A stretch of DNA of 46,807 nucleotides from Elusimicrobiota bacterium (GTDB lineage Bacteria; Elusimicrobiota; Elusimicrobia; FEN-1173). The position numbers were made by a program, and so were the translations under genes. The notes beneath the pieces are model-generated. The model was not told the DNA's origin, did not search any database, and saw only the letters and a program-made list of their open reading frames with translations. Numbering within the stretch: position 1 is the first letter of the stretch; each line of letters begins with the position of its first letter. The stretch is taken from contig JBQTIM010000090.1 in NCBI GenBank assembly GCA_052388135.1, forward strand, positions 1-46,807, written 5' to 3'. Positions 1 through 46,807 of the stretch are shown here, piece after piece.

Positions 1-3000
1 GACGCCAACAGGGACTTGCTGGTGGTGACCGTGGAGGTTAAAAACTTGGGAGGGGAAGACCATAATTTCCAACTCGTCGCACAAGGAGCAAGCGCCGAGG
101 GTGGGCGCGCACGGGTGGAAGACGGTCGCGTGATCCTGAGCGGGAAAGCCTCCGTGATTGTTCAGCCTGAATTTAATCCAACGCAAGTCGCGGTTTCCGG
201 GCCCGGCTATACTTTGGAAGGCCCTTCCACCGTCCTGCTCTCGGACGAAACCGCCGCTTTCTCCTTTCAGGTGGCGGGAGCGCTTACGGAAGACGAACCC
301 GCCGCCGTCCGGCGGCTTGAGCGGCTCCCGGACGGTTCAGCGAGCGACCTGATCGCCGAGGGGCAACGTCGCTGGGCAAAGCTTTTGGGCACATTGGAAT
401 CGCCCGAAGTGAAAGATCATCAGAACGTCCTGTATCGGGCGGTCATCATCCTGATGAAGAACATCGTTTCTCGAGCGGATTCGAATGGTCTTGGGGTTCC
501 CGTTCCCAACCGCTCTTCGGACTTGGAAGTCCAGCTTCCGGCCGCGGCGCTTTCCATCGCCGCCTTGGCTGAGTTGGACGCTGATGCCGCCGAAGGCGCG
601 GTCCGCGCGCTCTTGAGCGAAGATCCGGAAGATGCGGTTCGTCTCCAGTCGCCCGCCTTGGCTTGGGCGGCGCGGCAAGTGTACGAAAGAAAAATGACGC
701 CGCGGGACGGAAAGCCGAGTTCGGCTGTCCAAAGAAAAGCGGAAAAATTTTTACGCGAAATTTATCCTTCCTTGACGGCGTGGAACGGCGCGTGGCGGAC
801 CGTATACGATGAGGACGGGGACGGTTTGGTTTCCCGGGACGGCGTGGTGGAGGCCGATTTGAACGCTCACCTATTGATGGACATGAAAACCCTGGCCTGG
901 ATGGCCCGGGCTTTGGGCAAGGAAGCCGAAGCCGCCCAGTGGGAACAGAGAGCCGAAACCTTGGGTCGCATGATGCTCTACAACCTCTACGATGTTCAAA
1001 GCCATACGTTTCGCAACATGGACGCCGACAGCCGGGAGTTTGTCGGCGCGCAAGAACGGCCTTCCCTCCTGCCTCTCCTGGCCGGAGTTCCGCTCCCCGC
1101 GGAAGCCGTCTGGGCCACGACAGAAGAACAGTTTTTAGGCGAGTCCAGCCTTGACGTTCTTGATCCCGCCCGAGCATATTTTTCCTTGATCCTCCTGTCC
1201 TCTGTAAGCGGTCTCATGGCCCACAAGGGCTGGCATGACCGGGCTGAGCGGCTGAATCAGAAAATCAATGAAAGCCGCGGAAGCCTCTTGGCGTATTACG
1301 ACCTGAACGGCCTTCAAGGCCGGTCCGGCACCGAAATCGTGCAGGATTTCTCGCCCGCCGCCGCCGCCGCCCTTCTCGCGGGATTGAAACGGCAGGCCGA
1401 TCAAGGCGTTTGGACGCCTGAGGAACATCGAGAATTGTCTCCCATCCCGCCGGCGCCGGAGCCCGCCTACGCCGGTGTGTACGTCAACAATGACCGCGTT
1501 CACCTGCGGCTCATCCGCGACAGCGTCATAAAAAGCGCCGAGGTCTTTTTGCCGCCAGAAGGAGAAGGCGATATTGCGTCTCTGGTTCTTCAAATGTTAA
1601 GAGAGATGCTGGAAGAGATGGAGAGCCAAACGGGTGTCCCCGGCTATCTGGCAAGTGCCGGCATCGCAGCCAACCCGCTGGGCCGAAACCGTCAACCCCG
1701 GCGTGACATGGCGGCGGGCATCGGATCCCGGCTGTGGCTGGAATGGGATGTCCCTTGGTGGCGTAGCCGGGTCCGAGGGTTCAGCCACGCGGCCGTCACC
1801 ACCCGGGCCGCGGCCGAGTCCCTCCAATGGCACCGGGCCGGACCCTTGGACGTGGTGGACGTTGTCCCGGACGACGACACGGGTGAAATGCGCCCTTCGG
1901 AGCTGGCGTCCTTTGAGGAGTACAGACGCCTTACCATCGAACGGGGATACGCCACACCTGAAATTTGGAACGATATCGAACGGGAGGCCCGGGCTTTTAA
2001 AGGCAAAAAAGCCGTCTTCCTCAACTCGACGGCCCAGGGCGGGGGAGTGGCTTTGATGCGCCACGCCATAATCAGGCTTTACCGCCAGCTGGGTGTGGAC
2101 GCCCACTGGTTCGTGTTGGAAGGAAACCCGCAGGTTTTCGAGATCACGAAAAATAAAATGCACAACGTTTTTCAAGCGATTCCCGGTTACGGCGGCGAGC
2201 TGACGGACATGGACCGTGAGATCCTGGCCGATTTTGCCCGCCATAATTTTGAAAGGATGAAGTGGGTTTTGGCGGATGCCGACGTCATCGTAAAAGACGA
2301 TTATCAAGGTGTGGAAATGCTCCCCATGATCCGGGCGGTCAATCCCCAGGCCAAAATTTTATACCGGTCCCATATCCAAATCCAAGCGCGGTTGATTGAC
2401 GCGGCGGAAGAGACTCCTCAGAAAACCCTTTGGGCTTATGTTTTGGATAAATTGCAGAAAGCCGAGATCGATCTCTTCATCAGCCACCCTCTGCCCGAGT
2501 TTGTGCCGGGTTTGCGGGAAGACGCCGACGGGGCTTATATGGAACTTCCGTCTTCGTTCGGCGCCTCGCGTGTGCCCGTGGATTTCATGGGCGCCACCAC
2601 GGACCCTTTGGACGGCCTGAATAAACCCCTGACGGACGAACAACGGCAATTTCATATGGAGCGTTTCAACGAGGTGCTCCAGAGAGCCGGCCAGGAGCCC
2701 TTGGATTTGGCTCGTCCATGGTTTATTCAGGTGGCTCGGTTTGATCCCGCCAAGGGCATTCCCGAATTGATCGAAGCTTACAGCCGGTTCCGGCGCCGCT
2801 TGGAGGAGGCCAAAGCCGCCGGAACCATCTCCGCCGAGACACCCGTGCCCCAACTCGTCATTATGGGCCACGGCGCCGTGGACGATCCCGAAGGCCAACC
2901 CCTCTACGACAAGGCCCGCGAACAAATCCGCTCGCTTCCCTTGGAAATTGCCCGCGACATCAAAGTGGCCCGGGTGGCCCACAACGACCAAGTCCTCAAC

Positions 3001-4344
3001 GCGGCCCTGCGGGGGGCCACGGCGGCTTTGCAGCTCTCGATCGCGGAAGGCTTCGAAGTGAAAGTTTCCGAAGCCAAGGACAAGGGCGTCCCCGTCATCG
3101 CCTACGAAACCGGCGGCATTCCCAAACAGATCCACGATGGAGAAAGCGGCCATCTCGTGCCGGTGGGCGAGGTCAACAGTTCCTCCGACCGAACGAGACG
3201 AATGGACCAAGTCGCCGGGTTGCTTTATCAATACGCCACCGATGACGGATTCCGGGAAAGGATGCAAGCGGGCGCCGCGCGAGACCGCCGCCCCGACGCT
3301 TGGACGCCCATGAACGCGCTCCGGTGGCTCCGGCATTTCAACCGGGCGCCCCGCCGGATGAGCGCGGAAGTTGCAGGCGAGCAACTGACCCTGTTCAACA
3401 TGGCGCCCGGCCTGTCGCTGTTGGCCTTGACGCCTGCGGGGGCCGCGCCCGGAATCGCGGCGGCAGCGGCGTTTGGACTGGGATTGCTCACCTTCGCGCT
3501 CCTGTTCAAATGGGGAATGCTGGTTTCTCGAAGGCGCGCGGCCGCCCATGTCGGGGTTCGTCAGTCGCCGGGCGTGCGGCGGCAAGAGGACCGCGCCGGC
3601 ATTGTTCGGGCTTTGGGGGAGGAAATCTTGAAAGACGTGGTTTTGGACGGCCGCGCGCGTCCCGTTCAATGGAGCCTGCCCAACGGACAAACCGTCGGCG
3701 TCGAGGGCTTGCTTGCCGAAGACAGGTTGGGTGGGGAGCGTCTCCACAGACGCCTGGGCGAGCTTTTAAACGGGACGGACCCGGACGAAGCAAAAGGCCT
3801 CGTCGCCGCAGGTTTGCAAAAGGCTCTGGTGCAGCATTCGGGCGTGGATGTGAGCGGGATTGGCGCGGAAATGGGGGAGAATCCTATCTCCCTGGTCGCG
3901 GCCCCGCGCGATTTGCGCGCCTTGCTTCCTCGCTTGCTCGGCGTCCAGACAAGCGGCCGCTTGCTGGTTCTGGTGGAAAGCCTGCGCGAGGCCGAGCAAG
4001 AAGCGCGGATTCTTGGACTCAAGCGGCATAACGGAGATTGGCTTTCGGAAAACGGCGTGATCGTTCGATTCGAGGCGGCCGGCCCGGCTCTCAAGGGCGA
4101 TCGTTTCCGCCTGGCCGAAGCGGACCCGCGGCTGAGGATATTCGCCGGTTCCACCCCTTACACGTCCGTGAACGTCTTTGTGGCCGATCACCTCACCGTG
4201 GACGATTCGGGACTGGCCGGCGATTCGCCCTTGCGCCGGGCCGTCATTATCTTCATCAACAGTCTTCTTCAAGCTTTGCCCCTGCGTTTTGAGGATTTGC
4301 CTCACCTGGACAAAGCCGCCCGTTACCTGGCTCAGCAAGCGTAA
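1..4344 (+). CDS. Giant multidomain protein, 5'-truncated: degenerate GH63/GH37-like (alpha/alpha)6 domain + GT4 trehalose phosphorylase/synthase + TM helix + unknown C-terminal domain
   Basis: Frame is open from base 1. Motifs DEDGDGL..EADLNAHL..LAWMARALGK (GH barrel); NSTAQGGGVALMRH, YRSHIQ, LFISHP, QVARFDPAKG, GHGAVDDP, EGFEVKVSEA (trehalose phosphorylase/TreT GT4); hydrophobic stretch at ~3410-3525. Confidence 0.85.
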   Translation, partial: DANRDLLVVTVEVKNLGGEDHNFQLVAQGASAEGGRARVEDGRVILSGKASVIVQPEFNPTQVAVSGPGYTLEGPSTVLLSDETAAFSFQVAGALTEDEPAAVRRLERLPDGSASDLIAEGQRRWAKLLGTLESPEVKDHQNVLYRAVIILMKNIVSRADSNGLGVPVPNRSSDLEVQLPAAALSIAALAELDADAAEGAVRALLSEDPEDAVRLQSPALAWAARQVYERKMTPRDGKPSSAVQRKAEKFLREIYPSLTAWNGAWRTVYDEDGDGLVSRDGVVEADLNAHLLMDMKTLAWMARALGKEAEAAQWEQRAETLGRMMLYNLYDVQSHTFRNMDADSREFVGAQERPSLLPLLAGVPLPAEAVWATTEEQFLGESSLDVLDPARAYFSLILLSSVSGLMAHKGWHDRAERLNQKINESRGSLLAYYDLNGLQGRSGTEIVQDFSPAAAAALLAGLKRQADQGVWTPEEHRELSPIPPAPEPAYAGVYVNNDRVHLRLIRDSVIKSAEVFLPPEGEGDIASLVLQMLREMLEEMESQTGVPGYLASAGIAANPLGRNRQPRRDMAAGIGSRLWLEWDVPWWRSRVRGFSHAAVTTRAAAESLQWHRAGPLDVVDVVPDDDTGEMRPSELASFEEYRRLTIERGYATPEIWNDIEREARAFKGKKAVFLNSTAQGGGVALMRHAIIRLYRQLGVDAHWFVLEGNPQVFEITKNKMHNVFQAIPGYGGELTDMDREILADFARHNFERMKWVLADADVIVKDDYQGVEMLPMIRAVNPQAKILYRSHIQIQARLIDAAEETPQKTLWAYVLDKLQKAEIDLFISHPLPEFVPGLREDADGAYMELPSSFGASRVPVDFMGATTDPLDGLNKPLTDEQRQFHMERFNEVLQRAGQEPLDLARPWFIQVARFDPAKGIPELIEAYSRFRRRLEEAKAAGTISAETPVPQLVIMGHGAVDDPEGQPLYDKAREQIRSLPLEIARDIKVARVAHNDQVLNAALRGATAALQLSIAEGFEVKVSEAKDKGVPVIAYETGGIPKQIHDGESGHLVPVGEVNSSSDRTRRMDQVAGLLYQYATDDGFRERMQAGAARDRRPDAWTPMNALRWLRHFNRAPRRMSAEVAGEQLTLFNMAPGLSLLALTPAGAAPGIAAAAAFGLGLLTFALLFKWGMLVSRRRAAAHVGVRQSPGVRRQEDRAGIVRALGEEILKDVVLDGRARPVQWSLPNGQTVGVEGLLAEDRLGGERLHRRLGELLNGTDPDEAKGLVAAGLQKALVQHSGVDVSGIGAEMGENPISLVAAPRDLRALLPRLLGVQTSGRLLVLVESLREAEQEARILGLKRHNGDWLSENGVIVRFEAAGPALKGDRFRLAEADPRLRIFAGSTPYTSVNVFVADHLTVDDSGLAGDSPLRRAVIIFINSLLQALPLRFEDLPHLDKAARYLAQQA

Positions 4345-4364
4345 CCGTTCCGCCCTCCGTCCTC

Positions 4365-4393
4365 TGGAAGGCCGGTTTTCCATAAGCTAGAAT
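4365..4393 (+). promoter_or_regulatory. Possible sigma70 promoter (leaderless transcript)
   Basis: TGGAAG-17bp-TAGAAT, ending 6 nt before the GTG at 4400. Confidence 0.35.
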
Positions 4394-4399
4394 ACCGGC

Positions 4400-5152
4400 G
4401 TGAACGCTAAAACTTTCGCCGTCCCCCTTTTTGTCCTGGCGCCCTTGTCGGCGCCTGCCGCCCGCCCCGCCCAGGATTATTTTTCGAAATCCCTGTCCGC
4501 AGCCGGGGGTGCGGATCGTTTCCGGCGGCTGGAAAGTCTGCAATACGAATTCGTTGAGACGCGGTTTTCCGGGGCGGGCGCTGTGACCGTCCGGGGACGC
4601 CATTCGGTGCGTTTGCACGATGCGGGCGGGCTCAGGGGAAGGCTGGAAATTTATTCCCCGGCGGGGGACGCCGTCACCGTTCACAACTCCAGCGGCGTTT
4701 GGCATCGGGTGGGGGGCGTTCTGACGGATGACCCGGCTTTGCTGGCGCGGGCGGAGCGGGACGCCCTGGAGCGGGCGTTCTGGGCGCTGCTCCCTTTCAA
4801 CATCCGCGAGGCGGGTTGTTCCGTTTCCTACGGCGGCCTCGAATATTTCCAGCACAAGCTGACCCGGCGGCTGGACGTGGCGCCGTGCGCGGGTTTGGTT
4901 TTCGCCGAGGGGCTCTCTCTTTACGTCGACTCCGATTCCCACCAGGTGGACGGAGCCGTGGTCCCGGGGCCCGAAGGGCCGCGCACCGTGGTCTTCGCCG
5001 ATCGCCGCGATACGAATTTGATCCGCCTGGCCCTGCGGCGGGAGACCTTGGCGGAAGGAAAAAAAAGAACGTCTTCCCTGGTCATTTCCAACCCCGGCCT
5101 GAACGTCTTCGTCGACGAAGGGCTTTTTCAGCCGCCCCACCCCACGGAATAA
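4400..5152 (+). CDS. Secreted hypothetical protein (beta-rich, DUF6503/LolA-like)
   Basis: Signal peptide-like N-terminus; SLSAAGGADRFRRLESLQY resembles the AxGG..W..L N-terminal motif of this group. Confidence 0.65.
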   Translation: MNAKTFAVPLFVLAPLSAPAARPAQDYFSKSLSAAGGADRFRRLESLQYEFVETRFSGAGAVTVRGRHSVRLHDAGGLRGRLEIYSPAGDAVTVHNSSGVWHRVGGVLTDDPALLARAERDALERAFWALLPFNIREAGCSVSYGGLEYFQHKLTRRLDVAPCAGLVFAEGLSLYVDSDSHQVDGAVVPGPEGPRTVVFADRRDTNLIRLALRRETLAEGKKRTSSLVISNPGLNVFVDEGLFQPPHPTE

Positions 5153-5270
5153 CAGGAGGCCGCTGTCTTGCCGCTCCCTAGCGGCAGCCGCCCGTTGTGC
5201 CCGCCCCTTAAGAGTTCTAAAATCTGATAACTGCTCGGCCGCCGAGGCGGTCGGACGTTGAGGAGGACTT

Positions 5271-7721
5271 GTGACCATATGGGAAGGGGTGTTCGAATGT
5301 AAGCGTTTCGCCGGGGAGGCTTTCGACTCCCGCTTCAGCCTGCCGGGGACGGAGCCGCAATACGCCCCGGACCGCGCTTTCGACACGGAGCACATCCGGT
5401 TGGAAGTGAAGCTGGACATCCCCCGCAAGTCCCTGGAAGGGATCTGCGTCACCACCCTGCGGGCCCTGCGGGATGGGGCGGACAGCGTGGCCTTCGACGC
5501 GGTGCATTTCCGCGTCTTGTCCGTGCGGTCGGCGGGCCGCGCGCTGAAATACGAGTACGACGATAAGAAGCTCACCGTGCGCCTGCCCGCCCCCGTTCCG
5601 GCGGGCCGGCGGGTGGACGTGTCGGTGGCCTACCGCGTGTCCAAGCCCAAGCTGGGGATGTATTTCATCGGTCCGGACAGGAAATATCCGGACAAGCCGG
5701 TGCAGGTTTGGACCCAGGGGGAGGACGAGTACGCCCGCTATTGGTTCCCCTGCCACGACGCGCCCCAGGACCGCACCACCACCGAGATCATCGCCTCGGT
5801 GCCCAAGGGGATGACGGCGGTGTCCAACGGGCGGTTGGCGGGCAAGAGCGCGCGCGGACGCAACGCCGTTTTCCATTGGAAGCAGGACATCCCCCACGCC
5901 ACATACCTCGTCACGCTGGCCGTCGGAAAGTTCACGGAAATCAAGGACAAGTGGCGGAACGTGCCGGTGCTTTACTATTGCCAGCCGGGGCGGGAGGAGG
6001 ACGCCAAGCGCGCCTTCGGCAAGACGCCCAAGATGATGGAATTTTTCTCCAAGAGCATCGGCGTGCCTTACGCCTACCCGAAATACGCCCAGGTGGCGGC
6101 GGTGGACTTCATTTACGGCGGCATGGAGAACACCAGCGCCACCACGCAAACGGCCCTCACGCTCCACGACGAGCGCGCCCACCTGGATTTCTCCAGCGAC
6201 CCGCTGGTGGCCCACGAGCTGGCCCATCAATGGTTCGGCGACCTGCTCACCTGCAAGGACTGGTCCCACGCCTGGCTCAACGAAAGCTTCGCCACCTATT
6301 TCGAGGCCCTGTTCACCGAGCACGACAAGGGCGCCGACGAGTTCGCCTGGGAGCTGAGGCAGAACGCCCAGTTGTATTTCGAGGAGGACAGGGAGCATTA
6401 CCGCCGGCCCATTTCCACCAAGAAATACAAGCAGCCGTCGGATCTTTTCGACAAGCATTTGTACGAAAAGGGCTCGCTGGTCCTGCACATGCTGCGGACG
6501 ATCCTCGGCGACAAGGATTTCTGGCGGTCCATGCGGTTCTACGTGTCCCGCCACAAGGCCGGCGTGGTGGAGACCAACGACCTGCTCAACGCCGTTCAGG
6601 ACGCCACGGGCCGCAACCTGGGCCGTTTCTTCGACCAATGGATTTTCAAGGCGGGCCACCCGGAATACAAGGTGCGTTGTTGGTGGGACGCCGTCGCCCG
6701 CGAGGCGCGGGTCCGCGTGATCCAGACCCAGAGCACCAACGAAGAAACCGGCCTGTTTTCCATGCCCCTGACATTCGCGTTCCAGACCGACGGCGGGGAG
6801 AAGCGCTTCACGGAAACGGTGGAGAAGAAATCCCATCTGTTCAAGTTCAAGCTTCCGTCGGAGCCGCGCCTGGCGCTTTTCGACCCCGACCACGCCGTGT
6901 TGAAGAAGGTGGATTTTCCGAAATCCGAAGAGATGTGGATCCGCCAACTGACGCGGGACCCCCACGCGCTGGGCCGGGCGGACGCCGCCCAGGCCCTGGG
7001 GCGCCTGGGCGGCCCCGCCGCCGTGAAAGCCCTGCGGGAAGCCCTCTTCGCCGAGAAATTTTGGGGCGTGCAGGGCGAAATCGCGCGGGCGCTGGGGCAG
7101 ATCCGCACGCCCGAGGCCCAGGAGGTTCTCTTCCGCGCCCACGACAAATTGGAGCACCCCAAGGCCCGCCGTTTCGTGATCGCCGCCCTGGGGGATTTAA
7201 AAAGCGCCCAGGCCAAAGACCGCCTGCGGAGCCGCGCGCGCCGGGAGGAAAGCTACTTCGCGGAAATTCAATCCGTGAAGTCCCTGGCCCAGACGGGCGA
7301 CATGTCCCTGCTCTCCTTCGTGACCGACGGCTTGAAAGCCGAATCCTGGAACGACGTCCTGCGCTCCGGCGCCCTGGAGGCCGTGGCCGCCCTGCGCCCG
7401 CCGGAAGCCGTGGCCATCCTGAAGCGGCACGCGGCCTACGGGAACGCTCACACGACACGAATGACGGCCATCCGCGGCCTCGCGCACCTGGGCGAAGGGC
7501 GGGAGGACGTGCGGAAATTTTTGATCGGCCTGCTGAGCGACCCGTTCCTGCTGGTGCAGATCTCGGCCGTGCGGGCGATCTCCCAAGTGGGCGACGAGCG
7601 CGCGGTCCCGGCCCTCAAGAAACTCACCGAGGGCGACCGGGACGGCCGCTTGAAGCGCCTGGCCGAGGAGGCCGTCAACAAGCTCCGGAAGGGAATCGAA
7701 GCGGACTCCAAGAAGAAGTGA
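5271..7721 (+). CDS. pepN: M1 family aminopeptidase with C-terminal HEAT repeats
   Basis: GGMEN and HELAHQWFGDL..WLNESFA zinc motifs, YEKG, HEAT-like repeats; GAGGAGGA RBS before the GTG. Confidence 0.92.
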   Translation: MTIWEGVFECKRFAGEAFDSRFSLPGTEPQYAPDRAFDTEHIRLEVKLDIPRKSLEGICVTTLRALRDGADSVAFDAVHFRVLSVRSAGRALKYEYDDKKLTVRLPAPVPAGRRVDVSVAYRVSKPKLGMYFIGPDRKYPDKPVQVWTQGEDEYARYWFPCHDAPQDRTTTEIIASVPKGMTAVSNGRLAGKSARGRNAVFHWKQDIPHATYLVTLAVGKFTEIKDKWRNVPVLYYCQPGREEDAKRAFGKTPKMMEFFSKSIGVPYAYPKYAQVAAVDFIYGGMENTSATTQTALTLHDERAHLDFSSDPLVAHELAHQWFGDLLTCKDWSHAWLNESFATYFEALFTEHDKGADEFAWELRQNAQLYFEEDREHYRRPISTKKYKQPSDLFDKHLYEKGSLVLHMLRTILGDKDFWRSMRFYVSRHKAGVVETNDLLNAVQDATGRNLGRFFDQWIFKAGHPEYKVRCWWDAVAREARVRVIQTQSTNEETGLFSMPLTFAFQTDGGEKRFTETVEKKSHLFKFKLPSEPRLALFDPDHAVLKKVDFPKSEEMWIRQLTRDPHALGRADAAQALGRLGGPAAVKALREALFAEKFWGVQGEIARALGQIRTPEAQEVLFRAHDKLEHPKARRFVIAALGDLKSAQAKDRLRSRARREESYFAEIQSVKSLAQTGDMSLLSFVTDGLKAESWNDVLRSGALEAVAALRPPEAVAILKRHAAYGNAHTTRMTAIRGLAHLGEGREDVRKFLIGLLSDPFLLVQISAVRAISQVGDERAVPALKKLTEGDRDGRLKRLAEEAVNKLRKGIEADSKKK

Positions 7722-8512
7722 GCCCTTCGTTTTCCGTCCTCCTGGCTTCCCCGGACGACGCGCCGCCGGAAACGGTGTCCCGGCTCCTGGCCGCGTTCCT
7801 CGACGTCCCGCAAATAGACTCGCGCCGCCTGGCCAACCACGCCTGGGGTTTCCTGGGCGAAAAGCTGGAGGAAGCCGACGCGGCGCGCTTGAAGGAGCTG
7901 GCCGCGCAGGCGGGCTTGGAAACCTTCATCGCGCCCGCCGACGAAATCCTTCTCCCGCCTCCTTCCCACGCGGTCACCGGGGCCCGGTTCTCGGCGGACG
8001 CCCTTTCCTTCTCGAGCCGCGCCGGCGAAATTTCCCTGCCGCCCGGAAAAGCGTCCCTCCTCTGCGCCGTGGGGCTGACGGAAGAGTCTTCTTTCCTGAA
8101 AACCGTGCATGAGGGCCCGTCCGCCGGCCGGAAGGCTCTCAAGCTCGGCTTGCTGGCGGCGGGAATTCCCACGCCCGGCTGGGGAAAAAGCAAAGACGTT
8201 CAAAAAACGGTGAAAAGCTCGGAGTTTTTCCTCTATATGGACATTTTCACCCAGGACCCTCCGGACCGCCTGCACGTGGACGCCCAGGCTTTCGATTTCA
8301 GCTGTCTGGGAGAGCGGCTCACGCCCGCCTCCTTCGGCAATTTCCGGCTGTTCCTGCAGGACGTTTCCCGCGCGGCGCCGGCGGCTGTCCGCAACCGCGG
8401 GGCGCGCATGATGCTGGAAGGCCGGCCCTTCGCGGCCATGGGCTACGCCTCGAAGGACGATTACGAAAAGGAATGCCGCTGGCTGTGGGCGCTGGCGCGG
8501 AGGACGGCGTGA
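7718..8512 (+). CDS. Hypothetical protein (264 aa)
   Basis: GTGA overlaps at both ends (pepN stop, xseA start). Only the 3' part of track ORF 5708..8512 is protein-like. Confidence 0.75.
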   Translation: MSPSFSVLLASPDDAPPETVSRLLAAFLDVPQIDSRRLANHAWGFLGEKLEEADAARLKELAAQAGLETFIAPADEILLPPPSHAVTGARFSADALSFSSRAGEISLPPGKASLLCAVGLTEESSFLKTVHEGPSAGRKALKLGLLAAGIPTPGWGKSKDVQKTVKSSEFFLYMDIFTQDPPDRLHVDAQAFDFSCLGERLTPASFGNFRLFLQDVSRAAPAAVRNRGARMMLEGRPFAAMGYASKDDYEKECRWLWALARRTA

Positions 8513-9858
8513 GGGACGCGGCCCAGGAGACCTACACCGTCAGCCAGGTGAACAAAGGGGTGGCGGCGGCGCTGGCGCAAAGCTTTCCCGACGCTTTCTG
8601 GGTGTCGGGCGAAATCCAGGGCTACGACCGCGACGCGGGCAAGGCGGCCGGCCGCCGCTGGGGCCAGGTCTATTTCGAGCTGGTGGAAAAAAAGGACGGC
8701 GCGGATTCCGTCAAGGCCGGCATCAAGGCCCTGATGTGGGGCGACGCCCGCGAGGCCGTTTTGCGCAAGCTCGCCGCGGTTTCGGACAAGCTGTTCCTGC
8801 AGGACGGCCTCAAGGTGCGCTTCCTTTGCCGGGTGGATTTTTACTGGCCCCGGGCCGGCCTTCAGCTCAAGGTGGAGGACGTGGACCCCACCTTCACCTT
8901 GGGCGACATGGAGCGGGCCCGGCGCGCCCTCCTGCTGTCGCTTCGGGAAAAAGGCCTGCTCGATAAGAACAAGTCCTTGTCCTTCCCCGCCGTGCCCTTG
9001 CGCGTGGGGCTCATCACTTCGGAAGGCAGCGCCGCCTACCACGATTTTTTGGAAGAACTGAAATCTTCCGGCTACGCGTTCCGGGTTTCTTTCTGGGACG
9101 CCCGCACCCAGGGCGCGGAAACCGAGGAGAACGTGTGCCGGGGGTTGCTCCGTCTGGGCCGTTCGCCGGACGTGGACGTGGTGGTGGTGGCGCGGGGCGG
9201 CGGGTCGCGGTCCGATTTGGTCTGGTTCGACAAGGAGAAAATCGCCCTCGCCATCGCCCGGTGCCCCAAGCCCGTGCTCACGGGCATCGGCCACGACATC
9301 GACCTCTCCGTGGCCGACATGGTGGCCCACAAAAATTTCAAGACGCCCACCGCCGCGGCGCAGTTCCTGGCCGCGCGGGCGCGGGCGTTCGAGGAAGGGC
9401 TCAAGGCCTGCGGCGCGGGCGTCGCGGAAGCGGCCCGCACGCGGCTGGCGGAGAACCGCCACGCCCTCCGGGAAAATTTGCGCGCGTGGCAGTACGCGTC
9501 GCAAACCCTGGCCGCCCGGTTCCGCGGCGAGCTGGCCCAGTGCGGGCGGGACTTTTTCCACGGGGCGCGGCGCCAGCTCCACCTCCGGCGGGAACGGTTG
9601 TCGCGGTCGCCGGAGCGCCTGGCGGGAGCCTCCGCCGGCCTCCTCCGCGCTTGCGCCGAACGTCTCGATTCCGTCCGCCGGGAGTGCGCCCTCAAGGACC
9701 CGAGGCGGCTTTTGGAGCGCGGTTATTGCCTTTTGGTTTCCGACGGGAAAATAGTGAAAAGCGTGGACCAAACGGACCCCGGCCGGGACCTGGAGGCGCG
9801 CTTGCGCGACGGCGTTCTCTCCGCTCGGGTTTTATCGAAAAGGAAGGCGGTCCCATGA
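8509..9858 (+). CDS. xseA: Exodeoxyribonuclease VII large subunit
   Basis: WVSGEI, VGLITS..SAAYHD, RGGGS..DL, TGIGHDID..VADMVA, TPTAAA; GGAGGA RBS before GTG 8509. Confidence 0.95.
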   Translation: MRDAAQETYTVSQVNKGVAAALAQSFPDAFWVSGEIQGYDRDAGKAAGRRWGQVYFELVEKKDGADSVKAGIKALMWGDAREAVLRKLAAVSDKLFLQDGLKVRFLCRVDFYWPRAGLQLKVEDVDPTFTLGDMERARRALLLSLREKGLLDKNKSLSFPAVPLRVGLITSEGSAAYHDFLEELKSSGYAFRVSFWDARTQGAETEENVCRGLLRLGRSPDVDVVVVARGGGSRSDLVWFDKEKIALAIARCPKPVLTGIGHDIDLSVADMVAHKNFKTPTAAAQFLAARARAFEEGLKACGAGVAEAARTRLAENRHALRENLRAWQYASQTLAARFRGELAQCGRDFFHGARRQLHLRRERLSRSPERLAGASAGLLRACAERLDSVRRECALKDPRRLLERGYCLLVSDGKIVKSVDQTDPGRDLEARLRDGVLSARVLSKRKAVP

Positions 9859-10133
9859 AAAAAAACAACGGCGGGCCGACTTACGCCGCGGCCTACGAGG
9901 AACTGCAGAAGATTCTGGAAGCTCTGGAGCAGGGCGAGGTGGACGTGGACGATCTCTCCGCCAAGGTGAAGCGCGCCGCCGAGCTCATCGAGTTCTGCCA
10001 GAAGCGCCTGAAAGAAACGGAGCTGGAAGTGAAGCGCGTGGTGGACCAGTTCCAGAAGGCCAAGATCGCGGACGACGACGAAGACGAGGACGACGCGGAG
10101 GAGGAAGGCGGCGAGAAGAGCGAACTTTTTTAA
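9855..10133 (+). CDS. xseB: Exodeoxyribonuclease VII small subunit with acidic tail
   Basis: YAAAYEELQKILEALEQGEVDVDDL..AAELIEFCQKRL; ATGA overlap with xseA. Confidence 0.93.
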   Translation: MKKNNGGPTYAAAYEELQKILEALEQGEVDVDDLSAKVKRAAELIEFCQKRLKETELEVKRVVDQFQKAKIADDDEDEDDAEEEGGEKSELF

Positions 10134-10180
10134 CCCGGATTCCCCGGTTGAGCGCCGGGACCGAGCCGGAAAAGACGGGG
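10134..10180 (+). repeat. Partial copy of MITE-like repeat family A
   Basis: CCCGGATTCCCCGGTTGAGCGCCGGGACCGAGCCGGAAAAGACGGGG matches one end of the copies at 38444 and 39445; it directly follows the xseB TAA. Confidence 0.8.
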
Positions 10181-10198
10181 AGCGTTTCGTTCAGACGC

Positions 10199-10233
10199 AA
10201 AAAAGGCGGAGGGAGATTTTCCCTCCGCCTTTT
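10199..10233. terminator. Bidirectional intrinsic terminator
   Basis: AAAAAAGGCGGAGGGA-GATTT-TCCCTCCGCCTTTT between convergent genes. Confidence 0.88.
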
Positions 10234-10250
10234 CTATTGAAAGGCTTTTT

Positions 10251-10892
10251 CTACGCCGCCGGTTTCCCCACGCTGTAGGAGGAGCGGATGCTCCACCAGA
10301 TGGCGGCCAAGCCCAGGAGCGAGGCCACGCCCAGCGTGACGGCGTTGAACGCGCCGTAGTGGGCGGGGGCCAGCATGGCGAAGAGCATGGGGCCCGAGAG
10401 GTAGGTGTTGATCCGCGATGTCAGGGTGGCTTTCTTGCGGATGGGCGCGGCTTCCTCGGGCGTGGCCTTGGCGACGCCGCAGAGGCCCAGGATCCGCTTC
10501 TGCGCCGGCCAGATGATCATCCACACGTTGAACCACATGATGAAGCCCAGGAGCATGCCGACGCTGATCCAGAGGGCGCGGTCCGTGATGCCGTCGTAGT
10601 CGCTCCACAGGGGCGTGGGGCCGAAGCCGAGGCCCGGGGAGTACATGTAGTTCATGACGAAGAGGACGAGGCCCGCCAGGAGGGTGATCATGGCGCCCCA
10701 GCGGAACCACCAGAGAGCGCGGGGCATGAGCTGGGGGTTCACGGCCTTCTTGCCGGCGTCGTCCAGCGCCCCTTGCAGGGGAACGTTCACGAAATTAAAG
10801 AAATAAAGATGTCCGATCCAGGTGATGCCGGCCAGCACGTGCAGCCAGCGGACGAGGAGATGGAAGTTGCTGAACAAGTCGGACAGGGCCAT
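10251..10892 (-). CDS. Urate_ox_N (PuuD-like) membrane protein without a cytochrome c domain
   Basis: RWLHVLAGITWIGHLYFFN, PRALWWFRWGA, IMWFNVWMIIWPAQK, SRINTYLS.PMLF; AAGGAGG RBS; no CxxCH. Confidence 0.82.
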   Translation of the reverse strand: MALSDLFSNFHLLVRWLHVLAGITWIGHLYFFNFVNVPLQGALDDAGKKAVNPQLMPRALWWFRWGAMITLLAGLVLFVMNYMYSPGLGFGPTPLWSDYDGITDRALWISVGMLLGFIMWFNVWMIIWPAQKRILGLCGVAKATPEEAAPIRKKATLTSRINTYLSGPMLFAMLAPAHYGAFNAVTLGVASLLGLAAIWWSIRSSYSVGKPAA

Positions 10893-10950
10893 GAAGCCTC
10901 CTTAGGGGCGGGTTGTTCGGACGAAGACGAAAATATCAGTTTTGACGGGT

Positions 10951-13683
<2,733 letters not shown>

Positions 13684-13690
13684 GGGCTTG

Positions 13691-14464
13691 TTATTCCTTT
13701 ATAGGATTACCGCGCTCCCCTGTCAACGAACCGGGCGGAGCGGAGGACGGTGCGATGGGCTCGACGGCCTCCTGCGGGACCCAGCCTTTGAGGCCCTGGT
13801 CCGGAACGCCGATCTCCCGCCAGCCTTCGGACCGGCCGAAGAGGATCACTTTCCGGCCCTCGGGCACGACGAAGCCCACGCGGAACTCGGGGCCGGGGCC
13901 GGCCCGGGCTTCGGCCCGCGCCTCCAGCACGATGCCCGCGGGCCGGCGACCTTGGGAGCGGCTGAAGAGCAAAAGCCCGGCGGCGGCCAAAAAGAGGAAC
14001 GCGGCGGTCCAGCGGCCCCACCAGACCCATTCCGCCCGGGAGTAGAGGCCGGCGGCCATCAAGAGGAAGAAGAAAAAATTGGCGGCGAGAAAAATCCACC
14101 CGGCGGCGGCCTCTTTGCCTTCCAGGAAACCGGGCGGCGCTTCTTCGGGCCATTGGGCGCGGATCAGGGCCAGGTTGTGCCGCGCGTCCTCGTGGGACGG
14201 GTCCGCCGCGCTGGCGCGCTCGTACCACAGGCGCGCGCGGCCCAAACGGCCGAGGCGGTAATAGGCGTTCCCTAAATTGTAGTAAAGCCCGGCGCCTCCC
14301 CAGCCCCGGCGCAGAACGTCCTCATAGCGGTCCCGCGCGGCGGCGAACTGACCCTGCTCGTAGGCCCGGTTTCCCAGGTCGAAAAGCTCCTGCGGCGTCT
14401 CCGCACGAAGCGCGGCCGCGGCCAGCAGCAACGCCGCCGCGAGGATGCCCGTCCGCCTCGTCAT
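13691..14464 (-). CDS. batE: BatE-like TPR + TM + SH3-like protein
   Basis: Signal peptide, [25 protein letters not shown], two TM segments, EARAGPG..EG.KV..GW..GWV; ATGA overlap with the batD stop. Confidence 0.8.
13698..13726 (-). promoter_or_regulatory. sigma70 promoter for acnA, embedded in the batE 3' end
   Basis: TTGACA-17bp-TATAAA on the minus strand, 14 nt upstream of the acnA ATG. Confidence 0.65.
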
Positions 14465-16365
14465 CGCCAAACCCCTTCCAGCTTCTGCAAAATATCCCGC
14501 AGGGCGCGGCCGCGGCGGCGGGCGCCGTCTTCATCGGAAGGCGCGGGCGCGAAGCGCGCGCGGTCCAGGCCGCTCCACAGGGCTTCCAGCTCCGCCACGG
14601 TTTCGCCGGGGGCCGCGCGGCGGCGGAGCTCCTCTTCCACCTCGGCCCAGGCGAGACCGCGGGCCGGCCGCTTCAGCTTGTCGCCCAAATAATCCAAAAG
14701 AATTTTCTGCAGGGCGGCCTCGTAGGCCGGCGCGTTCCCCTCGCGGAGGAAAGGCTCGGCGCGGGCCAGCCCGGCGCGGGCTTTCCGCAATGCCCGCCGG
14801 AAAGAAAGGCCCAGGGGATCCGCGGCCCGGCGGGCGCGCAGGAGGCGGTTTCCCCACAAGCCGGCGAAGGCCAGGGCGGGAAAAAAGTTGAGGAACGCGA
14901 AGGCGGGCGCGGCGGTGAACGAATCTTTGCGCGGGCGGAGGCGGGCGTTTCTTTGAATGAACCGGATGTCGCGGCCCATCACTTTCAAATCTTCCAACAG
15001 GGGCGCGGGGGCGGGGGCGGCCCGCCCGCCGCCGGGCGAAGGGCGCACCGTCAAGCGCAAGGGCTCCGACCGCGCGACGCGATAGGCGCCGGCCGCGGGA
15101 TCGAAGAAACCGAAGCTCACGGGGGGAACCTCCAGCGCGCCGGTGACGTCCGGCTTGAGGACCGTTTTAAAAACCTTGGAGCCGCGCACGCGGTAATCCT
15201 CCTTGGCGACGTTCAGGCTGCTCACCGTCTCGTAGACCTTGAACCCGTCCAGGGGCGGCAGGGCCGGCGCCGACAGGGCCTTCACGTTGCCTTCGCCCGA
15301 CACCGTGACCGTGAGGGTGACGGGCTCGTGCAGGTCCACGGCGCTTTTGTCCAGGGCGGCGGAAACGGCGTAGCGGCCCACGTCGCCGCGGAAGCCCTCC
15401 GGCCGCCCCGCTTCGGGCAGGGGAAGCACCCGGACCGCGATGGGATCCGTGCGCAGGGTCACCGCCTGGCCGGCGGAAAAAAATTCCTCGAACAAGGATT
15501 GGAACGGATCGCCGCCGCGGGAAAAATCCTGGACGCGGCATTGCAGGGATGCGGGCCCGATGGTGAACGCGCCCGGCGCCGTGGGGAAAAGCGCCGTTTT
15601 CAGCTCCACCACGGCGTAGTTCCGGCCTTCGAGGGACGCCGTGTACTGCCGCTGGGGCGGCAGGTCCTCGGCCAGGAAGCCCGTCGTGTCGGGCGGCGAA
15701 TAGGCGGGCTGGCTGGCCAGGCGGGCGCGGCTGTAGAAGCGGAACGTGAGGGTGAGGGGCTCGCCCACGTAAGCGGTTTTCTTGTCCGTCTCGGCGGTGA
15801 CGAAAAGGTCCCGAATCCGGCCCGGCGGCGGAGCGGCCGAGTCCGGCGGAGGGGCCGCCGGCGGGGAAGCCCCCGACAAGACCTTCACCGGGATGGGCGG
15901 GGTGGACAGGGTCTTTCCGCCGGCCTCCAGCGTGAAGGCGGGGATGGTGTAGTCGCCCGGGGCCTGGGGCTCCAGGGCGTAGGAGTAAACCACCTGGCTC
16001 GAGGTCCGGCCGTTGACGAAACTGAAGTTTTGGGACTGGCCCGCGGAGTGCGCCCGGAAGCCGGGAATGGGCGGCAGGCTGGGGCGCGGCGCGTTGAGGC
16101 CTCCGCCGGAGATGGCGAGCTGGAGCCGCAGGGTGTCGTTCATGGTGACGACGTTCCTGTCCACGGACGCCTCGAAGGAAACGTCGTCGGCGCGGAGAGG
16201 GGAGGCCGGGAAAAGCGTCAAAAGCAAAAAGCCGAGCGCCGGGAGCCGGAGGGGAGGACCGAAGCGGGCGCGAGAGGAGAGCGCGCGCGACGCTTTGCCG
16301 GGCGTCCGGCCTTGGAAGAACGGTCTGCCGGCGGGCCGCCGCGTTTGGTTTCTCGGCTTTTTCAC
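14461..16365 (-). CDS. batD: BatD family protein
   Basis: ASVDRNVV, SQNFSFVNG, DKKTAYVGEPL, LFPTAPG, VLPLPE..F.GDVG, VSGEGN, FFDP..Y; C-terminal TM. The start is uncertain because of an R/P-rich extension before the signal peptide. Confidence 0.85.
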   Translation of the reverse strand: MKKPRNQTRRPAGRPFFQGRTPGKASRALSSRARFGPPLRLPALGFLLLTLFPASPLRADDVSFEASVDRNVVTMNDTLRLQLAISGGGLNAPRPSLPPIPGFRAHSAGQSQNFSFVNGRTSSQVVYSYALEPQAPGDYTIPAFTLEAGGKTLSTPPIPVKVLSGASPPAAPPPDSAAPPPGRIRDLFVTAETDKKTAYVGEPLTLTFRFYSRARLASQPAYSPPDTTGFLAEDLPPQRQYTASLEGRNYAVVELKTALFPTAPGAFTIGPASLQCRVQDFSRGGDPFQSLFEEFFSAGQAVTLRTDPIAVRVLPLPEAGRPEGFRGDVGRYAVSAALDKSAVDLHEPVTLTVTVSGEGNVKALSAPALPPLDGFKVYETVSSLNVAKEDYRVRGSKVFKTVLKPDVTGALEVPPVSFGFFDPAAGAYRVARSEPLRLTVRPSPGGGRAAPAPAPLLEDLKVMGRDIRFIQRNARLRPRKDSFTAAPAFAFLNFFPALAFAGLWGNRLLRARRAADPLGLSFRRALRKARAGLARAEPFLREGNAPAYEAALQKILLDYLGDKLKRPARGLAWAEVEEELRRRAAPGETVAELEALWSGLDRARFAPAPSDEDGARRRGRALRDILQKLEGVWR

Positions 16366-17984
16366 CAGTCCTTCTCCACGTCTTTTTTGGACGCCGGCGC
16401 CCTCATTTTTTGCCGCGCTTCTTTCTCCTGGGCCTCCACGGCCTGAAGCAGGCGCTCGGCGTCCTCCTTGGAGAGCGCCCCCGGGCGGGCGCCGGCGGCC
16501 GCCGGATCCTTTTTGCCGCGGCCGTCTTCGCCGCCGCCGGACGGCTCTTGGTCCTTGGATCCGCCTTTGTTTTTCTCGTCCGGTTTGGGTTGCGATTTTT
16601 GCGCCTGCGTCATTTTCCGGGCCAGCTCCAGGTTGTGCTTGGCGTCGGCGTCGGCCGGGTTCAGCCGCAGGGCTTGTTTGTAGTGCTCCACCGCGTCGGA
16701 AAACCGCTCCTGCCGGAAGGAGGCATTGCCGGCGTTGTAGGCGCTGCGGGCGGCGCGCTCGGCGTCCGCGAATCCCGGCCGCGCGGCCTGGAACGACCGC
16801 GCCGCGGCGGAATAATCTCCCTTCTTATACTGCTTCACGCCCCGGTTGAATTCCGCGACGCTTTCGCCGGGAGCGCGGCCCAGAGCCTCCGCCCGCGGGG
16901 CCGCCAGCAGGAGAATCCCGGCCGCGGCGGACCGGCGGAAAAGACGCGGCGCCGTCTCGCGGGCGCGGCGCAGGAGCCGGCCGAAATGCCCGGGCGTCTC
17001 GGGCCAGAGGAATTCCAAGAGCAAAAGGGCCAGCGCCGCGGCCAGGGGCCAGGCGAACCGGTCCTCGTGTTGATCGAAAACTTTGGACTGCAGGGACTTT
17101 TTCTCCATGCCGCGCAGGTCGGCCAGGATGCGCTCCACCTCCACCTCGCCGTCGGTGGCGCGGTAATAGCGCCCGCCGGTCTTGGCCGCCATGTCCCGCA
17201 GGGCCTCCTCGTTCAATTTGGAAACCACCGTCTGTCCGGCCTTGTCCTTCTTGTAGGCGCTGAGGCCGCCCTGCTCGTCCCGCACGGGAATGATTTCGCC
17301 CTGGGGGCTGCCGAAGCCGATGGCGAACACGCGCACGCCCTCCTCCCGCGCGCGCTCCACGGCGGCCTCCAGCCGGCCGGAATGATCCTCTCCGTCGGTG
17401 AGCAGGACCAGGGCCTTGTGTTTCCGCTCCTCCCGGACGAAGGCCTCGCGGGCCGCGTCCAGCGCCGCGGCCAGGGAGGTGCCGGGCGCGGGGATCAAAT
17501 CCGTGGTGATGAGGTCCAGCAACATGCGCGCCGCGCCGTAGTCCAAAGTGAGAGGACATTGCAGAAAGGCGGTTCCCGCGAAGGCCACCACGCCCACCCG
17601 GTCGCCCTCCAGCCCGCCTATGAGGAGGCCCAACTCCCTTTTCGCCTGGACCAGCCGGTTGGGCTTCACGTCCTCCGCCAGCATGCTGGCCGACGTGTCC
17701 ACGGCCCGCATCACGTCCCCGCCGCGGCGCCGCGCCTCCTGGAACTTGAGCCCCCAGCGCGGGCCCGCCAGCGCCAGGAAGAGGAACAGGCACGCCAGCA
17801 GGGCGAGCACGGCCTTCACCCGCTGGTGCCGTTCGGCCGCCGGGTCCCAGAGCTTACGCAGCACCGGCGCGTCCCCCAGGGCGGACAGGAGCCTGCTCTT
17901 CCGCCGGAAGCCCGCCACGAACAGGGCGGCCGGCAGCAACAGCGCGGGCAGGAGCCACAGGGCCCACGGCCGGGAGAAGATCAT
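16362..17984 (-). CDS. batB: vWA domain + TPR protein (BatB-BatC fusion)
   Basis: ALAGPRWG, MIDAS DTSASM..DVKPNRL, CPLTLDY, LLTDGEDH; then TPRs (YNAGNA..F, AKHNLELA), a K/Q/G linker and DAERLL..EKDW (BatC-type end). Confidence 0.85.
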   Translation of the reverse strand: MIFSRPWALWLLPALLLPAALFVAGFRRKSRLLSALGDAPVLRKLWDPAAERHQRVKAVLALLACLFLFLALAGPRWGLKFQEARRRGGDVMRAVDTSASMLAEDVKPNRLVQAKRELGLLIGGLEGDRVGVVAFAGTAFLQCPLTLDYGAARMLLDLITTDLIPAPGTSLAAALDAAREAFVREERKHKALVLLTDGEDHSGRLEAAVERAREEGVRVFAIGFGSPQGEIIPVRDEQGGLSAYKKDKAGQTVVSKLNEEALRDMAAKTGGRYYRATDGEVEVERILADLRGMEKKSLQSKVFDQHEDRFAWPLAAALALLLLEFLWPETPGHFGRLLRRARETAPRLFRRSAAAGILLLAAPRAEALGRAPGESVAEFNRGVKQYKKGDYSAAARSFQAARPGFADAERAARSAYNAGNASFRQERFSDAVEHYKQALRLNPADADAKHNLELARKMTQAQKSQPKPDEKNKGGSKDQEPSGGGEDGRGKKDPAAAGARPGALSKEDAERLLQAVEAQEKEARQKMRAPASKKDVEKDW

Positions 17985-18024
17985 GAGCGAAAGGCTCCGC
18001 CGCGCGTTGGAAAAAAGGCGCGGC

Positions 18025-19017
18025 TCACGGTAGCCTCCACAAGAGCGTCTGCGAAAGGAGGATTTCCGTCAAGAAAACGATCAACCCCGCCAGAAGCCAG
18101 GGGAAGTAAACGTCTTGATAATCGGTGAACGTGCGCACTTTCACCTCGGTTTTCTCCAGGCGGTCTATCTCTTTGTACACCTTTCGAAGGCTCTCCAGGT
18201 CCGTGGCCCGGAAATAAAGGCCGCCGGCGGTCTCGGCCACCAGACGCAGGGCCGCCTCGTCCAAATCGTTGGGCACGCGCACCAGGCGCTCGCCGAACAG
18301 GGGGTCGCGCATGGGCCGCAGGGCGGACTCGCCGGGCGTCCCCGCGCCCACGGCGTAAATCTTGATGCCGAAAGCCGCGGCGGCCTTGGCGGCCGTGGGC
18401 GGATCCACCGCGCCGCGGTTGTTGCTGCCGTCGGTGAGCAGGACGATGGTCTTGCTCTTGGCCTCGCTGTCCTTCAGCCGCGCCACGCAGGCGGCGATGG
18501 CGTCGCCGATGGCGGTTCCGTCCTCCTGGATCATGCCGATGCGCACGTTGTCCAAAAAGCCCAGGAGGGCGCCGTAATCCGTGGTCAGCGGGCATTGGGT
18601 CATGGCCAGGCCGGAAAACACCACGAGCCCGATGCGGTCGTGCCGCCGGTTGCGGATGAACTCGCGCACCACGTCCTTGGCCGCGTCGAGCCGGTTCTTG
18701 GGCTGAAAATCCAGAGCCTCCATGCTGCCGGAGGTGTCCACGCAGAGCATGATGTCCGTGGCGGGCGTGAGCGCCTCCTCGCTCTTTTGTCCTTTCTGGG
18801 GGCGGGCGAGCGCCACGATAAGAAATCCCAGCGCCGCCAACCGCAGGGCGCTCAGAAAGAGCAAACCGTCCCGCCGCCGCGCCGGCCGGGGCCCCAGCAG
18901 GTCCAGCGATGAAAACCGCATCCGCGCCCGGGCCTTCAGCCCCCAAAAATAATCGTAGGCGGCCAGAAGCGGCAGAACCAAGAGCAGCCAAAGCGCGTGC
19001 GGGTAGGCGAAGTGCAT
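18025..19017 (-). CDS. batA: vWA domain protein BatA
   Basis: ALARPQ, DTSGSMEALDF.P.NRL, DRIGLVVF, CPLTTD, GTAIGDA, LLTDGSNN, IDRLEKT. Confidence 0.9.
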   Translation of the reverse strand: MHFAYPHALWLLLVLPLLAAYDYFWGLKARARMRFSSLDLLGPRPARRRDGLLFLSALRLAALGFLIVALARPQKGQKSEEALTPATDIMLCVDTSGSMEALDFQPKNRLDAAKDVVREFIRNRRHDRIGLVVFSGLAMTQCPLTTDYGALLGFLDNVRIGMIQEDGTAIGDAIAACVARLKDSEAKSKTIVLLTDGSNNRGAVDPPTAAKAAAAFGIKIYAVGAGTPGESALRPMRDPLFGERLVRVPNDLDEAALRLVAETAGGLYFRATDLESLRKVYKEIDRLEKTEVKVRTFTDYQDVYFPWLLAGLIVFLTEILLSQTLLWRLP

Positions 19018-19074
19018 CAAAGATCCAAGAATAAAGCCGTGGAGGCTGTATGGTTTGCCGGAATGTTTTTTTTC

Positions 19075-19338
19075 TCGGGCCCCCGTGCGGCGTTTCGAGC
19101 ACGTCGGTTCGTCGCCGGTGTCGGCCAGGGGCTCCGCCCCTGGACCCGGCCATACTTTCTTTTTGCTCGTCCAAAAAGAAAGTATGGAGAAAGAAAAAGA
19201 CGCCCCCGGCGGCCTGCGCGCGCCGTTCCGACGGCGGCCCTCAACTCGGCCTCCTCAGCGGCCGTCGGAGGCCTCGGACAATCGGGCCTCCCGCCCCGTC
19301 GGAACGGCGTGCTCGAAACGCCGCAGGGGGACCCGAAA
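19075..19338. repeat. Structured repeat family B, copy 1 (core 19144-19338, plus a 29-bp terminal inverted repeat)
   Basis: Core is homologous to the reverse complement of 42986-43179. Hairpin CCATACTTTCTTTTTG/CAAAAAGAAAGTATGG; 19075-19103 is 27/29 complementary to 19308-19336. Confidence 0.88.
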
Positions 19339-19365
19339 GGCAGGGCAGGCGGACGAAAAGCAGCG

Positions 19366-20250
19366 CTATCCCGCATGTGGCTCGGCAACCTCCGGGGCCG
19401 GGCGCGTGCGCAGGACGTAATCGCGCGCCTTTTGCAAATCCAGCCGCCTTTCTTCCGGCGCGGGCTCCAGCTTGGCGAACTTGGCCAGGTCGCTGGTCTC
19501 CAGGACGTCCCGGTCCGGGAAGAGGGCCGGAGCCACGTTCCCGCGGCGCAGCTCCTGAAAAAGCTCGGAGGTGGTGCGGTCCAGGGCCGGGATGCCGAAA
19601 CGGCCCTCCACGTAGGCCCGCAGGGCGTCCGACAGTCGGCTGTAAAAAGTTTTCGCCGGCCCGTCCAGCGCCTCTTCCAGGGCGGACAGGGCCTCCAGCG
19701 CGGCTTCGTGGGGCGGGCGCGGCGGCGGCCCCGGCGGCGCGGCCGCGCCGTCCCGGCGGAATTTCCGCGCGAGCAGGAAGCCGCCCGTCCCCCCGGCCGC
19801 CAACAGCAGGCTCCACAGGAAAATTTTTGTCCAGTCCGTCATGGCCCCCTTGATGTCGCGGATGTCCCGCGCGTCCGGCGGCAGGACGCTCTTGATGGCG
19901 ACCGGGATCGGCGGGGTTTGGATGTATCGCGTGGCGCCGTCGGCCAGGGCGTAGGACAGAGCCAAGGGAGGGATGGTCGAGACGCCCGTTTCGTAGGCCG
20001 CCAGGAGATAGCGCCCTTCCGTCGCCGCGCCCCCGGCGCCGGCGGAACTTTCCAGAACCTCGAAACTTCCCAGGGTTTTTTCCGCGGGCCACGAAACCCA
20101 GGCCACCTCCGACGAAGAATGGACGGTGACTTGGAGCCGGATGGGGTCTCCCACGAAGGCTTCTTGAGGCTGGGCCGTGGCCTCCAGGCGCACGCCGGCC
20201 CGGGCCGCGCCCGCCAGCGACAGCGTCATCAAGACAAGGAGCGCCTTCAT
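19366..20250 (-). CDS. Bat-cluster membrane protein (BatD-like/DUF4381-like)
   Basis: Signal peptide MKALLVLMTLSLAGAARA, VGDPI, IRDIKG, TM, PPHEAALEAL, LRAYVEGRFG..ALDRTTSE, DLAKFAK; ATGA overlap with the DUF58 stop. Confidence 0.82.
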   Translation of the reverse strand: MKALLVLMTLSLAGAARAGVRLEATAQPQEAFVGDPIRLQVTVHSSSEVAWVSWPAEKTLGSFEVLESSAGAGGAATEGRYLLAAYETGVSTIPPLALSYALADGATRYIQTPPIPVAIKSVLPPDARDIRDIKGAMTDWTKIFLWSLLLAAGGTGGFLLARKFRRDGAAAPPGPPPRPPHEAALEALSALEEALDGPAKTFYSRLSDALRAYVEGRFGIPALDRTTSELFQELRRGNVAPALFPDRDVLETSDLAKFAKLEPAPEERRLDLQKARDYVLRTRPAPEVAEPHAG

Positions 20251-21131
20251 CGGTACCGTTTGGCCCGCTCCCGGAAAAACGACAGGAAGGCCTTCACGTA
20301 GGAAACACCCGTTTCCACGAACACCGCGTCGGCGCCGAACCGGGCCAGGCCCTTCCGCAGGGCCGGCAGGCGTCCGCGCCCGTCGAAGACGGGCGATTTC
20401 ACCACGGCCGGCTCGCCGGTCTCCGCGTCCTCCAGCAGGAGCCGCGCGCCCCGGGGAAGGGCCGTCTCCCAAGGGTCCGAGACGGGCACGGCGATGAGGT
20501 CGTGGCGTTTCAAGGTGACGCGCAGTGTTTTTTCATAGCCGCCGTCGAGGAAGTCCGATAGGAGGAACGCCACCGCCCGGCGGCGCTGGACGCGATTCAG
20601 GAAATCCAAAGCCCCGGCCAGGGAAGTGCCCCGGCCGGCGGCGCGGGCGGCCAAGGCCTCGCGGATCAAGCGCAACGCGTGCGCCCGGCCTTTGCGGGGC
20701 GGAATGAACTTTTCCACGCGGTCGGAAAACAGGATCATCCCCGCCTTGTCTCCGTTGCGGAGAGCCGAGAAGGCGAGCACCGCCGCCACCTCCGCCGCCA
20801 GCTCCGACTTGAGCCGCCCCTGGGAACCGAAGCTCTGCGACAGGCTCGTGTCCACCAGGAACAGGACGGTGAGTTCCCTCTCCTCTATGAACTTCTTCAC
20901 GAAGGGGCGCCCCGCGCGGGCGGTCACGTTCCAGTCGATGCTTCGCACGTCGTCCCCGGGAAGGTATTCCCGCACCTCCGAGAACTCCATGCCCCGGCCC
21001 TTGAAGGTGCTGTTGTATTGCCCCGCGAAGACTTCGTCCACCAGGCGGCGGGCCGTGATCTCCAGCCGCCGGACGCGGCCGAGGACCTCGGGGGAAACGG
21101 CGGCCGAGGCCGCCGCGTTCACGGGCGCCAC
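20247..21131 (-). CDS. DUF58 protein (MoxR-associated, vWA-like)
   Basis: FKGRGMEFSEVREYLPGDDVRSIDWNVTAR, EERELT, LSDF. Start is GTG 21131 or 21122. Confidence 0.92.
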   Translation of the reverse strand: MAPVNAAASAAVSPEVLGRVRRLEITARRLVDEVFAGQYNSTFKGRGMEFSEVREYLPGDDVRSIDWNVTARAGRPFVKKFIEERELTVLFLVDTSLSQSFGSQGRLKSELAAEVAAVLAFSALRNGDKAGMILFSDRVEKFIPPRKGRAHALRLIREALAARAAGRGTSLAGALDFLNRVQRRRAVAFLLSDFLDGGYEKTLRVTLKRHDLIAVPVSDPWETALPRGARLLLEDAETGEPAVVKSPVFDGRGRLPALRKGLARFGADAVFVETGVSYVKAFLSFFRERAKRYR

Positions 21132-21257
21132 GGGAGGCCTCGGCGCCCGACGGGATCGCGGAAGGACCGGCGGTTTCGGGAAGGAGCGCGGAACGGCGAA
21201 TTCACGGACGGCGCGCCGGCGGGGCGAAGGCTCGCGAGGCGGCCGCCGGGCCGGCCT

Positions 21258-22244
21258 TTACGGCACCTCGACTTCATTGAAGATCTCCCGCACCACGTCC
21301 TCGGACGTCTTGCCCTCGGCCTCCGCCTCGTAGGTGACCAGCACGCGGTGGCGCAGGACGTCGGGCCCCATGGCCTTCACGTCCTCGGGCGTCACGTAGC
21401 CGCGGCCGCGCAGGAACGCGTAGGCCTGGGCGGCTTTGGCCAGGGCCAGGGTGGCCCGCGGCGAGGCCCCGTATTGGATCAGAGGCTTCAGCCGCCCCAG
21501 ACGGAACTTCTCCGGGTCGCGGGTGGCGAAGATGAGGTCGAGGATGTAGCCCTTTATTTTTTCGTCCACGTAAATTTCGTCCACCAGCCGGCGGGCGGCC
21601 AGGATCTTGGCCGGCGTGACCACGCGGCGCACCGTTTCGGGGCGGCCCAGCCCCATGCGCTCCATGATGGTCTTCTCCTCCTCGCGGGAGGGATAGGACA
21701 CCTTCAGTTTGAGCATGAAGCGGTCCACCTGGGCCTCGGGGAGGGGATAGGTGCCCTCCTGCTCGATGGGGTTCTGCGTGGCCAGCACGAGGAAAGGCTC
21801 GGGCAAGGGGTGGGTTTCGTCGCCCAGGGTCACCTGGCGCTCCTGCATGGCCTCCAGGAGCGCGCTCTGCACCTTGGCCGGCGCGCGGTTGATCTCGTCG
21901 GCCAGGACCAGGTTGGCGAAAACGGGGCCTTTCTTCACGGAGAATCGCCCGTCCTTCTGGCTGTAGACCAGGGTGCCCACCACGTCGGCGGGCAACAGGT
22001 CCGGCGTGAACTGGATGCGGCGGAAATCGGTCTCCGTCACGGCGGCCAGGGTGCGCACCGCCAGGGTCTTGGCCAGGCCCGGAACGCCCTCCAGGAGCAG
22101 GTGCCCGTTGCCCAGAAGGCCCACCAGCATGCGCTCCAGCAAGTATTTCTGTCCCACGATGACCTTGCCGATCTCGGCGAAGGTCTCCTCCACGAACAGG
22201 CTTTCCGCCTTCACTTTTTCATTGATGAGACGAATGTCCGACAT
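21258..22244 (-). CDS. moxR: MoxR family AAA+ ATPase
   Basis: LEGVPGLAKT, RIQFTPDLLPAD, DEINRAPAKVQSALLEAM, TQNPIEQEGTYPLPEAQ.DRF, GASPR; GAGGAGG RBS before ATG 22244. Confidence 0.95.
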   Translation of the reverse strand: MSDIRLINEKVKAESLFVEETFAEIGKVIVGQKYLLERMLVGLLGNGHLLLEGVPGLAKTLAVRTLAAVTETDFRRIQFTPDLLPADVVGTLVYSQKDGRFSVKKGPVFANLVLADEINRAPAKVQSALLEAMQERQVTLGDETHPLPEPFLVLATQNPIEQEGTYPLPEAQVDRFMLKLKVSYPSREEEKTIMERMGLGRPETVRRVVTPAKILAARRLVDEIYVDEKIKGYILDLIFATRDPEKFRLGRLKPLIQYGASPRATLALAKAAQAYAFLRGRGYVTPEDVKAMGPDVLRHRVLVTYEAEAEGKTSEDVVREIFNEVEVP

Positions 22245-22294
22245 GCCTTCCTCCTCGAGAACACGCGATGAACGCCGCTGCGCGGCGGATAAAA

Positions 22295-22324
22295 AGTATA
22301 GCTCCCGGCCCCGCGCGCCGTCAA
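22295..22324 (-). promoter_or_regulatory. sigma70 promoter of the moxR-bat operon
   Basis: TTGACG-18bp-TATACT on the minus strand. Confidence 0.6.
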
Positions 22325-22338
22325 CGTGAACGGCGTCG

Positions 22339-22367
22339 TTGACAAACGGGGGGACGGGAGATAGAAT
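22339..22367 (+). promoter_or_regulatory. sigma70 promoter of the phoH operon
   Basis: TTGACA-17bp-TAGAAT, back to back with the moxR promoter. Confidence 0.7.
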
Positions 22368-22483
22368 TAAGGCATCCCTCCCTCGCGCGCTCATACATCA
22401 ATCCGCTCATCGGCACCCGCGGACGGCTCTCCGGGCCTTCCGCCCGGCCCTTTTGAGCCCGTCCGAGCCCGGGACCTAACCCC

Positions 22484-23458
22484 ATGGTGACCAAACGCCT
22501 CGGCCTTTCCGACCAGGAAGAGGCCTTCCTCGTTTTCGGCCAGCACGACAAGAATTTGAAGGAGCTCGAGCGCCGGTTCGGCGTGCAGATTTTCCTCAAG
22601 CCCGACCGGCCCGAGACCTCCGGCGGCGGCATGGCCCTGGCGGTGCGGGGCCGGCCGCGGTCCGTGGATCAAGCGGTGGCCACCCTTCAGGAGATGAAGC
22701 GGGCGGCCGGGCGTTTGCGCCAAAAGGGCAACCACGATGAGTCGGTGGACGTGCCGCAGGAGGTGATGCCGGGCCAGCCTTTGCCGCCGGAGACGGTCCT
22801 GGTGACGGTGACCGGCCGGCCCGTGCGCGCCCAGACGCCCCAGCAGAGGGCCTACGTGCAGGCCCTGCAGAGCCGCGACATGGTGGTGGCCATCGGCCCC
22901 GCGGGCACGGGAAAAACCTTTTTGGCCGTGGCCACGGCCCTGGCGGCTTTCCAGGCGGGCCACGTGTCCCGCATCGTGCTCACGCGGCCGGTGGTGGAGG
23001 CGGGGGAAAAGCTGGGGTTCCTGCCGGGCGATTTCCATGAGAAGGTCCATCCTTACCTGAAGCCGCTCTACGACGCTTTCTATTTCCTGTCCGGGCCCGA
23101 CCGTTTCCACCAGATGCGGGACGAGGAAAGCATCGAGATCGTGCCCCTGGCCTACATGCGCGGCCGCACGCTGGACGACGCCTTCATCATATTGGACGAG
23201 GGCCAGAACACGACGCCGCCCCAAATGAAGATGTTCCTGACGCGCATGGGCAACGGCTCCAAGGTGGTGATCACCGGCGACGTGACGCAGATCGATTTGG
23301 AGAAGAAGGACCAGTCGGGCCTTCTGGAAATCCAGAACGTGCTCAAGGACATCCCCGACATCGCCTTCGTGCGCTTCACCGGCGAGGACGTGGTGCGCCA
23401 CGGTTTGGTGAGGAAGATCATCGCCGCCTACGACCGCTGGGAAGGGAGGGGCGCGTGA
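22484..23458 (+). CDS. phoH: PhoH-like ATPase (YbeZ type)
   Basis: GPAGTGKT, LTRPVVEAGEKLGFLPGD, PLAYMRGRT, DEGQN, GDVTQIDL, DVVRH. Confidence 0.95.
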   Translation: MVTKRLGLSDQEEAFLVFGQHDKNLKELERRFGVQIFLKPDRPETSGGGMALAVRGRPRSVDQAVATLQEMKRAAGRLRQKGNHDESVDVPQEVMPGQPLPPETVLVTVTGRPVRAQTPQQRAYVQALQSRDMVVAIGPAGTGKTFLAVATALAAFQAGHVSRIVLTRPVVEAGEKLGFLPGDFHEKVHPYLKPLYDAFYFLSGPDRFHQMRDEESIEIVPLAYMRGRTLDDAFIILDEGQNTTPPQMKMFLTRMGNGSKVVITGDVTQIDLEKKDQSGLLEIQNVLKDIPDIAFVRFTGEDVVRHGLVRKIIAAYDRWEGRGA

Positions 23459-24978
23459 GGGCCTTTTGGAACGCGAAACTGCGCGAGCCCCTGCGGCGGC
23501 TCCTGATCCGCCTGTTGTCGTGGACGGAAAAGGGCGCGGCGCCGGCCGCCGGCGGTCCGCGCTCCCGCACCATCTCCCTGTGGAAGCGCGACATCCACGT
23601 GCCCGTCTGGCTGGTGGCGTTGGTGGTGTCCGTCTTCCTTTTTCTCGTGCTGTTGCTGGAGATCGGCATGGGCTGGTCCAACGCGGCGGCGATGTTCTTG
23701 TTCACGGCCGCCCTGGCCGGCCTTTTCATTTTCTATTTCAAGCACGACCAGCCCCACATGCTCCACGACGACGAGGCCGTGGCCCTGCTGGGCGTCCTCA
23801 TGGTGGGCGGGGTGGGCCTCATCGAGTTGTGGACGGGCGCCGCGGCGCGGTTCTCCTGGATGGCGCCCCACGGCGTGCCTTTGGCGGCTGCGCCCATCCT
23901 CACGTCCATATTGCTGTCGCCCCGGCTGGCGGTCATCGTGACCATGGCGCTGGCGCTCATCCTGGGCATGATCCAGGGGTTTTCCCTGGAGGCGGCCCTC
24001 ATCGCGTCCTTCGGCGGTCTGGCCGGGGTGGCGCGCTCCCTCTTCGTCAGCGCCCGCCGGGACTTGACCCGCGCCGGGCTGTGGGCCGCCGCGGGCCATG
24101 CCGTGGCCGTCATGATCCCGGCCCTGCTCCAGCATTGGCAGTGGCGGCAGACGGGCCACGCTCTCCTGTGGGCCGGCGTGAGCGGCGCGGCGGCCGGCCT
24201 TCTGGCGCTGAGCCTCCTTTCGCCTTTGGAAAATTTCTTCTCCCGCCTCAGCAACATCAAGCTTTTGGAGTTATCCGACGTGAACCATCCCTTGCTCAAG
24301 AGGATGAGCCTGGAGGCGCCGGGCACCTATCACCATTCCCTCATCATGGCCTCCCTGGCGGAAGCGGCGGCCCAGGCCATCGGGGCCAAAGGCCTGCTTT
24401 GCCGCGTGGGCGCCTACTTCCACGACATCGGCAAGATGGTGAAGCCGGAATATTTCGTGGAGAACCAGGGCGCCCTGGGCAACCCCCACGACCCTCTGCC
24501 GGCCAATATGTCGCGCCTTGTGATCCAGTCCCACGTGAAGGACGGCCTGGCGCTGGCCCGGCAGCACAACCTGGACCGGGCCGTCGCGGAGTTCATCCCC
24601 ATGCACCACGGCACCTCGCGCATCGAGTATTTTTACCGGCGGGCCATCGAGCAGAACATCGGCGGCGAGGAGGTGGGCGAGGAGGAATACCGCTACCCCG
24701 GCCCGCGGCCCCACAGCAAGGAGACGGCCATCGTCATGCTGGCCGATTCCATCGAGGCTTCGGCCCGCGCTTTGGAGGATCCCACCCACCAGCGCCTGCG
24801 GGACTTGGTTCAAAAAGTGGTGAGCACGAAGCTGGCCGACGGCCAGTTCGACGAGGTGCCGCTGACGCTTTCGGACCTGCACAAGATTTCGGAAAGTTTC
24901 GTCAACACCCTCACGGGCGTTTACCATTCCCGCGTGCGTTACCCCGACGCGTCCTCCCCCGCCTCCTCCCAGGCGTGA
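23455..24978 (+). CDS. 7TM + HD-domain phosphohydrolase (PgpH/YqfF-like)
   Basis: Multiple TM helices, then LLELSD.NHPLL, APGTYHHS, HDIGK..KPEYFVENQ, HHGT, YRYPGPRP, LADSIEA. Confidence 0.9.
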   Translation: MRAFWNAKLREPLRRLLIRLLSWTEKGAAPAAGGPRSRTISLWKRDIHVPVWLVALVVSVFLFLVLLLEIGMGWSNAAAMFLFTAALAGLFIFYFKHDQPHMLHDDEAVALLGVLMVGGVGLIELWTGAAARFSWMAPHGVPLAAAPILTSILLSPRLAVIVTMALALILGMIQGFSLEAALIASFGGLAGVARSLFVSARRDLTRAGLWAAAGHAVAVMIPALLQHWQWRQTGHALLWAGVSGAAAGLLALSLLSPLENFFSRLSNIKLLELSDVNHPLLKRMSLEAPGTYHHSLIMASLAEAAAQAIGAKGLLCRVGAYFHDIGKMVKPEYFVENQGALGNPHDPLPANMSRLVIQSHVKDGLALARQHNLDRAVAEFIPMHHGTSRIEYFYRRAIEQNIGGEEVGEEEYRYPGPRPHSKETAIVMLADSIEASARALEDPTHQRLRDLVQKVVSTKLADGQFDEVPLTLSDLHKISESFVNTLTGVYHSRVRYPDASSPASSQA

Positions 24979-25128
24979 CGTCGTGAGCCGCGAGCGCCCG
25001 CGCCCGGCCCGCCTCCCGGCCGGTTCCCGCCGGAATTCATAATGACCGAAGCGCCGGACCCCGGTCCGCCCGGGAGAGGTCGCCGTGCCTCGCCGCGCCG
25101 GTGCGGTGCGTCCAACGCTTTTTTGTCT

Positions 25129-25239
25129 GTCATTGCGGGGAATGCTGTTTGCGACGAAGCAATCCCGGTTCTCAGCGCGCGAAGAATGCTCTCGGCGTCG
25201 GCGAAACCTGGGATGGCTTCGCCTTTGGCTCGCAATGAC
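25129..25239. repeat. Palindromic GTCATTGCG...CGCAATGAC element (RPE/CIR-like), family C
   Basis: GTCATTGCG..GAAGCAATCCC..GGGATGGCTTCG..CTCGCAATGAC nested inverted repeats, 111 bp. Confidence 0.8.
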
Positions 25240-25261
25240 GGCGGGATAAATCCAGGGGCTT

Positions 25262-25771
25262 ATGACGCGCCGCGCTAGCCTGCGCGTTCGTTTTTCCACC
25301 GAGCTGGACACGTCGTCCTACCGGCTGGAATCCCGGGCCGGAGTTTCACGGGCCGGTTCCTGGCGGTCCCTGGAGGCGGCGGCCCGGCGCGGCGCCCTGC
25401 GCGCTCTGCGGCGCGGGAAGGCGCGCGGGCCGGGAGTCCTGAATGTGGTGTGGACGTCCCGGGGCCGGCTCCTGGCGCTCAACCGCCGCTTCCGCCGCAC
25501 CGACGCCTACACCGACGTCATCGCCTTCCGCTACGAGGATCCCCCGCCGGGCCCCGGCCGCCGGCCGGCGGCGCCGCCTTTCGGAGACCTCTACATCGCC
25601 GTTCCCCAGGCCCGCGCCAACGCCCGCCGCTTCGGCGCCGGCCTGCGCGAGGAGCTGATCCGGCTGGTGGTCCACGGCACGCTCCACCTTTTGGGTTACA
25701 CCGACTACACTCCCCGGGCGAAAAAGGTCATGTGGACCGAGCAGGAAAAAATCGTCCGGGCGCTGGTTTGA
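25262..25771 (+). CDS. ybeY: rRNA maturation RNase YbeY
   Basis: LNRRFR..D..TDVIAF, GDLYI, EELIRLVVHGTLHLLGY; usual phoH-HD-ybeY context. Confidence 0.9.
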   Translation: MTRRASLRVRFSTELDTSSYRLESRAGVSRAGSWRSLEAAARRGALRALRRGKARGPGVLNVVWTSRGRLLALNRRFRRTDAYTDVIAFRYEDPPPGPGRRPAAPPFGDLYIAVPQARANARRFGAGLREELIRLVVHGTLHLLGYTDYTPRAKKVMWTEQEKIVRALV

Positions 25772-25919
25772 AAAACCCGCCGGCCGCCGTCCCGCGCCCG
25801 CTTCGCCCCTTTCCCGCCGCGGACTTTTCGCCGCTCCGCGGGCCCCGAACGCTCTTCCGGCGCGTTTCTCCTTCGGCTTCGTCCCGCCCCGCCGGCGCGC
25901 GCCCGGGGCTTCCCTCCGC

Positions 25920-26951
25920 ATGGTCCTGATAGAAGCGGCCGTTTTGGTTCTTCTCTTCACGGCTTAGGCTTTCTTCGCCGCCGCGGAGGCGGCCCTCACG
26001 GCCCTCTCCAGCCTCCGCATGAAAAAAATCGGCGCTTTCCAGCCCCGCCTGGTGGCGCACTTCAGCCGCTGGCTGTCCAAGCCGCACGAGCTTCTCATCA
26101 CCATTTTGGTGGGGAACAACCTGGCCAACATGGCTTTCTCCAGCCTCACGGGGGCGCTGTTCCTGCCCCTGCTGGCCGGCGTGCCGGCGGGCGAGGTTCT
26201 CGTGTGGCTGGCGGCGTCGGCGCTGGTGCTGATTTTCGCGGAGATCGTGCCCAAGATCGTCGGGCGCGTCTACGCCGAGCGCATCGCGTCGCGGGCCCTG
26301 CCGCCGCTCTGGGGCATGGCGCGGCTCCTGACGTTCCTGTTCGTCCCCGCGCAGTGGCTCATCGCCCGCACCGGCAAGGGTTTGGAGGCGCCCGTGAACC
26401 GCCTCACGGCCCTGAGCCTGGAGGAGATGCAGCACGTGATCCAGGAGACGGAAGCCGCCGGCCAGGTGCCCCGGGAGTCGGGCGAGATGATGGCCCGCGT
26501 GCTGTCCCTGCACCGGCGCACGGTGGCCGACATCCTTCAGCCGGCCCACGCCGTGGACTCCGCGCCGCTGGAGATGCTGGACGCCGGCGGCTCCGAGGAG
26601 CTTTTCGTGGACCGGCTGGTGGAATCGGGCCGCAGCCGCGTGCCCGTGACGCGGGCCGGCGTGCCCGTGGGCGTGATCCACGCCATGGATTTGTTGAAAG
26701 AGTGGAAGGAAGGCCGCGCGGAGTCCCTGGAGGGATTGGTGCGGCCGGCCCGCTGGGTGCCGCCGTCCAAGGAAGTGGCCGAGCTCCTGGCCGATTTTCA
26801 AAAGAGCGGAGACCACATGGCCCTGGTGGAGGGCGAGGGCGGGGAATTTCTCGGCCTGGCGACTTTGGAGGACGTCCTTGAAGAAGTGGTGGGCGAGATT
26901 CTTGACGAGTACGATTTGGAGCAGAAAAAGACGGACGGGATGGCGCCGTGA
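25920..26951 (+). pseudogene. CNNM (DUF21)-CBS protein interrupted by an in-frame TAG at codon 16 (pseudogene or sequence error)
   Basis: ATG 25920 reads MVLIEAAVLVLLFTA*AFFAAAEAALTALSSLR into track ORF 26019..26951 (TILVGNNLAN, FAEIVPK, SRVPV, TLEDVLEEVVGEILDEYD); TAG at 25965-25967. Confidence 0.75.
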
Positions 26952-27964
26952 CGGATTTCCTCCTTAAAACCGCCCTGGTTTTCCTGACGATCCTCCTGAG
27001 CGCCTACGCGTCCCTGGCGGAGACGGCCTTCATGAGCCTGTCGCGCCTCCAACTGGCGCGCCTGCGCAAGGCCTGGCCCGGACGCCTGGCGTTCTGGGAG
27101 GAGGACCCGGACCAAACTTTGGCCGCCGTCCTTTTGGCCAACAACCTCATCAACGTGGGCCTGGGCGTGTTGGCGGTGGACATGGCCATGGACGCGCAGG
27201 CTCTGTGGGGACTGCCTTTCCGCTGGGGCGGGTGGCTCTTTCCGGCGGTCATGGCCGCCGGCGTCATCGTCGTCGGGGAAATATTGCCCAAGGTGCTGGC
27301 CCGGCTGGCGCCCGAGGCTTGGGCCCTGCGGCTGGCGCCATCCTTAAGAATCGTGGTGCGGGCGCTGGGGCCGCTGGTGCAGGGCCTGTCCTCCGCCACG
27401 GGCGACGCCTTGGCGCGCCTGTCGCGGCGCGTGGCGGCGGAGCGCGCGCAATGGAGCGAGCCCGTCATCCGCACGCTCCTGGCCGGCTCCCCGCTCACGC
27501 CGTCCCTGCGCTCCATGCTCGGCAACCTTTTGGATTTCGGCCGCCGGCCCGTGTCGGAGGTGATGGTGCCGCGGGAGGAAATCGCCGCCGTGGACGCGTC
27601 CCTGCCGCGGGCCGAGATCATCGCCCGCGTGCTGGCCTCCGGCTATTCCCGCGTGCCCGTCTACCGCGGCTCGCTGGACAACGTGGTGGGCATCCTCTAC
27701 GCCAAGGATTTGCTGGTTTTCTGGCGCAGCCAGGAACTCCTGGTTTTGGAGGATTTGTTCCGGCCCGTTCAGCGCGTTCCGTCGAGCATGCCCCTGGGCC
27801 GGCTCCTGCGGGATTTCCGCGCCGGCCGCAACCATTTGGCCCTGGCCGTGGACGGCGCCGGCCGCGTGCAAGGCCTGGTGACCATGCAGGACGCTCTCGA
27901 AGCCATCGCCGGCGAGGTGGCCGAGGAGCCGGACTTAAAACAGGGACTGGCGGCCAGGGAGTAA
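26948..27964 (+). CDS. CNNM (DUF21)-CBS hemolysin/CorB-like protein
   Basis: SAYASLAETAF, LLANNLIN, GEILPK, VMVPR, GYSRVPVY, GILYAKD; GTGA overlap with the preceding gene. Confidence 0.9.
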   Translation: MTDFLLKTALVFLTILLSAYASLAETAFMSLSRLQLARLRKAWPGRLAFWEEDPDQTLAAVLLANNLINVGLGVLAVDMAMDAQALWGLPFRWGGWLFPAVMAAGVIVVGEILPKVLARLAPEAWALRLAPSLRIVVRALGPLVQGLSSATGDALARLSRRVAAERAQWSEPVIRTLLAGSPLTPSLRSMLGNLLDFGRRPVSEVMVPREEIAAVDASLPRAEIIARVLASGYSRVPVYRGSLDNVVGILYAKDLLVFWRSQELLVLEDLFRPVQRVPSSMPLGRLLRDFRAGRNHLALAVDGAGRVQGLVTMQDALEAIAGEVAEEPDLKQGLAARE

Positions 27965-28136
27965 GCGGCGCAGCGGACGGGACGCAAGCCGCCGCGCTTG
28001 TCCCGGCGGGAGGGGACGTTCGCGCGGGGGCTGGCGCAAAGGCCGCGAACAGCATAAAATCTAACCGCAGAAAGGAAAAAGCGGTTCGGGGCCGCGGGTT
28101 TCTTCCGACGCCCTGGATCTCAAAGCGCCCTCCCTT

Positions 28137-29501
28137 ATGGCCATTCAATCCTTCGCCCTTTTCGTTCCCGAAATCCGCCAGCTCCTGGCCGGCAAATCCT
28201 ATAAGGAGTTGAAGCGCGTCCTCAACGACATGAACCCCGCCGACCTGGCCGAGGGCTGGGGGAGCTTTTCCGCCAACGAGCAGATCGTCCTCTTCAAACT
28301 GCTGACGGCGGTGCGCGCCGTGGAGCTGTTCGAGGAGCTGGAGCTGGAGGAGCAGATGCGCCTGCTGGGCGCGCTGGAGCAGGGGGCCCTGGGACCGGTC
28401 TTGGAGGAGTTGGACGCGAAGACGGCCTCCCGCCTGTTCCACCGCCTGCCCCCGCGCGTGGTGCGCCGCATGACGTCCACCATCCGCCGGGAGAAGGTGG
28501 ACCGCATCCGCACGGCGGCGGCCTTCGCGCCCAACACCGCCGGCAGCCTGATGCACACGGATTTGCTGGACCTGCGGCCCCGCCAGACGGTGCGGCAGGC
28601 CCTGGAGCGCGTGCGCGCCTCCTCCCGCCTGCACCGCATGGGCGAGCTGCAGGTGTTCTACGTGGTGGACGGCGAGGGCCGGCTTTTGGGCGCGGTCTCG
28701 CCGCGCGCGCTCATCGCCGCCCCGTCGGAGATGAGGCTGGAGGAGATCATGACGCCCGTCCAGCTCATCAAAGTGCGCGCCGAGGCCGACCAGGAGGAGG
28801 CGGCCAAAATCTTTTCGAAATATAAAATTTTCGCCGCGCCCGTGGTGGACGAGGGGAACCGCCTTCTGGGCATCCTCTCGGCCAACGACATCCTCCACGT
28901 GCTGAGCCAGGAGGCCACCGAGGACATCGCCAAGATGGCCGGCACCGGCGCCGAGGAGCTGGAGACGGGCTCCGTCCTGCACGTGGCGCGCCTGCGCATG
29001 CCGTGGCTCCTGGCCTCGTGGCTGGGCGGCATCCTGGTCAGCTTCATCATCACGCGCTACGAGCACACCCTGGCGAGCGTGGTGGCCCTGGCGGCCTTCA
29101 TGCCCGTCATCGCCGGCATGGGCGGCAACGTGGGCACCCAGTCGTCCACCATCGTCGTGCGCGGACTGGCCACCGGGCACATCCAGCTGGGGGAAATTTC
29201 CGCCATGGTCTGGCGCGAGCTCCGCATCGGCCTCTTGCTGGGCCTGGGCTACGGGTTCCTGCTGGGGGCGCTGGCTTTTTTCCGCTACGGGTCGGACATG
29301 CCCTGGGTTTTCCCGCTGGTGGTGGGGCTGGGCATCTGCACCTCCATGACCGTGGCCGCCGTCATGGGCGCCGCCGCTCCCATGATCATCAAGCGCCTCA
29401 ACGTGGACCCGGCCGTCTGCAGCGCGCCCTTCGTCAGCACGGCCACGGACATCGTGAGCCTGCTCACCTATTTCTCCATCGCCACGTGGCTCTTGCTATA
29501 A
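28137..29501 (+). CDS. mgtE: Magnesium transporter MgtE
   Basis: MgtE_N + CBS pair, EATEDI, RMPWL, GMGGNVGTQS, DPAV.SAPFVST.TD. Confidence 0.95.
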   Translation: MAIQSFALFVPEIRQLLAGKSYKELKRVLNDMNPADLAEGWGSFSANEQIVLFKLLTAVRAVELFEELELEEQMRLLGALEQGALGPVLEELDAKTASRLFHRLPPRVVRRMTSTIRREKVDRIRTAAAFAPNTAGSLMHTDLLDLRPRQTVRQALERVRASSRLHRMGELQVFYVVDGEGRLLGAVSPRALIAAPSEMRLEEIMTPVQLIKVRAEADQEEAAKIFSKYKIFAAPVVDEGNRLLGILSANDILHVLSQEATEDIAKMAGTGAEELETGSVLHVARLRMPWLLASWLGGILVSFIITRYEHTLASVVALAAFMPVIAGMGGNVGTQSSTIVVRGLATGHIQLGEISAMVWRELRIGLLLGLGYGFLLGALAFFRYGSDMPWVFPLVVGLGICTSMTVAAVMGAAAPMIIKRLNVDPAVCSAPFVSTATDIVSLLTYFSIATWLLL

Positions 29502-29585
29502 TCAAGCGCGGCGCGCGGGCGCCGGGCGCGGGTTTTCGCGGCGGGGCCGCGGTCTCGCCGGCGCTTCCGCCCGCCCGCAACCCAC

Positions 29586-30347
29586 ATGTACTTTAACGTT
29601 CACGCCATCGTCCTCAGCAGCCGCAAGAGCGGAGAAAGCGAGCGGCGGCTCTTCCTTTACACGCGGGAATTGGGCCGCCTGCCGGCGCTCCTGGCCGGCG
29701 CCGGAAAACCGTCCTCGCGCATGGCCCCCGCCGCCGAGCCCGCGGTGGAATCGCGCTTCCGCCTCTGGATGAGGCCCGGCGCCGCCTCCGCCCGCGTCAC
29801 GGGCGGGTCCGTGTCGTCGGGTTTTCCCGCTTTGCGCGCCTCGTGGACCCGCATGAGCGCCGCCCTCTTCCTCTGCGAGTGGACGGAGAAGCTCACCGCC
29901 GCCCAGCAGCCGCATCCGGAAAAATACGATCTTCTGCGGTCCGCCCTCGCCGCCCTGGAAACCGGCGACGAAGCCTTGGTGCGGTCGGCTTTCCTCCTTC
30001 AATTCCTGGAGCGCGCGGGTTACGCCTGCGGCGCGGACGTGCTGGGCCCGGCGGAGGAACGATGGCGGCCCCTGGTGGACGCTCTGCGCGCCTACGATTT
30101 TTCTCCCGCTCCGGCCCCCGCCGGCCTGCGGGAAACCGCTCCCGCCTTGGAAGCGCAAATCCTGCGCTTCGTCTCTCCTTTGCTGCACGGTCCTCTCAAA
30201 AGCGTGGCCCACCGGCGGGCCCTGGAGGATTACTTGAAAGGGGCGGAACCCCGGACGCGGAAGGACGCGGCGAAGCTCCCCGCTCCGGATTTTGGTTTGT
30301 CGCCGCGCCGTGCCGCGCCGGCTTTCCTTCGCCCGTCCGCCGCATGA
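29586..30347 (+). CDS. recO: DNA repair protein RecO
   Basis: AIVLS...GESER.L.LYTRELG, helical domain, GY; lies just before glyQ; divergent, with a P/A-rich tail. Confidence 0.8.
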
Positions 30348-31201
30348 CATTTCAAGACATCATCCTCGCCCTTCACAAGTTCTGGGCCAAGCAGGGTTGC
30401 CTGCTCTGGCAGCCCTACGACGTGGAAAAAGGCGCGGGAACCTTCAACCCCGCCACGTTCCTGCGCTGCCTGGGCCCCCAGCCCTGGGCCGCCGCCTACG
30501 TGGAGCCCTCGCGCCGCCCCACCGACGGGCGCTACGGCGAAAACCCCAACCGCCTTCAGCACTACTATCAATACCAAGTCCTCATCAAACCCGCCCCGGC
30601 GGACATCCAAGACAAATACCTGGCTTCCCTCAAGGCCATCGGCATAGACCCGCGCCGCCACGACATCCGCTTCGTGGAGGACGACTGGGAAAGCCCCACC
30701 CTGGGCGCCTGGGGCCTGGGCTGGGAGGTGTGGCTGGACGGCATGGAGATCACCCAGTTCACCTATTTCCAGCAGGTGGGGGGCATCGACTTGAACCCCA
30801 TTTCCGTCGAGATCACCTACGGCCTCGAGCGCCTGGCCATGTACTCGCAAAAGAAGAACAGCGTTTACGACGTGCACTGGACGGAGCGAACCACCTACGG
30901 CCAGGTGCACCTGGAGGACGAGCGGCAGTTCTCCGCCTACAATTTCGAAGCCGCCGACGTGGAGCAATTGCGGCGGCACTTCACCGACTGGGAAGCCGAG
31001 GCCAAGCGGCTCCTGGAAAAAAACCTCGTCCTGCCGGCCTACGACGCCGTTATGAAATGCTCGCACCTCTTCAATCTGCTGGACGCGCGCCGCGCCATCT
31101 CCGTCACCGAGCGCGTGGGCTACATCGGCCGCGTGCGCGCCTTGGCGCGAAAAGTCGCCGAAGGCTACATGGCCCTCATCGGCGCGGGAACGCCGGCGTG
31201 A
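30344..31201 (+). CDS. glyQ: Glycyl-tRNA synthetase alpha subunit
   Basis: [61 protein letters not shown]. Confidence 0.97.
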
Positions 31202-33408
31202 AAAAGCGCCCGGCCCGCAAGCCCGCCGGTCCGTCGGGGCCCAAGGATTTCCTATTGGAGATCGGCGTCGAGGAGCTGCCGGCGCGGTTCGTGTTGAATC
31301 TAGTGTCCAGGAGCGCGATCGGCGAAGGTGCTTCTGTCCTAGAGGACGTCCTCGTCAGGCAGGGTTTGGCGAAGGCCGGGCTCTCCCACGGCGAAGTGAA
31401 AGTGTTCGGCACGCCGCGCCGTCTGGCCGTGCTGGTCCACGGCTTGGCGGACAAAGCTGAGGACCAAGTCCACGAGGCTTTGGGCCCGGCCGCGGCCCAG
31501 GCCAAGGACGCCGAAGGCAACTGGACTCCCGCCGCCCAGGGCTTCGCCCGCTCGCAAGGCGTCTCCCCTGAAAATTTGGAGGTCCGCAAAACGGATCGCG
31601 GAGAGCGCCTCTGCGCCGTGCGCAGGGAGGAAGGGCGGCCCGTCGAAAAAATTCTGCCGGAGCTTTTGCCCGCGCGGATCGCCCGGATCCCTTTCCCGAA
31701 AAATATGGTTTGGGAGGAAGGCCGCTTTTCCTTCGCCCGGCCCATCCGCTGGATCGTCGCCCTCTACGGCGACAAGCCGGTCAAGTTCGAGCTGGCCGGC
31801 GTCAAAAGCGGCCGCAAGACCAGCGCCCTCCGCTTCCACGGGAAAAAGTTCCTGGACGTGCCGTCCCCCGCCCGGTATGAAGCCGTCCTCAAAAACCATT
31901 GCGTGGTGGCCGACCCGAAGGAGCGGCGGGACCAGATTGAAAAACAAATCCATCTGGCCGCCAAGTCCGTCCACGGGCGCGTCCCCCTGGAAAAATTTCA
32001 GGACCTTCTGGACGAGGTGACGTATCTGGTGGAGCATCCCTCCGGCATCCTGGGCCGCTTCGCCCCCGGCCATTTGAAGCTGCCGCCGGAAATCCTCGTC
32101 ACGTCCATGAAAAAGCATCAAAAGTTTTTTCCGGTGTTCGACGCGCAGGGGAAACTCCTGCCCCATTTCGTCGGCGTCCGCAACGGCATGTCCGAGAACC
32201 AGGCCGTGGTGCGGGAAGGCTACGAGCGCGTGCTGGCCGCCCGTCTGGCCGACGCCGCGTTTTTCTTCGAGCAGGACCGGAAAACGTCTTTGCGCGACAA
32301 GGCCCCTCTGTTGAAGGGCGTGCTTTTCCAGAAAGCCCTGGGCGCCCTTTCCGACAAAACCGAGCGCGTCGCGGCACTTTGCATACACCTGTCCGCGAAT
32401 GTTTTGAACCTTCCGCAGAAAGACGGCGACGCCGCGGTGCAGATCGCGCGCCTGGGCAAGGCGGACCTGGTCACGTCCGTGGTGGGCGAGTTCCCCGAAC
32501 TCCAGGGCGTCATGGGCCGCCTCTACGCGGCGGCCGACGGCGAGCCGGCCGAGATCGCCGAGGGCATCGAGCAACATTACTGGCCCCTCACCGCCGACGG
32601 CGAGCTCCCCCGCGGCGACGCGGCGGCTCTGGCGTCCCTGGCGGACAAGCTGGACACCCTGGCCGGGGATTTCCTGGTGGGATTGATTCCTTCCGGTTCC
32701 GCCGATCCCTACGGCCTGCGCCGGGCGGCGGTGGGCGTCCTCCGCATCCTGGCGGACCGCGGCTGGCGGCTGGATTTGGCCGCCGCCGTGGAGAAGGCGC
32801 TCGCGGCGTTTCCGGATTCCGTCGCGGGCGACCGCCCGAAGGCGGCCGGCGCTCTCATGGATTTTTTCAAGCAGCGCTGGTCGGCCCTCATGGCGGCCAA
32901 GGGCTGCCGCTTCGACGAGATCGAGGCCGTGGCCTCCCTGCGGTTCGCCGACGTGGTGGACGCCGAAAACCGCCTGGAAGCCCTGCGGCAGATCCGCCGC
33001 CACCCGGATTTCACGCCCCTGGCCGTGGCCTACAAACGGGCGGCCAACATCCTGTCGCAAGCGCGGCAGAAAAACATCGCTTTCAACGTCCCCGCCGCGC
33101 CGCTGGAAAAATCCCGCGAGCCGGCCCACGCGGACCTTCACGCGGCGGTGGAGGCGGCCCGCGGCGCGGCGCATCCTCTCCTGGAGGGCGGGCGCTTCCG
33201 CGAGGCGCTCCAGGAACTGGTGCGCCTGCGCGCGCCGGTGGACCGTTTCTTCGAAAAGGTCATGGTCATGGCGCCGGAAGAGGACGTGCGGGCCAACCGG
33301 CTGGCCCTGCTGAACTCCATCGCGGAGCTCTTCCTCCGCGTGGCGGATTTTTCCGCCCTGCAGGACGTGCCCTCCGGCGCGGCCCCCGACGGGCCGGCGG
33401 CGCGGTAA
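31198..33408 (+). CDS. glyS: Glycyl-tRNA synthetase beta subunit
   Basis: [55 protein letters not shown]; GTGA overlap with glyQ. Confidence 0.96.
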
Positions 33409-33435
33409 GGGTCTTGTAAATTCTTATCAACACCC

Positions 33436-33464
33436 TTGAATTTATCGACGGCGCGGGTTAGGCT
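33436..33464 (+). promoter_or_regulatory. sigma70 promoter upstream of the riboswitch
   Basis: TTGAAT-17bp-TAGGCT, ~15 nt before the aptamer. Confidence 0.5.
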
Positions 33465-33478
33465 TGGAAAGAAGGATT

Positions 33479-33561
33479 TGGCTCCGGCAAGGGCAACTCC
33501 ACCCGAGGGTGGGGACGCAAGCCCAGACCCCCTACTAAAGGCGGATGGGCTGCCGGAGCCA
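33479..33561 (+). ncRNA. c-di-GMP-I (GEMM-I)-like riboswitch aptamer
   Basis: AGGGCAA-CTCCACC..GGTGGG-GACGCAAGCCC...GGGCTGCCG follows the GEMM-I pattern; enclosed by the 11-bp helix TGGCTCCGGCA/TGCCGGAGCCA. Confidence 0.68.
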
Positions 33562-33570
33562 CTTTCAGGC

Positions 33571-33605
33571 CCCCGCCGCGACGGCAACGCCGCGGCGGGG
33601 TTTGT
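33571..33605 (+). terminator. Candidate terminator or expression-platform hairpin
   Basis: CCCCGCCGCG-10nt-CGCGGCGGGG followed by a short TTTGT. Confidence 0.4.
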
Positions 33606-33692
33606 CGTCCGCGCGGCGGCGCTCTCGGCGCGGCCGGCTCCGGCCGGGAATCCGGCGCCGCTCCGTTCCCGTGTCCCCGCGGTTCCTCTTTT

Positions 33693-33953
33693 ATGATCCT
33701 CTTCTTCCTCATCGCCCTGGCGGTTTTTTTTCTGGCGCTGGCTCTGGTGTTCCGCAAAACGCTGAAGCCCGCGGAATCGCCGGAGTTCGTCTTGGAAGGC
33801 CCTCCCATGCCGCGCGAGGTGGCCGCCGCGGCCCGGCGGCTGGAGCTTTGGCGCGGCCAAGGCCGCATTTCCCGCGAGGACTACGAGCGGCTGATGCATC
33901 TCTGCCGCGAGGACGCCGGCCTGTCCGCGAACCCGGGACCTCATCGGAAATGA
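33693..33953 (+). CDS. Small membrane protein with SHOCT-like C-terminus
   Basis: N-terminal TM MILFFLIALAVFFLALALVF; LELWRGQGRISREDYERL. Confidence 0.7.
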   Translation: MILFFLIALAVFFLALALVFRKTLKPAESPEFVLEGPPMPREVAAAARRLELWRGQGRISREDYERLMHLCREDAGLSANPGPHRK

Positions 33954-33993
33954 GGCGGCCGCGCCTCTTCGCCGGGCCGCCGCCGCTTTGCCT

Positions 33994-36213
33994 GTGAAGA
34001 AAAAATCGCCGCGCGCCGCGCCCCCCGCGCCGGCCGACGACGCGAAAACCCGTCTGCTGGCCGCCGCCCTGGTCGCCTGGGCGGCGGTGGTTTATTGGAA
34101 TTATTTCCAGGCCTACCCTTTCCCCGGTTTTCCTTTTTTCCGTTTTTTCGAGCTGCCCGAGCCTTTCCGGGCGGACGCGCGTTTTTTGCGCGCTCTCGGC
34201 CGGCACGCGGCCAGGCTCGCGGCGGCGGGTCTTTTCCTTTTTTCCTGCTGGGGATGGGGCCGCGCGGTTTTCCGCGATCGGCGCCCATCGGAGGGCTCGG
34301 GCCTGGAGCGGTTGCTTTTTGAGACCGCGGCGGGCGCGGTCGTCTGGGTTTTCCTCCTCATGGCCCTGGGGTTTTCGGGTTTTCTGCGGCCCTCGGTTCT
34401 GCAGGCCTGGACGGCGGCGGGCGCGGTCTGGGGCGCGGCGGCGTGGCTGAGGATTCGTCGCGGCCCGTCCGTGTCGGCGCCGGCGGCGCCTCCTTTTTCT
34501 CTGGGAGAAAAAATCCCGGCGGCGGCTCTGGCGGTCTGTCTTGCGCTGGGTCTTTTGGGCGCCCTCGTGCCCGAAACGGCTTTCGACGCCATGCACTATT
34601 ACCTGAGCCTCCCCGCGCACTGGCTGCGCCGCGGGCGGATCGCGGCCGACCCCCACCTGCTTCAATCCTACTTTCCCCACAACTTCTCCTTGCTCTTCAT
34701 CCCGCCCATGGCGGTGGGCGGCGTGGGAAGCGCGCGGCTCGTTCATTTGGCTTTCGGCGCGCTGTCCACCCTGGCGGTTTACGCGTTCGTCCGCGGGTGG
34801 GCGGGCCGATTCGCGGCGCTGGCGGCGGCCGCCCTGTTCGCTTCCACGCCTTCCGGCCTGATGGTGGCCTGGCGCGGCACTTCGGAATTGGGCCAGGCTT
34901 TTTTCGAGATCATGGCGGTTTACGCCCTTTTCCGGCGGCAGGGCGGCGAAGAGGGCGCCCGCCGCGACGTTCTCTGGGCGGGCGTTTTCGCCGGGGTCGG
35001 CCTGGGGATCAAATACACCAGCCTGGCCTCCGCGCCGCTTTTGGCGCTGTTGGCCTTCCTGCGCCGCGGCGCGGGCGGCCGCCGGGCAGGCGCCCAGGAC
35101 GCCCTTCTGCTGCTCACCGTCGCCGCGCTGGCGGCCTCGCCGTGGTATATCCGCAACTGGATGGAGGCCGGCAACCCCGTTTATCCTTTCCTCTCCGGCG
35201 TCTTCGGCGGGCAAACCATCGGCCACGCCGGCAACGTGGGCACCGATCCCGCGCCCATACCCGACACCTGGGGCAACTATCTTCTGTTTCCCTGGAAGGT
35301 GACCATGGGAACGCTGGCCCAGGAGGGTTTCTCCGGCCCCCTTTGGCTGATCCTTCTTCCCTTGCTTTTCGTCCGCTCTCCGGCCGGGCCGCACCTTCGG
35401 TTCGCGGGAGTTTATCTGGCGGGCGCCGCCGCCTTCTGGCACGGCTTCTCGCACCTCTACCTCCGCTATTTCCTTCATGTCCTGCCCGTCCTGGCCGCAG
35501 CGCTGGCCCTGCGCGCGGAGGCCCGCCCGGCCTGGTTCCGGAGTCTGTTCATCTGGATCCTCCTGCCCGGCCTGGCCTCCAACATCGCTTTCAGCATGCT
35601 CATCCTGAAAACCAACAAGGACCCTCTGCCCGTGCTGGCCGGACAGCGGACCGAGGATGCCTATCTGTCCACGCTCCGCCTGTCCTATCCTTTCCCCTAC
35701 CACCCGGCCGCCGCCTGGGCCAACGAGAACCTCCCGCCGGAAGCCAAGGTTTTGTTCGTGGGAGAGACGCGCAGCCTTTATTTGGAGCGGGACGCCGTCT
35801 GGAACGACGTGAGCGACCACAACACTCTGGTGGCGCTGTGCCGGCAGGCGCGGGACGCCGAGGACCTCCGCCGCCTTTTCCGCCAGCGGGGCGTGACCCA
35901 CATCCTCATCAATTATCCCGAGCTGGCCCGGGTGAAAGGCTACGACGTTTTGAACTGGGAAGGGCCCGACTTGGCGGTGTTCCTCAAGTTCTGGCGCTCC
36001 TATATAAGGGAGGCCTACGCGGGCGCGGCCGCTGTTCCGGGCCTGTCCGCCGACCGGCGCCGGGCCTATGAGGAAAGCCCCTTCAACGCCGTTTTCCTTT
36101 ATGAAATATTGGATGCTCCCCAGGGGCCGGACCGCGCCCCGCCTCCCCTCTGGCTGCACGAGTCGCTCTATCCGCCCGCGCGCCGGCCCGCGGTGGACGC
36201 CGTCCAGGGCTGA
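33994..36213 (+). CDS. Polytopic GT-C glycosyltransferase (ArnT/PMT-like)
   Basis: More than 12 TM helices; PETAFDAMHYYLSLP, GIKYT, SPWYIRNW..GNPVYPF, RYFL, WANENLP..AKVLFVGE. Start is GTG 33994 or TTG 33988. Confidence 0.8.
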   Translation: MKKKSPRAAPPAPADDAKTRLLAAALVAWAAVVYWNYFQAYPFPGFPFFRFFELPEPFRADARFLRALGRHAARLAAAGLFLFSCWGWGRAVFRDRRPSEGSGLERLLFETAAGAVVWVFLLMALGFSGFLRPSVLQAWTAAGAVWGAAAWLRIRRGPSVSAPAAPPFSLGEKIPAAALAVCLALGLLGALVPETAFDAMHYYLSLPAHWLRRGRIAADPHLLQSYFPHNFSLLFIPPMAVGGVGSARLVHLAFGALSTLAVYAFVRGWAGRFAALAAAALFASTPSGLMVAWRGTSELGQAFFEIMAVYALFRRQGGEEGARRDVLWAGVFAGVGLGIKYTSLASAPLLALLAFLRRGAGGRRAGAQDALLLLTVAALAASPWYIRNWMEAGNPVYPFLSGVFGGQTIGHAGNVGTDPAPIPDTWGNYLLFPWKVTMGTLAQEGFSGPLWLILLPLLFVRSPAGPHLRFAGVYLAGAAAFWHGFSHLYLRYFLHVLPVLAAALALRAEARPAWFRSLFIWILLPGLASNIAFSMLILKTNKDPLPVLAGQRTEDAYLSTLRLSYPFPYHPAAAWANENLPPEAKVLFVGETRSLYLERDAVWNDVSDHNTLVALCRQARDAEDLRRLFRQRGVTHILINYPELARVKGYDVLNWEGPDLAVFLKFWRSYIREAYAGAAAVPGLSADRRRAYEESPFNAVFLYEILDAPQGPDRAPPPLWLHESLYPPARRPAVDAVQG

Positions 36214-36222
36214 CTTTTTTTC

Positions 36223-36251
36223 TTGACACGCGGCCCGCTTATGTTTATAAT
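36223..36251 (+). promoter_or_regulatory. Consensus sigma70 promoter of groESL
   Basis: TTGACA-17bp-TATAAT. Confidence 0.9.
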
Positions 36252-36277
36252 TGTCACTCGAGGGGTCTTACTGCTAA
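36251..36277 (+). promoter_or_regulatory. CIRCE-like HrcA operator 1
   Basis: TTGTCACTC-N9-TACTGCTAA versus consensus TTAGCACTC-N9-GAGTGCTAA; spans the predicted transcription start. Confidence 0.7.
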
Positions 36278-36353
36278 TATGCGGCGCGGCCCTTCCGGCG
36301 AAAACGGCCCATCGCGCTTCCGACGGCGATCAGGCTTTTTTTTGGTTCCTTAA

Positions 36354-36380
36354 TTAGCAGTCTATTTATGGAGGTGCTAG
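36354..36380 (+). promoter_or_regulatory. CIRCE-like HrcA operator 2, overlapping the groES RBS
   Basis: TTAGCAGTC-N9-AGGTGCTAG; contains GGAGG. Confidence 0.55.
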
Positions 36381-36382
36381 AT

Positions 36383-36700
36383 ATGGTGGACGCAGTCCTG
36401 ACGAAAGTCAAAATTAAGCCCCTGGGCGACCGGGTGCTCGTGAAACCGGTGGAGAAGGAAAAGCAGGAGCGGGGCGGGCTCATCATCCCGGATTCCGCCA
36501 AGGAGAAGCCGCAGGAGGGGGAAGTCGTCTCCGCCGGCAAAGGCAAGATCGCGGAGGACGGCAAGCTCATCCCCATGGATGTGAAGGCCGGCGACAAGAT
36601 CCTCTACGGCAAGTATTCCGGAACCGAGATCAAGATCGACGGCGAGGATTACTTGATCATGCACCAGGACGACATCCTGGGCATCCTCGAGAGCAAATAA
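36383..36700 (+). CDS. groES: Co-chaperonin GroES
   Basis: [36 protein letters not shown]; GGAGG RBS favours ATG 36383. Confidence 0.97.
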
Positions 36701-38371
<1,671 letters not shown>

Positions 38372-38399
38372 AGCCCGAAGCCGAAAAGACGTTCAAGCG

Positions 38400-38437
38400 A
38401 AGAAGGGAGGGTCTCCAAGGACCCTACCTTCTTTTTT
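38400..38437 (+). terminator. Intrinsic terminator after groEL
   Basis: AAGAAGGGAGGGTC-TCCAAG-GACCCTACCTTCTTTTTT. Confidence 0.8.
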
Positions 38438-38443
38438 GTTATA

Positions 38444-38566
38444 CCGGATTCCCCTGTTGGGCGCGAGGACCGAGACTGAAATGACGGGGATTTTTTACGA
38501 TAAAAAATGTGAGGGAAAAGCCCCGGATTTTGCGTCGAATCCCGCGATCCGGCCGGGGAATCCGGG
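38444..38566 (+). mobile_element. MITE-like repeat family A, full copy
   Basis: Terminal inverted repeats CCGGATTCCCC / GGGGAATCCGG(G), TA close to both ends; homologous to the reverse complement of 39285-39445. Confidence 0.75.
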
Positions 38567-39235
38567 TTAAGGAAGGGGCGCCGCGGCGTCCTTCCAGCGG
38601 AGGTAGGCGGGACCCACCATCATGGCGGCGTATTGAGCTTGAAAGAGGACGCTGAGCAGGAAACCCGCGGCGGCGTGGGCGAGGGCCAGCGGCACCAGGT
38701 GGGGCGTTTTCAGGAAGATCCAGGTGAAGACGGAGCCGCCCACGAGAGAAAAAGACATCAGCATGGGGTTGGGAAGATGGATAAGGGCGAAGAGGACGCC
38801 GGCGGCGGCCGACACGAGGATCGGGCGCGGCCCGAACGCCTCCCGCAGGCGGTTGGCGATGAAGGATTGGAGCGCATACTGCTGGGCGAACGCCCAAAGC
38901 GGGTAGCCGAAGAGGCCGAAAATGAGCTTGGGCAGGGGCGGCGGCGGTTGAGCCGAGGCCAGCAAAGCCAAGGCGGCCAGGGGAAGCCCGAGGATTTTCA
39001 CCGTGAGGCGGAGGCAGGGCAGGAAATGGCGCCGAGCCAGGCCGATCTTGGCGCGGGAATCGTGGTGGCGGTAATTCGACAGGTGGCAGACGCTCAGCAG
39101 CATCAGCCCGGCCACCAGGAGCGGCGGCCGCCAGGGAAGCCTTTGGCCGATCCAGATGACGGCGAAGACCAGGGCGTAAAAAATCAAGACTTCCAAAAGC
39201 GAGGAGGCCGCGCCGGCCCTGCGCGAAGGGCTCAT
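38567..39235 (-). CDS. CPBP (Abi/CAAX protease-like) intramembrane protein
   Basis: Multiple TMs; QQYALQSF in place of EExxxRG, FALIHLPN, LALAHA. Confidence 0.75.
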   Translation of the reverse strand: MSPSRRAGAASSLLEVLIFYALVFAVIWIGQRLPWRPPLLVAGLMLLSVCHLSNYRHHDSRAKIGLARRHFLPCLRLTVKILGLPLAALALLASAQPPPPLPKLIFGLFGYPLWAFAQQYALQSFIANRLREAFGPRPILVSAAAGVLFALIHLPNPMLMSFSLVGGSVFTWIFLKTPHLVPLALAHAAAGFLLSVLFQAQYAAMMVGPAYLRWKDAAAPLP

Positions 39236-39240
39236 GGGTA

Positions 39241-39269
39241 AGTGTATCCGCCGCCGCCGGCGGCTTCAA
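39241..39269 (-). promoter_or_regulatory. sigma70 promoter, probably leaderless CPBP transcript
   Basis: TTGAAG-17bp-TACACT, ending 5 nt before the ATG. Confidence 0.55.
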
Positions 39270-39284
39270 TGGAAAAACGGCGAA

Positions 39285-39445
39285 CCCGGATTCCCCGGTT
39301 GGATCGCTGGATTCGACGTAATATCCGGGGCTTTTTCCTTCACGAAAAAGTTCGACCGCAGTCCGGGCTGCGCCCTCACTTTTTTCCTTCGTAAAAATCC
39401 CCGGCTTTTCCGTCTCGGTCCTGGCGCCCGACCGGGGAATCCGGG
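39285..39445 (-). mobile_element. MITE-like repeat family A, full copy with an extra internal segment
   Basis: Perfect 14-bp TIR CCCGGATTCCCCGG / CCGGGGAATCCGGG; abuts the metF TAG. Confidence 0.78.
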
Positions 39446-40312
39446 CTAAGCGTTTTGGAGGGTCTTCAGGATTTCGCGGGTGGAGTGGGAGCGGTTGAGC
39501 GTGTAGAAATGGATGCCCGGCGCGCCGCCGGCCAGGAGGTCCCGGCACTGCCGGGCGGCGTGGGCGATGCCGAGGCGGGCCACGGCCTCTTTGTCCTCTT
39601 GGGCGGCCTCCAGCTCGCGTAAAAAATCCGCCGGTATCTTGGCCCCGCACAAGGTCGTGAACCGTTTGATCTGCGCCACGTTGGTCACGGGCATGATGCC
39701 CGGCAGGATGGGGACGGCGATGCCCAGGGCGCGGGCCTTCCGCACGAAAGAAAAGTAATCGGCGTTGTCGAAGAACAGCTGGGTGATGAGGAAGTCCGCC
39801 CCGGCGTCCACTTTGAGCTTGAGGTGCCGGAGGTCCTGCTCCTTGTCGGGGCATTCGACGTGGCCTTCGGGGTAGCCGGCGGCCGCCACGCAGAAGTCCC
39901 AGCGGGAGCGGATGAAGCGGACGAGCTCGTCGGCGTAACGGAATCCGTCGGGATGGGGAGAAAATTCGGTCTGACCCTTGGGCGGGTCGCCCCGCAGGGC
40001 CAGCACGTTCTCGATGCCGCGGGCCCGGATGTCGTCCAGAATGGCTTCCAGGTCCGCGCGGGAGGCGCCCACGCAGGTCAGGTGCGCCATGGTCTCCACG
40101 CCGAGGCGTTCCTTCACGGCGCAGACGATGTCCAGGGTTCTCCGGCGGGTGCTTCCTCCCGCGCCCCAGGTCACGGAAATGTAGGCGGGGTTCAGCGCCC
40201 GCAGCTCGGCGGCCGTCCGCAGCAGAAGCTCGGCGTCTTCGTCGCTTTTCGGAGGGAAGAACTCGAAGGAAAAGGCGGGACCCGGTCGTTTGAGGAGCTC
40301 GGAGATTTTCAC
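39446..40312 (-). CDS. metF: 5,10-methylenetetrahydrofolate reductase
   Basis: SFEFFPPK, SVTWGAGGS, AHLTC, LALRGDPP, GYPEGH, ITQLFFD, HFYTLN; probable GTG start at 40312. Confidence 0.96.
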   Translation of the reverse strand: MKISELLKRPGPAFSFEFFPPKSDEDAELLLRTAAELRALNPAYISVTWGAGGSTRRRTLDIVCAVKERLGVETMAHLTCVGASRADLEAILDDIRARGIENVLALRGDPPKGQTEFSPHPDGFRYADELVRFIRSRWDFCVAAAGYPEGHVECPDKEQDLRHLKLKVDAGADFLITQLFFDNADYFSFVRKARALGIAVPILPGIMPVTNVAQIKRFTTLCGAKIPADFLRELEAAQEDKEAVARLGIAHAARQCRDLLAGGAPGIHFYTLNRSHSTREILKTLQNA

Positions 40313-40363
40313 TTTCCAAAAAAGTGTACAATTTGGAATCAACCGTCACAAGGACGTGTTCGC

Positions 40364-41125
40364 ATGGACATCAAAAACAAAGTGGCGCTGGTCACGGGCG
40401 GCGCGCGGGTGGGGCGGGCGGTGGCGGAGGCCCTGGCCGCGCGGGGATGCCATGTGGCGCTGGTTTACCGGAAGTCCCGCGCCCGGGCGGAGGCCGCGTC
40501 GGAGGCGGCGCGCGCCCGCGGCGTCCGCGGATTTTTGGTGCAGGCGGACCTGCGCCGGCCCGGCGACGTGGAAAAAATCGTGCCCGCCGTGGAGAAGGAG
40601 TTCGGCCGCCTGGACGTGCTCGTGAACATGGCCTCCCCCTACGAGAAGGTCCGCGACCTGGCCAAGCCCGGCCCCGACGGAAAGCCCGCCGGCGAAGCGC
40701 CCTGGCGGGAAAGCCTCGACGTGGAGGCCGCCGCGGCCTACTCCCTGTCCCTGCGGGCGGCGCCCCTCATGCGGAAAAACGGCGGCGGTCGCATCGTCAA
40801 CTTTTCCGACTGGCTGGCGGCCAGCGGGCGCCCGCGCTACCGGGATTACCTGCCCTACTACATGGCGAAGGCCGCCGTGAAAGGCGTGACGGAGGCTCTG
40901 GCCCTTGAGCTGGCGCCCGACATCTTGGTCAACGCCGTGGCGCCGGGCCCCATCCTGCCGCCCGACGACATGTCCGAGGACGAAAAGGCGGAGGTGGTCC
41001 GCGCCACGCCCCTGCGGCGCTGGGGGGGCGCGGAGGAGATCGCCAAGGCCGTTTTGTTTCTGCTGGAGACGGATTTCGTCACCGGGGAGTGTTTGCGCGT
41101 GGACGGCGGCCGGCACCTTTACTGA
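40364..41125 (+). CDS. SDR oxidoreductase, pteridine reductase/FolM-like
   Basis: ALVTGGARVG, GRLDVLVN, YYMAK (YxxxK), ELAP.ILVNAVAPG, VTG..L.VDGGRHL. Confidence 0.88.
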   Translation: MDIKNKVALVTGGARVGRAVAEALAARGCHVALVYRKSRARAEAASEAARARGVRGFLVQADLRRPGDVEKIVPAVEKEFGRLDVLVNMASPYEKVRDLAKPGPDGKPAGEAPWRESLDVEAAAAYSLSLRAAPLMRKNGGGRIVNFSDWLAASGRPRYRDYLPYYMAKAAVKGVTEALALELAPDILVNAVAPGPILPPDDMSEDEKAEVVRATPLRRWGGAEEIAKAVLFLLETDFVTGECLRVDGGRHLY

Positions 41126-41733
41126 TGAAAAAAGAACACATTCCGACCCCCGCGCCCGTCTCAAGTTCTTACCTCCGCTGGGGCTACGTCCTGGGCGTGA
41201 GTTCCTGCGCGCTGGGGCTGGCCATCCTGCTGGCGGCCGGCGCGACGTCCCTGCGGTCGGCGTTGCGCGGCGTGCGGAAAGCCGACCTGCCCGGCCGGAC
41301 CGCGCTCACGCTGAACAGGCCGGGGCTTTATCTCGGGCTTTACCGGCATCTGGGCGAGGACCCGGCGCCTTTGCGGGAGCTGTCTCAACTGGAAATTTTG
41401 CTCACGGACGAGGGCGGCGTGCCCGTCCCGCTGACGCGCACGCCCGGCGCCGCGGCCCGGGTGGGCGGGCAGGCGGCCCTGGTGCTTTTCCACGCCGAGG
41501 TGCCGTCCAGCGGGCGCTACCGCCTGTCGTCGGCCTATCCGTCGGGCGTGCCGGGGCCCTCGGTGGAAGCCTGGCTGGTGCACGAATCCCTGCCGGAGAC
41601 GCGCTCGGAGCTGGCCGCCGGGGCCGTGGTCTGCCTCGTCCTGTCGGTTTTCGGCGTGTTCGTCCTGGTTCGGACGCGGCGCCTGGCCAAGGCCTCGGCG
41701 CCGGCCCCGCCCCTTCCTCCCCGAAAGAAATAG
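41125..41733 (+). CDS. Hypothetical membrane protein (2 TM)
   Basis: TGATG overlap with the SDR stop; hydrophobic helices near both termini. Confidence 0.7.
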   Translation: MKKEHIPTPAPVSSSYLRWGYVLGVSSCALGLAILLAAGATSLRSALRGVRKADLPGRTALTLNRPGLYLGLYRHLGEDPAPLRELSQLEILLTDEGGVPVPLTRTPGAAARVGGQAALVLFHAEVPSSGRYRLSSAYPSGVPGPSVEAWLVHESLPETRSELAAGAVVCLVLSVFGVFVLVRTRRLAKASAPAPPLPPRKK

Positions 41734-41735
41734 AC

Positions 41736-42164
41736 GTGCCCGCCGCCAAGCTCAACGACAAGGTGAAGGTGCATTACACCGGGCGGCTGGACGACGGCAC
41801 GGTGTTCGACTCGTCGCGGACGCGCGCCCCCCTGCAGTTCGTTTTGGGCCGCGGCGAAATGATCCCCGGCTTCGAGCGCGCCGTGGAGGGCATGCGGCCG
41901 GGCGAGGCGAAAACGGTCCGCGTCCCGCCGGAGCAAGCCTACGGCCTCCATCGCAAAGAGATGGTTTTGGAAGTGGGAAAAAGCCAAGTTCCCGCCGACG
42001 CCGTTCCCCGCGAAGGGCAAACCCTCGCCGTGCGCTCCGCCGACGGGCGCCGCGTCCACGCCCGGGTGACCTCGGTCACAGCCGAGAAGGTGGTGCTGGA
42101 CGCCAACCACGCTTTGGCCGGCCGGGAGCTGCTTTTCGACATCGAGCTCCTGGAGATCCTTTGA
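41736..42164 (+). CDS. FKBP-type peptidyl-prolyl isomerase (SlyD/SlpA type)
   Basis: VKVHYTGRLDDGTVFDSS, IPGFE, PPEQAYG, DANHALAG.EL.FDIE. Confidence 0.93.
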   Translation: MPAAKLNDKVKVHYTGRLDDGTVFDSSRTRAPLQFVLGRGEMIPGFERAVEGMRPGEAKTVRVPPEQAYGLHRKEMVLEVGKSQVPADAVPREGQTLAVRSADGRRVHARVTSVTAEKVVLDANHALAGRELLFDIELLEIL

Positions 42165-42943
42165 CCGCGCCCGAGACCCGCGCGCCGGCCAAGGAGGGCG
42201 CCCCGCGGCTGTCGGTCAAGAACCTCCACAAGCGCTACGGCGCCTTGCACGCCTTGAAAAACCTGTCCTTCTCCGCCGGGGCGGGCGAAATCCTCGGCCT
42301 GCTGGGCCCCAACGGCGCGGGCAAGACCACGGCCATCCACATCCTTCTGGGCGTGCTGAAGCCCACGGAAGGGGAAGTGTCGGTCCTGGGCCTCTCGCCC
42401 TTCCGGACGCCGGAGGCGATTTATCCGCGCATCAATTTTTCCTCGGCTTACACCCAGCTTCCTTTCAACCTCAAGGCCCGCAAGAACCTCCTGCTCTTCG
42501 CGCGGCTTTACGGCGTGCCGCGCCCCGAGGAGAAGGTGGAGGAGCTCCTGCGCGATTTCGACGTGGAGGACCTGGCCGACAAAATGACCGGCTCCCTGTC
42601 CTCCGGCGAGCAGACGCGGCTCAACCTTTGCAAGAGCCTGCTGAACGACCCCGAAATCCTCTTCCTCGACGAGCCCACGGCCAGCCTGGACCCCGACATC
42701 GCCGACCGCGTGCAAAGCGCCCTCAAGGAGTTCCAGCGCCGCCGCGGAATCACCATCATCTACACGTCCCACAACATGGCCGAGGTGGAAAGCCTCTGCG
42801 ACCGCGTGCTGTTCATCCACCGCGGGCAGAAAGTCATCGAGGGAACGCCCGATCAGGTGCGCCGGCATTTCCAAAAGGAATCCTTGGAGAAAGTCTTCAT
42901 CCACCTGGCGCGCGGAGGGGAAGTGGTGGAGGTGGGGGAATAA
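42161..42943 (+). CDS. ABC transporter ATP-binding protein
   Basis: GPNGAGKT, LSSGE, LFLDEPT, SH. Confidence 0.95.
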   Translation: MTAPETRAPAKEGAPRLSVKNLHKRYGALHALKNLSFSAGAGEILGLLGPNGAGKTTAIHILLGVLKPTEGEVSVLGLSPFRTPEAIYPRINFSSAYTQLPFNLKARKNLLLFARLYGVPRPEEKVEELLRDFDVEDLADKMTGSLSSGEQTRLNLCKSLLNDPEILFLDEPTASLDPDIADRVQSALKEFQRRRGITIIYTSHNMAEVESLCDRVLFIHRGQKVIEGTPDQVRRHFQKESLEKVFIHLARGGEVVEVGE

Positions 42944-42985
42944 GATGATCTCGCTCTTGGTAGGTGAAGTGTTTTTCGATTCGGT

Positions 42986-43179
42986 TTTCGGGTCCCCCTG
43001 CGGCGCTTTGAGCACGCCATTTTTCCGGGGCGGGAGGCCCGACCCGATGGCCCCGATAGGCCGTTGAGGGGCCTAAGTGGAGGGCCGCCGGAAAAATGGC
43101 GCGCGGAAGCCGCCGGGGGTGTCTTTTTTCTTTCTCCATGCTTTCTTTTTGGACAAGCAAAAAGAAAGCATGGCCGGGT
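42986..43179. repeat. Structured repeat family B, copy 2
   Basis: Reverse-complement homolog of 19144-19338, with compensatory stem changes. Confidence 0.88.
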
Positions 43180-43233
43180 GCGGGCCGGGAAGGCCCGCGA
43201 CGTTGACTCCATCCAAAACAAAGTGATTAAGAA

Positions 43234-44037
43234 ATGATCGATTCTTCCTTCAACCGTATCTTAACCATGGTGGAGCGCTACGTGCGCATCCACATGAGGA
43301 ACGGCATCCGCTTGGTGGAGCTATTCTTCTGGCCGGTGATGGAACTCCTGGTCTGGGGGTTCATCGTCATGTTCCTTCAGAAAGAGGCGGTGCAGGGGCC
43401 GGCGAAGCTGGCGGTGTGGCTTTTGACGGGCATGTTCTTTTGGGACGTCCTGTTCCGCTCCCAGCAGGCGGTGGGCCTGGCTTTCATGGAGGAGCTCTGG
43501 TCGCGGAACGTGCTCAACCTCCTCATCTCCCCTTTGCGGGCCTGGGAGTGGGTCGTGTCCGCCTGCCTCTACGGGCTCATCAAGACGGCCGTCATCGCCG
43601 CGACGCTCTTCCTGCTGGCCTGGGCGCTCTACGCCTACAACCTGTCGGTGCTGGGGTTTTACCTCGCCCCCTTCCTCGCCAGCCTCCTGCTCATGGGCTG
43701 GGCTCTGGGTCTCTTCACCACGGGCCTGCTGTTGCGCTGGGGCCATTCCGCCGAGGCGTTGGTCTGGGCCGTGCCCTTTTTGATCCAGCCCTTTTCCGCC
43801 ATTTTCTACCCGCTCTCGGTTTACCCCGACTGGCTGGTTCCCTTTTGTCTGGCCCTGCCCAGCACCCATGTGCTGGAGGGCATGCGCGAAGCCGCCGCCT
43901 CGGGCGTCTTCCCCTGGACGCGCTTCGCCTGGTCCATGGGCCTCAACGTCCTCTACATGGCCGCGGGCGCCGGGTTCGCCCTGCGCATGCTCGAGCGCGG
44001 CCGCGAGTCCGGCCGGCTGGTGAGGATGACCGCGTGA
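43234..44037 (+). CDS. ABC-2 type permease
   Basis: Six TM helices; EELWSRNVLNLLISPL, IFYPLSVYPDWL, PSTHVLEGMR. Confidence 0.92.
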   Translation: MIDSSFNRILTMVERYVRIHMRNGIRLVELFFWPVMELLVWGFIVMFLQKEAVQGPAKLAVWLLTGMFFWDVLFRSQQAVGLAFMEELWSRNVLNLLISPLRAWEWVVSACLYGLIKTAVIAATLFLLAWALYAYNLSVLGFYLAPFLASLLLMGWALGLFTTGLLLRWGHSAEALVWAVPFLIQPFSAIFYPLSVYPDWLVPFCLALPSTHVLEGMREAAASGVFPWTRFAWSMGLNVLYMAAGAGFALRMLERGRESGRLVRMTA

Positions 44038-44047
44038 AGCGGCTCGC

Positions 44048-44076
44048 TTGACGGTCCGACGAGGGTGTAGTATAAG
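44048..44076 (+). promoter_or_regulatory. sigma70 promoter of rsmI-argC
   Basis: TTGACG-17bp-TATAAG. Confidence 0.65.
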
Positions 44077-44112
44077 GAATCTGAGCCGGCGTTTCCGGCG
44101 GGCGGCGCCGCT

Positions 44113-44814
44113 TTGACGTTATTCATCGTCTCCACACCCATCGGAAACCTGGAGGATCTGAGCCCCCGGGCGCGGAGAGTCCTGGCGGAGGCGGACGCCG
44201 TGGCCTGCGAGGACACCCGCCGCACGCTGACGCTCCTGACTTACTGCGGCCTGCGCAAGCCGCTCCTGCGGCACGACGCCGTGGTGGAGAGGCGGGAAGC
44301 GCCCCGCCTGGTGGAGAGGCTCCAACGGGGCGAGAAGATCGCTTTGGTGACGGACGCCGGCACGCCGGGAGTTTCGGACCCCGGTTTCCTCCTGGTGCGG
44401 GCCGCCCTGGACGCGGGCGTCGCGGTGGTCCCCATTCCCGGACCGTCGGCGGTTCTGGCGGCCCTGGCCGGATCGGGCCTGCCCATGGACCGGTTTTCGT
44501 TTCTGGGTTTTCTGCCCCGCCGGGCGGGGCGCATGAAGAGAGAGCTTGAGAAGGCCGGGGCGGAGCAGACCCTGGTCTTTTTTGAATCCCCCTTTCGGGT
44601 GAAGGAGACGCTGGCCGCGGCGCGGGAAGTCTTCGGCGACGTGCCGGCGGCGGTGGGCCGGGAATTGACCAAGATTCACGAGGAATTCATCCGCGGGCCC
44701 TTGAGCCTGGTGCTGGAGAATTTGTCCGCCCGGAAGGAAATCAAAGGCGAAGTGGCCGTGGTTCTGGCGCCGCAATTGAAGGCAACGAAGGATTCTGAAA
44801 GGCGTGAACAGTGA
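44113..44814 (+). CDS. rsmI: 16S rRNA C1402 2'-O-methyltransferase
   Basis: STPIGNLED, CEDTR, DAGTPGVSDPG, PGPSA, FESPFR, RELTKIHEE, KGE. Confidence 0.96.
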   Translation: MTLFIVSTPIGNLEDLSPRARRVLAEADAVACEDTRRTLTLLTYCGLRKPLLRHDAVVERREAPRLVERLQRGEKIALVTDAGTPGVSDPGFLLVRAALDAGVAVVPIPGPSAVLAALAGSGLPMDRFSFLGFLPRRAGRMKRELEKAGAEQTLVFFESPFRVKETLAAAREVFGDVPAAVGRELTKIHEEFIRGPLSLVLENLSARKEIKGEVAVVLAPQLKATKDSERREQ

Positions 44815-44902
44815 TGGCGAATAGGAAAGGCGACAGAGCATTCTCGGCGTGCCGTGTTCGGCCGTTCCGATTCACTATTCACGATTCACCATTCACGCCT
44901 TT
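44798..44902. repeat. Inverted heptamer-repeat element (family D), copy 1
   Basis: AAAGGCGTGAA...(ATTCACN)x4...TTCACGCCTTT. Confidence 0.75.
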
Positions 44903-44908
44903 ATCCTT

Positions 44909-45931
44909 ATGATCAACGTTTCCATCGTCGGCGCAACGGGCTACACGGGGGAGGAGCTGATCGAAATCCTCCTGCGGCACCCGCGCGTCCGCCTTGCCCA
45001 CGTCACCTCGGAAGGCTCCGCGGGGCAAAAAGTTTCCGACGTCCATCCGGAGTTTCGGGGCCGCTGCGATTTGGTTTTGGAAAAGTACGACGCCGCCCGC
45101 CTGGCGAAGGATTCGGACATCGGTTTCTTCGCGTTGCCCCACGGCGCGGCGGCGAAAGCCGTGGCCGATTTCCGGAAGCGCGGCAAGAAAGCCGTGGACC
45201 TGTCGGCGGATTTCAGGCTGGAAGACGAGGCCGTTTACCGGAAGTGGTATAAAACCGAGCACGCCGCCCCCGCCCTCTTGAAAAAGGCGGTTTACGGCCT
45301 GCCCGAGCTGTTCCGCGACGAGATCCGCGGAGCCGAGTTGGTGGCCAACCCCGGCTGCTACGCCACCACCTGCATCCTGGCGCTGGCGCCGCTCCTGCGG
45401 GCCGGGGCCGTGCGGCCCGATTCCATCGTCGTGGACGCCAAGTCCGGGGTCACCGGCGCGGGCAAGAAGCTGGCGGCGATGTACCATTATCCGGAAGTCT
45501 CGGAGAACTTTCAGGCCTACGCCGTGGCGGAGCACCGGCACATGCCGGAGGTGGAGCAGATCTTGTCCCGCGCCTCCGGCAAGAAAGTCCGCATGACCTT
45601 CGTGCCGCACCTCCTGCCCATGAACCGGGGCATCCTGGCGTCGGCCTACGGGACTCTCGCCAAAAAGCTGGACACGGCCGGCGCGCGGAAGATTTTCCAG
45701 CGGGCTTACGAGGGCGAGCGTTTCGTCCGGCTTCTGCCGGAGGGCGTCTGGCCCCAGACCCGGGCCGTGGCCCGCACCAATTTTTGCGACGTCAACGTGA
45801 AGGTGGATGAGCGGAACGGGCGCATCGTGGTTCTCGCGGCCCTGGACAACCTGGTCAAAGGCGCCGCGGGACAGGCGGTGCAGAACATGAACCTGCTCTT
45901 CGGCTTCGAGGAGAGCGAAGGGCTTCTGTAG
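44909..45931 (+). CDS. argC: N-acetyl-gamma-glutamyl-phosphate reductase
   Basis: GATGYTG, ALPHG, DLSADFR, YGLPE, ANPGCY, SGVTGAG, DNLVKGAAGQAVQNMN. Confidence 0.97.
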   Translation: MINVSIVGATGYTGEELIEILLRHPRVRLAHVTSEGSAGQKVSDVHPEFRGRCDLVLEKYDAARLAKDSDIGFFALPHGAAAKAVADFRKRGKKAVDLSADFRLEDEAVYRKWYKTEHAAPALLKKAVYGLPELFRDEIRGAELVANPGCYATTCILALAPLLRAGAVRPDSIVVDAKSGVTGAGKKLAAMYHYPEVSENFQAYAVAEHRHMPEVEQILSRASGKKVRMTFVPHLLPMNRGILASAYGTLAKKLDTAGARKIFQRAYEGERFVRLLPEGVWPQTRAVARTNFCDVNVKVDERNGRIVVLAALDNLVKGAAGQAVQNMNLLFGFEESEGLL

Positions 45932-45959
45932 GCCCTCAAAACACGGGACAGGAGAAATC

Positions 45960-46181
45960 ATGGGACTTCTGGGATTGATCAAAAAGTTTTTTTCGGCGGG
46001 AAAATCCGGTTCGGGCTCCGCGGGCGACAGGACGCTGCGCTGCATGCAGTGCCGGAACGATTTCGTTTTCGAGGCCGGCGAGCAGGAGTTCTACCGCCAG
46101 CGGGGTCTGTCAGAGCCCAAGCGCTGCCCCGACTGCCGGAAGCAAAACCGGTCCGGCCGCCGCGGCCGGCGCCGCCGCTGA
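45960..46181 (+). CDS. Zinc-ribbon protein (zf-trcl type, CxxC-x17-CxxC-associated family)
   Basis: DRTLRCMQC..DFVF.AGEQEFY..RGL.EPKRCPDCR; AGGAGA RBS. Confidence 0.88.
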   Translation: MGLLGLIKKFFSAGKSGSGSAGDRTLRCMQCRNDFVFEAGEQEFYRQRGLSEPKRCPDCRKQNRSGRRGRRRR

Positions 46182-46196
46182 TAAGAAAAATTCAAC

Positions 46197-46304
46197 GGCG
46201 TGAATCGTGAATAGTGAATAAGTGAATAGGAGAATCAAAATCATTTTTGGGGCCGGTGGGTTTTGGCGGTTTCCATTCACTATTCACGATTCACTTTTCA
46301 CGCC
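46197..46304. repeat. Inverted heptamer-repeat element (family D), copy 2
   Basis: GGCGTGAATCGTGAATAGTGAATAAGTGAATA ... CATTCACTATTCACGATTCACTTTTCACGCC. Confidence 0.85.
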
Positions 46305-46316
46305 TCTATAACAATC

Positions 46317-46807
46317 GTGACTTCCTTCCTCCTGCCCGCCGGTTTTTCCGCCTACGGCTTGCGCTGCGGCATTTCCAACAAACCGGGAAAGTTGGACCTG
46401 GCCTTGTTCTATTCCCACGGGCCGGCGGCGGCGGCGGGGGTTTTCACGCGCAACGAGGTGACGGCCGCTCCGGTCCGCTTGAGCCGCAAACACCTGCGCG
46501 CCTCGACGCGGGCGCGGGCCGTGCTGGTGAACTCGGGCTGCGCCAACGCGTGCACCGGTCCGCGCGGAGACGCCGACGCCCTGGCGTCGGTCCGGGCGGC
46601 GGCCGCGGGCCTGGGCGTCCCGGCGTCACAAGTTTTGCCGGCCTCCACGGGCGTCATCGGGCGGTTTCTTCCGCGGGAGGCTTTGGAAAAAGGCGTCCGC
46701 GAGATCTCGGTTTTGGCGCGGCGCGGCGCGCCCGGCAGCGCCCGCGACGCGGTGCGGGCCATCATGACCACGGACACCGTGGAGAAAACCGCCGCGACCA
46801 AATTTTC
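46317..46807 (+). CDS. argJ: Ornithine acetyltransferase ArgJ, 3'-truncated (not in the ORF track)
   Basis: Manual translation from GTG 46317: LPAGF..G..CGI..DLAL..AGVFTRN...AAPV, VNSGCANACTG, ASTGVIG, AIMTTDT. Confidence 0.93.
   Translation, partial: MTSFLLPAGFSAYGLRCGISNKPGKLDLALFYSHGPAAAAGVFTRNEVTAAPVRLSRKHLRASTRARAVLVNSGCANACTGPRGDADALASVRAAAAGLGVPASQVLPASTGVIGRFLPREALEKGVREISVLARRGAPGSARDAVRAIMTTDTVEKTAATKF

Follow-up and report, generated by a model that had tools for sequence, protein, structure and literature searches.

A trehalose phosphorylase-type GT4 module within a membrane-associated multi-enzyme protein of about 3904 residues

Retaining trehalose phosphorylases (TPs) catalyze the reversible conversion of trehalose and inorganic phosphate into alpha-glucose-1-phosphate (G1P) and glucose. 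The characterized GT4 enzymes of EC 2.4.1.231 include those of Grifola frondosa, Schizophyllum commune and Pleurotus sajor-caju, and, in the available part of the same source, the characterized members of the family are fungal retaining TPs only and account for all characterized GT4 phosphorylases (PMC8950772). Giant Omnitrophota proteins, in turn, are described in the available sections of two preprints as carrying several sugar-metabolism enzymes (GT group 1, PGM, starch synthase) together with TM helices or a signal peptide in a single chain (West-Roberts et al. 2023, 10.1101/2023.11.21.568195; Nielsen and Lui 2026, 10.64898/2026.06.07.730766); the word 'trehalose' has 0 occurrences in the two texts. 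Here we analyze a stretch of 46,807 nucleotides from an Elusimicrobiota bacterium (the window), at the start of which an initial annotation had placed a fungal-type TP domain inside a membrane protein of more than 1447 residues.

The corresponding reading frame (frame 1, plus strand, nt 1–4344) is open from the contig edge and comprises 1447 codons and a stop. It is the 3′ part, encoding the last 1447 residues, of a gene for a protein of about 3904 aa: the reverse-complemented end of a second contig, C121, overlaps the start of the window contig by an exact 18 nt, in frame, and a protein from another assembly, P0336, bridges the two, its residues 1–691 matching C121 at 99% and its residues 686–764 matching window nt 1–237 at 100%. 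The P0336 assembly has a frame-shifting 37-nt gap relative to window nt 238–274; the joined gene, whose continuity is thereby established, has an uninterrupted reading frame across 3904 codons. Recovery of the upstream contig, proposed at the outset, thus provides the full length and further modules, and the TP domain is indeed a single module in a very long protein that has several domains and is associated with the membrane. The established order of parts, from N to C terminus, is a signal-like leader, an N-module, about four TM helices, alpha-glucan phosphorylase-like, GH13-like, GH63/GDE-like and TP domains, a hydrophobic hairpin and a conserved C-tail, with the following coordinates (residues are those of the window frame):

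C121:1–7404, minus strand of contig C121, outside the window: 5′ part of the gene
nt 1–1452, aa 1–484, plus strand: putative six-hairpin glycoside hydrolase of GH63/MGH1-like or GDE-like type, together with the last portion of its beta-rich N-terminal part
nt 1453–1920, aa 485–640, plus strand: N-terminal extension domain, specific to the TP-type family, holding SRLWLEWDV
nt 1921–3330, aa 641–1110, plus strand: GT4 GT-B catalytic core, TP type
nt 3391–3531, aa 1131–1177, plus strand: hydrophobic stretch of ~47 aa (Kyte-Doolittle peak 2.15), predicted to form either a membrane hairpin or a pair of short TM helices, with a turn rich in Pro and Gly
nt 3532–4341, aa 1178–1447, plus strand: C-terminal region with no assigned fold
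nt 4162–4341, plus strand: conserved C-tail, last ~60 aa, ending in QQA

The span first proposed for the TP domain (nt 1460–3345) agrees with the N-extension and GT-B core placed here at nt 1453–3330, and all nine motifs quoted for it are found once each in frame 1, between nt 1726 and 3075, which is far beyond chance:

aa 576–584, nt 1726–1752, plus strand: SRLWLEWDV
aa 638–641, plus strand: FEEY
aa 676–692, nt 2026–2076, plus strand: STAQGGGVALMRHAIIR
aa 680–688, plus strand, GT4 core: GGGVALMRH, within the preceding stretch
aa 788–794, plus strand: YRSHIQI
aa 824–830, plus strand: DLFISHP (SHP at 828–830)
aa 864–875, plus strand: GATTDPLDGLNK (DGLNK at 871–875)
aa 913–919, plus strand: RFDPAKG
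aa 956–963, plus strand: GHGAVDDP
aa 1016–1025, nt 3046–3075, plus strand: EGFEVKVSEA

Across 71 other TP-type sequences, 70 columns show conservation of 90% or more, and the window matches the prevailing residue in 68 of them. These include every invariant column, the Arg/Lys pair in RFDPAKG and the two glutamates of the E-x7-E motif; the two departures are W to F at aa 745 and L to Y at aa 1078. Retention of these residues suggests that the GT4 domain (nt 1453–3330) is catalytically intact and probably active. The window is furthermore in the TP state at every column separating the 71 TP-type from nine TreT-like rows (for example M686, R687, H688, R692, D766, H829, D871-G872-L873, P916, E1019 and K1021), and TreT in the PDB sequence match reads GGGVAE and EGFGLTV at the aligned places; this contrast with ordinary TreT, drawn at the outset, is also visible in the nine TreT-like proteins from related genomes. 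In the N-extension, the Trp at aa 579 is invariant across 53 sequences, and many prokaryotic homologues of ~600 aa span 100% of the 626-aa query of N-extension and core. A profile of the extension, scored against 20 eukaryotic sequences only, matches 18 of them (E 1e-12 to 7.5e-5), and the structure model predicts with high confidence a strand-strand-strand-helix-strand-helix-strand-helix arrangement, with model residues 1–156 lying outside the coverage of TreT structures.

Family-level searches return TreT_GT1 (3e-29) and Glycos_transf_1 (9e-15) in Pfam and P. horikoshii TreT in the PDB (E 1.2e-32). The fold is established with an AlphaFold model of the module (pLDDT 88.7, pTM 0.88), which matches TreT 6zn1 in Foldseek (E 7.8e-28, TMt 0.87) and TreT 6zj4 in VIA (Z 31.0, rmsd 2.2 Å over 385 residues; next fold Z 21). 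That the sole solved relatives are TreT enzymes, that the Arg, Lys and E-x7-E glutamates are common to both groups, and that the NCBI names of fungal relatives include 'trehalose synthase' would fit an NDP-sugar-dependent synthase or transferase (NDP-glucose + glucose → trehalose) rather than a phosphorylase. We regard such a TreT-like activity as improbable, given the diagnostic columns above, a score of only 132.7 bits against the cut-off of 775 for the NCBIfam TreT equivalog, and a tree of 81 rows (72 TP-type sequences and nine TreT-like proteins of ~410 aa from related genomes), in which the window groups with the TP-type clade and the latter splits from the TreT-like proteins at a support of 100. 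The module is likewise 39% identical to a chytrid protein over 100% of the query versus 26–29% to TreT structures, which, with the shared N-extension, upholds the initial assignment to a fungal-type domain; family membership is established, and by its sequence the module is of the GGGVALMRH-type GT4 family. A phosphorylase is also favored by a PGM fusion in a TP-type relative (P0040), which fits G1P as product, and by the fungal-group affiliation of every GT4 phosphorylase characterized in the available part of PMC8950772. Trehalose as substrate and the use of phosphate are suggested by 35–40% identity to uncharacterized eukaryotic members.

Within the TP-type clade, the window joins five large Omnitrophota proteins and one metagenome protein at a support of 99, on a long branch (0.92 versus a median of 0.3). 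Its best relatives are the large Omnitrophota proteins (46%), followed by chytrid and other eukaryotic sequences (35–39%), all sharing GGGVALMRH, and the Omnitrophota proteins whose TP modules group with it measure 802–4589 aa. The tree also shows prokaryotic sequences grouped around the eukaryotic clade, in line with the bacterial relatives of the fungal enzymes initially envisaged. A search of 1.84 billion representative sequences gave 2721 matches at E ≤ 1e-3 and 165 at E ≤ 1e-30, species genomes held 108 TP-type loci (Ktedonobacteria, CPR, DPANN, Omnitrophota, Elusimicrobiota), and a JGI search gave 1514 proteins at E ≤ 1e-10, with 10 of 120 among the matches listed named 'alpha,alpha-trehalose phosphorylase (configuration-retaining)'. 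The TP-type domain itself is therefore not rare in prokaryotes and is partly auto-annotated already, so that the early reservation that this might be a common annotated family applies to the domain alone; its fusion into a giant multi-enzyme protein is rare, with no match in 40 relatives and a single, unfused TP-type homologue in 400 genomes of the phylum.

The long terminal branch, the absence of an orthologue from the 40 relatives, the module's composition (GC 0.58 and GC3 0.70, both lower than in the N-module, with GC3 0.80, or groEL, with GC3 0.92) and the frame-shifting 37-nt difference in the second assembly could point to a decayed or non-catalytic passenger in a fast-evolving, horizontally assembled giant gene. 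The intact frame, the conserved columns and the confident structure model make this highly improbable.

Upstream of the TP module, the N-module (~480 aa) marks a large family of long proteins within the lineage, and the leader, signal-peptide-like with an Ala-x-Ala site, is conserved at the start of the protein and its paralogues. The phosphorylase-like domain matches PF00343 (2e-10) and TIGR02094, the alpha-glucan family phosphorylase model (1.4e-28; 100 bits, under the 191.7-bit cut-off), and is 40–52% identical to stand-alone ORFs of ~570–670 aa in 25 of 40 relatives. The GH13-like region has no direct Pfam match and is linked by homology to five proteins, all matching PF00128. Both domains are divergent. 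For the GH63/GDE-like domain, Pfam gives PF22422 MGH1-like_GH at aa 282–394 (4.1e-20; 73 bits, cut-off 27) and Trehalase PF01204 (2e-4), NCBIfam the alpha-glucosidase PRK10137 (1e-4), the PDB a weak match to periplasmic trehalase (E 0.36), and ESM Atlas features similarities of 0.93–0.95 to GDE_N_bis, GDE_C and MGH1-like clusters.

Elsewhere, TP is fused to PGM and NUDIX (P0040), GH13 (P0099), GDE_C (P0104), starch-synthase GT5 (P0136) and histidine phosphatase (P0003). Most stand-alone homologues sit in neighborhoods with no link to sugar metabolism: a trehalase-like neighbor is absent from 34 of the 36 loci examined, the other two adjoining an MGH1-like GH (L066) and a true GH37 trehalase (L076, E 3.3e-70). 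A TreT-like gene adjoins GH13 in a relative (L150). The mannosylglycerate-hydrolase-like family as best match of the fused GH, the histidine phosphatase fused in P0003 and adjacent to TP in L064, the long window branch and a literature in which we found no assayed member of the prokaryotic branch would accommodate a retaining enzyme, phosphorylase or transferase, that acts on a different alpha-glucoside (such as a glucosyl-glycerate-like compatible solute or an alpha-glucan primer), with the fused GH as matching hydrolase. We consider this unlikely: eukaryotic and prokaryotic members have all 70 strongly conserved columns in common, 68 of them retained in the window, in favor of a single conserved chemistry, and both the trehalase neighbor in L076 and the EC 2.4.1.231-type names from JGI orthology point to trehalose.

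Downstream, aa 1178–1447 have no Pfam or NCBIfam match and an uninformative best Atlas score of 0.88. In six related genomes, the C-tail has counterparts at the very C-terminal ends of six large ORFs (672–3084 aa; 35–52% identity) and in an ORF of 175 aa (32% identity across 164 aa). Similar-looking tails, judged by eye, close another five long ORFs in the genome of the window itself; tblastn detects no paralogue at E 1e-3. Judged only by hydropathy and a count of charged residues, both membrane segments have Lys/Arg-rich flanks on the side of the enzyme array (by eye, both flanks of aa 1131–1177 are Arg/Lys-rich) and the predicted short outer loops are acidic or neutral, a topology which suggests that the array faces the cytoplasm. 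A signal-like leader combined with an even number of TM helices would instead place it outside, in the periplasm or at the cell surface, where it would process host, prey or environmental sugars; the conserved leader, hydrophobic N-termini (by eye) in the Omnitrophota relatives P0004, P0012, P0016 and P0025, and extra-membrane sugar-metabolism domains predicted for giant proteins in the available parts of the two preprints (10.1101/2023.11.21.568195; 10.64898/2026.06.07.730766) are consistent with export. We nevertheless find an exported array doubtful, as phosphorolysis requires phosphate and its product G1P feeds a cytoplasmic PGM, enzymes for making trehalose and glycogen are encoded in the genome itself (OtsA-type and GlgA-type matches, with three stand-alone PGMs), and one of the preprints, in its available part, doubts its own TM-based localization. 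Given the charge distribution, the early suggestion that a host or prey storage sugar is mobilized is therefore unsupported.

We therefore favor, with moderate confidence, a TP-type GT4 module in an inner-membrane-tethered protein whose cytoplasmic array links the cell's own alpha-glucan and trehalose pools at G1P; the presence of TP and three other glycogen-related enzyme domains in one protein makes the cell's own sugar stores its most likely target. The four enzyme domains would work around the G1P node at the cytoplasmic face, either breaking down both stores to G1P and glucose or, with TP running in reverse, making trehalose from G1P and glucose freed from glucan; direction, like substrate and location, is proposed on these grounds.

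Compared with fungal retaining TPs, the window shares the motif set, the N-extension and the clade separate from TreT, as judged on 20 eukaryotic homologues (from chytrids, microsporidia, Ascomycota, Basidiomycota, Zoopagomycota and Nannochloropsis) that do not include the assayed enzymes. The assayed Grifola, Schizophyllum and Pleurotus enzymes presumably carry the same motifs. The eukaryotic homologues are 34–42% identical to the window over the catalytic core (31–40% in search alignments) and measure 693–973 aa, whereas the window's TP lies as an internal module inside a membrane protein of 3904 aa. Stand-alone prokaryotic TP-type proteins (~600–680 aa; from Ktedonobacteria, CPR/Patescibacteria, DPANN archaea, Elusimicrobiota and MAGs labelled Gammaproteobacteria or Bdellovibrionales) are 36–46% identical over the whole 626 aa, and JGI names some of them as retaining TPs, but they are unfused and lack membrane segments. 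The TreT enzymes of P. horikoshii (2x6q) and Thermoproteus uzoniensis (6zj4) share the GT-B fold, the Gly-rich loop, the Arg/Lys pair and E-x7-E, yet are only 26–29% identical, lack the N-extension, differ at ~20 family-diagnostic columns and use NDP-glucose. In the eukaryotic bifunctional glycogen debranching enzyme, a GDE_C-type glucosidase comes after a GH13-type transferase. The window protein likewise has a GH13-like domain followed directly by a GDE/GH63-like six-hairpin domain, both of putative activity, but with a phosphorylase-type domain on either side of the pair, and the likeness is one of domain order rather than sequence-level orthology. The Omnitrophota giants, finally, belong to classes of at least 10,000 aa in the available preprint sections, far longer than the window protein, and to a probably different phylum (GroEL is 71–72% identical to Elusimicrobia MAGs versus 65% to an Omnitrophota MAG); like them, the window protein is a long chain with several sugar enzymes and TM helices, and its TP module groups with Omnitrophota modules at a support of 99.

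Contig C90, one of 234 in a 2.37-Mb genome assembly, begins with the window, whose frame 1 is open from base 1 to a stop codon at 4342-4344. The nine motif strings from which the initial annotation had recognized a fungal-type trehalose phosphorylase (TP) domain, here delimited to aa 485-1110 of this frame, are each found once, between nt 1726 and 3075, confirming the observation itself. The contrast that it had drawn with the NDP-glucose trehalose synthase TreT is likewise borne out, as the TreT motifs GGGVAE and EGFGLTV align to GGGVAL and EGFEVKV in the window, and the domain does not have the TreT layout of ~410 aa without N-extension and with GGGVAE- and EGFGLTV-type motifs. Profile searches identify Pfam TreT_GT1 (3e-29, aa 674-829) and Glycos_transf_1 (9e-15, aa 902-1065); the NCBIfam TreT equivalog NF041139 stays below its cut-off (132.7 bits vs 775), the PDB sequence matches are TreT enzymes only (1e-32 to 7e-25), and Rfam yields no match in the window.

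To place the domain, we computed a quick IQ-TREE phylogeny (LG+C20, SH-aLRT support) of 81 core sequences picked for diversity, with most ~600-aa matches left out, locus L045 absent as its ORF gave no BLAST match, and a root formed solely by TreT-like proteins of related genomes, archaeal TreT not being among the rows. The 72 TP-type rows, window included, split with a support of 100 from the nine ~410-aa TreT-like proteins of related genomes, and the grouping with ordinary bacterial TreT that the initial annotation had named as the outcome speaking against its reading is not seen in this tree. The window's branch is long (0.92 vs a median of 0.3). Of the 70 columns conserved at 90% or more among the other 71 TP-type rows, the domain retains 68, and it carries the TP state at every column where the nine TreT-like rows differ (GGGVALMRH, DGLNK, RFDP-KG and EGFE-K--E, among others). 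Together with the model described below, the tree and these residues lead us to regard the domain as an apparently intact and full member of a family in which the assayed enzymes are fungal trehalose phosphorylases, a family call judged on rows other than the assayed Grifola, Schizophyllum and Pleurotus enzymes themselves.

A structural model of the domain, built on a 53-sequence alignment (pLDDT 88.7, pTM 0.88), separates into two parts. Residues 157-626 superpose on the Thermoproteus TreT structure 6zj4 (VIA Z 31.0, rmsd 2.2 Å over 385 residues; next GT-B folds at Z 21), in agreement with Foldseek (TreT 6zn1, E 7.8e-28, TMt 0.87), while residues 1-156 form a separate alpha/beta domain outside the TreT coverage. 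This N-extension of ~150 aa with an LW---D motif is shared by prokaryotic homologues that cover 100% of the query, and its profile matches 18 of 20 eukaryotic members directly upstream of the core, missing P0082 and P0033. In the available text of two reviews, GT4 retaining trehalose phosphorylases are treated as fungal enzymes (PMC8950772, PMC7896129); the former describes all characterized GT4 phosphorylases as fungal trehalose phosphorylases, none with a solved structure, and the latter likewise states that there is no GT4 structure. Another review places EC 2.4.1.231 in GH65, with unclear statements on bacterial occurrence.

The family extends well beyond fungi. An exhaustive search of 1.84 billion representatives returned 2721 matches at E<=1e-3, of which 165 reach E<=1e-30, and many of the matches are ~600 aa long; with aa 485-1110 as query, 1514 of 8000 scored proteins reached E<=1e-10. 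The best 120 of these 1514 are 549-716 aa long, many with 100% query coverage and some from cultured Ktedonobacteria, and 10 of these 120 listed matches carry the JGI name 'alpha,alpha-trehalose phosphorylase (configuration-retaining)'. A search among long proteins gave 38 relatives, led by Omnitrophota proteins at 46% and 39% identity and followed by chytrid, Nannochloropsis, ascomycete and microsporidian ones at 31-40%; the window's own protein is the only one among them with an MGH1-like domain. In GTDB, at one genome per species, 108 loci encode a relative and include Ktedonobacteria and other Chloroflexota, many CPR lineages, DPANN archaea, Omnitrophota, Elusimicrobia, FCPU426, and MAGs labelled Gammaproteobacteria or Bdellovibrionales. 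Eukaryotic members are found by name in chytrids, microsporidia, Basidiomycota, Ascomycota and one Zoopagomycota genus. All 20 eukaryotic rows of the tree, including Nannochloropsis and four microsporidia, form together with one further protein a clade (support 93) nested among prokaryotic rows, which hints at a single ancient transfer; its position as sister of the window's group is supported at only 83. P0077, a 1017-aa protein with an alpha/beta-hydrolase domain, lies beside a chytrid protein at 99.

Since the family occurs widely among prokaryotes and some of its members already carry automatic annotations, the domain taken alone does not represent a new kind. In 40 related genomes, neither a TP-type gene nor the four-enzyme fusion described below is found (0/40), the best matches being ~410-aa TreT-like ORFs (E 4e-22 or weaker), and a sample of 400 other genomes from the phylum contains a TP-type gene in one (a 585-aa ORF, 47% identity). 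The window's closest tree group (support 99) comprises a metagenome protein and five proteins from Omnitrophota, the latter 802-4589 aa in length, and next to it stand two stand-alone Elusimicrobia proteins (support 82). The TP core has a GC content of 0.58 and a GC3 of 0.70, lower than the GC3 of the protein's N-terminal module (0.80) or of groEL (0.92), which together with the grouping with Omnitrophota modules suggests that the TP module may have been acquired horizontally. The window's GroEL is 71-72% identical to those of two NCBI-named Elusimicrobia MAGs, 65-66% to those of Omnitrophota and FCPU426 MAGs, and 61% to that of a Ktedonobacterium.

The window begins inside the gene, and the upstream contig that the initial annotation had proposed to recover is C121 of the same genome. 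P0336, a 789-aa fragment from another assembly, matches the C121 minus strand from base 2073 to 1 with its residues 1-691 (99% identity) and window positions 1-237 with its residues 686-764 (100% identity). Exact end overlaps of 21-127 nt and a blastn search with the first 600 nt had identified no joining contig; once P0336 had pointed to C121, we found an exact, in-frame overlap of 18 nt between the reverse-complemented end of C121 and the start of the window contig. The P0336 bridge and this overlap indicate that the gene runs from C121 into the window, starting with a Met near C121:7389 and counting 2463 codons on C121 and 1447 in the window, for a full length of ~3904 aa with further modules. 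Relative to the window, P0336 shows a 37-nt gap at 238-274, with the frame shifted at the start of the glycoside hydrolase (GH) domain, which could reflect a strain variant or an assembly error.

Features of the giant protein outside the TP domain (position, strand, description)
First ~45 residues of the C121 ORF (-): leader, positively charged at its start, with a hydrophobic stretch and an Ala-x-Ala site
C121 ORF aa ~20-495, to ~655 in some copies; L095:5305-7404 (-): N-module, with homologues at loci L124-L128 and L154-L173
C121 ORF aa 797-924 (-): hydrophobic segments, read from hydropathy as four TM helices
About aa 1745-2280 (-): GH13-like domain, assigned by homology, Pfam giving no direct match
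47 aa following the TP domain (+): hydrophobic hairpin, from hydropathy
Window 4162-4341 (+): C-tail of ~60 aa, D-S-P-L-R ... ending in Q-Q-A or M-A

From N- to C-terminus, the chain consists of the leader, the N-module, the TM helices, an alpha-glucan phosphorylase-like region, the GH13-like domain, a GH63/GDE-like domain, the TP domain, the hairpin and the C-terminal region. Besides the TP domain, three regions of the chain resemble carbohydrate-active enzymes. The alpha-glucan phosphorylase-like region matches PF00343 (2e-10), TIGR02094 (1.4e-28, below cut-off) and PDB 9l6i (9e-6). Stand-alone ORFs of ~570-670 aa in 25 of the 40 relatives share 40-52% identity with it, and a 589-aa ORF on contig C207 of the source genome shares 46%. 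The GH13-like region has homologous segments in four other giant ORFs (E 1e-40 to 1e-32) and matches, more weakly (1e-8 to 1e-5), proteins of mostly ~480-590 aa; all five of the latter that were scanned (491-829 aa) contain the PF00128 alpha-amylase domain. The third, a GH63/GDE-like domain, scores 73.1 bits for PF22422 against a gathering score of 27 (4e-20, best stretch aa 282-394) and has PF22422, GDE_C and GDE_N_bis as its Atlas neighbours; its comparison with PDB sequences gives one weak row, a GH37 trehalase at E 0.36, and its protein search P0336 as the sole match. The C-terminal region is without Pfam or NCBIfam match and without paralogue in the source genome (tblastn, E 1e-3), and its best Atlas score of 0.88 is uninformative.

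The ends of the protein recur throughout the lineage. In the C121 ORF and 28 homologues or paralogues, the hydrophobic stretch of the leader runs to (A/H)-x-A and is followed by a conserved acidic-aromatic-basic motif, A-E-x-N-F-W-x-E-R-R in most sequences. The leader resembles a dedicated sorting tag more than it does a generic signal peptide. Taken as a whole, the C121 part has at least 12-16 matches per genome in 14 of 14 same-family genomes, the phosphorylase-like match counted in, and most of these fall on the N-module, located N-terminally in open frames of 550-13,472 aa; the N-module is also present in long ORFs of the source genome and in two TP-carrying giants from elsewhere. Its invariant residues are Q161, D162, H164, E192 and G592-G593-F594-H595 (alignment of the N-module), and its model (pLDDT 74.6, core >90) features a large helical insert. 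Foldseek finds no PDB match for this model at E<=1e-3, and the top five VIA hits, at a borderline Z of 7.9-8.8, are HopBA1, two 'succinoglycan biosynthesis' proteins, the erythromycin esterase EreC and ChaN, which we take to be one superfamily. At the other end, seven ORFs from six related genomes (L114-L120; six measure 672-3084 aa and the seventh 175 aa) carry the conserved C-tail at their extreme C-terminus, as do, by eye, five long ORFs of the source genome (contigs C16, C115, C124, C125 and C209); the tail may represent a second sorting or docking element. The chassis of the giant protein is common to dozens of long proteins per genome in the lineage.

Long open frames are frequent in this assembly: single contigs C57, C62, C73 and C83 are open end to end over 7166, 6734, 3706 and 2552 aa, with NAD-epimerase and phosphoglucomutase (PGM) domains on C62 and a methyltransferase domain on C73, and complete ORFs of 6221, 5196 and 3999 aa are found on C12, C100 and C125. 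Assembly breaks seem to fall largely inside giant genes.

As for the orientation of the protein in the membrane, the two lines of evidence diverge. By charge count, Arg and Lys are abundant ahead of TM1, in the TM2-TM3 segment, behind TM4 and on both sides of the hairpin, and the TM1-TM2 loop is acidic. Positively charged residues flanking TM helices tend to remain inside (the positive-inside rule), and these flanks place the enzyme array and the C-tail on the cytoplasmic side. The leader argues for the opposite orientation of the N-module and, combined with four TM helices, of the array too. On hydropathy and charge, we consider a cytoplasmic enzyme array the probable arrangement.

The genes flanking the giant gene, as far as they are covered downstream in the window and upstream on C121 (thioredoxin-reductase-like and LigD), include none of sugar metabolism.

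Genes downstream of the giant gene (position, product)
Window 5271-7721: M1 aminopeptidase with HEAT repeats
Window 8473-10133: exonuclease VII large and small subunits (xseAB)
Window 10951-13683: aconitase
Window 14461-22394: BatD/VWA-TPR/MoxR cluster
Window 29843-33408: GlyQ/GlyS
Window 36725-38371: GroEL

Functional clues come instead from the partners of TP modules elsewhere. In P0040, the module is fused to PGM, NUDIX and a PRPP-synthetase-like part, and other relatives combine it with GH13 (P0099), GDE_C (P0104), a GT5 starch synthase (P0136), a histidine phosphatase (P0003) or an alpha/beta hydrolase (P0077). TP-containing frames fill their 17-kb loci in an FCPU426 MAG (L080, at least 5734 aa) and an uncultured bacterium (L069, at least 5782 aa), and both group with P0133, P0136 and P0121 at a support of 100. 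Around stand-alone TP genes (36 loci, 142 flanking ORFs), an MGH1-like GH and a GH37 trehalase are each found at one locus, an MFS transporter at five, NUDIX and universal stress proteins at three each, and a histidine phosphatase at one, the rest being unrelated. In a same-class relative (L150, G038:C3:48781-52203), a TreT-like gene and a ~493-aa GH13 gene stand back to back, with a GT8 gene after the latter, and a second genome has the same pair by coordinates (G022:C3, ~75.5-77.6 kb); in separate genes, this pair mirrors the association of GH13 and TP within the giant protein. The source genome itself encodes an OtsA-type match, a GlgA-type match, three stand-alone PGMs and one PGM inside another giant ORF, and contains no second TreT/TP gene. 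Taken together, the fusion partners, the neighbors and the genome's own enzymes point to a predicted role of the TP array at the glucose-1-phosphate (G1P) node between alpha-glucan and trehalose, either in mobilization or in the synthesis of trehalose from glucan-derived G1P and glucose.

A more specific scheme, which we consider improbable as it stands, would have a membrane-tethered single chain make trehalose from stored alpha-glucan with no need for ATP or nucleotide sugars. Here the phosphorylase-like domain would produce alpha-G1P, the GH13-like and GDE-like pair would release glucose at branch points, and the TP domain would join the two into trehalose. The modular chassis would comprise the lineage-specific leader, the erythromycin-esterase/ChaN-like N-module and the C-tail, and enzyme modules would be plugged into it, some of them exchanged between Omnitrophota and Elusimicrobiota.

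More broadly, a family of 'fungal' enzymes proves to have members in many prokaryotic phyla, among which the eukaryotic clade is nested (SH-aLRT 93), and this makes bacterial and archaeal proteins accessible to assay and crystallography. The fusion partners in this and other long proteins (glucan phosphorylase, GH13, GDE-like, PGM and starch synthase) provide independent genomic support for a role at the G1P node, and some 'glycosyl transferase group 1' modules of giant Omnitrophota proteins gain a concrete name. With four recognizable enzymes and clear membrane segments, the gene also offers a manageable case for asking why certain uncultured bacteria have metabolic enzymes strung on one membrane-bound chain.

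A literature search of a limited collection found no paper on Elusimicrobiota giants, and none of the matches listed gave a relevant link between trehalose phosphorylase and these phyla or gene transfer. The available text of two preprints (bioRxiv 10.1101/2023.11.21.568195 and 10.64898/2026.06.07.730766) describes Omnitrophota giants as very long multi-enzyme membrane proteins with glycosyltransferase group 1, PGM and starch synthase domains, and also reports very large genes for Elusimicrobiota; the word 'trehalose' occurs in that text of neither. Four Omnitrophota relatives have, by eye, hydrophobic N-termini. By itself, the TP domain belongs to a known family; it is set apart by forming part of a membrane-tethered protein of 3904 aa with four enzymes, built on a shared chassis. 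This protein resembles the Omnitrophota giants in uniting several unrelated enzyme domains, four here, with hydrophobic segments and a leader in one chain, but it differs from them in size and host: those giants are at least 10,000 aa long and belong to Omnitrophota, whereas the protein described here counts ~3904 aa and comes from a genome whose GroEL is closest to those of Elusimicrobia MAGs.
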